Made by a program: the position numbers and the translations under genes. Positions 1-64,000 of a stretch of DNA of 64,000 nucleotides are shown here, piece by piece (position 1 is the stretch's first letter; every line of letters starts with the position of its first letter). This stretch comes from Octopus vulgaris (taxonomy: Eukaryota), in the NCBI GenBank assembly GCA_951406725.2, contig OX597818.1, positions 2,418,001 to 2,482,000 on the forward strand, in the 5' to 3' direction. A model generated the notes under the pieces. The model saw only the letters and a list, made by a program, of their open reading frames with translations, did not search any database and was not told where the DNA came from.

Positions 1-1202
1 GTAAATAGCTTGAAGTATTTAGTTTTGCAATCTACCAATTCTACCATTCTCTAATTATTAACTTCAGTTTTGATTTTTCTTACTATAGTCATTGTTATCA
101 TTATCGTTGTTGTTGTTGTTTTTGTTTAGCCCCAGGTCAACTGAGATGAGCCAAATCTGGAATCAAAGCTGTTTTACTTGTTGTGACCATCCCATCTTTT
201 CACAAGGCACAATGCATCCCCATGACCACACTATCCAATGTGTGTCTTTTTTTAATAAGGCACTGTGTATTTTGAGTAAAATTTCACTGCTATTTCTAGC
301 AGGTTAACCACATAGTAGTCTTTTCTTGTCTTGTAGTATCACCATCACATCATATTGGTACTTAAGGAATTTATTCAATGCATGAGTGTGATACATGGCT
401 AGGGTATATAGACAACAGGGTGCACATGATGAAATATTAGACTAGGGTATATACAAGATTGATGTATGTAAATGGTGAAGTAAAGGTCTGGGGTATATAA
501 ATTACAGAATGCAAGGCTGGGGTATATAAATATTGGTTTACAAATCAGCTGTATATAGATGATGGTGCAAGGTTTTCAAATGTCACCTTTACCTGGATGA
601 GATAGACAACAAGACAGTCATTATCATCATCATTTAACCTCCTTCCTTTTTTTCCATTCTGGTATGAGTTGGTTTAGTTTGACAAGAATAAATAAGCCAG
701 AGGGCTCTGCCAGGTTCTATATCTGCTTTCACATGTTTTCTACGGCTGGATGCCCTTCCTAGTGTCAATAACTTAACAGCAGATACTGCATACTTTTTAC
801 ATAGCATCAGCATCAATGAGGTTGTTGAGTACCCACAAGATAAGACCCCTCAAATGAGTGGGGTATAGACTGGAGAAAGAAACTGTGATAGAGGTAGAGG
901 AGCAAGTGTCTTGCTGAAGAGGTTTCCCACAAGGAAAGTGAGAGAGAAAGAAAAAGATGTGAGATTCAGGTACAACATGAATATGAGACAATAGGAAGTG
1001 CACTGAGTAAAAATAGTGTGACAGATAATTAGAGACAGGGAATTAGTTCAGTGTAGCAGAAAGTGAGTAAAATAGAAGCTGAGTTGTGGGAGAAGGCTTG
1101 ACAGAACATAAGTTCTGCTGAGATGGGTGGGTCTTCGCAAGCACAGCATGATGCCAGATGAAAACAGTCAGTAAAAGGAAACAATGGATTACCTTAGGTA
1201 GC

Positions 1203-1233
<31 letters not shown>

Positions 1234-1252
1234 TTATTATTATTATTATTAT

Positions 1253-1290
<38 letters not shown>
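1203..1290. repeat. Compound microsatellite (CTT)n(ATT)n(CT)n, representative of many TA, CA, TACA and CT tracts in the window
   Basis: Directly visible. Other large tracts lie at about 10795-10852, 24450-24510, 34115-34215, 56810-56997 and 59210-59256. Confidence 0.95.
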
Positions 1291-2273
1291 TACTCACTCA
1301 CTCTCACATTCTCTCAATATATATTTAACAAATTGGAAAACATGATTATAAGCAATGATTGTGTAATATTGATGATAAAATATTGATTATTTAGCATAAA
1401 ACTCATAGTCATTTCATTATGACTGAATGAATAAAGTCATATGAGAAAAACTTGAAAGAATTCACCTACATGGGCTTACAGACAAGAAGGCATTCATATT
1501 CTTGTAGGAGGAGATTCTACTAAACATGCAAATAAAGAAAAGGTAAAAATGATAGATTTTGGGTAATAATTGATAAGATCATTTCTGAAGCTGGCTTTAT
1601 TAGTTAGTCTGTATACTCAGACAGTTGTCTAATTGAGAAAGTAAAACAATGTTAAATGTGTGTATCATTATACAGAGTATCATAAATCAGTTGAGATGGG
1701 TATTTTTGGAGTAGCTTCAAAGAAATCGTAAATGTTCAAAGAGAAAATAAAGAAGTATGGAAAAGAAGAGAGATAGCAAGAAGATGGTGAGACAAGAATA
1801 AATTGAAAGGATGAAAACAATATAAGTAGGCTTAGATAAAAGGAAGAGTGAATATTAATAATCTTAAAGGGGCAAGTGATAGCTATATGATTAGTATAAC
1901 AGGGAGTTGAACAAGTCAGAACCTAATGAATGAAAAAATATACAAAGTAGTAAAATATTAGTATAATACTTCATAATTAAAAGTTCAATGATAAAAACAT
2001 TAACAATAGCATTGAAATAATAGACAGTCAACTGAAGAGTTCAGTATTGTTTATTAGGTTATGTGAAAGGCTGAGCACGATTGACCCCTGAGAACAACAT
2101 GATGTCCAGATACATTGTATGATATATGCAGGTAAGATGACCATGCTGCTAGAGAGAGGGATTTATAGATTTATACATTTATATGTATAAGATAAAAGGG
2201 GCTTAGATTAAGAAGTTATAAATGTTTATGCAATTAATATGTCTTATAGATATAATATATTTGACATTTGCAG

Positions 2274-2400
2274 AAATAACTGCTTGGAAAATCCAGGAAA
2301 ACTATTTAATGATATACCCACTGTTAGTAGACCTACTGGACAAGTCTACAGTCCTCAAGAACAATGCAGGACATTCACTGGTTCTACAGGACTTTGCTCA
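2274..2400 (+). CDS. Exon of an ADAMTS/reprolysin-like protein: end of metalloprotease domain and start of disintegrin-like domain (NNCLENPGKLFNDIPTVSRPTGQVYSPQEQCRTFTGSTGLCS)
   Basis: Acceptor tttgcag at 2273, donor gtaagt at 2401 (phase 2 in, phase 0 out). The peptide fits the ADAMTS pattern CLxNxP...PGQxYSxxEQC...G...C. Earlier exons, including any HExxH site, lie outside the window. Confidence 0.85.
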
Positions 2401-2596
2401 GTAAGTTCGTATTTAATTGAAGTAAACTATCAATTACAATTAAACTGTTAATTATCGAAAGATAATCATTTACATCATTATCATCATCATCGTTGTAGTT
2501 ATTGTCATCATCACCATTGTTCTCATCAACGTCAAACACCCCATCAACCTCATCATCATCATCAGCTCCATCACCACTATCAGCAGCAGCATTTTT

Positions 2597-2960
2597 TTTT
2601 TACTTGTCTCAATTGTTGGACTGCGGCCATGCTGGGGCAGTGCCTTGAAGGGTTTAGTTGAATAAAGCAGCCCTAATACTTATTTTCTTAAACCTGGGTC
2701 TTATTCTCTTGATCTTTTTTGCTGAACTAAGTTGCTGAAGTATAAACAAACCAATGCGGGATGTCAAGTGGTGATGAGGACAAAAATACACACACACACA
2801 CGCACAATAGATTTCTTTCAGTTTCTATCTACAAAATCCACTCACAAGGCTTTTATCAGCCTGAGGCTATAATAGGAGACATTTGCCCAAGGTGCTATGC
2901 AATGGGACTGAACCTGAAACCATTGCAGTTGGAAAGCAAACTTCTTATCACGCAGCCACA
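2597..2960 (-). mobile_element. tRNA-derived SINE copy (octopus-type family A), diverged
   Basis: Reverse complement of the SINE at 59429-59830 (gactgcggccatgctgg..., ccactcacaaggc, ttgcccaagg). Confidence 0.75.
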
Positions 2961-3532
2961 CTACTTTTCTGTGATGACATGAGTTAGAAGGATTATCTTA
3001 AATTAAATCAGTTCTTATATAGGATTCCTCCCCTTCTTGACAGATAGGGGACTATGTCTTGCCTCATGTTTCCTTTATCTGGATGCCCTTCCTATCACCA
3101 ACAACTTTACAGTGTCTTCTGAGCACATCTTACCATGACTCTGGTGCATCTGTATGTATGGGTAGCATCCTGGGTATAATTATGTCCTTTCATTTGGCAA
3201 GCCCAGACATTTGCCCAAGGTGCTATGCAATGGGACTGAACCTGAAACCATTGCAGTTGGAAAGCAAACTTCTTATCACGCAGCCACACTACTTTTCTGT
3301 GATGACATGAGTTAGAAGGATTATCTTAAATTAAATCAGTTCTTATATAGGATTCCTCCCCTTCTTGACAGATAGGGGACTATGTCTTGCCGCATGTTTC
3401 CTTTATCTGGATGCCCTTCCTATCACCAACAACTTTACAGTGTCTTCTGAGCACATCTTACCATGACTCTGGTGCATCTGTATGTATGGGTAGCATCCTG
3501 GGTATAATTATGTCCTTTCATTTGGCAAGCCC
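2877..3532. repeat. Near-perfect tandem duplication, 2 x 328 bp
   Basis: 2877-3204 repeats at 3205-3532; I found one mismatch (gcctcatg versus gccgcatg). Confidence 0.9.
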
Positions 3533-4894
3533 AGTGTGAATAATAAATGTGACATTAGGCGTAAACTGAGTCATAAACTGCTTGTCCATGGCTGGTCTAA
3601 CTTCTTGGGAATTGTCCTTCTTTAATTGAAATCTGTCAAGGTATTTAAAATTTCTTCAAAACAGGAAACTACTTTTTGTGTGTGCTACAGAAGCTGACAA
3701 TATTGCATCTCACCAGGTATTGTTATCCATCAATGCAAGTCTATAGCATACCTCTAGAGCAGTTTTGATAAGAGCTTAAGTGGTATCAATCACTACTTGA
3801 TTGGGGTATCAAACTATAATCATTAACTCCTAAATAGTAATCTGTCTGAAACTATGTTCATTTTATTCAATGAAATTACACTCCAGACTCGAAACAGATT
3901 GCCATAAAATGTTATCTAGAAGCCAAAAGATTTCACAGTCATGAAAAAGCAGTAAATAACACTATCATCATCATCATTTTCATCATCATTATCATCACTC
4001 AAATGTTCACTTTTACATCGTGGTAGCTGTTATTGCCATTGTTGTCACTGCTGCTGCTGCTGTCATTGTTAATCATGTTGTTGACATTTTTGTGGCTGTC
4101 CATGAAATTTCTTGTGTGTGTGTGTATGGGTTTGCTTCAAATGTTATATATATCCAGTTGGCAAGCTTTAAATATATTCATATAAAAAGTGAAATCAATT
4201 GATCTCGAAGTATTTGTATTCCTTGCTTCTTTAGTTCATACAAGGTAAGCCTGTTCCTGTTATATTCATTGCATTCATGATTAATAATGACAGCAGCAGT
4301 GGCAGTGACAACCATGATGGCAACACCATGGGCAAACACACATACACAGAGGAATACAGGAACTGTACCATATTTTCAGGTCTTAGGACAGCAGCAGCAC
4401 AATGGAGTGAGAGGATGGGGCTGAAGGGAAGGTCACACTGCTGCTGAACACTATGACACACACACAAGCATACATACACACATATACAAACATGAACATG
4501 TGCACACAAAAACAAGGACACAAACACATGCACACATAAGTATACCTATCTTAGAAGAAGAGAATGGAGTAAGTGGAGCAAGAACACACACAATTATGAA
4601 AAGCGTTGCCAAAGAGATCACAGATATGTGACGAAAGATTTCCGGTCAATGGTCATGAGTTAAAATAATAAAATAAGTAAAGTAATGAATGAGTGAAGAA
4701 AAGAAAAAAAAAATATGTATATATATTTTCTTCACTCGTTTATTACTTTATATATAGTGTGTGTGCTTATTTGGCAAAAAAAAAATGACCAGCCCGAAAT
4801 ACAACAATATCTGTTTCAACACCTGATTTCACATCAGGAATCTTGCAAAACAAACTGATAAACATATATATGTATATATATATATATATATATA

Positions 4895-6160
4895 TCAGGT
4901 CATCCCATAAGTTCTGTCCAAATTTGGAATAAAGAAAACAAGTGATCAAATGTTATTTAATTGAAATTTAATAATCATTGTACTTTACCTGATTATCTGT
5001 GACTTCCTTCTGTCTATTTACAAGCTGTTTAATCCCATGAATGTAAAACTCTTTTGGTTTCAAAGCGAAGAACTCTGAAATGTCTGTTTCGACCTCCTCC
5101 TGGCTTGCGAAAGTTACATCCCCCAAATGATTCTGTAAACTACAAAACAAATGGTAGTCTGAAGGAGCAAGGTCAGGAGAATAAGGTGGATGAGGAATTT
5201 TTTCTCAACCAAACTCTTCAATCTTCTGTGATGTGATATTTGCAGTGTAGGGTTGCGCATTGTCCTGATGAAACATTACTCCCTTTCAATTCACTAAAGT
5301 GGATCTTTTTTCTTCAAAGCTGACAGTAGACTTGAGCATTGACTGTTGCATTAGGTGATAACAATTCAAAGTGAATTACTCCTTTGCAATCCCACCAGAT
5401 AGAGAGAAGAACCTTTTTCCCATGAAGTTCCCTTCTCAGTTGTGGTTGAGCTTTTTCCCTTTTACCAAGCCACTGTTTACAACATTTAACATTTTGACAG
5501 AAAATTCATATTTTGTCACCAGTCACAAGTCTATCCAAAAAAGGTGAAATGAGTTCATGAGAATGGAGAGAAGAGCAGATGTCAACTCAGGATTTGTGAT
5601 TGCATTGAGACAATTCATGAGGCACCCATTTTCCAAGTTTAGGAACCTTTCCAATTTGTTGAAGATGACAATGAACAGTTGTATGGTTTGAACTAAGCTT
5701 TATTGTCAATTCTTCAACTGATAATGCAGGATTTTCTTCAAATAATGCCTCAAGGATCTCATCATCAAACTCAGCTGGATGTCCTGTTTGATCTTCATCT
5801 TTAAGGCTGAAATTCTCCACTTCTGAATTTTGCAAACTGTTTTCTGCAAATTCTTTCATTCAAGCGTTCTATCCCATAAACTGAGTGTATGTTTCGAGTC
5901 GCTTCGGCTGCAGAGTTTCCTTTTTTTGTACTCATAAAGCATTATGTGCCTCAAATGCTCTTTAGATACTTCCATGTTAGAAAGGGTTTTAATCAAAGAA
6001 ATTTTAATTCTATTATTCTGTAAAATAATATTTAATTAGTTTAAATGTACACAAATGCATGATAATAATTTTTAATTCCATTAGACATCCTAAAATACTA
6101 TTAAATTTCATTCAATTTTAAAAAAAGGTAAAATCGGACAGCACTTATGGGATGACCTGA
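4895..6160 (-). mobile_element. Tc1/mariner DNA transposon, full length but decayed
   Basis: TIRs tcaggtcatcccataagt / acttatgggatgacctga flanked by TA. Transposase fragments include GKWVPHELS and LFCSLQNHL..F. Confidence 0.9.
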
Positions 6161-6169
6161 TATGTATAT

Positions 6170-7180
6170 ATATAAAATACAAAAATGGGACAAGAACACA
6201 AAACATCCAGACAGTTAGGTGATACAAAAAAGGGACATCAAAACTTCCAGACAGACGATACAAAAAAACAAGGATGGGTCATTCAGAGTTTTCTATCCTC
6301 AGTCGAGTTCCAGATTATCTTTGCAATTTTGGCTGGTTATACTCGAGATTGCTCCAATCTGGCCAACCCCAAGGAAAAATTAAACTAAGAGCATTAGATT
6401 CCTTGGAAGAAAGCAGCGAATGTATATGAAAACAAGCACGGAAAAAAAAACAGAGAATGTTACACAAATACAAATGCAAATAACAGGACATAATAACATG
6501 TGTCTTTTGACTAAGGACGAATTAAATTAAGCTGGTGTGTGTGAAAATAAAGCCTTATGGCAGGAACATAGGATTAGACAGACACAGGGAGGAATATAGA
6601 TGTTGCACGGATGGGAGCCGAACCAAGAAAGAAAGGTCAGGCTTGGCCAAACACCAGTCACGTGGGGAGAGGAGAGAGATGTAGAGGCAGAGAGATAGAA
6701 GAATTAAGGAGGGGCAAGAAAAAAATGAAAGGGATACAGTGAAGTAAGAGAGAAGGGAAAGTTAGCATGAAGAGAAGGTCAGGAAATGTGAGAGAGGGGG
6801 AATAAAAGAACAAAGAGTGGAATGAACAAGTAAGCGTGAAAGGGTTGATAGAAAGAAGGAATTAAAGAATAGAAAGAATAATAGAGTCATACAAAATTTA
6901 GATATATATATACTTACATATAAGAGACCAAAGTGTATGTACGCTGCTATATTTTTTTTATATATAAAAAATACACAAGTGGGACAAGAATGCAAAACAT
7001 CCAGACAGTTAGGTGATACAAAAAAGAGACAACAAAACATCCAGACAGAAGATACAAAGAAAACAAGGACGGGTCATTCAAAGTTTTCTATCCTCAGTCG
7101 AGTTCTAGATTATCTTTGCAATTTCGGCTGGTTATACTCGAGATTGCTCCAATCTGGCCAGCCCCAAGGAAAAACTAAGC
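6170..7180. repeat. Two direct repeats of about 220 bp around a purine-rich spacer; possibly Penelope pseudo-LTR related
   Basis: About 6170-6390 and 6960-7180 share gggacaagaa...catccagacagttaggtgataca...ccccaaggaaaa. The family assignment is tentative. Confidence 0.6.
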
Positions 7181-7189
7181 TATATGGTA

Positions 7190-7550
7190 GCACATAAAAT
7201 ACACCATCCAAACGTGGTCGATGCCAATGCCCCCTGACTGGCCTGTATAAAGCACTATCCAAATGTGATCATTGCCAGGGCCTTCTGACTGTCTCCTGTG
7301 CCTGTGACACATAAAAAGCACCATCCGAACATGACCAATGCCAGTGCCTCCTGACTGGCTCCCATGCCAGTGGCACATAAAAAGCACCTACTATACTCAC
7401 GGAGTGGTTGGTGTTAAGAAGTGCATCCAGCTGTAGAAACATTGCCAGATCAGATTGGAGCCTGGTGCAGCCACTGGCTTTCTAGACCTCAGTCAAACTG
7501 TCCAGCCCATGCTAACATGGAAAACATACATTAAACGATGATGATGATGA
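7190..7550 (+). mobile_element. RTE-related SINE or RTE 3' UTR fragment with internal tandem units of about 60 bp
   Basis: Repeated ggcacataaaaagcaccatcc units, then gcatccagctgtagaaac and a (gat)n tail; same family as 11385-11900 in the opposite orientation. Confidence 0.7.
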
Positions 7551-7835
7551 TATATATGTGTTTGTATGGAAAGAGGTTGTTCTATCCAAGCATACACCAG
7601 CATACACTCTATATTGATTAATGATATTGGAAGTTGCATATGTGTATATGTACTAGAGTTTATCATTCATTCTTCTTCGATATTAGTACCTTAGACTTCT
7701 GAAATTCTAGTTGTCTCTATAGAGGTTTCCATTATTTTCAGTATAGGAGAAAAAATTTTAACAATATAAATAAAAATGGAGAATACATACAGAGGATAAT
7801 CAATATATATATATTAATTAATTATCATAGTCATA

Positions 7836-7922
7836 TTGCCTATGAGACGTTTCAGTTTGTTGCACTATCCAAATTTGCACATTTGCTTTATGAAGTTGAA
7901 AGCAAAAACTTCTTCAGGGCAA
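7836..7922 (-). ncRNA. Type I hammerhead ribozyme motif (Penelope-type), slightly decayed
   Basis: Minus strand: ttgcc-CTGAAGA-agtttttgc...gcaacaaact-GAAA-cgtctca-TA-ggcaa. Stems I and II pair; stem III has one mismatch. Confidence 0.6.
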
Positions 7923-8099
7923 ATTGATTTCCGTTTGAATTGTAGCATGTATGTCTTGGATATATTACATATATACATACACACACACACACTCACACAC
8001 ACATACACACACACACACACACGCACACACACACACATACACACACATATAGGAAAAATTAATAGAGGTCACAAAAGTGACAGAGGGTAATGACCAGCA

Positions 8100-9720
8100 C
8101 CAGCTATTACTAGAAACAAGAGCTAGAAACAACTCCAAAGCCACAAAGCACTTTACTTAGTGAATGACTGGCAAAGGGAGGTAAGTCCCCAGCTTACCTA
8201 GATGAAACGATTTTGGATTTTGATGCATAGCATCTTAATCCTTGTCAGCAACTCTTAACTCCTTGAGTTAAACTCAACTACCTCTGTCAGTCTTATAAAA
8301 TTGTTGTGCATGTGTATAGTGTATGCTTGTGGGCAAAAGTTATCTGTGTCTATGCATGTTGCATGTGTTCATGTGTGGGTGTGGGAGTGTGCATGATGGT
8401 GTGGTGTGTGTACTAAGTTGAACAGTGTGTAGGAGTGCTTGTATAGTGGTATGTGTGGGGACGCTATTGAAGAGTGTGTGGATAATGGTGTGTGGTGTGG
8501 GTGCTGAAAAGTGTTTGGTGCTAGTGTGTGTGGAGTGGGAATGTGTTTGCAGATGTGTGTGTAATGGTATGTGAAGTGAGTAATGAGTTGAACAGTGAAT
8601 ATGGGTGTTTGCATAATGGTGTGTGTGGTGAGGGTACTGAGGTAGGTGATATGCAGGTGTATAGGTGAAGGGGAGGGGCAGTTGAATGTGGGAGGTGTGT
8701 GGGATGATGTCAGATGATGAGAGGAAGCAAGTTGAGCCCATAACGAACAAAAGAAGAAGCTTAATTCCTGTTCACGGCAAAGGTGGGAGTCCAGGTGGCC
8801 CCTGTGCAGAGATAGTCCAAACACAGACAGATGTAGTGATTGACAGGTAGAGCAGAAGTGGCCTGAGACCAGGGTGTCATTGCCAAGTCTGATGTCTTGG
8901 AGGTGCTCCATGAAACAGTCAGCCAAGTAGCGTCCCATTTGACCAATGTACTGGGAAGGACAGAGAGAGAGTTGGAGATGCAGTAAATAACATTACTGGA
9001 GGTACAGGTAAAGGAGTCAGTGATGTAATAGGGACAGCAGTGGGTGCCAGTGAGGATAGTGGTGTTAGAGAGGTAGGGGCAGATGCAACAGTGTGGGTAA
9101 GAGCAGGGAAGGAGACAAGCTGAGAGACAGGGGTAGGGGAGAAACTGTGGACCAGGAGGTCATGCAGGTTTTGGGCTTGTTTGAAGGAAGGAAGGAGTGA
9201 CTTAGGGAAGATGTGCAAGGTGGAGGAGTTAGGCTAGAGTCACCAGAAGGCTCAGAGAATGGTGCATTGGAGTGGTGGTAGATTAGGGGAAACAGCAGAC
9301 AGGTAAGAGTGGGGCAGGTGCAAGGGGAAAGAGTAGATGCACAGTCCACAGATTGTGCCCAGACAAGGGCAGTGTAGATAATGGTGAGGGGGATATCCAT
9401 ATAGGGTGAAGTGGTGAGCCATGAGTTGAGACTAGGTCTCAAAGTCATGGTCGTCACTGCAGAATTTGCATAGACAAGGGAATTGGGGGTAGGGAATCGA
9501 GAGCTTGGTGTGGGTAGGGTGAGAAGAGGAGAAATTAAGATAAAAGTGTGAGTCTGTGTGCTTGCAGTAGATGGATGTGTTGAGAGCAGAGTGATGTATG
9601 CAGACAGAAATGTTGAGAAATTCAACAGAAGAGTTAGAGACAGTGCAGGAGAATTCAAGGGCAGGATTAAAAGATTGGATAGGAAAAGAGTCAAGATGAT
9701 ATATAGATGATGATGATCTT
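8100..9720 (-). mobile_element. Penelope-like retroelement fragment (RT C-terminus and GIY-YIG endonuclease), decayed
   Basis: Frameshifted minus-strand peptides: HPTHTKLSIPYPQFPCLCKFCS-like RT thumb segment and YIGQMGRYLADCFMEHLQDIR....VSGHF...REQEL; CA-rich 3' region. Confidence 0.75.
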
Positions 9721-9834
9721 GACGATATATCATCTTGACTCCTTCCTGTTCAATCCTTCCATTCTGCCCTCGAATTCTCCTGCACTGTCACTAATTCTTT
9801 TGTTGAATTTCTCGACATTTCTGCCTGCATATAT

Positions 9835-10788
9835 ATATATAAATAAATAGAGCTTAATGCAGGTATAATTCAAATACTTTTACTTCCAACACATGTTTCA
9901 AAGATTTCACTGATATTATTCCAAGGGAATAAATGGTGTAAAACAATGTGATCTTCTCTTCAGGGAAGTGAAGAAATGAAACTCGTCAATAAGACATTTT
10001 AACAGAAAATGATGGATATGTATAGTGATTTACTGAACGCTATTAATATTGTTTGAAAAAAACGTTATACGATATAATGTCAGAAGTAGCCTATAGAAAG
10101 AGGAGGGATATTTTTTTAGTTAATGTTAAATATAAAAAGAAAATTAATGTTTAAATTATATATACTGATAGAGATTACTTATAGGAACTAAAGGTGTCTT
10201 TTTGCCAATGTTTACATCGATATGCACACTCTATAACTATGTTTACTAGGGGATTGTTAGAAAATATAATGAAAAATAGTTCAGAATTACAGAGAAGATA
10301 GAATTCCTTGGCTTTGTCATAAGGTATTGAGATTGAGAGAATCAACCATTCTAAATTAAATTGTTCATTGTGGTCTTTTAGATCCCAAATTAATTTACTG
10401 AGCCCAGTACTGTTACGTTTATTCCTATCCCTAAATGTTGAGTAATGGATAGAAATTCTTTTAGATAACTCTAACGAGCTTCCAATGTAAAATCGTACTT
10501 TATTATGAGTACTGATTATACACTGGTATATAGAATTTTTTATTTTACAGTTACTTAACATAAACTTAATTCTGTTGGAATTGACTTCAGATACAATAAC
10601 CTTGTTATTAATATTTCTAGAAAGATGGATGGTATTAGCTAAATTAATGTTAGTATTAGTAAATGTATTTATATTTAACAGGTTGTTATTATGTGAAGGG
10701 ATAATTTGTAAGAGATTTTTTGTGTTGGAAAAACTAATCCTAACCATATTTTTTCCGTGTTAATTGTTAACAAGGGGAAAATACACTC

Positions 10789-10790
<2 letters not shown>
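9835..10790 (-). mobile_element. Second Penelope-like element, 3' part (GIY-YIG endonuclease and pseudo-LTR)
   Basis: ORF 10175-10747: NSIYQCII....FYIGSS..LSKRISIHYSTF...STGLSKLIWDLK.....LEW.IL...LCNSELFFI, a Penelope GIY-YIG pattern, followed by a hammerhead motif. Confidence 0.85.
9882..9969 (-). ncRNA. Type I hammerhead ribozyme motif with intact core
   Basis: Minus strand: acttcc-CTGAAGA-gaagatcac...gtgaaatcttt-GAAA-catgtg-TT-ggaagt. 6-bp stem I, paired stem II, minimal stem III containing palindromic ACATGT, GUU triplet. Confidence 0.75.
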
Positions 10791-10855
<65 letters not shown>

Positions 10856-10961
10856 AAAGAAAGAGAAAGAAAAAGTGAAAAATGTGGTATCACTTTAGAA
10901 TATATAATTTATAATTCAATATAATTGCAGAGTTGTTAGATGAAGAAATAATGCATAGAGT

Positions 10962-11050
10962 CTCTTACAGTTGTTTCTAGACTAGCTGTGCATAGGGTGC
11001 ATAAATCATTGAGCAAAGATTTCCATATAAGCCAAACTGTCTTCAGAGAG
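10962..11050 (-). ncRNA. Type I hammerhead ribozyme motif
   Basis: Minus strand: ctct-CTGAAGA-cagtttggct...agctagtcta-GAAA-caactg-TA-agag. GUA triplet; the stem II closing pair is mismatched. It sits in a partly inverted pseudo-LTR-like block at about 10880-11355. Confidence 0.6.
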
Positions 11051-11384
11051 GAAGAATCAAAGAATATTCTTAAAGGATATTAGTAGTTATCAGTTCTGTC
11101 ATTAAAGAATTAATGAATATCCTTAGTAAAAGATAACAGTAGTTACCAATTCCATCATTGAATACTACTCGTTTTTTTACTAAGGATATTCTTTGATTCT
11201 TCATAGTTGGCTTGTATGGAAATCTTTGCATAATGATTTATTACAGCATTTGCACAGCAATTCTAGAAACAGTATTATTTCTTAATCCCTTATTTACTCT
11301 AACAACTCTGCAGTTACATTTCAATCATAAATTTCATGCTCTAAAGTAACATCATATGTTTTGCTTGTTCTTTTTACCTTATCA

Positions 11385-13100
11385 TCGTTTAGCGTCCGTT
11401 TTCCATGCTGGCATGGGTTGGACGGTTCAACTGGGGACTGTGAAACCAGAAGGCTGCATCAGACCCAGTCTGATCTGGCAGTATTTCTACGGCTGGATGC
11501 CCTTCCTAACGCCAACCACTCCGCGAGTGTAGTGGGTGCTTTCTACATGCCACCCACACAGGTGCCAGACGGAGCTGGCAAACGGCCATGAACAGATGGT
11601 GCTTTTACGTGCCACCGGCACGGGGGCCAGGTGAGGCTGGCAATGGCCACGAACGGATGGTGCTTTTACATGCTACCGGCACGGAGGCCAGTCGGGGCGG
11701 CACTGGCAATGGCCACGAACAGATGGTGCTTTTTATGTGCCACCGGCACGGAGGCCAGGCGGGGCTGGCAACGGCCACGAACGGATGGTGCTTTTTACGT
11801 GTCATCGGCACAGAGGCCAGTCGGGGCAGCGCTGGCAACGGTCACAATCGGATGGTTCGCTTACTTGTCACCGGCACTGGTATCACAGCCGCAATTTCCA
11901 TTGATGTTGATCGACTTCGATTTTGGTTCTGCTTTCTGATATCTGATTTGATTTTGATTTTTTGATTTTTTGATTTTCACTTGCCTCAACGGGTCTTCAC
12001 AAGTGGAGTTTTGTGTCCCAAGAAGGAAAGGTATGTATAAGTCGACTGGCTACATACCAGGTAGAGACCACGGGTTATGGTCTCACTAGTCTTGCCGGGT
12101 CTTCTCACGCACAGCACACTTCCATAGGTCTTGGTCTCTAGTCATTTCCTTGGTGCGACCTAAAGTTTGAAGGTCGTGCTTCACCACCTCGTCCCAGGTT
12201 TTCCTGGGTCTACCTCTTCCACAGGTTCCCTCAACTGCTAGGGTGTGGCACTTTTGCACACAGCTATCTTCATCCATTCTCATCACATGACCATACCAGC
12301 GCAAACGTCTCTCTTGCACACCACAACTGATGTTTCTTAGGTCCAACTTTTCTCTCAAGGTACTTACACTCTGTCAATTATGAACACTGACATTACACAT
12401 CCATCGGAGCATACTGGCTTCATTTCTGGTGAGCTTACGCATATCCTCAGCAGTCACGGCCCATGTTTCACTACCATGTAGCATGGCTGTACGTACACAT
12501 GCATCATACAGTCTGCCTTTTACTCTGAGCGAGAGGCCTTTTGTCACCAGCAGGGGTAAGAGCTCTCTAAACTTTGCCCAGGTTATTCTTACTCTAGCAG
12601 TTACACTTTCAGCACACCCACCCCAGCTACTGACTTGGTCACCTAGGTAGCGGAAGCTATCAACTACTTCTAGTTTTTCTCCCTGGAACGTGGTAGAAGT
12701 TGATCACTGCACATTTCCAGTGTTTATTGCTCCTGAGCATCTGCCACAGACAAAAACTATTTTCCTAATTAGCCTTCCTTTGACATTGCTGCACCTCTTA
12801 TGTGTCCAAAGCTTACACTTGGTGCACCTTATAGAGTTTCTACCTACACCTTTTTTACAGATCGAGCAGGACCATCTACCTGAAGTCGTTTGTGATTGGT
12901 CTACCTTCCTACTTATTAGGACTTTGGTTTTGGCTAGGTTGATTCTAAGGCCCTTCGATTCTAATCTTTGTTTCCACACCTGAAACTTCTCCTCCAGTTC
13001 TGATAGTGACTCAGCAATTAGAGCAAGGTGATCAGCATAGAGGAGCTCCCAAGGGCATCCTGTCTTGAATTCCTCCATTATTGCCTGGAGGACTATGATA
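11385..13100 (-). mobile_element. RTE-clade LINE, 5'-truncated
   Basis: RT peptide ELLYADHLAL..ES..EL..KF..WK..LESKGLRINLAKTK, a Cys-rich insert, and RRLRWYGHVMRM...GRGRPRKTW. The 3' UTR has tandem units and the ggctggatgcccttcctaacgcc tail. Confidence 0.9.
11570..11870. repeat. Tandem array of about five 57-62 bp GC-rich units in the RTE 3' UTR
   Basis: Repeated ggcaa(t/c)ggccacgaacggatggtgcttttacgtgccaccggcacggaggccag. Confidence 0.85.
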
Positions 13101-13299
13101 AATAGGACTACATATATACATATATATATACTACAAATATTCACACACATACATATATACACACACATACATATATACACACACATACATATATATACAC
13201 TCATACATATATATACACACATACATATATATACACACATACCTTAGTAACATATATATATACCTATATATATATACCTATTCAATGAAGAACTACTTA

Positions 13300-14495
13300 T
13301 TCAAGGGTGCATTGAAAAGGTCATAGGTTGGCTATGAAGAGTAATGCTAAAGCTGTGAAATCTTGCATGCTTTAATTTCAACACTTATTAATAACTACTT
13401 ATTTTCTGCCAGGTAAACTAACATCTGAAGAAGACTTCAAAAGTAATTAGTAGCAACTTCTCTTGAAAATGAACAAAATTCGGTATTGTGATGTTATCAA
13501 GGACCTGCAGAAAAAGTATGTCCCCAAGGACATTCATACTGACATGATTGATACCTTATGAGATGACGCTCCAACTTTATCAATAATGCAAAAGTGGGCG
13601 ACTGAATTTAGGAGGTGAAGGAAGAATTTGCCATCAGACGAAAACATCAATCATGTTCACCACATGGTGATGGATGAGAGGCAATTGACTATAAATCAAA
13701 TAGCCAGTGCTATTCACATATCCCGTGAGAGAGTTGAGAATATTCTGCGCAATGAACTTAACATGATGAAGGTTTCTGCTCAGTGGGTGCCACATCTTCT
13801 GACACCTGATCAAAAGCGCACCAGGCTGATCACATCACAGGAAAATCTGATATTGTTTGAACCAGACCCAGCTAGTTTCCTTGAATGTTTTCCCAAGCTG
13901 CCCAAATGTTGGGTTCATCACTTTGAGCCAGAGACAAATAGACATTCCATGCAAATGGAAACACTCCCTCCTCACCTGCAGTTGTTTCATCTGCAGGGAA
14001 GATGATGGCTTCTGTTTCTTGGGATGCAAAAGACATTGTGTTTATTGACTATCTTAAAAAGGGCCACACCAGCTTGCTGAGGTAATTACAAAAGCCTATT
14101 AGGACCAAATACCCAGGAAAACTAACAAAAGATGTCTTCTTTCATCAAGACAATACTCCAGCATACAAGTCCTGCTTTCAATGGCTGCTGTGTGCAACTG
14201 TTGCTTTGAACTGGCTGATCACCCCACCCCTAATCTGATTTTACCACATCTGACTATCATCTGTACCCCAATAGATGATTGCCAGAAGCAATATTGCAAT
14301 GATGATGATGTTATATCTACTGTTGATGACTTTTTTGGCCAACAGAATAAAAGTTTCTTCAGCAAAAGGATTCAAGCACTACAACACTGATGGAAGATAT
14401 GTGTGAACTGCAAGAAGAGATATGTTGAAAAATAAACCTCATCTGGTCACATTCTATGAGAGTATCTTGGTCAGCTTCTGAACTTTTCAGCCATC
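13300..14495 (+). mobile_element. Mariner transposon, decayed
   Basis: ORF 13628-14005 ..IHISRERVENIL..ELNM.KVSAQWVPHLLTPDQK, downstream FWDAK and FHQDNTPA, and degraded TIR-like ends (tgaaaagg / cttttca). Confidence 0.85.
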
Positions 14496-14615
14496 ATAAC
14501 CATCATTGCTAGGCAGCTACAGCACCACTTTTGTTTTATGTTTTAGTTGCAGTTTAGGTCAGAGTTTTAGTAGTAAAACTAGCCCAAGCACTTATCATGC
14601 ATATCCATTACATTA

Positions 14616-14655
<40 letters not shown>

Positions 14656-14903
14656 CTTCTCTCAGTTTCCATCTATCAAATCCCCTGACAAAGCTTTTGC
14701 TGGCCCAGGAGTATAGTGGAAGACATCTAGCCAAGGTACCACACAGTGGAACTGAATCCAGAAATATGTGGTTGGGAGGCAAACTTCTTAACCATATAGG
14801 AATGTTTGCACCTACAGTATTTCAAATAAACATTTTATAGAATATAACAAATTCTTTGTAGTCACTTCATTTATATTTTTTGTTTTCTCTTTTTATTTTG
14901 TAG

Positions 14904-15017
14904 ATATTTTTCAATCAGAGTTTATCTCAGCTGTGTTTAAATTTACAATGTCTGGAAGGTGCCAATTCCTGTAGAGAGCAACATGCTGCACATAAGACAT
15001 CGTGTGGAAGCAAAAAG
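14904..15017 (+). CDS. Exon: ADAMTS disintegrin-like domain (IFFNQSLSQLCLNLQCLEGANSCREQHAAHKTSCGSKK)
   Basis: Pyrimidine tract and tgtag acceptor; weak donor AAG|gttggc; phase 0-0; open frame. Matches CxxLxC...C...AAxxTxCGxxK. Confidence 0.85.
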
Positions 15018-15066
15018 GTTGGCAAATTTTCCTTCTTTCTTTTGGCTTGATATTATTATTATTATT

Positions 15067-15620
15067 GAGTGAGAGAGCAGTTCATGCCATCAAAGTGACA
15101 CTGGGGTAAAATATACGAAGCCCGGTATACCCATCATGACTACCCGTCTGATAAGGGTACACCAGGCACATGCATCACAACCATATGTGCGCGATATTGT
15201 GATCTCATAAAAAGATAAACAGCACATGACCTTGCAGGTGGGGCCCAGTTAGAATTTTCTTCAGGTTGAGTAGCCCATCCCGCTCAAAAGGTCCCTGAAT
15301 AAGGGTTGTTTAAGGATGTTGAATGAACCACCCATGTTTCCAGAGGTGAATTATTCAAACCCCAAAGAATCCCTCTCAACACATGGCTATGATGCTCCCC
15401 CACTACTTCTGCTCGTGATCAGAGATGCACATATCGTCAGCCACTAAGGGACATGCTCAACTGGTTAAGGTCAAACAACTGACAAGCAAATCTGTGGTAT
15501 TGAGCAGAATATTTGCTGTAGCCCATCTTTTATACCAAGACAAAACAATGTACATGATAACACTTCCAGTCAATTAAGATCAGAAGCCATGAGAACCACT
15601 GCCTGGTACTGCATCAGAGC

Positions 15621-15622
<2 letters not shown>
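15067..15622. mobile_element. Interspersed repeat flanked by (TTA)n, unclassified non-coding retroposon-like sequence
   Basis: A block richer in GC than its surroundings, bounded on both sides by TTA microsatellites, with no ORF. Classification is uncertain. Confidence 0.45.
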
Positions 15623-15671
<49 letters not shown>

Positions 15672-15689
15672 CATCATTATTATTATTTA

Positions 15690-17447
15690 TAGTCTTCACA
15701 CAGCTTCTAACACTGCAGATGTACTACAGTGCCAGCTGTTCACTACCACTGAACTAACTAAGGTAACACCCCTTATTTTTCAAGCACCATCCGGAGTATT
15801 CAAGTGGTCCCAAGCAGTTCAGTTTTCTACAAGTGTTCCACCCTTATTGCAGCCCCTATATGTTCCATGTACTTCTCAAGGTTTTTACTCACTGTTCCCA
15901 GGGCTCCAACAATTATTGGTACTACTACCACCTTTCTCAGCAACAACTACTTAACCTCCCAAGCTAACTTGTCATATCTATTGACTTTTCTTTCTTCCTT
16001 ATCACATATATTGTTGTCAGCTGGGCACGCTATAACTATGATCCAGTATCGTTTGGTATCTTTCCCAATTAAGACTATGTCTGGCTTCCTATTCTCTATC
16101 TCATGGTCGCACTGAATCATAAAATCCCACAGGATCTTTGCATTATCATTTTCAATGATGCCTTCGGGTTTGTGGTCATACCAAATTTTTTTCTCTGTCA
16201 AATCCATACTTGTTGCAATGTGTCCAATGGACATGCTTTGCTATATTGTTGTGGCATCTCTTATATTCCTTCTGGGCTAGTGGCGTACATTGGCAGGTAA
16301 TATGCCATACGGTTTCACCATTTTGTCCACAAATTCTGCACTTATCACTTTCTGGTGTGTTGTCTATTCTATATTTTATGTAGTTTGTTCTTAGTGCTTA
16401 CTCTCGGGTAACACAGATTAGAGCCTCCGTTTCCAGTCTTAAATCACTTTTAGTCATCCACAGCCATCTTTTTTCTCTGTATGTCTTATCTTTAACATCC
16501 TTATGAAATTGTCCATGCATTCTTTTCTTTACCCACCTATTTTCAGTTTCATTCATTTTCAATTGCTTGTACACTGCTTTATCATTGCAATCTTTCATCC
16601 TACACAATTATTCTTCTAATAATAACAGTTCTGTAGCATTTTTTACATACCATGCTATGTTGTTTTCTTCTGCTTTAATGCTGTGTTCGCATCCAATAGG
16701 TCCTCTTCCCCCTCTTTTTCTTGGTACATATAGTCTGTCTGTGTTACTTTTTGGGTGGAGAGTCCCATACCTAGTTAGCAACTTCTTTGTCTTTCTGTCT
16801 AAGCTGTTTAGTTCATCTACTGTCCATGCGATTACTCTTGCTCCATATCTAAGGAGTGAAACTAGGTAGATAGCTTCAATCGATTTATGGATCAGTCTCA
16901 GACTGTGCAAGTACTCCACCTTAAATTTTTCTGTCATTTCTTTCTCCATCAATGTATCCATTTCCAAAATCCCCAAGTACTCATAGCCCATCTCTTCTAT
17001 CTGCTTCATAACCTTCCCGACAGTACTGTTAGCCTGTCCATACATTTGATTTTGCCTCTCTTCAAGACTAATACACCACACTTTCTCAGTCCAAATTTCA
17101 TTCTGATATTAGCACTGAAAGTATACACTGTATCAATGAAGGAACTGACTTGGGCTTCATCTTTACCATAAAGTTTCAGATCATCCATGAATAACAAAGG
17201 GCTGACTATTTGCTGGCGGCTTTTGAATACATATCCAGCTTTTGCTTTCCTCAGAATCAGTGTCAGTGGTATCAAGCACAGTACAAAGATTAGTGGGGAC
17301 AGGTAGTCCCCTTGGAAGATGCCCTTCCTAATTTCTACTGTCCCTAAACTTCTGAATGCTGTCAGGTCCATCCTCCAATTTGTCATACATTTTTCAAGCA
17401 ATCGCTCAACATTTGATGCAATACCAAATAGATTCATACATTCCATA
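15690..17447 (-). mobile_element. R4/Dong-like non-LTR retrotransposon with restriction-like endonuclease, 3' half, decayed
   Basis: GIFQGDYLSPLIF...LLFMDDLKLYGK (RT), RLYVPRKRGGRG, a CRICG...HI..QC zinc knuckle, and ILWDF.IQCD.....RKPDIV (REL endonuclease). (TAA)n tail at about 15625-15690. Confidence 0.85.
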
Positions 17448-17454
17448 ATTTTGA

Positions 17455-19900
17455 TTAGTTAATTTTGAACCCAGTTATAACTTATAACTGGGACAGCTAT
17501 TATCTTGTTTTTTGCATTGAGCTCTGTTTTTAGTATTAATCTAACTCGTCTATAGTATTCTTTTCTTATCTTCTCTTTCATTTGTGTGTGTTGTATTATA
17601 TCTAGTTCATTGATTCCTAAGTATTTGTATGCCTGGCTATGGTCTAATTCTCTTATTTCATTTGCTTTATCTAGTGTGATGTTGCTACTCTTAACTAGTT
17701 TTCTTCTTTTCAAGGTTGCTTTGGTACATTTTTCTAAGCCAAATTTCATGCTTATTTCTTTGTTAAATCCATGTAGTCTGGAGTAACGTTTCCAGCTGTT
17801 TAACATTTGTAGCTTACAGTTTTAGATCATCCATATATAACAGGTGGTTGATTATTTTGTCATAACAGTTATATCCATATCCATTTCTGCTTAGCATGTT
17901 AGATAAAGGTGTCAGTGCCAAGCAGAAAAGGAGTGGAGAGAGCATGTCTCCCTGGAATATTCCTCTTCTAAAGGGATTGGCTTTGGTTTTTATGAGTCCC
18001 TTTTTTGTCTGGAACTGTAGCACTGACTGCTATTTATTCATGGAATGTTTTATATATCTTATGATTATTTGTGCTACCTTGTTCATGGCTAGTGTTTCTA
18101 GGATCCATGTGTGGGGAATATTACCAAAAACCTTTTGGTAATCAAACCAGGCCATACTTAGACCCTTCTTTACATCCACATGAGCCCTTGCAGCATCCCT
18201 TCTGCTCTTCTGGAAACAGGTTATATTCTTCCAGATGTTTGCTCATTCTCTGCGATATTATTGCAGTAAAGGCTTTGTAAAGTGTAGGGAGACAAGTTAT
18301 CGGTCTATAATTTTATGGGTTTGCTGTTTCAGTGGATTTGGGAATTAGGATTGTTTTCCCTTCCATGAGCCATTCAGTCGTTGACTCTGGCTCTGCTAGT
18401 ATTACATTAAATTTCTCAGCCAGTGTTTTATATGTTCCTGTTAGGTATTTTAACCAGAAGTTGGGGATCTTATCATGCCCGGGTGCCTTCCCATTGCTTA
18501 GTTTTTGCAGTGCCTGGCTGACCTCTTCAATTGTTGTTCAGGTGCTATGTTCATTGTTTTGATAGATTTTTGCTGTGGTTGTTCCTTCGCCAACCATATT
18601 CCTTTCCAAAATTCTTCCACTTCTGCTGTTGGTGCTGCATTGATCTCAATTTTATTTTTGCCAGGTTCTTGGCAGAATCTTTTGGGATGAGAGTTGAACT
18701 GTTCATTTTGTTCAAAGAAATGTTGGCGTTTCTCATACTGATGGATTCTTTGTGCTTTGGTGAGGATATCTTGCTTTAGCTGTCCTTTTACCTCAGATAT
18801 ACCTTGTTCTGTAATTTTGTATTTACATAGTATTTTTCTTCTCTTCTTGTTGCCTTGGATTTTTCTTCTCTTCTGTTGATTGTCTACTAGTTTCATTAAG
18901 AATTGACAGATCCTTTCTCTTATTTTCTATTTTTTCTGGATATTATATATCCACAGAGTTTGTTTGTGTGGTGATGCTCCTGTTTGGGTGGGTTTTAGGA
19001 GGTAACCAGCTTCTTTTCTGGTCACAGAGGTTACTGCATACATTATATCATTTAGCCTGGTCATATTGACATTTGTTTCTCTGGCTATAAGTTCTGTGAT
19101 AGCCAGGTTCATGCTATTTATTATCGATGTTGTTTTATTATCAATTTTAATTTCTGGGTGGCCCATATTGAGATCTGAGGCTTTCAATTCTTTGATTATA
19201 CTCATTTGTAGAGTATCATAATCATTAGTTTCACCTTTGCTGTTTCCAGGTTTTAGATTTGTACGTATTCCCTCCTGTTCATATTTTTGTTTGTGGTGTT
19301 CTGGCTTGGTGCATTTTGCTCATCATTATACATTCTTATGATCTGGGTTTGTTGTCTTTTGTTGTTTACTTCATTTTTGTTGGACATGTTACACCTGTCT
19401 TCATATTTTACAGTCCCAGTGCTTATGATATTATTTGCTATTGCTGTGTGGTTACTATCTACGTTTTCCTGTTGTATTTTTCCTTTTAAGTGTTCATTTT
19501 CTATTTCTGGTATTTTTTTGTTCTTGTTTTTGTTTTGTTAGCTACTTTATTATGATTCATTGCTGTACCCAAATTTTATCTAAGTTATTTTTCTTCCAGA
19601 TTTTATATGTATATGTTGTTGTGTTTTCATTCTGTGGGTGGAGCACTGCTGTAAAATAAGCATGTAGGATTAAAATACATTCCTCACATGTCCGTTTATT
19701 CTTTTTTGTTTTATTTGTGGGACATGAGGAATAATGCCTGGCCCTTTATTTTGATGGTCATCATTTTCATAGGGTACCGGTCCATTCATTTCTGGTGTTA
19801 AATGGTTTTGCACATGTAGTTTTTCATACTTTTTGTGTTACAAGTTTAAGTACATATTTCCCGTTTCTTATCCTTTGGTTGAATAATACGGGTATCATTT
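17455..19900 (-). mobile_element. Second R4/Dong-like element (N-terminal region and RT), 3'-truncated, decayed
   Basis: GIFQGDMLSPLLFCLAL.PLS...HLLYMDDLKL, MKFGLEKC, YKYLGI, EVEEFWKGIW, and a KAPGHDKIPNFWLK-like segment. Confidence 0.85.
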
Positions 19901-20034
19901 AATTTACGTTTCATTTTTTTGTGCATGGTGGTTGGGGACAGAAATGGTCTTATGTTGATTGGATCGTAATGTGGCAAGTGTGTTTACACGTGTTGTGTGA
20001 GTGATGGAGATAATACACAGTTAAAATGAGTGTA

Positions 20035-20122
20035 GGACAAAAGCCCCTTGGACAAAAGCCCCTTGGACAAAAGCTCCACGGACAAAAGCCCCACGGACAA
20101 AAGCCTCTTGGACAAAAGCCCC
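20035..20122. repeat. Minisatellite, 6 x 15 bp (ggacaaaagccccyy)
   Basis: Six adjacent ggacaaaagc-containing units. Confidence 0.9.
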
Positions 20123-20902
20123 AGTTATATATTTCGATTATTTTTTTGTTTTTTTCACCTTTTACTTGTTTCAGTCATTAGATTGAAGCCATGCTGGAGC
20201 ACTGCCTTGAAGAATCTTTAGTTGAAGATATCAACCCCAGAATTTTTTTTCCTTTTTAGTTGTTGCAGTTATCAGACTGTGGCCATGCTGAGGAACCACC
20301 ATGAAAAATTTTTAGTCAAATGTATCAATGCTAGAATTAAAAAAATTTTTACTTGTTGCAGTTATTATATAAAGATGAATGTAGCTCTATCATCATTCCT
20401 CTTCTTTGATCCCCTTATTTCCTGCCATTCTAAATTAAAGTAGGCTTTAGGTATTTTTTTCCGAAATTATTGTAGCAGAATGAATTTAGCAAATGAATTT
20501 AGCAAAAAGAAGCAATGTATTTTAGTCTCTAGTACTGATGAAAAATTTGCTAAAAAATTATAATGGAGTATCCTGGTTTATTCCAAATTCATGTAATGTT
20601 TGCATTGATCGATTAAATGGAGCTGCTTGAAATGGCCATTATGCACTAATATTTTGACATCCTTGCTACTTATTCGCTTTGTGTGTGTGTGTGTGTATGT
20701 GTGTGTGATATGTGTATGCATGTATACACACACACACACACACACACATTATGTGAACAATACTTCAAATGCTTCAATTCTGTGTATGTACTTTTATTTT
20801 CTAGATTGCTGACATTTAGCAATGGTTTCATCCATTGTGTTGATGTGCCATTTTCTATAATTAATAAAACTGTCAGCATTTTTGACAACATGGATATGCT
20901 AG

Positions 20903-20938
<36 letters not shown>

Positions 20939-21026
20939 GTACTGGTATTCTTTACTAAATAAATTATAAATACACCTTGCTTATAGTGCCATTATATACT
21001 AATATGATATTTCTTATCTGTTTCAG

Positions 21027-21078
21027 TGGTGCGTATCTGGAAAATGTGTATATGATACTGCAGCCCCTAAAATAGATG
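21027..21078 (+). CDS. Exon: end of disintegrin-like domain (WCVSGKCVYDTAAPKID)
   Basis: Acceptor tttcag, donor G|gtgagt, phase 0 in and phase 1 out. Supplies the WCxxGxC motif that follows TxCGxxK in ADAMTS proteins. Confidence 0.85.
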
Positions 21079-21084
21079 GTGAGT

Positions 21085-22100
21085 TTTGCAATAGTGGTTG
21101 ATGTGGTGACGGACAGTGCAAGAGAGAAGTTGATAAAGGAGATACTGTATGTGGATGACCTTGTTCTGATGAGTGAGACAATGGAAGGATTGAGGGAGAA
21201 GTTTTGGAAATGGAAGGAGGCGTTTGAAAGCAAGGGTTTGAAGGTAAACTTTGAGAAGACAAAGGTGATAGTGAGCGGGGTGGAAAGAGAAGTGTTAGTG
21301 AGTAAAGTGGATCCATGTAGTGTATGTGGGAAGAGGGTAATGGCAAATGTAGTGTTGCCTATGAGATGTGAGAAATGGATTCATGGTAGATGTATGAAAA
21401 TGGTGACCCTAAGATTAGCAAAAGAATTTGTTTGTGGAAGATGTGAGAAAAGAATTGGAGGGCTGGCAGAACCAGTGAAAATGCTATGTGATGAGGTGGA
21501 AACAGTGAGAAGGTTTTGTTATTTGGGAGATAGGGTGGATGTAAGTGGTGGATGTGAAGCATCTGTGACAGCAAGAGCAAGTCTTGGCTGGGTGAAGTTC
21601 AGGAAATGTGGAACATGGGAGTGAGACATGGTGTCTGAGAGAAAGAGAGATGGCAATTTTGAGAAGGATTGAGAGAGCAATGGTGAGAGAAATGTGTGGG
21701 GTGAAGCTGTTTGATAAAAGGAGAACTGAAAACTTGATGAGGATGCTGGGGTTGGAGGAATTGGTGCAACAGCTGGCAAGGACAAATGGAGTGCGGTAGT
21801 ATGAGCATGTATTGAGGAGGGATGAGGAGCATGTTCTGAGGAGGGTACTTGAATTTGAGGTAAATGGAGTGCGAAAGTGAGGTAGACCAAGGAAAATGTG
21901 GAGGAGACAGGTGGAGGAGGAAATTAGAAGGGTTGGCTTGAGAAGGGAGGATGCCCAAGTCAGGGCAAGATGGTGAGATAGTGTGAGGGTGGTTGCTATG
22001 GCATTGAGGTAGATCTGGCACACACTCACACACACACATACCCTGTTAATGGGGACAAAACCTGGATTTAAAACACTGGATGATGAGGATGATAATGATA
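21085..22100 (+). mobile_element. RTE-clade LINE, 5'-truncated
   Basis: FAIVVDVVT....EILYVDDLVLMSE...WKEAFESKGLKVN.EKTKV, F.YLGD, GSETW, ERAMVR.MCGV; ends in a (gat)n tail. Confidence 0.9.
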
Positions 22101-24101
22101 ACATCTGTTTTTTTATAAATATAATTAATGTTCACTTGCTCACTTACTTGGATACAAGAGCTGGGATACAAACTATTATTGAAATTAATGTTGACTTACC
22201 TGCACAGCAGAGATGGTACACTCTAATGACATTAATGTTTATTTACTTGGGTAGTTGAATAGGGGTACAGACTTATGACAACATCAATGGCCAAGGAGCA
22301 TTCTCATCTCCTGTAACAAATGTTTCAATGATGTCAATAATAAAAGTGTGTAAAATCTAAGTAAAAGTAGAAATATTTATTACCATATTTGCTGTCACAT
22401 AAGGATTTTTTTTTTTTTGTAATTTTTAAATGTATCAAAAAATTGCCCTGCATCTAATGTGGCCACATCATGGATTTGAGTGTTGCAAATGAAAGGCTGA
22501 GTGCTTTTTCATGTGTATAAATTTATTTCTGTATTTACACTATGCTACAGAACCTGGGTTGCTTTTTTATGTGCTACCCTGTATTTAAATGCAGAGAAAA
22601 TATATGTTCTCCTACATAATCACTTTAAAATATCTTAAATGAGTGTATGATGAAACATACTAAATTTGTTCAAATATACTTGTAAAATAGGAGTGTGAAA
22701 GTAACTTTATACACCAACAAATGTAGTAATTATATAATAAATAATTATAAGAAAACACATTTTTTACTGGTTTCAGTAAATAGACTGTGGTCATACAGGG
22801 ACATCGCTTTCAAGGGTTTTAGTCATTTATATCAACTCCAGCATTTTCTCTGCTCCTTATTTTATTGATATCAATAGAAAAGTCAAGATGACGAGATGTA
22901 AAGAAAACAGGAATCTAGCTATAGTTTGCAAAAACCTGGTGAAGGGAGTTAACTTAAGAGTCTCCAAGCTATCTTCAAAGCCACAGCCCTATACAACAAC
23001 AAGGACCCTGGTCACTACTTGTTTCAAAGATAAGATTTGTTATATGTTCAACTTTAACCCCCAACAAGGAAAAACACTACCATAACGTCAAATGATTTAT
23101 ATCTTTATTTTCCCTTAATGTAAAAACTTGTATAGCTACAATCTTTCTTAATTTAGTTGTTAAGCATTTTTCTTAGATGCATAGACATACTTTGAGATTC
23201 TCTTTAGCTGTACAGCCAATATAAAGAAAATACTAGTAAATACTCTAAACCTAACACAGAAGCATGCTTCTCATGCAGCAGTAACACCACATGCTCACTA
23301 AACAGTATATGAGGCAAAGGTAGAAAGATGTTAGAGAATGACAACACATGGAAATATGCAGATGTGATGAAATGTCTCTTCAGGACCAGGTTCAACAACC
23401 ACAAGTTGTCATTTAATATTCAGTAGAAATATGATGTCACAATTCAGATGAGATATGTATGGACATTGTAGAAAAACACATTACATTAAATGAGAAATAC
23501 TAAAAAAGCACAACCATTACCTTAACAGCTTTAGGAGATGCAGACTCTATGTGGCAGCAAAAATCATATAGAAGAGCTCCTTCACCCAGGTGTCTACCAA
23601 AAGTTTAAATGTGAAGTCTTTTCCTCTAGCCCTCCAAAGTGCAGGTATATTTTAACAAACTAAGAGAAGAGTTAGCTCTTCTCCCATCAGTGTTTTCTCC
23701 TCTACATTTGAGGAGCAAGTATAAATTTTGTCCCCCCACAACCAGCATTTATATATATACATACAAGCCAATACACAAGCATGCATATACATGACCATAA
23801 ATAATCTTAAAATTTACCAACCTTTGACAAGGAAGAATTTGCTTTCCTCTTTGCAGGCCCCGACTTGTCGATGCAGAGTTGTCTGCAGGCAGCAAGTCAC
23901 TTTGCTTGGGGGATCTGACAAAGAGAATTGTTGTAAGAAACTTTGTATTGTTGTAAGAAACTTTGTATTCGAGGGTTTGTCGGTCGGTGGGCGCCGACAT
24001 CCCTCTCATCCGTATCATTTTGTTTCATTTCATCTCATCTTGTCCATGTCCAGCCCACAAGCTTCTCTTTGTAAGGCCTATATGGCCAATTTAATGAAAT
24101 A

Positions 24102-24222
24102 AAGAAGCTTGCTTACCAACCACATGGTGGCAGGTTAAGTCCCATTGCAAGTGTCTTCTACTATAGCCTCAGGCCAACCAAAGCTTTGTGAGTGGAATTG
24201 GTAGACAGAAACTGAAAGAAGC

Positions 24223-24264
<42 letters not shown>

Positions 24265-24447
24265 CATATGTTTGTGTGTCTGTGTTTGTCCCCCCACCAT
24301 CACTTGACAACCAATGCTGGTGTGTTTACATCCCCGTAACTTAGCAGTTCAGCAAAAGACACTGATAGAATAAGTCCTTGGATTGATTTGTTCAACTAAA
24401 GGCAGTGCTCCAGCATGGCCACATTCAAATGACTGAAGCAAAAGAAA

Positions 24448-24450
<3 letters not shown>
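24102..24450 (+). mobile_element. tRNA-derived SINE copy (family A)
   Basis: Colinear with 59429-59830, including the central (TA)n and the ccagcatggcc...gactgaa 3' end. Confidence 0.85.
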
Positions 24451-24513
<63 letters not shown>

Positions 24514-24778
24514 AAAACATGGGATTAAAAAATCCTGGCAGATATCAAGTAAGCATTCAGTATAGAAGAATAAGGTTAAATGTCGAACAAGTAGATACCA
24601 GAAAATGTAAGTAGAATACAAATCCCAGGTAAATCCAACAATCCTTATGCAGAATTATAATGAAATTCAGAGTATTTAACAATGACCAATATGTACCAAG
24701 AAAATCATATCTTCATTTTAGGTCACACCTTAAAAATCCATGTGTATGTATTATGTATGTATGTATGTATATATATGA

Positions 24779-24815
<37 letters not shown>

Positions 24816-25049
24816 TACATATATAGATATATGTGTAATGTGTTCATCGTTTATATATATTATGTATACATATAAAACAGACTTCCTTACAGTTTCTATT
24901 CATCAAATTACACTCACAAGGCATTGGTTAAAGAGAGGTTGTAGGATAATATACTATAAATGAAGCAGTAAAGTGGAATTGAACCTAACATCATATTCTT
25001 GTAGATTTTCCCATTCATCCTGTTATTCATTCATTCCATATCTTTTCAG

Positions 25050-25220
25050 AGAAATGTCCATTTGGAGATAATGAGAATCTTCGGTTTACGGTGATATTTC
25101 CAGGCAGTGACAAAACGATTGTACCATCAAATTGTAGACAACTTTTAGAATTGGTTCCAGGAGTTTGTGTTAATCAGGCACAAAGGGCCCATTGCTGCAA
25201 AACATGTAATCCAGACAAAG
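25050..25220 (+). CDS. Exon: 6-Cys PLAC-like module (EKCPFGDNENLRFTVIFPGSDKTIVPSNCRQLLELVPGVCVNQAQRAHCCKTCNPDK)
   Basis: Acceptor ttttcag, donor AAG|gtagga, phase 1-1, 171 nt. Cys spacing C-x25-C-x10-C-x8-CC-x2-C resembles PLAC domains. Confidence 0.85.
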
Positions 25221-25659
25221 GTAGGAAACAAAATTGAATGTGGAACCTGAGGAAAGTAGAGGTGGTTTGTGTGATAAAGATTGTCTTTGTATACCACAGG
25301 TTAATGAGATAATTGGTAAAATATTAATGAGAGGTACAACAGTGAATGATTAATCATGGAACTGCTGAACACAAGTTTTAGACACTGTCGATAAGACATT
25401 GCTATGTGTGTATGTATTTAAGTATGTATGTTTTTAAGTATGTATGTGTGTATGTATTTAAGTATGTATGTGTGTATGTATTTAAGTATGTATGTGTGTA
25501 TGTATTTAAGTATGTATGTTCCTTTTGGATACCAACAATGCCAATTGTCACATATCAAACATATTTTCACAGTTCCTATGACATAAGCACTGGATTTTCA
25601 AGAGCAAAAAAATGACAATGGATTTAGGGCCAAAATAAACAGAGGCGCAAATAGACTTT

Positions 25660-27040
25660 CACCTTAGGATAATTCTGTTGAAATATTAATAACATCAGGG
25701 GCAATTATTCCACTTTCAGTCAAAAGAATGAGAATTGTGCACCAGGTCTTCATTAACCTTTCAATGGCAGAAACTAAGGCAAAAAGTACTTTTACCAACT
25801 GTTGTGACTTCAATAGCCATGAATGAGGAATGGGATTGAATGCATTTCTGGAATCAAGCCATATGTCACAATGTTTCTTCACATTCCTTTCTTTTCACCC
25901 TTCTGCGATATCGTTAGACTTTCAATGATCTTGAAAAAACTGGTTCAGGCAGCTGGTGTACAATTTGTACATAATGTTCATACAATCTATAAGCTTATAA
26001 TTCTCTGCCAGAAGAATGATTTGGTTCTTGGTGACAGTGTTTGTTCATGCTATGGCAAGCCAGTTTGGTATATCACTCTGTCCCTCCTTTTAAATATGTA
26101 TATTATTGATTTTCTATATAAGGTCAATGTCATGTACCAGTAGCTAGATGTCTCTTCCTGGTGCATCACTATTATGAAGCTTTCCCTCAGCTTTGGTAAA
26201 AGTTTCTACATTCATCATACACTCTTTACTGTTGATGTTGGTGCAGTTTTCTTATATTACTGTGGTATTCTGATTAAAATCTTGCCTTTTGTTCTTGATC
26301 TTTGACCAGAATGATTTTAGCACTTCCTGGGGTGGTGCTCTTTTCACTATGATGTTTCTCAACATCCTCTTGATTACAACTTGTGGAAGAAAACTTGCAT
26401 GTTATATTACCTCATGTATGTGTGTTTTCTCTTTGCTTTTTAGTTTAAAGTTAATTTTGATGATCACCTGCTTGGTATTAAGATAGTAGTGCAAAGCATC
26501 TTATTCATCTTAGTTTGTTCATCATCTTTTAAATCTTAAGAAGCACTTGCAGATTTTTATTGCCCCAAATATTTTGATCATTTGTAGCATATGAATCAAG
26601 GAGTTGTATTCTCTCCCTACTAACCCAAGTTCAGCCACACTTTGCTTCAAGTTGGTTGGTTGCTCCAATTATGATGAAGTATGCAACTGGAAGTGTATCT
26701 TGGGTATTGGATTTGAAAACTTCTTAGACATATTCCTTCTCCCGTATTTTTCTGACCATGCCCAGAATGTACCAACATGGTCAGAAAAATATAGGTTCCA
26801 ACAATAGAACAAAATTTTTTCTTATGCAACTTGTTTTTATTTTTTAACTTGCCTCTTTTAATTTTTAAGTTTTACCAATATTCTTTCGACCCATCAGCCT
26901 CAATATAGTCGATTTTGTTCGTATTTTATTTTTATATCCTGTTCCAGCATGTTCTGGCCACCACATCATGCCTCATAAGAAGATAATATCTAGAAGGCAT
27001 TCTCTTTCAGTTGTCGATAATGTGATTGATGTCTTTAGTC
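25660..27040 (-). mobile_element. Third, strongly decayed R4/Dong-like fragment
   Basis: WLDSRNAFNPIPHSWLLK is an RT domain-3-like WxDxxKAFDSxPHSW motif; the rest has many stops. Confidence 0.6.
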
Positions 27041-27109
27041 TTGGTCTTGCACAGCCTACATTTGTTGTCTGTCAATATTTTCTGCCCTTTATGCTGTAAG
27101 TACTTGGTG

Positions 27110-27620
27110 GGAATCGCTTGTTTTTGAATTGCATGAAGGTAGCTTTCAAAGTGGGATGTCATAAACTTGTCAGTATTCCATGCCAATTATGTTGTTGATT
27201 TCATGCTCACAAACTTGCGCAAGATACATATTAGCTTCTGTGATGCATTGTCAGCACAAATGAATTTGTCTTCTTGTCAGCTATTCATGTCAGTGATCAC
27301 AATTGATGGTATCCCACTGCATGTTTTGTTCTCAATGCTGGTTTCCTCTTCTTTAAACTTCCTTACCTATTTGTACATATTGCTCTTATCAATAGGGTAA
27401 TCTCTATAATCAAACCATAGCCTTCTGGGGATGTTAGACAGCCAGCATATTGCCTTCAATAGGAACTCAATGATGTCACATTGGTTCTGCTTGGAACCCA
27501 TTATTTGCCTGCAATGAAGAAGAATAGGCAGAAGAGTCACTATAGAGAAAAAGTTACTGTACCTATATGTGCAATTTGAATAAATTATGTCAATTAATAA
27601 AACATCAAACCTACTTTAGT
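27110..27620 (-). mobile_element. Decayed mariner fragment
   Basis: Minus strand gives remnants such as IENKTCSGIPS...DRRQIH...EANMYLAQVCEH.....IGM..LT, similar to a mariner N-terminus. Confidence 0.45.
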
Positions 27621-27687
27621 ATTACCTTCAGTACAACACTCATATAGGTATATAGAGGTATGTGTGTGTGTATATATATATATAAGT

Positions 27688-27975
27688 GAAGGCATGTGGT
27701 TTAGTGGCTAGAGGTATTCAGATTACAATCGAAAGCTCATGAGTTCACTATCCAATGGTGACACATTGTGTCTTTGAGCAAGTCACTTTATTCCATATCA
27801 CTCCAGTCCTCTCAGCTGACAAAAATGAGTAGTACCTGTATTTCAAAAGGCTGGCTTTGTCATATTCTGTATCATACTGAATCTCCATGAGAACTACTAT
27901 GTCTGTGGAGTCCCCAACCACTTGCTCATTAATTTCATGAGCAGGCTGTTCCATTGATTGGAGTAACTGAAACTC
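27688..27975 (+). mobile_element. tRNA-derived SINE, second family
   Basis: tRNA-like head (tggtttagtgg A box, gagttcact B-box-like) followed by gtgtctttgagcaagtcacttta, typical of SINE cores. Confidence 0.6.
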
Positions 27976-28079
27976 AATTTATATATATGTGTGTGTGTTT
28001 TGGGTTTTATACTTAGTTGTATAAGAATCCATAAGTCAGAAAAATATGCACACACATATTTGCCAATAGAATGGATATT

Positions 28080-28277
28080 CTTTTATTCTTTTATTTGTTT
28101 CAGTCCTTAGACTGCGACCATGTTGGAGCACCACCTTTAGTCAAACAAATTGACTCCAGGATTTATTTTTTATATGCCTAGTATTTATTCTATCAGTCTC
28201 TTTTGCTGAACTGTTTAGTTACAGGGATGTAAATATACCAACATCGGTTGTCAAGTGATGCTGGGGGACAAACACAG

Positions 28278-28308
<31 letters not shown>

Positions 28309-28450
28309 CAACAGACTTCTTTCAGTTTCTATCTACCAAATCCATTCACAAGGTTTTGGTTGGCCCAAGGCTATAATAGAAGACACTTGCCCATGCAGTG
28401 GGAATGAACCTGGAACCAAGCTACTTACCATACAGCCTCTCCTGCACCTT
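28080..28450 (-). mobile_element. tRNA-derived SINE copy (family A)
   Basis: Reverse complement of 59429-59830 over nearly its full length. Confidence 0.85.
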
Positions 28451-28868
28451 ACATACGTAAATTTCGAAAGACAATACAAATATGTAAGAAAAAAATTAGA
28501 ATCATAGTAATTATAATTAAATTTATGCATCGTCATTCTCATCAATGTGAGGGAATTTTTGGAAGAACATCAAAAAAGCTTTAATAAAATAAAATATAAT
28601 AAGGGAGAATACAGATGGAGTAATAGGGAAAAATCGGATATTTACAAAGTTGTAAAAAGGGAAAATAATGATAATAATAGTGAGAGAGACGAAAAAGAAA
28701 GACATATGCAAGTCTATATATGCAGTAAACTATAACATAAAGATAAAAATCTAATGGATATGTTTCTTCTGCACCTTCTTATAGGATTAGAAATAATTTG
28801 ATTTTTCATTATTGAATTGATAAAAGGTGGGTTTTATCTAATTCATATATACATACATATATATATAC

Positions 28869-28907
<39 letters not shown>

Positions 28908-28938
28908 AACATGTACATATATATATGTATATGTGTTG

Positions 28939-28989
<51 letters not shown>

Positions 28990-29004
28990 CTGTATCATCA
29001 TCAT

Positions 29005-29570
29005 CATTTAGTGTCCATTTTCCATGCTAGCATGGGTTAGGTGGTTTGACTCAAACTGGTAAGCCAAAGGGCTACACCAAGTTCCAAACTGATTTGGTAT
29101 GGTTTCTATGGTTGGATGCCCTTCCTAATGCCAACCACTCCAAGAGTGTAAAGGGTGCTTTTTACATACTCCCAACATGGGTGCTTTCCTGTATCACTGA
29201 TACAGGTGCCAGTTATGTGACACCAGCATCGACCATTAATATGATTTCACTTGGCTTGACAAGGCTTCACAAGCATGGCGTATTGCCAAATGTCTTGCTC
29301 ACTAGTCATCGTCTCCATGAGGCCCAACGTTCAAAGATCATGCTTCACCACCTTGTCCCATATCCTCCTGGGTCTACTTCTACCACATGTTCTCTTCACA
29401 GAGATCAGCACTTCTTTACACAGCTATCCTCATCCATATGCAACACATGACCATACCAGTGCAGTAGTTTCTCTTGCACACCACATTGGATGTGTCTTAT
29501 GCCCAACTTTTTCCTCAAGACAAATACTCGGTCATGCATGCACACTGACATTGCACATCCAGTGAAGCAT
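29005..29570 (-). mobile_element. RTE LINE 3' fragment
   Basis: Same ggatgcccttcctaatgccaaccactcc tail and catgaccataccag (WYGHV) segment as 11385-12400. Confidence 0.75.
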
Positions 29571-30878
29571 ACTTGAGCCTATGCATAAGATGATTACAAT
29601 ATAATTTCTAATATCCATAGATATTATGGTGGGTGATGCTATATTGCCTGAAGAGATCAATGCATGTACAACAACCTACCATAATGTCCATGGATATTAC
29701 AAATTATATTGTAATTGTCTTATGGATGTGGATTACAGTCACAAAGAACATGTGATTTGTGGAAATGTGCATAGCAATACATTGAAATATTAATGAAATT
29801 CCATCCTTGAATTATTATTATTATTACTATATTTATCTTATTTTATAATGTACTATCAGTACTATCCCATAAAATTGCTATTGCAAACTGGTAATACTAG
29901 GCTGTAATGAGCATAATAACAAAAGAGCTTTTATGTACTGACTGAAAAATGTTTCCTGTAAATGAATTTAAAGCATGTATATATATAAACACCCACACAC
30001 GTCTATATATAAACACATACACACACACACACACACATATGTATATATATATACACACACATGCAACATTGATCATTAGATAGGTAGGTGTCAGTTCCTG
30101 TTTGATGGTGAGGCAATCAAGGATGATGGAGTTGTATTTTACTAGCACAAGACTGTAAATTAGAGGAAAAGGATAGTGTTGTGCACTTTGACTCATTGTG
30201 TGTGTGTGCTTGTGTTTGTGTGTATGCATGCATGCATACGTTCATGTGTGTGTGTGCAGGTGAACTCACATACATGGCTATATGTGTATGCACATGTGGC
30301 TACATGTTTGTATGTAGGTGAATGTATATGGTTACACATGTATGTGAAAGTGAAGACAAATGCTTGACTTTGTATGCATGTGTGTGCATTTTTGCAGGTA
30401 AACACATACATGACAATATGTGTGTGTAGGAAAACAACACACATTCCCACCTGTGTGTGCAGGATAACACCCATGCATGACTATTTGTGTGTATGTATGC
30501 AAAGGAACATACACACATATATGTTTGTTTGTTTATTTTACTGTTCTTTTGTTTCAATCATTTGACTGTGACCTTACTGGAGTATCACTTTGAAGGATGT
30601 TGATGAAATTGACTCTAGTACTTATTTTTAAGCACTGGGGTCAATTTGTGCCAAACCACTAAGTTTCTGGAATGTAAACAAACCAACACTAGTTGTCAAA
30701 CAGTGTGAAACAATCATAAAGATGTACATGCACACACCTCTTCCACACACACACACACACCTCCTCCACACACACACACACATACACAACATGCGCGTGT
30801 GCACACACACACATACAGTGGGCTTCCCCACAAATTAAACATAATATTTGTTTACATAAATTCTTTCATTTATTTCAG

Positions 30879-30967
30879 AAACCCCAGGTTCTGCTGCTGC
30901 AAATCCGATGAAATTTTGGTGCTTCATTATTTTGATAACATATGTAACATTCTTTTATCTCTTCTAA
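30879..30967 (+). CDS. Putative terminal exon encoding a GPI-anchor signal (ETPGSAAANPMKFWCFIILITYVTFFYLF*)
   Basis: Acceptor tttatttcag, in phase 1 with the donor at 25220. Small-residue cluster GSAAA, short polar spacer, then a hydrophobic tail ending at TAA 30965-30967. Confidence 0.7.
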
Positions 30968-31099
30968 CTGAAGTAAAGAAACAACAGATGAACAGTAGTT
31001 GTGTGTATAAGTGGATGTATATTCCAGTTTTTAACTGATGTGTTGTGTATATGTTCATAAACAGATATAATTTTAAATTATATTGTTGTGTACATATAT

Positions 31100-31642
31100 A
31101 AGTTTTGATATTTCAAGTAAAACCTTACTTTAGAAAGAGAAAGTTGATCAAAGGAAAATATTTCTCTCTAATGGAAGGCCTTACTCAAAACATTAGATTG
31201 ATATCATTTTGCATCAAAGAAATTTATCCAAATGTACAAACATTATCAACTAATTTTTGCCAATGCAGACCGCACCCAGCTAAGCCAGTCTCTGATTCTT
31301 GGTTTCTATTTATAATTGTTGTATGCATGTTTTTACTATGGCTGTATTAACTGGAGAGGCCTCTTTGCAAGTGCCTTAATCCATCAATAATCATTATATT
31401 TTTCATAGATCTCACTTGCTCTTCAATTATAAATAGAAACCAAGAATCAGAGACTGGCTAAGCTGGGTGTGGTCTGCATTGGCAAAAATTAGTTGATAAT
31501 ATTTGTACATTTGGATAAATTTCTTTAATGCAAAATGATATCAATCTAATGTTTTGAGCAAGGCCTTCCATTAGAGAGAAATATTTTCCTTTGATCAACT
31601 TTCTCTTTCTAAAGAAAGGTTTTACTTGAAATATCAAAACTT
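31100..31642. repeat. Long inverted repeat: 219-bp arms (31100-31318 and 31424-31642) with a 105-bp spacer
   Basis: The arms are reverse complements with only a few mismatches, also visible as mirror ORFs 31105+ and 31670-. Confidence 0.92.
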
Positions 31643-32947
31643 TCCAAGCAATGTATAAACTATTAGTCATTTCTTCCTACTTCTCATTCTATGATTTAGC
31701 TTTTATCCTGCTTTCTTGTTTTAGCCAAGACTTCTGATGTAGATTAATTTTCTACAATCAGTTGTTAATAACTTATTAATTTTATTTTATACCAGATATT
31801 TTTGTAGCTTACATATAATTCTCTCAACAAATCTTGATATGTGCATTAACCAGTTTATGGAACCATCATAATAGAATTATTTATCAATTCAAACTTTTCA
31901 TATCTCTACAGATACTTGAAATTGATTGATTAATTGATTGAGTGTTTGATTGATTGATGTATTGTTTGGGTAATTGTTGATGTTGTTTAGTCCCAAGTTT
32001 AAAATATGTCAGGTTTATTTATTGAATATAAACCAATCAAAATGATATATTGATACAAATTCTATATTTTTTTTTTTTTTTTTTGTTAATCTTATTAATC
32101 TAATTGATCTCTGTTTATTGATCTCATAATAAAATTTCATCCTAACAGGACAAATATTTTACCTATAACTACATTCACTTACACACACATACATATAACC
32201 AAACAGAAAATAAAGGAAGGAAATAATAGCTATCCACTATAAGATGTGACTGCAAATTTAAGGAACTGCCATGTTCACCAATACAATCTTGGCAACAAAT
32301 GTGAGAAGGCAATATAACATTGTGAAATAATCTGTATTTTTGGCAACAAACCACAGATTCAACTACAGTGGGGGAAGGGTAAAAAGTAGAGGGATGTAGT
32401 TATAAGAAAGAAAGCAACTTAACTGTACTGATTCAGTCATCTTTAATATTCTTCATCTTAAACACTTCACTCTCACACCTTTACTTTTCCACAATTTTTT
32501 TCTCCAATGTTAACAAAACAGTTGATATCATTTATTAACCTGACACACAGGTAACAGTCCTCCCTTACTGTTTGAACACATATATTTAACATGCTAGGTA
32601 TTTTTGTCTGTAAACTGGGATCTCATAGACACTCTTCCATGAAGAGAAACTTGATAATTTCATCTCGTTCAACAAGACCATAACATAGACATTATCCAGG
32701 CTCGGAAAACATCTTCAAAGTACATCTTCACAACTTATGACCAGAACACATTTGAAATGGTGACAGGCCAATAGTTATGAACCCCATGACGTAGTCAATA
32801 TTGCATCACAAAATTTGGTTTAGACCTTAAATATATTTTAAAGCTTTGAATATTGAACTTGTATGCCTTATAATGGACAACTGTGCACAGATATACAAAC
32901 ACGTTCCAGAGGCAATGTTTATTTACCAACATCTAATTCTTGGTCAG

Positions 32948-32991
<44 letters not shown>

Positions 32992-33342
32992 TCGCTCTTT
33001 CTCTCTTATACTATTCAATAATCTTTGCTATTTTCAGATATAGACAACCCTTAAACCTGCCTCTCTCCTTATAATAATCTCATTGGGATCCATACCTCAC
33101 TACCACCACCACCACCACCATCCAATCACCACTTCCTACAATTAGATTCTTCTAGAATATCATCTTTGTCACATAATCACCGATTTGAACTCAACCTTAT
33201 AAACCTTACTCTGTAGTTTTAATTGGTCAAGCTATAAGGGCTTGAAAGCTTATTGGTTCTTGTTCTTAGAATAACCTAAGAAATAATGAAAACCTGAATC
33301 TGTTGTTTGGTGATGTCAAGGGCAAAAATTAACATTTTGGGA

Positions 33343-33598
33343 CAGTGCTTCTCAACTGGGGTCCATATGGCCCTTGTGGATCTGTATAAAATTTTGTTGT
33401 TAAAAATTTATGTGCAATAAATTGGCTATACTTCTACAATACACAAAATATTTTAATTTTTCATACAATTCCTAACAATATTTAATTATAAAAATACAGT
33501 AAGATTTTTTTTTATATACAGCAAATAGCTATGAAGATCCAGCAGAATAAAATAGCAATCAAAGGGATCCATAGGCCAAAAATGGTTGCAAACCACTG
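33343..33598. mobile_element. Non-autonomous hAT-type MITE
   Basis: Ends cagtgcttctcaac / gttgcaaaccactg; 8-bp TSD ttttggga / ttttagga. Confidence 0.7.
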
Positions 33599-34938
33599 TT
33601 TTAGGATATAAATAGGAGGGAGATGAGGTCTTTAGAATATACAGGTGCAGTTTCCATATTCTAAGGATTTAATAATGTTGGCAATGAATAAATAAATAGA
33701 ATTGTGTGTGTAAGAGTTATTTCAGACCCTAAATGTGTGCACTTGGTATTTTGTGGGACCCTGAAGCTTTGTTAATATTTTGGACTGAAGGGATCAAATC
33801 ATGGTTTAGCTGAAAGTGTATCTTGTGGTTTATATTCCTTTGTGTGACCAAGGCTGGAAAAATGTTTCAAAAGTGATTATCTTTCACATTTAAGAGATTT
33901 TAACTTAAAATATTGATAATTAATTAACACAAGAGCAATCCATGACATCTATTTTTTGATTTGTTATAATAAATAAAGCAATGAAATAATTTTATAAAAT
34001 GAATTTTTAAATAAAACTAATAAAACAACAAAATTTTTCACTTGTTATTATTTTATAAATGTAGAGTTAGCATTGTAAATAAATTGTCTTTGTGTGCATG
34101 TGTGTGTATATAAGCATACATACATACATACATACATATATACATGCATACTTGCATACATACATACATACATACATACATACATACATACATACATACA
34201 TACATACATACATACAATTTTCACATTAACAGTGACACCGATAGGATTTATGTGAGATGAAGTGATGGTGGTAGAACCTTTGAATGTTGCATTATATCAC
34301 TCAAACAACACCTGCTGAATGGTAAAGAAAGAAACAAGTACATTCCATGCATACTCAAAAGTGAAAGCAGCAACACATTCAAAGATGGAGAAGAACTGCT
34401 GTGCAGGTAATTTGAAAATACAACTCTCTCATGTGACTGAAAGGAGTTTGAACTGGCCTACCTATACAGAATCTTGGAGGAAAAGCAGGCATCAAACCAA
34501 TGCATGGGTACATATCTCGTAAGCTAGAGAGAAATAGCAACATTAACAGGAAGAGTATCCTCTCCTGGATCTGTAATAGATACTTTACACCTCACCTAGC
34601 AGGATATGCCCTCACTGTCCAAGAACTATAGATAGCTGCTAAACAAGGGCAAAGATACCACCAAACCTCCATGTTGTGATAAAAAAATGTCAGTTCTGCT
34701 ATACCAGAGTGGAAGATATCACTCACATCATCAGCAGATGCTCACACTTAGGTATCGACAGTTCAACCAACACACCAACTCAGTCACATATTTACAATCT
34801 GTAGGAACTCTTTTAACTCAAAAAGTCTTGTCACTTTGTTAGCAACCAGCTTGAACTTTCTCAAGGACTTAAATTAAACTCAAAGACAAATCGTACCTAC
34901 ATAACTGTGACTGAGACTTAGTTATTTTAATATTTCAG

Positions 34939-37900
34939 ATATGTTTAATCCATATTTCCAACCACTTGATAACTTTTTTCCTGTATCTAATTCCTTGTTA
35001 CTGGATTCAACTAGCCAAATATTGAAATCTATTTTAGCACTAGAAAATTTAAATGATTCTATGGCATTAGAAAACTTTCCTGTTGTCAAAATGAAACCAT
35101 TAATGAAGGAGCAGAACATCAACCAAAGTAAATTTGATTCACAGATCTATACCATTTCTACTGGAGTCAGTTCTTTAAATATTAACAGCAGACTATTGAA
35201 TATAAATACTAGTTATGTATATAGTTTTAAACAACAGCCACACACTCAAATTAATTCAGACTCTCCATTTGATGAAATGATGTCAGAATCACAAATATTT
35301 TCATCATCATTTGCTTTGAAATCATCACAGCCTTATATATCCCCTATTTTTCAAACTACAAGTAAACTTCTCTCAGAGACGCAAACTCGATCAGATTTTG
35401 ATCTTAATGCAAAACAATATTTTACTCAGAAGAATTTTTATTCTTTATCTACATTGAAAGATCTTATAACCAAAAAGTCTGTCTCTACTGAGACAGAGAA
35501 TCTCCACGGTGCTCTAATAATTTATTCTACCCAACAAATGCTATGGGCTAATTCTAAGACAGAAAGTATGTCACCATATAAATATGATCAAACTAAACTA
35601 TTTGTTCTCCATCCTTCACAATCACAAATATCTCAAATAGATGAAATAGAAAGTCTGTATCCAATCAATAAAAATCAAATATTCTTATACAATGACCATT
35701 TCTTGGGATCTTTTCAAAGTGCAATATCCCAGAGTTATTTGAGCCCATTTAAACATTTTACCACAAATGAGAGACCATTTTCTGATTTGAAGTTCTCTCT
35801 ATCAGGAAATACTTTTGCCTCAGTGAATGATCCAGCTTCTTCCACTTTTAGAAGACCTATTACTAATTCATTGGAATCTAATTCATTACATCAGCCAAAA
35901 TTTATCAAACTAACCATATCTCAGTTGATCTCAGCTTATTTTGATGAATCTCAAATACATTTTGATAGTAAAGAGCTTTTATATATGGCAACTGCTGCTG
36001 CCATTTCTGAAATACCTCAACAACAAGCAAAATGGTTAAGCAACTCTTTCAATTTTCAGAAATCTTTTCACAATAATTTGTATCAGTCTATCATACCAAT
36101 GTCTCATTTTAACGATAATCAATCATTACTACCATCATTAAAGTCTGAAATTTGGGATGTATCTAATGAATTTTGGAAATCAAAACTTGAGCCAGTGATA
36201 ATGAAATCACCTGAAGCTAATCTTTTTGGCTCTAATAGTGATAATTTAGTTCCAACTTTGAGACATCGAACAACAGATATTGTAAATCCTACCCAAAGCA
36301 TGTTACAATATTTCTTGGAGAATTTGTATACAGAATCTATGACAATAGATGAATTTGATACAAAAGAATCTCCTCACTTATCAAATACAGAAATATTGGA
36401 ACCATCTGAGGCTGTGAGTTTAGTTAATGTTGAGGACCTTTTATTGAGGACCTTACAAAATATTTTCCCATCATTTGTGTCTTTAGGAAAAACTAATACA
36501 GACACTTCCTTTACTTCATCTTCAGAAGAATTATTTCATTTACTAAATTCAGGTCTTTCATTTCATACTCAACCTTCTCACAGCATGGAACTTTTACAAC
36601 CATCTACTCACACATACATTCCTATTACTGATTTATCTGAACTATCTTTAGCTTCTTCACAGATTCAAATGCCATTAAGTTTTCAAAGTCCAGTTAATTT
36701 TGATCTTATGAACAAATTTTCTTCACCTAATATGATCTTTTACTCAGATTCTGAACAAATATTGCAAACCTCTCCTGAAAATTTCCAACCATCTCTTACT
36801 ATGACCAAATCAAATGTCTTCAGTGAGGGGCATGATAGTTATGTTTATGATAGCTTACGCTCAAAATTGGAAATTATTACAGCACCAAAAGATTCATTTG
36901 ATAAAACTCAGAGTTATTCCAATCATGTTATTTCCAGCCATATTCCAGAATTAATTGATTCATATTCAAGTTCTTCAACTTTAGAAATACCTGAAAATAT
37001 TTATTTCTCTAAGTCTTTATTACCTCTAACATCATTGAAGAACTTAATTAGTACATCATTAACTCCTGAAGTAATTTATTCAAATCCTTTTCTGCCTAAT
37101 TCCATTCAGTTTGATGATCCAAAATTTTCACTATATTCTCTTGAAATAATTGAAATATCTTCTATGATTGATCAGTTTACACAAGAATTGCCATTGATTA
37201 CGCCTCCAGTTTTTGGAAATACCATAGAATCAAATTTCAAATATTCTCCAACAACATCTACTTCCTCACAAAGTTCAGATTTCATTAGTTCTACAGAAAA
37301 TGGAAATACTTCCATATTGGCATCATCCTACTCCAGTAATTCAGTGAATCCTGTTTATGATTCTTCAATGATAAATGTTGCTGTCACCAATTTTACCATG
37401 CATAATAGTTTGGTATCAACCTTACATTCTGACATTGACTATCAACTGGAATCTATATATTCATCATCAGAATCTGTTTATCTATATTCGTCTCAGATAC
37501 CACTGTTTGTGTTGTCAAGTTTTATTAGTGAAGATAAAGAATCAAACCATTTAATTCCAGAATTTAGTTATCTGTATTCATCTCAGACATCTATGCTTGT
37601 ATCATCAAGTTTTATTAGTGAAGATAATTCAAACCCGAAATCTTCCTCAAATATATCTAATTCTAGTTTATTCACTTCAAGTAATTTAACACTTTCATCC
37701 AAACAAATGGCAACTTTGTTGATATCAAATTATACTTTAGCATCAATTAATACCAATACTTCAACAAAACAGGAGTCATTGAATAATAATAACTCTGAAA
37801 CAAAGAGAATTTCAAATCTTTTGACTGCTACAGAAAGTAGTTCCATGCAAAAAACTGAATTTTATGTTTCTACTTCATCTGTATTGGAAATGTCTTCTCG

Positions 37901-37953
37901 AAACATGCAGCTCAACAACAGCCTTTATTTTCAACATTTTTGGATTGTTACAA
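34939..37953 (+). CDS. Large internal exon (1005 codons): Ser/Thr-rich mucin-like ectodomain stalk
   Basis: The 1038-aa ORF 34941-38057 has acceptor tatttcag at 34938 and donor A|gtaagc at 37954 (phase 1-1). No Cys inside the exon. It ends QHFWIVT and joins in frame to IIKVRSD. Confidence 0.85.
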
Positions 37954-39065
37954 GTAAGCCAATTTTAGTGATATTTCTATTTTTATTTGGTCACACAAAA
38001 TACTTTACTGTTCTGTGTCTTTCACATTCTTCCAATATATATATATATATATGTTAATGTCTTATTTATACTCAGAAATATGGTAGATGCTGCTAATGAG
38101 GATGATAATGACAGTGATGGTGATGATATGATTCTCATTGCTGAATCTGTTGAAGCATTGCTGTATAAAGAAAGCAAAACATGAAGTTTGGTTTATTTTC
38201 TTGGGTCTGAGTGTCAACATGTCAAATACTAAACTTAATATCAGTAACATGGAGTATGGCACTGCATGGACCTTGGCAGATATGTAATACAGGAGATGGT
38301 AATCTTGTTTAATTCTGTTGTGATTTTCTTTCTGTTTATTTTGTTTCCTCAAAGATTTTCCATTTGGTGGCCAGCTTGGAGTTCCTAAAATATCTAATCT
38401 GTAAGACCCAATTAAAACATATGTTGCTGACCCACCAAATTTGTTGAATTACCATTTTTTAATTGTATTAACTTGTTCTGAACTGCCCCACCATCTTAGG
38501 CGCTTTCATGCAGAGCTTTGTTTCCTTTCCTTATAACTACTTTTGTTAATCTCTTTCTCTTTTCACTTTTGCTGCTGTTTCTAGCACAGTGAGTATCTCT
38601 ATAGATACTACCACATTGGCACATTTTTAGCAGGTCTCTTTTTATTGGTTTGTAGGTTTTTGATGTGAACAAAAACCATTGTTCTTCCTCTATAGGGAAG
38701 TCTGTGAATCAGTCTGTTAAGGTTTCTAATAGAATCTAAAAGAACTGTGGCTTAAAGATAATGTAGCAGCGCAGAACCTCAAACACTGGAGGTATTTAGA
38801 TATTGTTCATGATTAATAACTACTCTGAGTAAAGCTATATCTAAGCCATGTTTAAAAAAGGGACAACCTTGAAAAAATGATTATTTTCAGGGAAGAAATT
38901 ATTATTTATGATTCAATAAAATTATGAATATTATAATTGATGTATGTGTGTGTAAATCCACTGAAATTCTGAAGTTCACAACTGATTTTCTCCAAACTGG
39001 GAACTTGGTTGCTTGTTGGTTCAAGGGACAGGACTCTTGATGATATCTTTTTCTACCACTATATA

Positions 39066-39980
39066 TTGGATCATTCCATAAATAATATGTTTTCTTATAC
39101 TTCTTTTATTTTTCAAAATTATAAGATAAAGAAAGTTCCTTTTTAATCTAAAATGTACTCTCCTTAATTTTCTGCAATGTTCTTCCATTTATCTGGTAGA
39201 CTTGCAAAGCCCCTCTTCCAAAATTCACTTGTCCATGATTAAAAATACTCTTCCAGTACTGTTCTGACCTCATCTACAGAATTCATATTTTTTCTGTCCA
39301 AATGATTTTGAAGAGTGCGGAATAAATGATAATCAGAAGGGGCAATGTCCAGCAAATATGGTAGGTGGGGCATTGTTTCCCATTCAAACTGCTCCAACCT
39401 TTGGAATGTCATCCTTGCTGTATGTGGCTGAACATTATCCTGATGGAAGAACACCTTTTGTCTTGAAACCAAAAGATGGTCGTTTTCCAATGGCATGCAG
39501 GTGTCAATGAATGGTTGAATGACCAAATCCAAGCTTCTCTGCTCGTTCCTCAACAGTTACAATGGAATTTTGTTCCACCAGGGTTTGTTAGGATGTCCTC
39601 ATCAAGCTCTACAAATCTTCCAGGACAAGAATCATCTTCTAGGCTTGGAATTTCTGGAACAATCATTGACATTGGCTTACCCTTATTGTCCAATTCCCAT
39701 ATACTGCATTAATATTCCTCACACTTTCCATTGCATTGTTGCCTTTATTGAACTCATAGAGCAAAATATGCTGAATATGCTCTTTTGTCACTTCCATTAT
39801 AGCTTTGAAAAAATAAGTGTTAAAATTGAACTGCAATCTTCAAAATTTGCACTAAGAATAAGTACAAGGTAAAATTACTACCTGTTTTTATAGTAAGCTG
39901 ATGCAGATAGTTTATCCCATCCCCCTCCAACTTTTAGTGCATGTGATTGAAAAAATTGCATTATTTATGGGATGACCCAA
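39066..39980 (-). mobile_element. Mariner transposon, internally deleted
   Basis: TIRs ttggatcattccataaataat / attatttatgggatgacccaa with TA flanks. FHQDNVQPH...HLPYLLDIAPSDYHLFRTLQNHL. Confidence 0.9.
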
Positions 39981-40199
39981 TATTATGACTTTTCTCTACT
40001 GATCTGTTATGGAGCTGAATTGATGCTGCTTTCCAGTGATTGATAGTTATCTGAATTTACTGCCAGTCAACAGTTTTTGTAGCAATTACGGAATTCAGAT
40101 GGTTCTGAGATTTTACTACTCTAGCAAAGCTGTTATCAAATTGTATTACAGTAGCCAGTAGTTGTTCATATGTTCTAATGCTAACAAAATGACAGACCT

Positions 40200-40430
40200 A
40201 GGAAACAGAACATTTGTGGTTGCATGGTAAGAAGTTAGCTTCACAACCACATGGTTCCAGGTTTAGTCCCACTGTGTGACACCTTGGGCCGACCAAAGCC
40301 TTGTAAGTGGATTTGGTAGATGGAAACTGAAAGAAGGTCAATGGATGGATGAACGATGGATAGATGGATGGATGGACAGACAGACAGATGGCCACAGTCA
40401 AGTGACTGAAACAAGTAAAAGATAAAGGAT
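40200..40430 (+). mobile_element. SINE family A copy, internally deleted
   Basis: caaccacatggttccagg...gccgaccaaagccttg...gaaactgaaagaag, then the gactgaaacaagtaaaaga 3' end. Confidence 0.75.
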
Positions 40431-40896
40431 AAAATATATACTCTCCAATACTGAAAAATTGTACAAAATATACCAGAATCAGCAATAAAACAAACATGCA
40501 AATTGACTAAATATTATTTCTCATATAGATATGTCCAACTATGAAGAAAGTTTTAAATCCTTTCATTAGGCAGGCTTTTGATCTCTGCCTCACAAGGCAT
40601 TAAAACTTCAGCACTTCAGAAGAAAAAGAGGAATTCTGGTTTAAGCACCCCATATAACCCCTCATATTTTTTTTATTTTTTGGAATTTTCAGAAAATTTT
40701 TGTGAATTTGTGTTCTACACATGGGAATTCATATGATTATGGAAGGAAAAAAATTTTTAACCCCATAAATCCTAAAAGTTCCACTTTTTTTCTAATGTTT
40801 TCTGAATTCAGAGTTTGAAATACAGACTGCCCTTGAGTGCATCATCATTCCATTAAATGTGTTTATAAGGAGAAAAAAATATTGAAAAGCATAGAC

Positions 40897-43573
40897 CAGT
40901 GGTTCCCAAACTTTTTAGAGTCACGACCCACTATTTATCACACCAGTTTATGACGACCCACTTTACTCTACTCTACTTAACAAATTTATTTCAGATTACA
41001 TCTTCAGTGAGGCCTGTGAGAAGGATGAGCCTGTTTCTTGCTACGCTCAATAATAGAATTAACATCAGGTTCAATGCGTGATAGTTTCAGGCATAAAGAA
41101 TTTGAGAGCTGCAGTTTATTTTGATATTTGCTTTTAATCCCAACCATTGCTGAAAATCCAGCTTCACAAATATAAGATGATGTGAAAGGGAGAAGTACTT
41201 TTAATGCTTCGGTGAAAATGATTGGGTACGAGGTTTGAAGAGACGCCCAGAACTGTACCAATTTTCAGGTGTTAAATCGATAAGTTCCTCATCGGCTTTT
41301 GTTGATATTCCAGTCGTCACGTCAGGCTGAAAGGGGTTCATAATCCATCTTTTCTGTTGCATAGTATTCATCTCTTTATGAAAATAAAATTCAAAACTTT
41401 CATTTAACTTATTCAAGTGTTCAGATATCTCAATGATTATACCATCATCAACTTTTGCTTTATTCTCCATTACAAAAGTTTCAAAACAGTCATAATTTCG
41501 GTTGTTAATACGATTTTTCCACAAGACAAGTTTTTTCATAAAACCTCGAATTTTCTCATGAATTGCAAATATACTGATACCTTCTGTTCCTTGTAAATAC
41601 AAATTCAGGTCGTTTAATTTCGAAAAAATATCTGCTAAATACGTAAGCCTCAGAACAAATTCTTCATCGCGCAAATATTTTGCAAAATCGCTTTTATCTT
41701 CTAAAAATATAGCTACTTCTTTGCAGAGTTCTGCAAGTCTTGTTAACACTTTTCCCCTAGAGAGCCATTATATTTCTGTGTGCAAAAGAAGTGATTTATG
41801 ATCGCTTCCCATCTCTTCGCACAACTTCTGAAATAGGCGTGATTGCAAAGGCTTTGACTTAATAAAGTTCACTATTTTGACTGAATTATTCAAAACATTT
41901 TCAAAATTATCAGTTTTGAAACTAACGCTGCCCTGTGAAGGTTACAGTGAGTCCATGATGCATTGGGATTAAGTTCAAGTATTCTGGTCACCATACCACT
42001 ATTTCTACCGCACATAGCCTGTGCGCCGTCTGTACATATTCCGACACATTTATGCCAATCAAGATTTTTTTGCTCTTATATAAGTATTAACTGTATTAAA
42101 ATTTCATCGTTGGTACTTCGACTGACAGGTTCACCGAACCACATATCTTCATGAGGTACAAAGTTCCATTTGTAATGTACAAAAACAAGTAGCTGGCACA
42201 AACCTTGTACATCAGTAGATTCATCAAGTTGTAAAGAAAAAAAAAGACTTCCACGAATCTGTTCAATAACTCGATTTTCTACCCATTGAGACATTTCATC
42301 AATTCTATGCGTGACTGTGTTATTAGAAATAGGAATTGATTCAATTTCTTGTTCACTCTTATCACCAAAGAAAACTTTAACTGTATCTGGAAGAACTAGT
42401 CTCCCCAATTTTGTGTGGCTTACCAGTTTTTGCGATTCTTAAACTGATCAAGTAAGACACATACAGAGATTTTTCATTTACTTTGGTGTAGTGTTGCATA
42501 ATGCTCTATCCTATCTTTAACTTGGTTAACATTCGCTCAAAAAAATCGAGAGGCTTGTCTTTTAACTCAGAGTGCTTAGTCTCAAGATGACGACGCAATT
42601 TGTTTGGACGCATGCTCTCGTTTGCAAGTTGTTCATAACAAATGATGCATCGTGGTTGTGGATCTTCTTCAACTCCATTCCATGTAAATCCCATTTTTAA
42701 GTACTCGTAATCATACTTTCTTAATACTTTTCTTCGCTTTGACTGGCTTAGTTTTGATTGGTCTTTTCTTCATTTCGATCCACTGAAGACTCTTCATCAT
42801 CAGCTTCAACTGACTTTTTTAACCATTTATCCATAATATGAAGGACTGAGTAAATACGAAAAAATCGAATTTAGAAGGACAGATAATTTCGATTTACCGA
42901 GAGATTTGACAGAATTAAAATACAATGTTTGGGATCATGCGAACTTCTACAATTAATGATAAACGTCATTTCAGTTGATGTGATGCTATTTAAACCGTTT
43001 ATCTGATAGACTCTATTGATCTATCTACCGTCTAGCTGCTGTCTATTCCAATCATTTCTTTGGCTAATTGATAGCCCCCTGGTGATCACTCCCATACTTT
43101 TTAAATAATTTATAAACTTACTAGTGAAATCCATAATGTCTTATTTATTAAAATTTTTTGCTATTTATATTAAATGTGATACAAAACGTTTTATACCTGT
43201 TTCAATGTCTCTATCCCCTATGTGTAAATACTAACACTAATACAAAACCTTGAAGTAGTAACTATTATCGGCTCGATCAGTGTTATACTTCGCCTTGTTA
43301 AAGTTCTCAATAAATAGGTAAAAACAGACCTTTCCTTTTTACGATTACGTACGAATAAATAACTTGAGAAAATGACAACCTCTGATTTGTTAAGTTCATG
43401 AAAAGGCTTTCTGCTTGATAAAACAAGTCTGGTATTGAAAACATAAGTCTTGAACTATCTCGATAGACAGTAGTTAATCAAAGCTAATGCGTAATTTTAT
43501 AACTTTTTGCCACCTACTAAGATTCCGTTCGCGACCCACAGATGGGTCGTGACTCATAGTTTGGGAACCACTG
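40897..43573 (-). mobile_element. hAT (Buster/Charlie-type, ZBED5/SCAND3-like) DNA transposon, full length with frameshifted transposase
   Basis: 16-bp TIRs cagtggttcccaaact / agtttgggaaccactg and a perfect 8-bp TSD gcatagac. BED finger PRCIIC...SMRPNKLRRHLETKH, FSLQLDESTD, LLPFTSSYICEAGFS. Confidence 0.95.
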
Positions 43574-43879
43574 GCATAGACACATATCAGAAAGAAATGA
43601 GTATAGCTTTGTTAAGCTACACACAAATAAACTCACAGAGACGAGAATGTATTAGTGAAAGATCTATTCCCGTAAGTACATCAGGGTGACAGCCACCAGT
43701 TACTTCTGCCTCTTTGAAGCCCTCTCGACTGAAAGTCTACTTCACTGCAGACCAGATCCCTAGCTAGCCTGCAGCAAAGTTCCTGTCTGCAGATTGTCTG
43801 TCATAAACCCTGCTCTACATAGCTTCCCCTCCCCCCAGAACTGTTGACTGTCATTGGAACCAGGAAGGCGTTTTAATTG

Positions 43880-46470
43880 GAGAGTGGACCAGAACTCGCA
43901 TCCCCTGTCAACAAGCCAAGGTTCATCAGCACACCAAAGCACCCCTTGGCAGCTATGAATCACCACAGGCTCATTTCAGCTGCTGAGATTTTCTTTTGAG
44001 GTGGTGTGGTTTCCCAGCATCACCATGCAACTGGGCCTGTTAAGTCTGGTTGTCAGGGATTCCTTCAGGTGGCAATGTGGATGATAGGCTGTTGTGTGGT
44101 TCATTGTGATTCCTAAATGGTCACACATCTTCCACAGCTTTGAGGTGAATTGTGGACCCCGATTAGATGAGAGGCTGCCTGAGACACCAAAACGGGTGAC
44201 TCAGTTTGCAATGAAGGCTCGGTTGCAGAGAGGGATAGCCACAGGCCAATGAGTGTAGCGGTCTACCAAGGTCAGTAGGTATAAGCAACCTTGTGATGGT
44301 TGACAAGGGACTAACAAGATTGATATTGACGTGGCTGAAACAGGCCTGTGGTGGTTCATAGTTGCCAAGGGGTGCTTTGGTGTGCTGGTGAACCTTGGCT
44401 TGTTGACAGGGGATGCGAATTTTGGTCCACTTTCCAATTTGCTTGGCCTTACCATTCCAGATAAATCTGCTTATCAGCAGGTGTTGTGTGGTTGTAGTAC
44501 CTGGGTGGGACAGTCTGTGAATGACATCGAAAACGTTCCTGCACTAGGCTGATGGGACAATCGGTTGTGGCTTCACACAGTAGGGTTGTGCCGTTGGAGC
44601 CAATGTGCACATTCTGCAAGGAAAATTATGTGATGGCAGTGTTGTAGGGCCTGATCTCATCTGTCTGTTGGGCTGTAGCCATAGCCATGTAATCCAGGCC
44701 TTCTGTTATTGGAGCTACGTAGGTGTGAGAACATGTAGGAGCACTAGAGAGTGCATTGGTGACTTGGTTGTCCTTTCTAGCTATATCTTGGATGTCTGTA
44801 GTGTACTCAGAAATGGCCGATAGCTGTTATTGCTGGCATGCAAACCAAAGCTCTGAGAGCTTGCTCATAGCAAAGGGGAGTGGTTTGTGGTTTGTGAACA
44901 CTGTAACCGTGCAGCCTTCAAGGAAATAACGAAAGTGGCAGACACTTAGATGGACAACCAGTAGTTCCCTGTCAAAAGCACTGTATTTCTGTTCAGGGGG
45001 TCATATTTGTCGACTGAAGGTGATTGGTCACCACTGACTGTTGATGTGTTGTTCCAAAATACCCCCAAAGGCTGTGTCGGGTGTGTCAACTGTAAGTGCA
45101 GTCCATGCTGACATATGAAGATGGGACAACATGGTTGCTTTAGCCAGAGCCTGTTTTGTGGATTTGAAGGCTGAGATCATTGCACCATCCCACTTCACCT
45201 GTTTTTTTTAACCATCTTTTGACAGTGCCTTGTATAGGAGTCTCATCACTCTTGCTACAAAACGGATGGAAAAAATGGTAAAAGTTTACCAAGCTCAGAA
45301 ATTAGCATAGAGCCTTGCTTGTGGTGGGGTGTGGAAAAGATATGATAGCTTTCACTTTTTCTGGTAGGGGTGTAGCATCTGCACCTGTGATTCGATGTCC
45401 CAAGAAGTTAATTTCTGTAACACCAAAAACATATTTGGCAGGGTTGATTACTAGGCTATACTGTTCCAGTCTATCAAAAAAGAGCCACTAGGTGCTTCTT
45501 GTGTAGCTCTGCATTTTGGCTTGTGATAAGGATATCATCTAAATATGCAAAGACAAAATCAAGACCTCTGCATACTGTGTCCATCAAGCAGAAGGATTGT
45601 GCTATGTTTTTCAGGCTAAAGAGTGTACGTAGGAATTCATACAGACCAAAAGGAATGATCATGGTGGTTTTCAGTACATCATCATCTTGCCCTGGTATTT
45701 GGTGGTAACCTCGGATGAGGTCGACCTTCAGGAAAACCAAGCACCCTGCAAGTTGGGCTGAGAAATCCTGTATGTGTGGAATAGGGTGCAGTCTGATGTT
45801 GTATCAGCATTGAGATGGTGGTAATCCCTGTGGGATTGATAACCTCCATTGGGTTTGGGGGACACATGCAGGGATGACAACCAGGGACTGCTTGATCGAC
45901 GTACTATGCCCAACAGCTCCATATTGTCAAACTTGGCATTTGCGATAGCAAGTTCGTTTAGTGATAGATAATGTGCACAGCTGTGCACTGGGAGAGGCTG
46001 GTGGTGGGGATGTAGTGTGTCACTCCATGGTGTGTTGCAGGAATGGAGAATGTTGGGGTAGTGAGATTGGAGTGATTCACAAGGAGGTTTGAGAATTCAT
46101 TCTTGGTCTGAGAGATGGTTGCTCTGTGGGGGCGGGGTGCAGATGCTGCCAGAGACACAGAAGTGTATGTGTTGCTGTTGATGAGTTATCTACCCTGCAA
46201 ATCAACCAGTAGCAAGTGTGCTTGAAGAAAGTCTCCCCTGATAATGGCTGATGGACATCAGTGATGGTGAATGCCCATGTGTATTTTTGTGAGCCAATGT
46301 TGAAAGAAAGGATGTGGTGACTGTACACCTTGATTGTGGACTTGTTGCAGCTGTTAAAGGGTGGCCTCACTTTCCATAATGGAGGTCCCTTGCCAATGCT
46401 GGGATCACACTGACTTCTGCTCCTGTGTCAGTTAGGAACCTACATCTAAGGCCATTTACTTGATGGGAGT
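43880..46470 (-). mobile_element. Gypsy/Ty3 LTR-retrotransposon pol relic (protease, RT, RNase H, integrase); no LTRs identified
   Basis: FLTDTGAEVSVI (protease), KVDLIRGYHQIP..PFGLYEF...FAYLDDILI (RT), YLLTLVDRYTHWP (integrase), in Gypsy domain order. Confidence 0.9.
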
Positions 46471-47300
46471 AGAGTCCTGTGTGTTTTCCTGTTCACTAGA
46501 ACTTTGGTCTTTGCTAAGTTAAACTATAAAGGCCTTTGATTCCAAGTTTGATGCTTGTCTTTTCACTTTTGTAACTTTGACTACCTCACAGTTTCACCAC
46601 CAAGTTACTCTCAGTCTGGCTAGGACCTTGCACCAGTCACAGATTTGTTCTTCAGCCCTTAGTATGTTGTCCCAGAGGAATGTCCAGTTCTTTCTTTACC
46701 AAAGTGGATTGTTTCACTGAGTCCTCCTTGCTCTAATTCCATTCTTTTGTGAAATTACTCTCTTTTTCCTTCATATCAACTGTGTATTTTCTTTCATACT
46801 CACTCATGTATGAGAATATGTGTTGGCAACTCAACACTATCTTTATCTTATTTTCCAGCTACTCCCACTTATTTTATATTATGTGGGGTAGCCATGTATC
46901 TCCTCTATAGTAAAACACATGGTTTTGTCTCTCATACTTTAGTCTTTTAAAACCTGGCATAAAGCCATCTTCCTTCCTCTCAGATACATCCCCACTCAGT
47001 TTTCTTTTCTTGTCTTGCAACTAGTACCAGTATCATGAAGAAAGTACCCAGTAGACACTGTAAGTGGTTCATATAAGGAAGGAGATTCAGCTCTAGAAAT
47101 CATGCCAAAACAGCCATTGGAGCTTGTCAGATCCTCTCAAACTGTCCTACTCATAACGTCATGGAAAACTGATGTTAAATGATGATAATTATGATGATGA
47201 TATCTATCTGTCTATCTACCTATCAATAGATAGATAGATTTCTGTAAAGTTATGAATAGTTTGACAGTTAATTATTATGATGCAATAATTTCTGTTACAG

Positions 47301-47476
47301 TCATTAAAGTTAGAAGCGATATCGATGTAAATTCATTTGAATTCAAACATGGCATGGAAGAACGTTTAGCCAGAAGTTATGTTGAAGCATACAAAAGAGG
47401 TGAACACATCCTGAATGGAACTTACCGTCCTCTTCGGAAAAAACGTTTTGCTGTTGTAAAAGACATTGCTTTACAG
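47301..47476 (+). CDS. Exon: KIAA1549/UPF0606-like juxtamembrane domain, part 1, with RKKR furin motif
   Basis: Acceptor ttacag, donor CAG|gtgaat, phase 1 in and phase 0 out. IIKVRSDIDVNSFEFKHGMEERLARSYVEAY...RKKR resembles the F..EMERKLA..L..basic-cluster segment I recall from KIAA1549-family proteins. Confidence 0.85.
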
Positions 47477-47999
47477 GTGAATTCTGTTCAATTAATTGTT
47501 TTAATCTACTGTACTAATTAATCTGTTTTACTATATAGTTTCTTTTTATCTTATAGTTTCTTTTTATCATGATATTTTAAAAATTTCAGTAATTTTATGG
47601 ATAGTAAATTCCATTAATTTCTGACACGATTAAAGAATTTCCTGTTCCCTGTGTTGTACTTACTTGTTTGTTCCTTCTATTTCATATAACTGGTCGAGAG
47701 GAAGAGAAGCTGATAGAAGAGGGCTAGAGTAATAGAAGCAAGAGGATGATGGAAGACAGAGTAATGGAAGAGAGCCAGAGTGAGAGTGTGATACATGAGA
47801 GAGTAGTTGAGAGAAAGAGAGGGGTAGACAGTTACATCATACTTGTTAGTGAGGATATTAAATACAAGTAATATGACTGAGAGGATGATAGAAGAGAGAG
47901 TAATGGAAGAGAAGCAGAGTAATAGGAAAGTAGCAGGAGGCTATGGTAACAATGATAGAAAAGAGAGAAAGAAGATATAGCATGTCTATGGGCCTGTCT

Positions 48000-48760
48000 G
48001 TAAATGATTTAATCGCAATCAGTCAAGAGGCTTTTCTCTGAGATTTGGTCCTAGCTATATTAAGGATGTTTTTTCTCCAAGAAGATCTTTAGTGATAGTG
48101 ACGAACAGCATTTGGAGTGACTATGAGGTATCTAACTAGGTGATCACATGTTTAGGTAGGGTAGGTGTAGTGGTCTTTTCTTGATATGAGTAGTGTTTGA
48201 GTACTTTTGCTCTTAAAAGTTAGTAAAGCTTGACTGGAAGATATGTCTAGAAATGGAATCAATGCCAGTTTGGTATGTAGCATATTAATTGCTTTTGGAT
48301 GTTACATGGTCAGGAAAATGAGGAAGGAATGAAGAGTTGTGTCATCTGCATTTGAACAGACATTGTTGGATGTGGTGGAAAATAGATCACTGATATATTA
48401 AAGGAAGAGAACAGAGGACAAAACTAAGCCCTGGGAAACACCAGAGTTGATTGAGAGTGGAGCAGAGAAAACTCTATTTAAACATGACATGAGAGTGATT
48501 TAGTAGGATGCTGCCAGTCTAAGAAATGAGGGTTGGATGGAGTTTGTATTTTAGCAGTTTTGCCAGGAGATTGCTTGTCAGAAATGGTCTTCTAAAGCAA
48601 GAGCCCCCTGGTGAGTGACATAAGAAAGTAGGTCTCCAGTGGATCTGGCTCTGTGGAAGCTGTACTTGGGTCACTGAGGAGAGAGAGGTCCAAATTGTTG
48701 GAGATTGTCATTGTTAACGGCTGTCTCTGTTACCTTGGATATGTTAGAGGTGAGAGCAAT
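48000..48760 (-). mobile_element. CR1/L2-like LINE RT fragment, decayed
   Basis: Minus strand reads INSGVSQGLVLSSVLFL..ISDL.......NADDTTL. Confidence 0.65.
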
Positions 48761-49609
48761 AGTGTAGTATAATGTTTTACATTCCATAAGTTGATGTTTT
48801 TTAGCTCAGATCAAACCTAATCCAGTAGACCTATGGTCAAAGAGACTCCAGCTATGATCATTCCATTTTTCTTGCTGTCATAGTATACCTAGAATCACAT
48901 GATTCCATGTCTCTTTCCGTTTTAAGACAGTATGATGAAGTATGAAAGATATTTTGGTTGTTATTTCTAGCAGGTTTTGTGTGACCCCTAAAGAAGCTCC
49001 CTAATTAATTTAACATTTGTGTTTACGGTAGTATATTCTGTCAAATAAACTATGTTAACCAGATTCTTTGAAAAATTTTGGTGCTTGCTCTTTCAAAATA
49101 AATTATTGGAAATTTAATTAGTTGGAGATATTAATGAAGAATTAACTTTATAATTATATCTCATGGTTATGTTTGAAGACTGAATCAAAGAAACCTTTAA
49201 GTTTTGATGAGTTTTGGAAATTAACAAACATCTAGTCTTAGTTTGAGTGGAACAGAAATTAGAAAATGTTTTGGTCTGAATATCAGAAACTGGCGAGAAA
49301 ATGAAGTTGGGAGTCTGAGAGCTGTTACACAACTCCAGCTCCATAAAGAATATGAGTTGCTTGATCTGTTAGAAATAGTGACTAATTCTCTTTTATATCA
49401 CACCATACCATTTTAAAGGAAAAGATAAGACAATTAAAAGATGTTTAGAATTGGAATACCTTTGATCATAGGGAACAACAGTAAACTAGCTCAGAATCTG
49501 AAGTGAACACCCCCCCCCTGCCACACACATACAACATACCGTGATATACAAGAGACAAGACATTTGAAGATTACAACGCCAATGTAAACCAATGTGTGAT
49601 GTCTTTCAG

Positions 49610-49784
49610 ATAATGAAAATTGTGCACTTTAATCACGGAACCTCCCAAAATGTAAGTTTGGTGTATTATATGGAGAAAAATGGCAGACCAGTTCCAGCTA
49701 AGGATGCCATAAAACACATGAATCTTATTCAACTTCAAGAACTTGCTATTTATCTCAATCACGTTGTTGTTCTTAGAGCAGAAG
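49610..49784 (+). CDS. Exon: KIAA1549/UPF0606-like juxtamembrane domain, part 2
   Basis: Acceptor tttcag, donor G|gtaagt, phase 0 in and phase 1 out. VSLVYYMEKNGRPVPAKDAIKHMNLIQLQELAIYLNHVVVLRAE fits the family pattern LxYY...NG...A.......Q..A..L...V...A. Confidence 0.85.
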
Positions 49785-50859
49785 GTAAGTCAGTTTGAAG
49801 TTTGGTTTGATCAATTTTTTAAAAGATTTTCATATAGAAAATATTCAGTTTATAAGTAATACATGACTACATTAAGTTGTCCATAAAAAGTTTTCCCACC
49901 TCAATATTTGAAATAGCAGGTAAAAATTTTAATGATACAATAAGCACCTATGATGTGAAGAAATTAACCCATTATCCAGTTTATCATCACCAGGTTCTAA
50001 GGTGCTTTTAACAGATGTTAAATGTTGCAAGCATTTGTGTTGGGTCTTCTGTTTGAAGATACTGTCCTTCCACCCTTCTATTTAACTGGGATGTCCTATA
50101 AAGGGCCATGGTATGGCCTTTTCTACTAAAAGATATAGGGATTAGAAAACTAGGCTTAATTACTCAGAGTTACCATCTGCAGTAATAAATAATAGTTAAG
50201 TCAGTGTGGACATTAATACAAAGAACATCAACACTTTAATTTGTGGTAGACAAAAAAACAATGAGAAGGAGGAGGAGGAAGTGAAAGGACAGCAAAAGGA
50301 TTAAAGAAATGAAGAAGTCTGTGTGTATATCTACATGTGTATGTGTGTATATATATATATATATATAGGGAAAATAATCTTATTCAAAAATACAGACCAC
50401 AACTAAACATACTCTAACATACCCCCCAGGTACACATCCAAAACAAACACGCACAGAAACACATACAGATATACAAAATCACACACACACAAAAACAATG
50501 CCAACTTCAGATGCAAATACACTTGCACAAACACAATATCCTCCCGCTAGAACACAAACCCTCACACATCCCAGAAAAAAACACATACACATATACACTT
50601 GCAATAAGATTTTAGCATCCATAACCAACACTTTTACACATATATACACATGTGAACACGGATATGCACACACCTACACACACCACCCCGAAATTACAAA
50701 TCACATCCACACAACCACAACCACACACACACACACACACACACAATACGCCCGCACCCCAGTAGTAATATCACACACAGACACTCACATTCAAAAGGAA
50801 AAAGACACACATACACGCACATTACAACCACAACAAACATTCACAAACATACATACACA

Positions 50860-51134
50860 CAAGCATGCACACACACAATGACAAATACAAGACGCATAAA
50901 CACACCCACACACAAACACATACTCAATACCAACACACATAAAACACAAATACCAATCACGCACATACATACACACACACACACAACACCAAGACAATCA
51001 CACACACGGTTGACAAACGGGCACGCATATACACACACCATCCTACCAAATTTTAAAAACACACACACAGACACATCTATTTACACCACAATGGACCCTG
51101 GGACCAATCAAAAATGGCCCACACACACAAACAC

Positions 51135-51181
<47 letters not shown>

Positions 51182-51621
51182 CACACCATTCTGACCCGCA
51201 TACAGATGCACATATATACACACACATGCGCACACACAGCACCATGACAAATACTAATCACGCACATACATACACACACAAACACATGTATATGTATATA
51301 CACACACACAAAGACACACACACTTGCACCATACATACGCACACACACAAACATACTCAATACAAACACACACAAAATGCATAAACACACACTCACACCA
51401 CCCAGACAAACCTAACACACATGGACACACATACGAACAAACACATACACACACTAGCGCACACACAACACACTAACACACATTAACCACACACATACAC
51501 ACACACACAAACAGGCACACATATACACACACCATCCTACTAAATTTTAAAAACACGCATCTATTTACACCACAATGGACCCTGGGACCAATCAAAAACA
51601 GCCCACACACACAAACACATG

Positions 51622-51658
<37 letters not shown>

Positions 51659-52380
51659 TCACACCATTTTGACCCCCATACAGACGCACATATACACACA
51701 CGTGCGCACACACAGCACCATGACAAATACCAATCATGCACATACATACACACACACACAAACACATGTATATGTATATACACACACACATAGACACACA
51801 CACTCGCACCATATATACGCACACACGCAAACACATACTCAATACCAGCACACACAAAACGCATATACACACACACACACACCGCACAAATACACCCAAC
51901 AGACATGGACACACATATGAACACATACACACACTAGTGCACATGCAACACACTAACACACATTAACCACACACATACACACACACACACAAACGGGCAC
52001 ACATATACACACACCATCCTACCAAATTTTAAAAACACACATCTATTTACACCACAATGGACCCTGGGACCAGTCAAAAACAGCCCCCACACACACAAAC
52101 ACATGTATATATATATATACACACACACACACAAAGACACACACATTCACACCATTCTGACCATACAGACACACATATACACACACATGCACACACACAA
52201 CACCATGACAAATACCAATCACACACATACATACACATACACAACACCAAGACAATCACACACACGGTTGAAAATTGGGCACACATATACACACACCATC
52301 CTACCAAATTTTACAAACACACACAGACACATCTAGTCACACCACATATGTATATATACACACACACACTCGCACCATTC
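50860..52380. repeat. Compound CA-rich satellite, about three units of about 480 bp
   Basis: The anchor atctatttacaccacaatggaccctgggacca recurs at about 51074, 51559 and 52041, embedded in (CA)n/(TA)n. Confidence 0.85.
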
Positions 52381-52931
52381 TGACCTCTAAAGACCAATCC
52401 CCCAAATCATTGATGCTTGAAGGAGAGACAAAAAGAAATTTTTTTCAGTTCCACATTACTCTTCCTTCCCCCCACCCAAACACACCTACAGTGTCCCTTG
52501 AAATAGAAAATAGTCTTTTACAATAACATGGTGGACCAGGTCAGTTTGAGCTTCCCTACTACTATAATGTAAACTTTTTTGAACTCATAATATTCTACTG
52601 AACTTTTCAATAATTCCTTCTGGAAACTATCTTTAACATTTTCTTGAGAATGTATATATATGTTGTAATATTTTGTGCCCAATATTTTAATGAACTTGTT
52701 AAACTTTTTTATGTTCTTAACATGTTCTTGTTACCAAAGAATGTATATATGTATTGTAGCATTTTGTGACAACCAATAATTAACACAACCAATCTTTTAC
52801 ATGTTACCTTTTGACAATCTTTTTCCAAAGAGTGAAACCGGTAAAGTAAATAAGCATCTTTTAAAATTGCATTTTCAAACCTTCTTTCATATATAATTCC
52901 ACTCGTGCAGTACCTTACAACTCCACTTTGT

Positions 52932-52962
<31 letters not shown>

Positions 52963-53049
52963 ATATATATGTATTTGTATCTATGTTAATATATGTACCT
53001 GTATAAATTTGGAGTAAACATTTTCTGGTGTGGGTGATGGAAACTTTCA

Positions 53050-56000
53050 TCTATCAGGTCCTCAGCTTGTGGATAGGGGAATGGCCTGTAGATATACAGG
53101 TTAGCTGCAAATACTCAAAAAGCAGTCCTGGAAAAAATCAAGGGTTGCCCTTTGGCAAGACATAGCAGCTCTTAGCCACCCTGCCTGGGTCATGGTGAAA
53201 TCCTGAAGCCTTGAAAAGAGCAGAAATGGCACTATTGTTGGAAAGGAGGATGATAGTAGGGAATGAAATGCAAAGCATAAAAAAATACTTTTCATTTGGA
53301 TTTCTTCCCACTTTGTGGAACAAATTACACTTTTATGAATCTTGGTCTGGGAAACCTGTCAGTTTGATTGACACTGCAATTGTTTATATGACCTGTAACT
53401 GTAGATGAGAAATTAGTAATTGAAAGATATTCTATGACTCACATTAACTTAAGAAATTTACCCTGCATCACTTGTCATGCAGTCAAACAAGGAGCATTTT
53501 CTGCTGTAGTCCTGGCTCTGGCTTAGTGTTCAAAAAATCAGTTACAGACACAAACACTACATAATTTCTGAAGTGCAAGCAAAATACACTTGTCTCCACC
53601 TTCAATGTGCACACTCTCAGAAAACTAAACCAACTCCCAGAACTTGTTGCCTCAGCCATCCATCAAGTACAAAATTGATATTATTTGTGAGCAAGACCAC
53701 AAGCTTTATCATGATAATGTTGAGCTGAAATACCATGATGCTGGTAGCAGCATCATGGTATTTCTTCTCAACCTCAGCTTGGAAGATCTACCAATTGTAC
53801 CTTTGGTGTGTAGGCATGCTGCTAAACCTGCTTACCCTCAAATCTTTAAACAGCAAAATGAAAATACATGCAAGAATAAAAACAGTGTCTTTTTAAGGAA
53901 ATCCAGAAACATCATTCACATCTTATTAGTCACCAACAAACACAGTGGACAAAGAGGTTTCCAATTTTTATCAGACTTTCTCCTTATCAGTTGAGACTAA
54001 TACCAAAGTGCAGGGCTCTCACAATTGGAGGTGATTTGAATGCTCATGTTGAAAAACCTGTAGCCCATAAATATTCATTCCATACAACCATGAACAGAAA
54101 TGGCCTATATCTAAATGAATTTATTTTTGCAAATCAGTTAGTATGTCTAAAAGCCAAATTCTAAAAGATACCCTCTATATATATTTACTTATGCTCATGT
54201 CTCAAATGTCCAACTAGATTACATGCTAATCAATAAGAAATGGATGAATAGCACCTTAAACACTGAGCCTTACAATACTTTAGAAGGAGTGCGCAGCTAC
54301 CACAAAATTATCACATTAAAACTTCACATTAGCCTTAGAGCTAACAAAACCAAATCAGCCTCTAGGCTCACATGACTGGTCAGTTTTAACAAACAACGGA
54401 GAAATCTGCAACCAATACACTATATTAGATAGAAACAGATTTGAGCTGCTACAAAATGAAAATGAAGGAAATTCCTCTAACACAACTTTCAATAGTTTTG
54501 TAACACCCAACAGAGAGGTTGCAAAAGAGATCATACCCATAAAACCTAGAACTAATAAATGTATCCCCAGGGCTAACCAAGAGATAATAAACAAGAGAAA
54601 ACACTTCAAAGAAGTGGCCCAAGCTAAAATTATACATCTAAGCCCCTCAAATGAAGCCAATTTCTAAAAGTTACAGAATGAACTAGTAGACCTATATCAA
54701 TTTGAACAATGAAACTACATCCAAAGTAAAATAAATTAAATTAAACATGCTGCTGTAAACAAGCAGACATCACTACCCTGGCAGATAGTAAACAAAATAA
54801 GCAAACTCAAAAACTCCAGTAAGTCAAAAATGAAAGCTAAAAATCTCCAGGAATGTTTAGAAAAGTGGAAGAATCATTTTCAGAATTTGCTTGGGAATAT
54901 AGCCTAAGTTTCTTATATAGATGTAACATCAATTATTGATCACACTGTTGATATCATAACATTGACAAATTGAAAGAAGTCCTTAAAAGTCCTAAAAACT
55001 AAAAGGCTGCTGGACTGGATAACACTTCACCTGAAGTCTAGAAAACAGGAGAATTCAGTGATATTCTGTCAGGTTTCTGCAATACAGTCTATAATGGTGA
55101 CAACATTGATAGACAGACTGTATACTCCCATTTCCAAACAAAGGTGATTTGGGTCTCACAAAGAACTACTGAGGCATCACTCCTACATCAATCACTGCAA
55201 AAATTTATAATTCACTTCCACTCAACAGGATACAACCAAAAATTGAGAAAGTTTTGAGAAGAAATCAAATTGGCTTCAGAAAAAATAGGTCAGCTATCAG
55301 ACAAATACTTACAGTTTATCATCTACTGGATGGAGTAAAATTCAGAAATCTTGAAGCAGTATTACTATGTGTTAATTTCTCAAAAGCTTTTTATTCTATC
55401 CACTGTGGTAAAATGGAAGAACTACTACTGGCCTATGGTATCCCTGAGGAAACAACGGCAGCAATTATGATGCTCTATAATAACATAAACCTATGGTAAG
55501 ATCCCCAGATGGTGATACAAGTTTCTTTGATATCAGAGCCAGAGTACTCCAAAGGGACACATTGGTATCTTTTCTCTTTGTGATCTCTCTGGATTATGTC
55601 CTCAGAACATCACTTGACAATCTAAATAGTCTTAGTTTCACACTTGCGAAAAGAAGATTGATTGGACATCCAGCTCAAAAAATAACTGATGTAGACTATG
55701 CTGATGATTTAGCTTTGATGCAATATCAGACTCCACCCAATTACTTCATAATCTAGAATTAGCTGCACATGATGTTGAACTACTTGTTAATTCTAGTAAA
55801 ATCAAACTCATTGCTCTCAATCAACAAGGACCCATCACCAACATCAGTGGAGATCCCATCTGTTAAGTTGATGATTTAACGTACCTCTGTCCTGTAACCT
55901 CAACTAATAAGGACATAAAACCTTAGACAGCCAAAACATGGTTGGCCCTAAACAAACTGGATTTTATCTGGAAATCAAACTTGTCAAACAACCTTAAGAG

Positions 56001-56420
56001 GAATTTTTTCTGAGCAATGGATGAGTCAGTCCTTTTATTTGGAGCCTGGATGCTTATCAAAATTCTGGCATTCAGTCTAGATGGAACTTACACCTGAATG
56101 TTAAGAACAGTCTTAAATATATCTTGGAGAACTCATCCCACCAAGAAACAGCTGTATGTTTCCAACATTATAAGGGAAATGTGCTTGCACTTTGCAGGAT
56201 ATTGCTGGCAAGCTAAAGAAGAGCTTGCAAGTCACCTACAGCTATGGATGCCAAGTACCAACTTGAGCTGGTTGTCCAAACACAATGTATGTAGTTCAAC
56301 TCACCAGGTACACTTGATACCTCTCTGAAGACCTCCATTAACTAATGTAGAACTGAGATGGATGGTGTATGCAGGTTAGAAATGTCTGAGCAAGCTTGAC
56401 AAGAAGATGTTAAAACAGCT
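53050..56420 (+). mobile_element. Near full-length LINE (APE endonuclease and RT; RTE-X-like), decayed
   Basis: STFNVHTL, DIICEQDH, IGGDLNAHV and QLDYML (APE); QIGFRKNRS, NFSKAF.SI, VLQRDTL and DYADDLAL (RT); many stops. Confidence 0.85.
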
Positions 56421-56997
56421 GAGTGCTGAGCATGCTGCTGTACTCCATCACTGAATTCAGGAGCTGATGTCTCATCAGACAGTGAAACAGCTTTGTAATG
56501 TGAAAACAGACAGTGAAAACAGCTTCCACCATGACACCAGAACTGCCTGGGGCCACCCACTGATGTAGGTGAAAAAACTCCCACGCTCATTGCAAGCTTT
56601 GCTGAGTCAAAAGTTTGTAACTCTGGGCCAGCTGTTTCTACCATCTTCAATTGCTCATTTTTGCTGCATCATTTGTCCTCTCTCTCAAGCTAGATGTAAT
56701 GGTCTGCTTTCTCGGCAGCTTCTGACAATTTTCTGGCAACATCTTTTCTCTCCTTCACAAGTCCAAGACTTTCGAGTATTGAGTGAATCTTGATTCCATA
56801 AAATATATATATGTATATATGTATCTGTGTGTGTATGTACTTGTGTGTACTTATACAAACACATACATACATACATATGTACATACGTACATATGTACAT
56901 ACATACATACGTACATACATACACTCATACGTATGTACATATGTACATACATACATACATACATACATACAGATATATGCACACACACACACACACA

Positions 56998-58216
56998 TGA
57001 GGGGTGCTGAAAAGTTCCTGTCTTTGGATCAGTTAATTATGATTTCATTCAACATATTCGTCTCTCAGATTCACACATTGCAGTGGTCCTTCAGTCTTTC
57101 TAAGCCCTATAAAAAAAAATTGGAAGGTTGGGCCTCCAACTAGGCTTCTGTAGCAGCAATCACTTCCAAATCGGAGTTAAATTTCATTTCCTTGAGATGT
57201 TTTTTCCATTGTGGAAAGGGGTGATAGTTAGAGGGGGACAAGCTTGGAGGTAATAGTTGGAGGAGATCAAGTAAGGTGGGTGGGTGGTCTACCATTTTGA
57301 AACCAAAGTTGTTTATTTTTCATAGAGTTTCATGTGCTATGTGTGCTGGTTCATTGTCCTGCAAAAACAGGACACCATGACCTGGCTTTCCATGGCGTTT
57401 CTACTTCAAAGCTTCTTCCACTTCATCCAACAGAGATGTAATATTCTGTGTTGAGGGTGTGACCCTTTGGCAGGTATTTTATGAAGAGTCTTCTGTCTTT
57501 GTCCCAGAACACTGAAGCTAAAATCTTTTCAGCTGACTTCTGGTCTGAAACTTTTTGGGAGGCAGAGAACAACTGTGGCATCACTTCATTGAGTGCTGTT
57601 TCGTCAGCAATCATAAGGATGAAGCCATGTTTCATTCATGGTGACTAAACAAGCCATAAAATCCGCCTCTCCTGCTGCAAACTGGTCCAAAATTGCCTTT
57701 GATGTCATCACTCTGATGCACTTCTGATCTGTGTTGAAATATTTCAGCACCCATTTTGTGGAAAGCTTTCTTATGTCCAGAATGTTGTGGATGATGCAGC
57801 CAACTCTTTTGTGGGAAATCCCCAGAGCCTCAGTTATGACTTTAGTTGAAATCCAGCAGTCCTTGAGAATCATGTGCATAGCATTTGCTTTGTCCTATGT
57901 GGTTGCAAGAGTTGGCTGTCTTGACCAGGGTTCATCTGTGACCTCGGAATGACTAGTCCAAAACCTTGACACCCAGATTTTCAATGAGGAGTAAGATGGG
58001 TAGCTAACCTTCAAGACCTCCTTCATCTTGCTTTAGATTTCTGTTGCTCCTGTGCCTTGCAAAAAGGAACTTCATGACCACCTGAGCTTCAATTTTACTA
58101 AAATCTACTGTAGGATCTGCCATCATACATTAAATCTGCCAATCATCCCCTCATAAAGGTAACAGCTCTACCCTTTTGTGATACCCTTAAAGCCAGGATC
58201 TTTTCAGTACCCCTCA
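56998..58216 (-). mobile_element. Mariner transposon, full length but decayed
   Basis: TIRs tgaggggtgctgaaaag / cttttcagtacccctca. IRKLSTKWV...DQK, VTMNETWLHPYD, SAEKILASVFWD. Confidence 0.9.
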
Positions 58217-58248
<32 letters not shown>

Positions 58249-58319
58249 CCTGAGTAAACACATAAATGTGAAACAAGGTGGGAAAAGAGTACTCAATTAC
58301 TAGTGGTAGAGTAATATGC

Positions 58320-58450
58320 TTTATTTAAAGCAGCGGAAAATTCAACAAAACCTGTTACTCTGAGTTTCACGTCCCCGTTCGTTGGACAGTTTTCTAACAA
58401 AAACTGTCCAACGAACAGGTTTTGTTGAATTTTCCACTGCTTTAAATAAA
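58320..58450. repeat. Nested inverted repeat containing a degenerate hammerhead motif (Penelope pseudo-LTR-like)
   Basis: Outer arms tttatttaaagcag.ggaaaattcaacaaaacctgtt and its reverse complement; inner arms gttcgttggacagtttt / aaaactgtccaacgaac. Confidence 0.75.
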
Positions 58451-58504
<54 letters not shown>

Positions 58505-59206
58505 GTACGTAAGATACCTAGATGTGCGTCTGCAAAAGTTGAGGTGTTCTGTTTTGTATTTCAATGAGATTTGTCTTGGAATGATATAAAATGCTTTTCA
58601 CTCAAGCACAATGGACATCTCATAAAATTTCAGTGTAAGCTATGCCTGTAAGAGTTAGCTTTCTCTAAAATATCTTAAATGGGGTAGAGCCAACTTCTTT
58701 TAATTGCCATATGTGCTTAGCTAGGCTCATTGCCAACCTGTACTCAGGATATTTGAAGGAACTTCTGTGTGAGTTAAGTCTTATTTTGAAACTGTTTTCT
58801 GTGATACCAGTATAAGTTTTGTATGTAGGGAAGTTGTTAATTTGTATCTTAGCTGTGTATTATGTGCTTTCCACCATGTTACATTAATCTCTCCCCTCCC
58901 ACAATAAACTAAACTACATCTCATCATGCACTACTGTCTTTCTACCTTACCCCCTGGTCCTCAACACCACTTTGTCATATCTCTCTCTCCTGTCCTCACC
59001 TTGCCAGCTATGTCATTGCTATTCTGCCACTTCCTTATATACCCATGTTCACCACTTATGCGCTCCCCTTCCGTCCCCTATATCTTTTACTCTCATTTTA
59101 CACTCTCATGAACTCTTTACTTGCTGACTCTCTCTAATCCTCTGTACTACTCCACTTAAATTCACCTCCTTATACCTTGAGGGTATGGTTTGGCACACCT
59201 TCGCCA

Positions 59207-59262
<56 letters not shown>

Positions 59263-59428
59263 GACTGGGGAAGCCATGTATTGCATCTACAGCAAGACAC
59301 CTGTTTCTGTCTTTCCATTATTGCTTAACCTCTCATCACCTGGCTAGAAGCCACTTCTCTCAATACTACTACTCCCTCAGTTGAAGAGTCTTTATCTTTG
59401 TCTCGTACATTGCTTATCTTCCAGTATA

Positions 59429-59830
59429 GGTGCAGGAGTGGCTGTGTGGTAAGTAGCTTTCTAACCAACCACATGGTTCCGGGTTCAGTTCCACTGCGTG
59501 GCATCTTGGGCAAGTGTCTTCTGCTATAGCCCCGGGTCGACCAATGCCTTGTGAGTAGATTTGGTAGACGGAAACTGAAAGAAGCCTGTCGTATTTATGT
59601 ATGTGTGTGTATGTGTTTGTGTGTCTGTGTTTGTCTCTTTAGCATTGCTTGACAACTGATGCTGGTGTGTTTACGTCCCCGTCACTTAGCGGTTCGGCAA
59701 AAGAGACCAATAGAATAAGTACTGGGCTTACAAAGAATAAGTCCCGGGGTCGATTTGCTTGACTAAAGGCGGTGCTTCAGCATGGCCGCAGTCAAATGAC
59801 TGAAACAAGTAAAAGAATAAAAGAATAAAT
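59429..59830 (+). mobile_element. Full-length tRNA-derived SINE (family A), relatively young
   Basis: Pol III A box tggctgtgtggt and B box ggttcagttcc, central (TG)n, (aaagaata)n tail, CpGs retained; several homologous copies in this window. Confidence 0.9.
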
Positions 59831-60507
59831 AATACTCTCTGTAGCATTAGAAACAGTATTCAGCTGTAGTAACTATGCTGAAGCAGGCAAAAGAGCATGA
59901 TACAGTTCTTTGGCTAACCAGCTTCTGTCAAACCATGAAGCCCATGCCAACATGGGTTCGATGATTTGACATCCATATTCCATGCTGGCATCAGTTGAAC
60001 AGTTTGACAGGAACTTGTAGTGACGCCAGGTTCCAGACGCCATTTTGAGATTTTCATCTGCGCATGCGCAAGGATTAGTGTCTTCCAGAAGGCCTGCCGG
60101 AAGTCTCTGATGTGCAGTAATCAGCAGCAGCTAGCCTTTACCACTATTCTTCCTTTTGCTTCCTGCTGCTGACAGAATCAGACGCGACCAGATAAGCTCC
60201 ATTGAAGGCGAATACGACTTGGCGAGCTGTGAAGAATGCTTTCAACAATTGTGATTTAAACCGACTCTGCAGTTTCCATCCCCCAAGCGTCTAGGCTACT
60301 GATGTCCAGAGATGAAATGCTTATTTCGGCGAAAATAAATTATTATTGTTATTCGTTCGGAGATTCGTGTTCCTGCTATTTTTTCCTTTCTACAACTATG
60401 TAAGGAAGTGTGAGGCCCCTAACAAGTGCCAACATCACATTCTACTACAACTGATGAGAATTGCATCAAGCCTCAGTGTCTGCTTTGACATGGTTTGTAT
60501 AGCTGGA

Positions 60508-60890
60508 CTAGCAGTATCGCCTGGTGTTGCTCGGGTTTGTAAGGGAAATAACTATAAAGCATCTTTAGAGAGTTATAGCCAAAAAATAGCAAAAAAATGG
60601 GAAAAAAATGATGGTAAATTTTTTTGAGAGTTAAAAAGGTCGAGTCGCGTCCCCTAGACAGTCTGTGGTTTGTGTTTCTGATTCTCGACCCCATGTTGAA
60701 TTTATCAATTTTTTTCAGAACTGGGGGAACTTTTCAAAATTTTCACTGCGTTAGTTTTGAATTATGACATTGGGCTATGTGTGTGTCAAGTTTCATCAGA
60801 ATCGGTTGAAAGCCGTGGTCAGGGTGAGGGTACAACCTAACAGACACACAGACACGCTGACAGACAAACTGCCGTTTATATAGAGAGAGA
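60508..60890 (-). mobile_element. Non-autonomous Helitron
   Basis: Minus strand starts 5'-TC and ends CTAG-3' with a GC-rich subterminal segment. It is inserted between A and T with no TSD and has a (caga)n-like microsatellite near its 5' end. Confidence 0.85.
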
Positions 60891-61104
60891 TGCCTTTGCT
60901 AATGTCAACCATTTTACAGAGTGAACTGGGTACTTTTTTTCATGACACTTTTATCAGTGAGGTTACTAAGTAACTTGCAAGACATGACCCCTCAACTAAG
61001 TGGAGGCATAGTATTGAGGGAGGTGAAAATATAGAGGAACAGCAACAAGTATCTTGTTAAAGAGAAGATACATAACTTTAACATTAATCTATTATTGTTT
61101 ACAG

Positions 61105-61292
61105 CCTACCTGAAAACTCCTGATGGAAAATATACTGAGAACTGGATCATTGGAGTTGTTCTTGGATCGGTTGCTGTAGTTCTCCTTTTCATGTGGTGTG
61201 TTCTGTTTATCTTCTTTAAATGCTTCCGACACCCACCTCTGAAGATTCAAGAAGTAAAACCTATCAACTCCTGTCTTGCTTCTTCATTACAG
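61105..61292 (+). CDS. Exon: single transmembrane helix (NWIIGVVLGSVAVVLLFMWCVLFIFF) and start of cytoplasmic tail
   Basis: Acceptor tttacag, donor CAG|gtattt, phase 1 in and phase 0 out. A hydrophobic run of about 25 aa is followed by KCFRH. The NWII.VV start resembles KIAA1549-family TM segments. Confidence 0.85.
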
Positions 61293-62125
61293 GTATTTTT
61301 TTATATTTATTGTTTTTTTTTTATTGGACTCAGAGTATGAAATCAGAGGAAATAGTTTAGACTGGAGATAAACACCTAAAAGTTCACTCCCAACATTCAA
61401 ATATCCTGAAGATTCCTGTGATGCCATTAGACTAAAATCTCAAACAAATATTTGGAATTTTCTGATAATCTTGTTTTCAATTAAAGTACTAAACTGGCAA
61501 AATGACCATTCCTAAATACAACAAAATACTAAATTATAGTTTTTTACATTATGTCAAAGAATTTAAGATTATAATTAATTGAACTTTTAAAGTTCATCTT
61601 CAGGGATGGAAGATTTTAGTAATATTTACATTAACCTGCATTTCTTAGCTTGATCTCCAATTATTCTCAGGTGTCTTATATTCCTGAATATGTACATTGT
61701 ATCAAAGAATTAGTAATTTTATGTGGGAGATACAATGAGGTTATGTAATACAGCTTATAATGAATACAGGGTGGAGAATGAAAGAGGTGCAAAATGGTCT
61801 TTGATTCTACACAAGGAAGAAATTGTTCAGGAAAAAAATCTGCAGAGAATGAATATATACATAAATATGTTGTCATTGAAACCCATCCTATCAATAACAA
61901 ATAAATATTAACCCAGACTGATCTGTGACAATCAATACAACCATGACGTTGCCATTTCCCCCCTCATATTTAGTACTACATATCCTTCTATTTTCTTAAG
62001 ACAGTAGGATGTGCTATGAGGGAGATTTAGATGTTCTTTCTAGCAAGTCAAGTGAAATTTCCTTTTTGTCTTAATTACTTCCATCTTAATGGAATCTTGG
62101 TATTAATTCATTAAAAACTTGGCAG

Positions 62126-62310
62126 GAAATCAAATGCAACCCAGAATTGGTGCCAGAGGATTTAATATCAAAGAAAGAAAACCAAAGATCTCTTGAGGAA
62201 AGAGACAGCCTAAAGAACCAGAATGAAATTGAGAAACATTATGTGAAAATTCCACTTGAAGAAATGTCAAAGCCAAAGAATATCAAGAAAAGTTCCAATA
62301 AAAAATCTTG
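62126..62310 (+). CDS. Exon: charged Lys/Glu-rich cytoplasmic tail (EIKCNPELVPEDLISKKENQR...KKSSNKKS)
   Basis: Acceptor ggcag in phase 0 with the previous exon; open frame. Probable donor TG|gtcagt at 62311, so the 3' boundary is less certain. The gene probably continues past the window. Confidence 0.65.
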
Positions 62311-64000
62311 GTCAGTAAAAAGGAAATATTTATTGACATTTTTTAGAATTTTAATTAATCTAAAATATATGTATGAATAACTGTAGATTATTTCTAAATC
62401 TGAACTTAATTAAAGTTTTATTATGAATACTTTGAATTCCTTGATGCGTATATTATATATTCATATAGGATACTTTAGACTAATAAAAGTAAAATATATA
62501 AATGTCTTTGAATAATTCTTTCAGGTTTTGAATATATATTCTCTTAGATGATAGTTTGTACCAAATATTTTAGTTGTATGAAAATAAAATGTAACCAAAA
62601 CAGGAAAATGAAACTAAACATCTCCATGGAAGTTCATGAGATTACAAACAAATAAAATCTAAAATCCTATGGATTAGTTAGTTGATGATAAATTTTTACT
62701 TCATTTCAGCAAACATGCCTACAAAAGCTTGAATAAAGCAAAAACAAATAACACTGTTTATGTTCAGTGGTTTGTGTGGAAATCTTTTCATTAATATTTC
62801 ATAATTGAGTATCAATTAGAATTACTTGAAATGTAAGAGTTGTATTGTTATTTCTTTGAATGACTTGTACTTGTTGATTAAATATATTAACCATAGCTAA
62901 GTAAATTGCTACATTGCTATGTAAATTGCTGCATTGCTATGTGAGTTGCCACTTTCACTATAAAACCAATCTTCTCTGCTTCTAATTCACAGTTTCATGG
63001 CTTGTGTATATTAACGTTTCTATAAGCCTTCAGCTATTTTTGTATATATTTTTTTTATCCCCACTAATCTTAGCCCCTTCCGGCTTATTTCAATTGTATC
63101 CACTGCCAGGGGACTCTGACATCCTGCTGCTAGTATTGGACTTTGACATGAACTTTAAATATATAATATTTAAAAAAATTTTCTCTGCAGTTATTTATTT
63201 ATTTATTTATTTATTACCTTATGGCATTTACTGTCAATTCATTGATTAGTGGTCAGAATAAGTATGTTGTCAAAACTGTCATTTATGAGACTAATGTTTT
63301 GAATGGAGAATTGATTGCTATAGCAGATAATTGAACTTATTAATGTAGGCCACCACTCTAAATATCCACAGCCTTCACTGATTCAGTGTAGGTGGATTGG
63401 CTTTAAATGGGATATGGCTTGGCTTGCAAAGACTGGCTTTGAATAAGATGTGGCTTGAGTAGGAATAGATGATGATTGTGGATCAATGAGGGCTAAACTA
63501 GAGGAGATGACTATGGCTAAAATCTATTGATTCAAATATATGTATGCAAATTTGTTGAGCTAAATTTACAAATCTATTGGACTAAATATACAAATATATT
63601 GGATTAAATAGGGTTTGTCAGGTGCACTAGCTAAACTGAATACAGTAGGTTCAGAAACTGCTTGAGATCTAAAATATTGTCTTGAGAAGTATAAGGAAAA
63701 TATACATCATAGTGAAAATGGACGATGTATATTAAGAGAAATGTTTTGAAAAAGCAGTTGATAGCACAAAAATCTAGCAGCATACTGTATGAGATCACAA
63801 AATATATGACGTGGACTGTAGAAAGTCACAAGTGTACTAGTCACAAAAATTTACAAGTAGATTATAGAAGGATTGGGGTTAATAATCAGAATAGATAAGT
63901 TTTTCTCAATACAATGTTGAGCTGCATGGAAGAATAATGCATGAAAAATTTATCCATGAGGAAGATGATGTTTAAACAGCTGTAATCATCTCACCAAAAT

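Follow-up and report, generated by a model that had tools for sequence, protein, structure and literature searches.

The short exon at 30879–30967 is very probably the last coding exon of an ADAMTS-like M12B protease with a predicted GPI-attachment signal, and the transmembrane 'isoform' proposed for the same gene very probably a gene-model chimera. The window referred to below is the whole stretch of DNA that was analysed, 64,000 nucleotides at positions 2,418,001–2,482,000 of contig OX597818.1 from the 2.8 Gb genome of Octopus vulgaris; negative positions lie upstream of it. In a preliminary description, the donor after 25220 was held to choose between 30879, giving a short GPI-anchored protease, and 34939, giving a long stalked transmembrane form. 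The splice to 30879 is borne out (four of four runs), and the alternative at 34939 is not, being another gene's internal coding sequence at the edge of a duplicate. The result corrects a public chimeric gene model (MTMR13 plus protease plus KIAA1549) and flags a 35.6-kb inverted duplicate as misleading both to readers and to annotation. If GPI attachment is confirmed, the gene would also be of modest and testable interest for the evolution of proteases and for molluscan matrix remodelling; no new splicing mechanism is involved.

The terminal exon

The 3' end of the protease gene is laid out as follows.

30879..30967, + strand: coding part of the terminal exon (25220→30879 joint in four of four runs, tail pattern test, single copy in the genome)
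30968..34030, + strand: 3' UTR of ~3.1 kb (contig ends in four runs, list of AATAAA motifs)
31100..31642, + strand: 219-bp inverted repeat (repeat search, z −37; dense A>G differences)

The exon is preceded by a pyrimidine-rich tract (76% pyrimidine at −20 to −4) and CAG, and the donor after 25220 reads as phase 1. Bases 30881–30964 encode TPGSAAANPMKFWCFIILITYVTFFYLF, with the TAA stop at 30965–30967. The exon is single-copy in the genome assembly. Four runs (X1, X6, X3 and X18, representing four studies and two organism labels) were compared with positions 24,900–41,300 of the window, and each has one contig with the 25220→30879 joint, ends GT..AG. These contigs are unbranched, cover 25050–25220 whole and extend 1,357–1,623 bases upstream of that exon. 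Their depths are 14 (X1), 20.7 (X6), 287.8 (X3) and 15.1 (X18), values that cannot rank expression. None of the runs listed with matching contigs is recorded as RNA; because the spliced joint is present, X1, X6, X3 and X18 must contain spliced RNA. In X3 (organism B), 2 of 233 letters differ in the piece corresponding to 30877–31109; the terminal exon is thus conserved under the second organism label as well. The acceptor, its phase and the hidden short exon with its stop are as first described: the exon is real and is spliced onto the protease, and it is likely to be the sole last coding exon of the gene. Sequence alone would have been weak proof, because 22 of the 315 acceptor-like terminal ORFs on both strands of this AT-rich window pass the hydrophobic-tail and omega test, the 30879 exon among them.

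Polyadenylation had been expected near the AATAAA motifs at 32128 and 32209, and both are rejected as the main 3' end, since the contigs of all four runs traverse them and end at 33926–34026. Motifs at 33968, 34010 and 34019 adjoin these ends, which places the main poly(A) site at a likely position of ~34.0 kb. Within the 3' UTR there is an inverted repeat with arms at 31100–31318 and 31424–31642 (97% complementary). A>G differences vary between runs, and 28 of the 29 listed UTR sites fall inside the repeat arms; these sites likely reflect A-to-I editing (ADAR hyper-editing of a long hairpin).

The terminal exon is absent from the three public models examined. One, P0001 (CAI9722309.1, labelled Octopus vulgaris), matches the window exons at 100%; this automatically generated protein, 1,636 aa in length, combines uDENN/DENN domains (MTMR13), reprolysin and ADAMTS cysteine-rich domains, a long Ser/Thr stretch and a KIAA1549 domain. 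Both P0001 and its sister P0003 skip the 30879 exon, while the O. sinensis fragment P0002 continues into the intron. An O. sinensis fragment of the protease gene is annotated as 'mig-17-like'.

The protease gene

The following protease exons lie in or next to the window.

−752..−647 and −335..−171, just upstream of the window: zinc-motif and Met-turn exons (tblastn, splice sites)
2274..2400, + strand: end of the catalytic domain, linker and start of the ADAMTS cysteine-rich (disintegrin-like) domain (tblastn of P0001/P0002, splice sites, Pfam PF17771 and PF01421)
14904..15017, + strand: ADAMTS cysteine-rich domain 2 (tblastn, Pfam, splice sites)
21027..21078, + strand: end of ADAMTS cysteine-rich domain 2 (tblastn, splice sites)
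25050..25220, + strand: single six-cysteine module ending in CCxxC, phase-1 donor (spliced contigs cover the whole exon)

The M12B catalytic domain (PF01421) scores 34.4 bits against a Pfam cut-off of 20.8, and behind it lies ADAMTS_CR_2 (PF17771; E 3.5e-11, above the Pfam cut-off). The zinc motif HExxHxx[G/N]xxHD and the Met-turn are both present in the catalytic half. At the position that is Gly in many M12B enzymes, the motif carries Asn, a feature shared with ADAMTS1, the best solved relative (E 8e-11). By eye the six-cysteine module is PLAC-like, and Pfam gives it no PLAC match. Neither a TSP1 repeat nor a spacer is matched by Pfam in P0001/P0002. Likewise, no TSP1 repeat was matched by Pfam in 30 relatives, and the WxxWxxCSxxC pattern occurs in none of the best 150 of 1,030. 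Four window ORFs searched singly gave no Pfam match, and a simple splice-site scan of the window recovered few exons.

No 5' protease exons were found within 100 kb upstream of the window. A family profile search places seven candidates between −291,907 and −259,655, and one more candidate, of 35 bases, at −3,676. All eight follow the order of the profile, with GT/AG boundaries and splice phases that agree; a RIKR furin site and the conserved Asp-His are encoded among them. Singly they are weak (best 17 bits), and the 5' exons lie ~256 kb upstream, beyond 13 assembly gaps. A phase-1 exon at −331,471 is, by eye, the best of eight signal-peptide candidates. With it, the candidate upstream exons supply 1,558 coding bases before 25050, compared with up to 1,623 upstream bases in the contigs. 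If these exons are right, the precursor would have ~605 aa, a length that fits the contigs. A profile match at −262,444, which is without splice sites and ends in a stop, was dismissed as chance, and the P0001 exon at −27,463, which matches no relative, was taken as spurious.

The stretch from −256,705 to −16,680 contains thirteen 100-N gaps, interspersed with the MTMR13 pieces of P0001. Because these gaps and pieces sit between its two halves, the protease gene is likely to have been split by scaffolding. The N-terminal MTMR13/SBF2 exons found there are on the same strand as the protease. An SBF2 family search of the genome for the rest of MTMR13 found nothing, and its control likewise gave no match. 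No full-length cephalopod ortholog of the protease was present among 441 candidates at E≤1e-10 (query residues 286–563, proteins <899 aa).

Predicted GPI signal and related proteases

The terminal exon encodes a hydrophobic run of 17 residues up to the stop, with no cytosolic tail (mean hydropathy 2.17, best 11-mer 2.47). Candidate omega sites GSA, SAA and AAA are located 25, 24 and 23 residues from the C-terminus and are followed by a polar spacer; the hydrophobic tail ends 33 residues after the last CCxxC. The tail was assessed with our own script, using the familiar omega rule (small residues at omega, omega+1 and omega+2, ~17–32 from the end, plus a polar spacer). By this home-made test, the small omega residues, spacer and hydrophobic end noted in the preliminary description are indeed present. 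The protease is thus predicted, with considerable confidence and by sequence pattern, to be GPI-anchored, and would probably be displayed on the outside of the plasma membrane.

When 1.84 billion representatives were searched, 1,030 matched at E≤0.001; the best 150 of these were examined. By the same pattern test, 31 of these 150 have GPI-like tails, 28 a helix plus tail, and 91 neither, many being incomplete. The omega pattern is found in 29 of the 31 GPI-like relatives. When the same proteins were cut at random internal points, 324 of 30,000 ends passed (1.1%), as against 31 of 150 natural ends. Eighty relatives have a Met start and a hydrophobic stretch at the N-terminus, and 22 of these relatives pass the GPI test. 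The tail ends no more than 45 residues after the last CCxxC in 22 of the 31. Fifteen of the 31 were looked up, and the 12 with a given organism are all from gastropods or bivalves (Patella, Lottia, Haliotis, Nucella, Lymnaea twice, Physella twice, Elysia, Argopecten, Pinctada and Solemya). The five transmembrane relatives looked up belong to Lingula, a brachiopod, and to four bivalves. In a quick tree built from 149 core domains, the GPI-like label changes 20 times, against a mean of 29 and a minimum of 23 in 200 shuffles, a clustering that kinship alone would also produce. Support near the octopus branch is low (0.49–0.63), and MIG-17 and Sona were left out of the tree.

A rival reading of the tail is that the hydrophobic run is retained as a short transmembrane tail anchor or ER-retention tail, with no GPI added. 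A run of 17 hydrophobic residues of this mean hydropathy could span a thin membrane, and in some relatives (e.g. P0011 and P0015) a short charged tail stands behind the run. In the octopus protein, however, zero residues follow the run and small residues lie at the usual omega distance, and relatives show the same succession: CCxxC, then small residues, a spacer and a hydrophobic end. A retained anchor is accordingly considered unlikely, and a GPI signal remains the preferred reading.

Among the relatives there are three pairs of isoforms from the same gene. The first pair has a GPI-like end in common, the second diverges at the start alone, and the third (P0041/P0156) diverges at the end. In the last pair the ends are GPI-like and non-hydrophobic, possibly an anchored/secreted switch. 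In the Patella isoforms P0014 and P0154, the GPI-like end is the same, and an internal block of cysteine modules with a Thr-rich stalk varies. In the Solemya relative P0034, 20 CCxxC modules, of a type without a Pfam match, separate the protease from the GPI-like tail.

The octopus genome also has intronless paralogs on C17, C8 and C24, which are possibly retrocopies. Only the C8 copy passes the GPI test (1 of 3); the C24 copy has a hydrophobic run and a short tail, and the C17 copy has no tail. The zinc-binding histidines are lost from the C8 and C24 copies, which look like membrane-bound pseudo-proteases, while C17 keeps the motif. On C10 (~3.30–3.33 Mb) lies a multi-exon paralog with an intact HExxH, whose zinc motif is interrupted by the same intron. 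Taken together, the balance of evidence leans towards a molluscan branch of GPI-anchored ADAMTS-like M12B proteases, in which secreted, GPI and transmembrane forms come from different paralogs and not from splicing; the octopus gene would be a catalytically intact member from a cephalopod.

The 34939 'exon' and the inverted duplicate

The downstream part of the window is occupied by the following features.

34932..64000, continuing to 70526, + strand: inverted duplicate of a KIAA1549-like gene, truncated at both its 5' and its 3' end (self-comparison of the sequence)
34932..34938, + strand: false acceptor, seven coding bases of KIAA1549-like exon 2 ending in CAG (duplicate edge)
34939..37955, + strand: truncated copy of the large Ser/Thr-rich KIAA1549-like exon 2, previously described as a 'stalk'
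61080..61292, + strand: duplicated KIAA1549-like exon with the transmembrane helix (PF12877)
near 47291, 49607 and 62123: further duplicated KIAA1549-like exons

These exons belong to the KIAA1549/UPF0606 family (PF12877), and the exon at 34939 is part of a separate KIAA1549-like gene, not of the protease. The segment 34,932–70,526 (35.6 kb) is an inverted copy of 135,405–170,995, with an identity of 99.5–99.9%, and starts 7 bases before 34939. The CAG at 34936–34938 is coding in the intact copy, inside Ser-Ile-Ser-Asp, and the frame there extends 131 codons further up to its own strong acceptor; it is the duplication edge that puts AT-rich DNA before the CAG. The intact gene lies further downstream on the minus strand; in window coordinates, its signal-peptide exon 1 is at 246,732 and its last exon at 77,546. 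It encodes a signal peptide, a long Ser/Thr stalk, one transmembrane helix and PF12877; the duplicate in the window lacks the first exon and the last exons. PF12877 is matched at E 8e-13 in P0001 and 4e-16 in P0162. The O. sinensis protein LOC115212170 (1,864 aa, with PF12877 and no zinc motif) maps exon by exon onto the intact copy. This protein, O. vulgaris P0161 and O. bimaculoides LOC106873933 all read across the point equivalent to 34939, and the zinc motif is absent from the O. sinensis and O. bimaculoides KIAA1549-like proteins.

Two large DNA-like runs of unrecorded kind, X15 and X16 (one study, two organism labels; 76% and 98% read), have the intact arrangement only. In both, a single contig of 5,183 bases shows no match to the window before 34932, the unmatched letters at its 5' end are those of the intact copy, and the depth at 34901–34931 is 0; the 34931/34932 junction is absent from both runs. 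The GPI-versus-transmembrane switch that had been proposed is contradicted by this absence, and by the O. sinensis and O. bimaculoides proteins that read across the 34939 point. The duplicate itself either reflects an error of assembly or is confined to the sequenced animal, and we infer that a fold-back, in the cell or in the read, best fits its origin. The two copies differ at 3 of ~3,100 exon bases, less than expected for two alleles at the O. vulgaris heterozygosity of 1.22% given in PMC10700109.

There are some grounds for a single gene that switches, in the manner of NCAM, between the short GPI exon at 30879 and a stalk with transmembrane helix via 34939. The splice phases fit, 25220 is joined to 34939 in the public models P0001 and P0003, stalked transmembrane forms make up 28 of the best 150 of 1,030 relatives, and the annotated pair P0041/P0156 has one GPI-like end and one that is not. 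These points are outweighed by the position of 34939 within a truncated inverted duplicate of another gene, 7 bases from an edge that neither DNA-like run contains. Where the arrangement is intact, the KIAA1549-like gene runs on the opposite strand, so that the splice cannot occur. The models P0001 and P0003 also fuse MTMR13 pieces over two assembly gaps and are without the copy-specific 5' and 3' exons, and none of the three isoform pairs of relatives contrasts a GPI with a transmembrane end. The 25220→34939 splice is not found among the 15 joints listed of 57, and the four spliced contigs have no branch, though assembled contigs drop rare forms. RNA cover at 34939 is thin; X6 and X14, with no contig over 34932–35264 at 95% likeness, are uninformative about this splice. 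A regulated switch is regarded as extremely improbable; the long transmembrane form exists only as a public chimeric gene model.

A milder version of the fusion supposes that the duplicate is real but confined to the sequenced animal or its lineage, and that read-through of the poly(A) site yields a little chimeric protease–KIAA1549 mRNA, a newborn fusion rather than a regulated switch. Consistent with a real duplicate, no N gap occurs at either of its edges, its far edge is inside a local palindrome suited to fold-back, and the copies, besides being so nearly identical in their exons, both have G at 35085 where X15 and X16 have C; the reading frame also continues without a stop through the transmembrane exon. 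A read artefact produced by fold-back would, however, give an identical picture, the poly(A) region at ~34.0 kb precedes 34932, and no joined RNA is seen. This reading is judged improbable, although less so than the switch, and a chimera of gene models is preferred to either.

Two further observations concern this region. The segment 34260–34931, just before the duplicate edge, is a repeat-like fragment, and many X15/X16 copies match 34650–34870 and then diverge. At 37709, inside the large exon, a loose end of at least 255 letters before this position is common to three runs; it has no match in the window or the 20 loci compared, and possibly represents another locus or an unseen splice.

Comparison with known systems

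MIG-17 has a PLAC domain at its end. The layout of MIG-17 and Sona (prodomain, M12B protease, disintegrin-like and cysteine-rich) is the same as that of the octopus protein, in which the prodomain exons and RIKR are inferred. Four domains and a likeness to MIG-17 are described for Sona in PMC4989167, which describes the MIG-17/Sona family as secreted; MIG-17 is secreted, travels to basement membranes and acts on them (PMC11232982). In contrast to these secreted enzymes, which it resembles by domain layout, the octopus protein ends in a GPI-type signal. The catalytic and cysteine-rich domains also align with those of vertebrate ADAMTS1/4/5/13 (E 8e-11 to 7e-7), but the octopus protease is without TSP1 repeats and spacer, and has an anchor signal at its end. 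It is therefore not a canonical ADAMTS (no TSP1/spacer), and not an ADAM (no helix plus cytosolic tail).

NCAM-120, as opposed to NCAM-140/180, arises by the use of alternative last exons. Its GPI signal is carried on its own small terminal exon, as in the octopus gene, but the latter has no second, transmembrane last exon. Among metzincins, vertebrate MT4-MMP (MMP17) and MT6-MMP (MMP25) are attached to the cell surface through GPI, and their family also includes paralogs that are secreted or transmembrane. MT4-MMP and MT6-MMP are M10 matrixins with hemopexin domains, and the octopus enzyme, an M12B protease, would be like them in placement only; a GPI-anchored molluscan branch would be their M12B counterpart.

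The earlier remark that a GPI-anchored ADAMTS-like protein would be unusual applies in comparison with secreted vertebrate ADAMTS, MIG-17 and Sona, but not within molluscs, where predicted tails of this type are common. No GPI-anchored M12B/ADAMTS-like protease of invertebrates or molluscs was found in the literature, as judged by titles and abstracts with few subscription papers covered, and the GPI-tailed branch of molluscan M12B proteases is apparently undescribed. If GPI attachment is confirmed, it would represent a third placement of ADAM/ADAMTS-type proteases besides secretion and a transmembrane helix, and one that, if true, is apparently wide in snails, bivalves and octopus.

The usual steps for such an enzyme are ER entry, omega cleavage, GPI transfer and furin activation. 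On this scheme the precursor would enter the ER via its signal peptide, the transamidase would cut at G/S/A 23–25 residues from the end and add GPI, and furin would remove the prodomain at RIKR. By analogy with MIG-17 (PMC11232982) and Sona (PMC4989167), as described in those papers, matrix remodelling beside the producing cell would be the likeliest role. The tethered enzyme may trim matrix or shed surface proteins beside the cell, and a phospholipase could release it. The anchor would confine an enzyme that diffuses in worm and fly.
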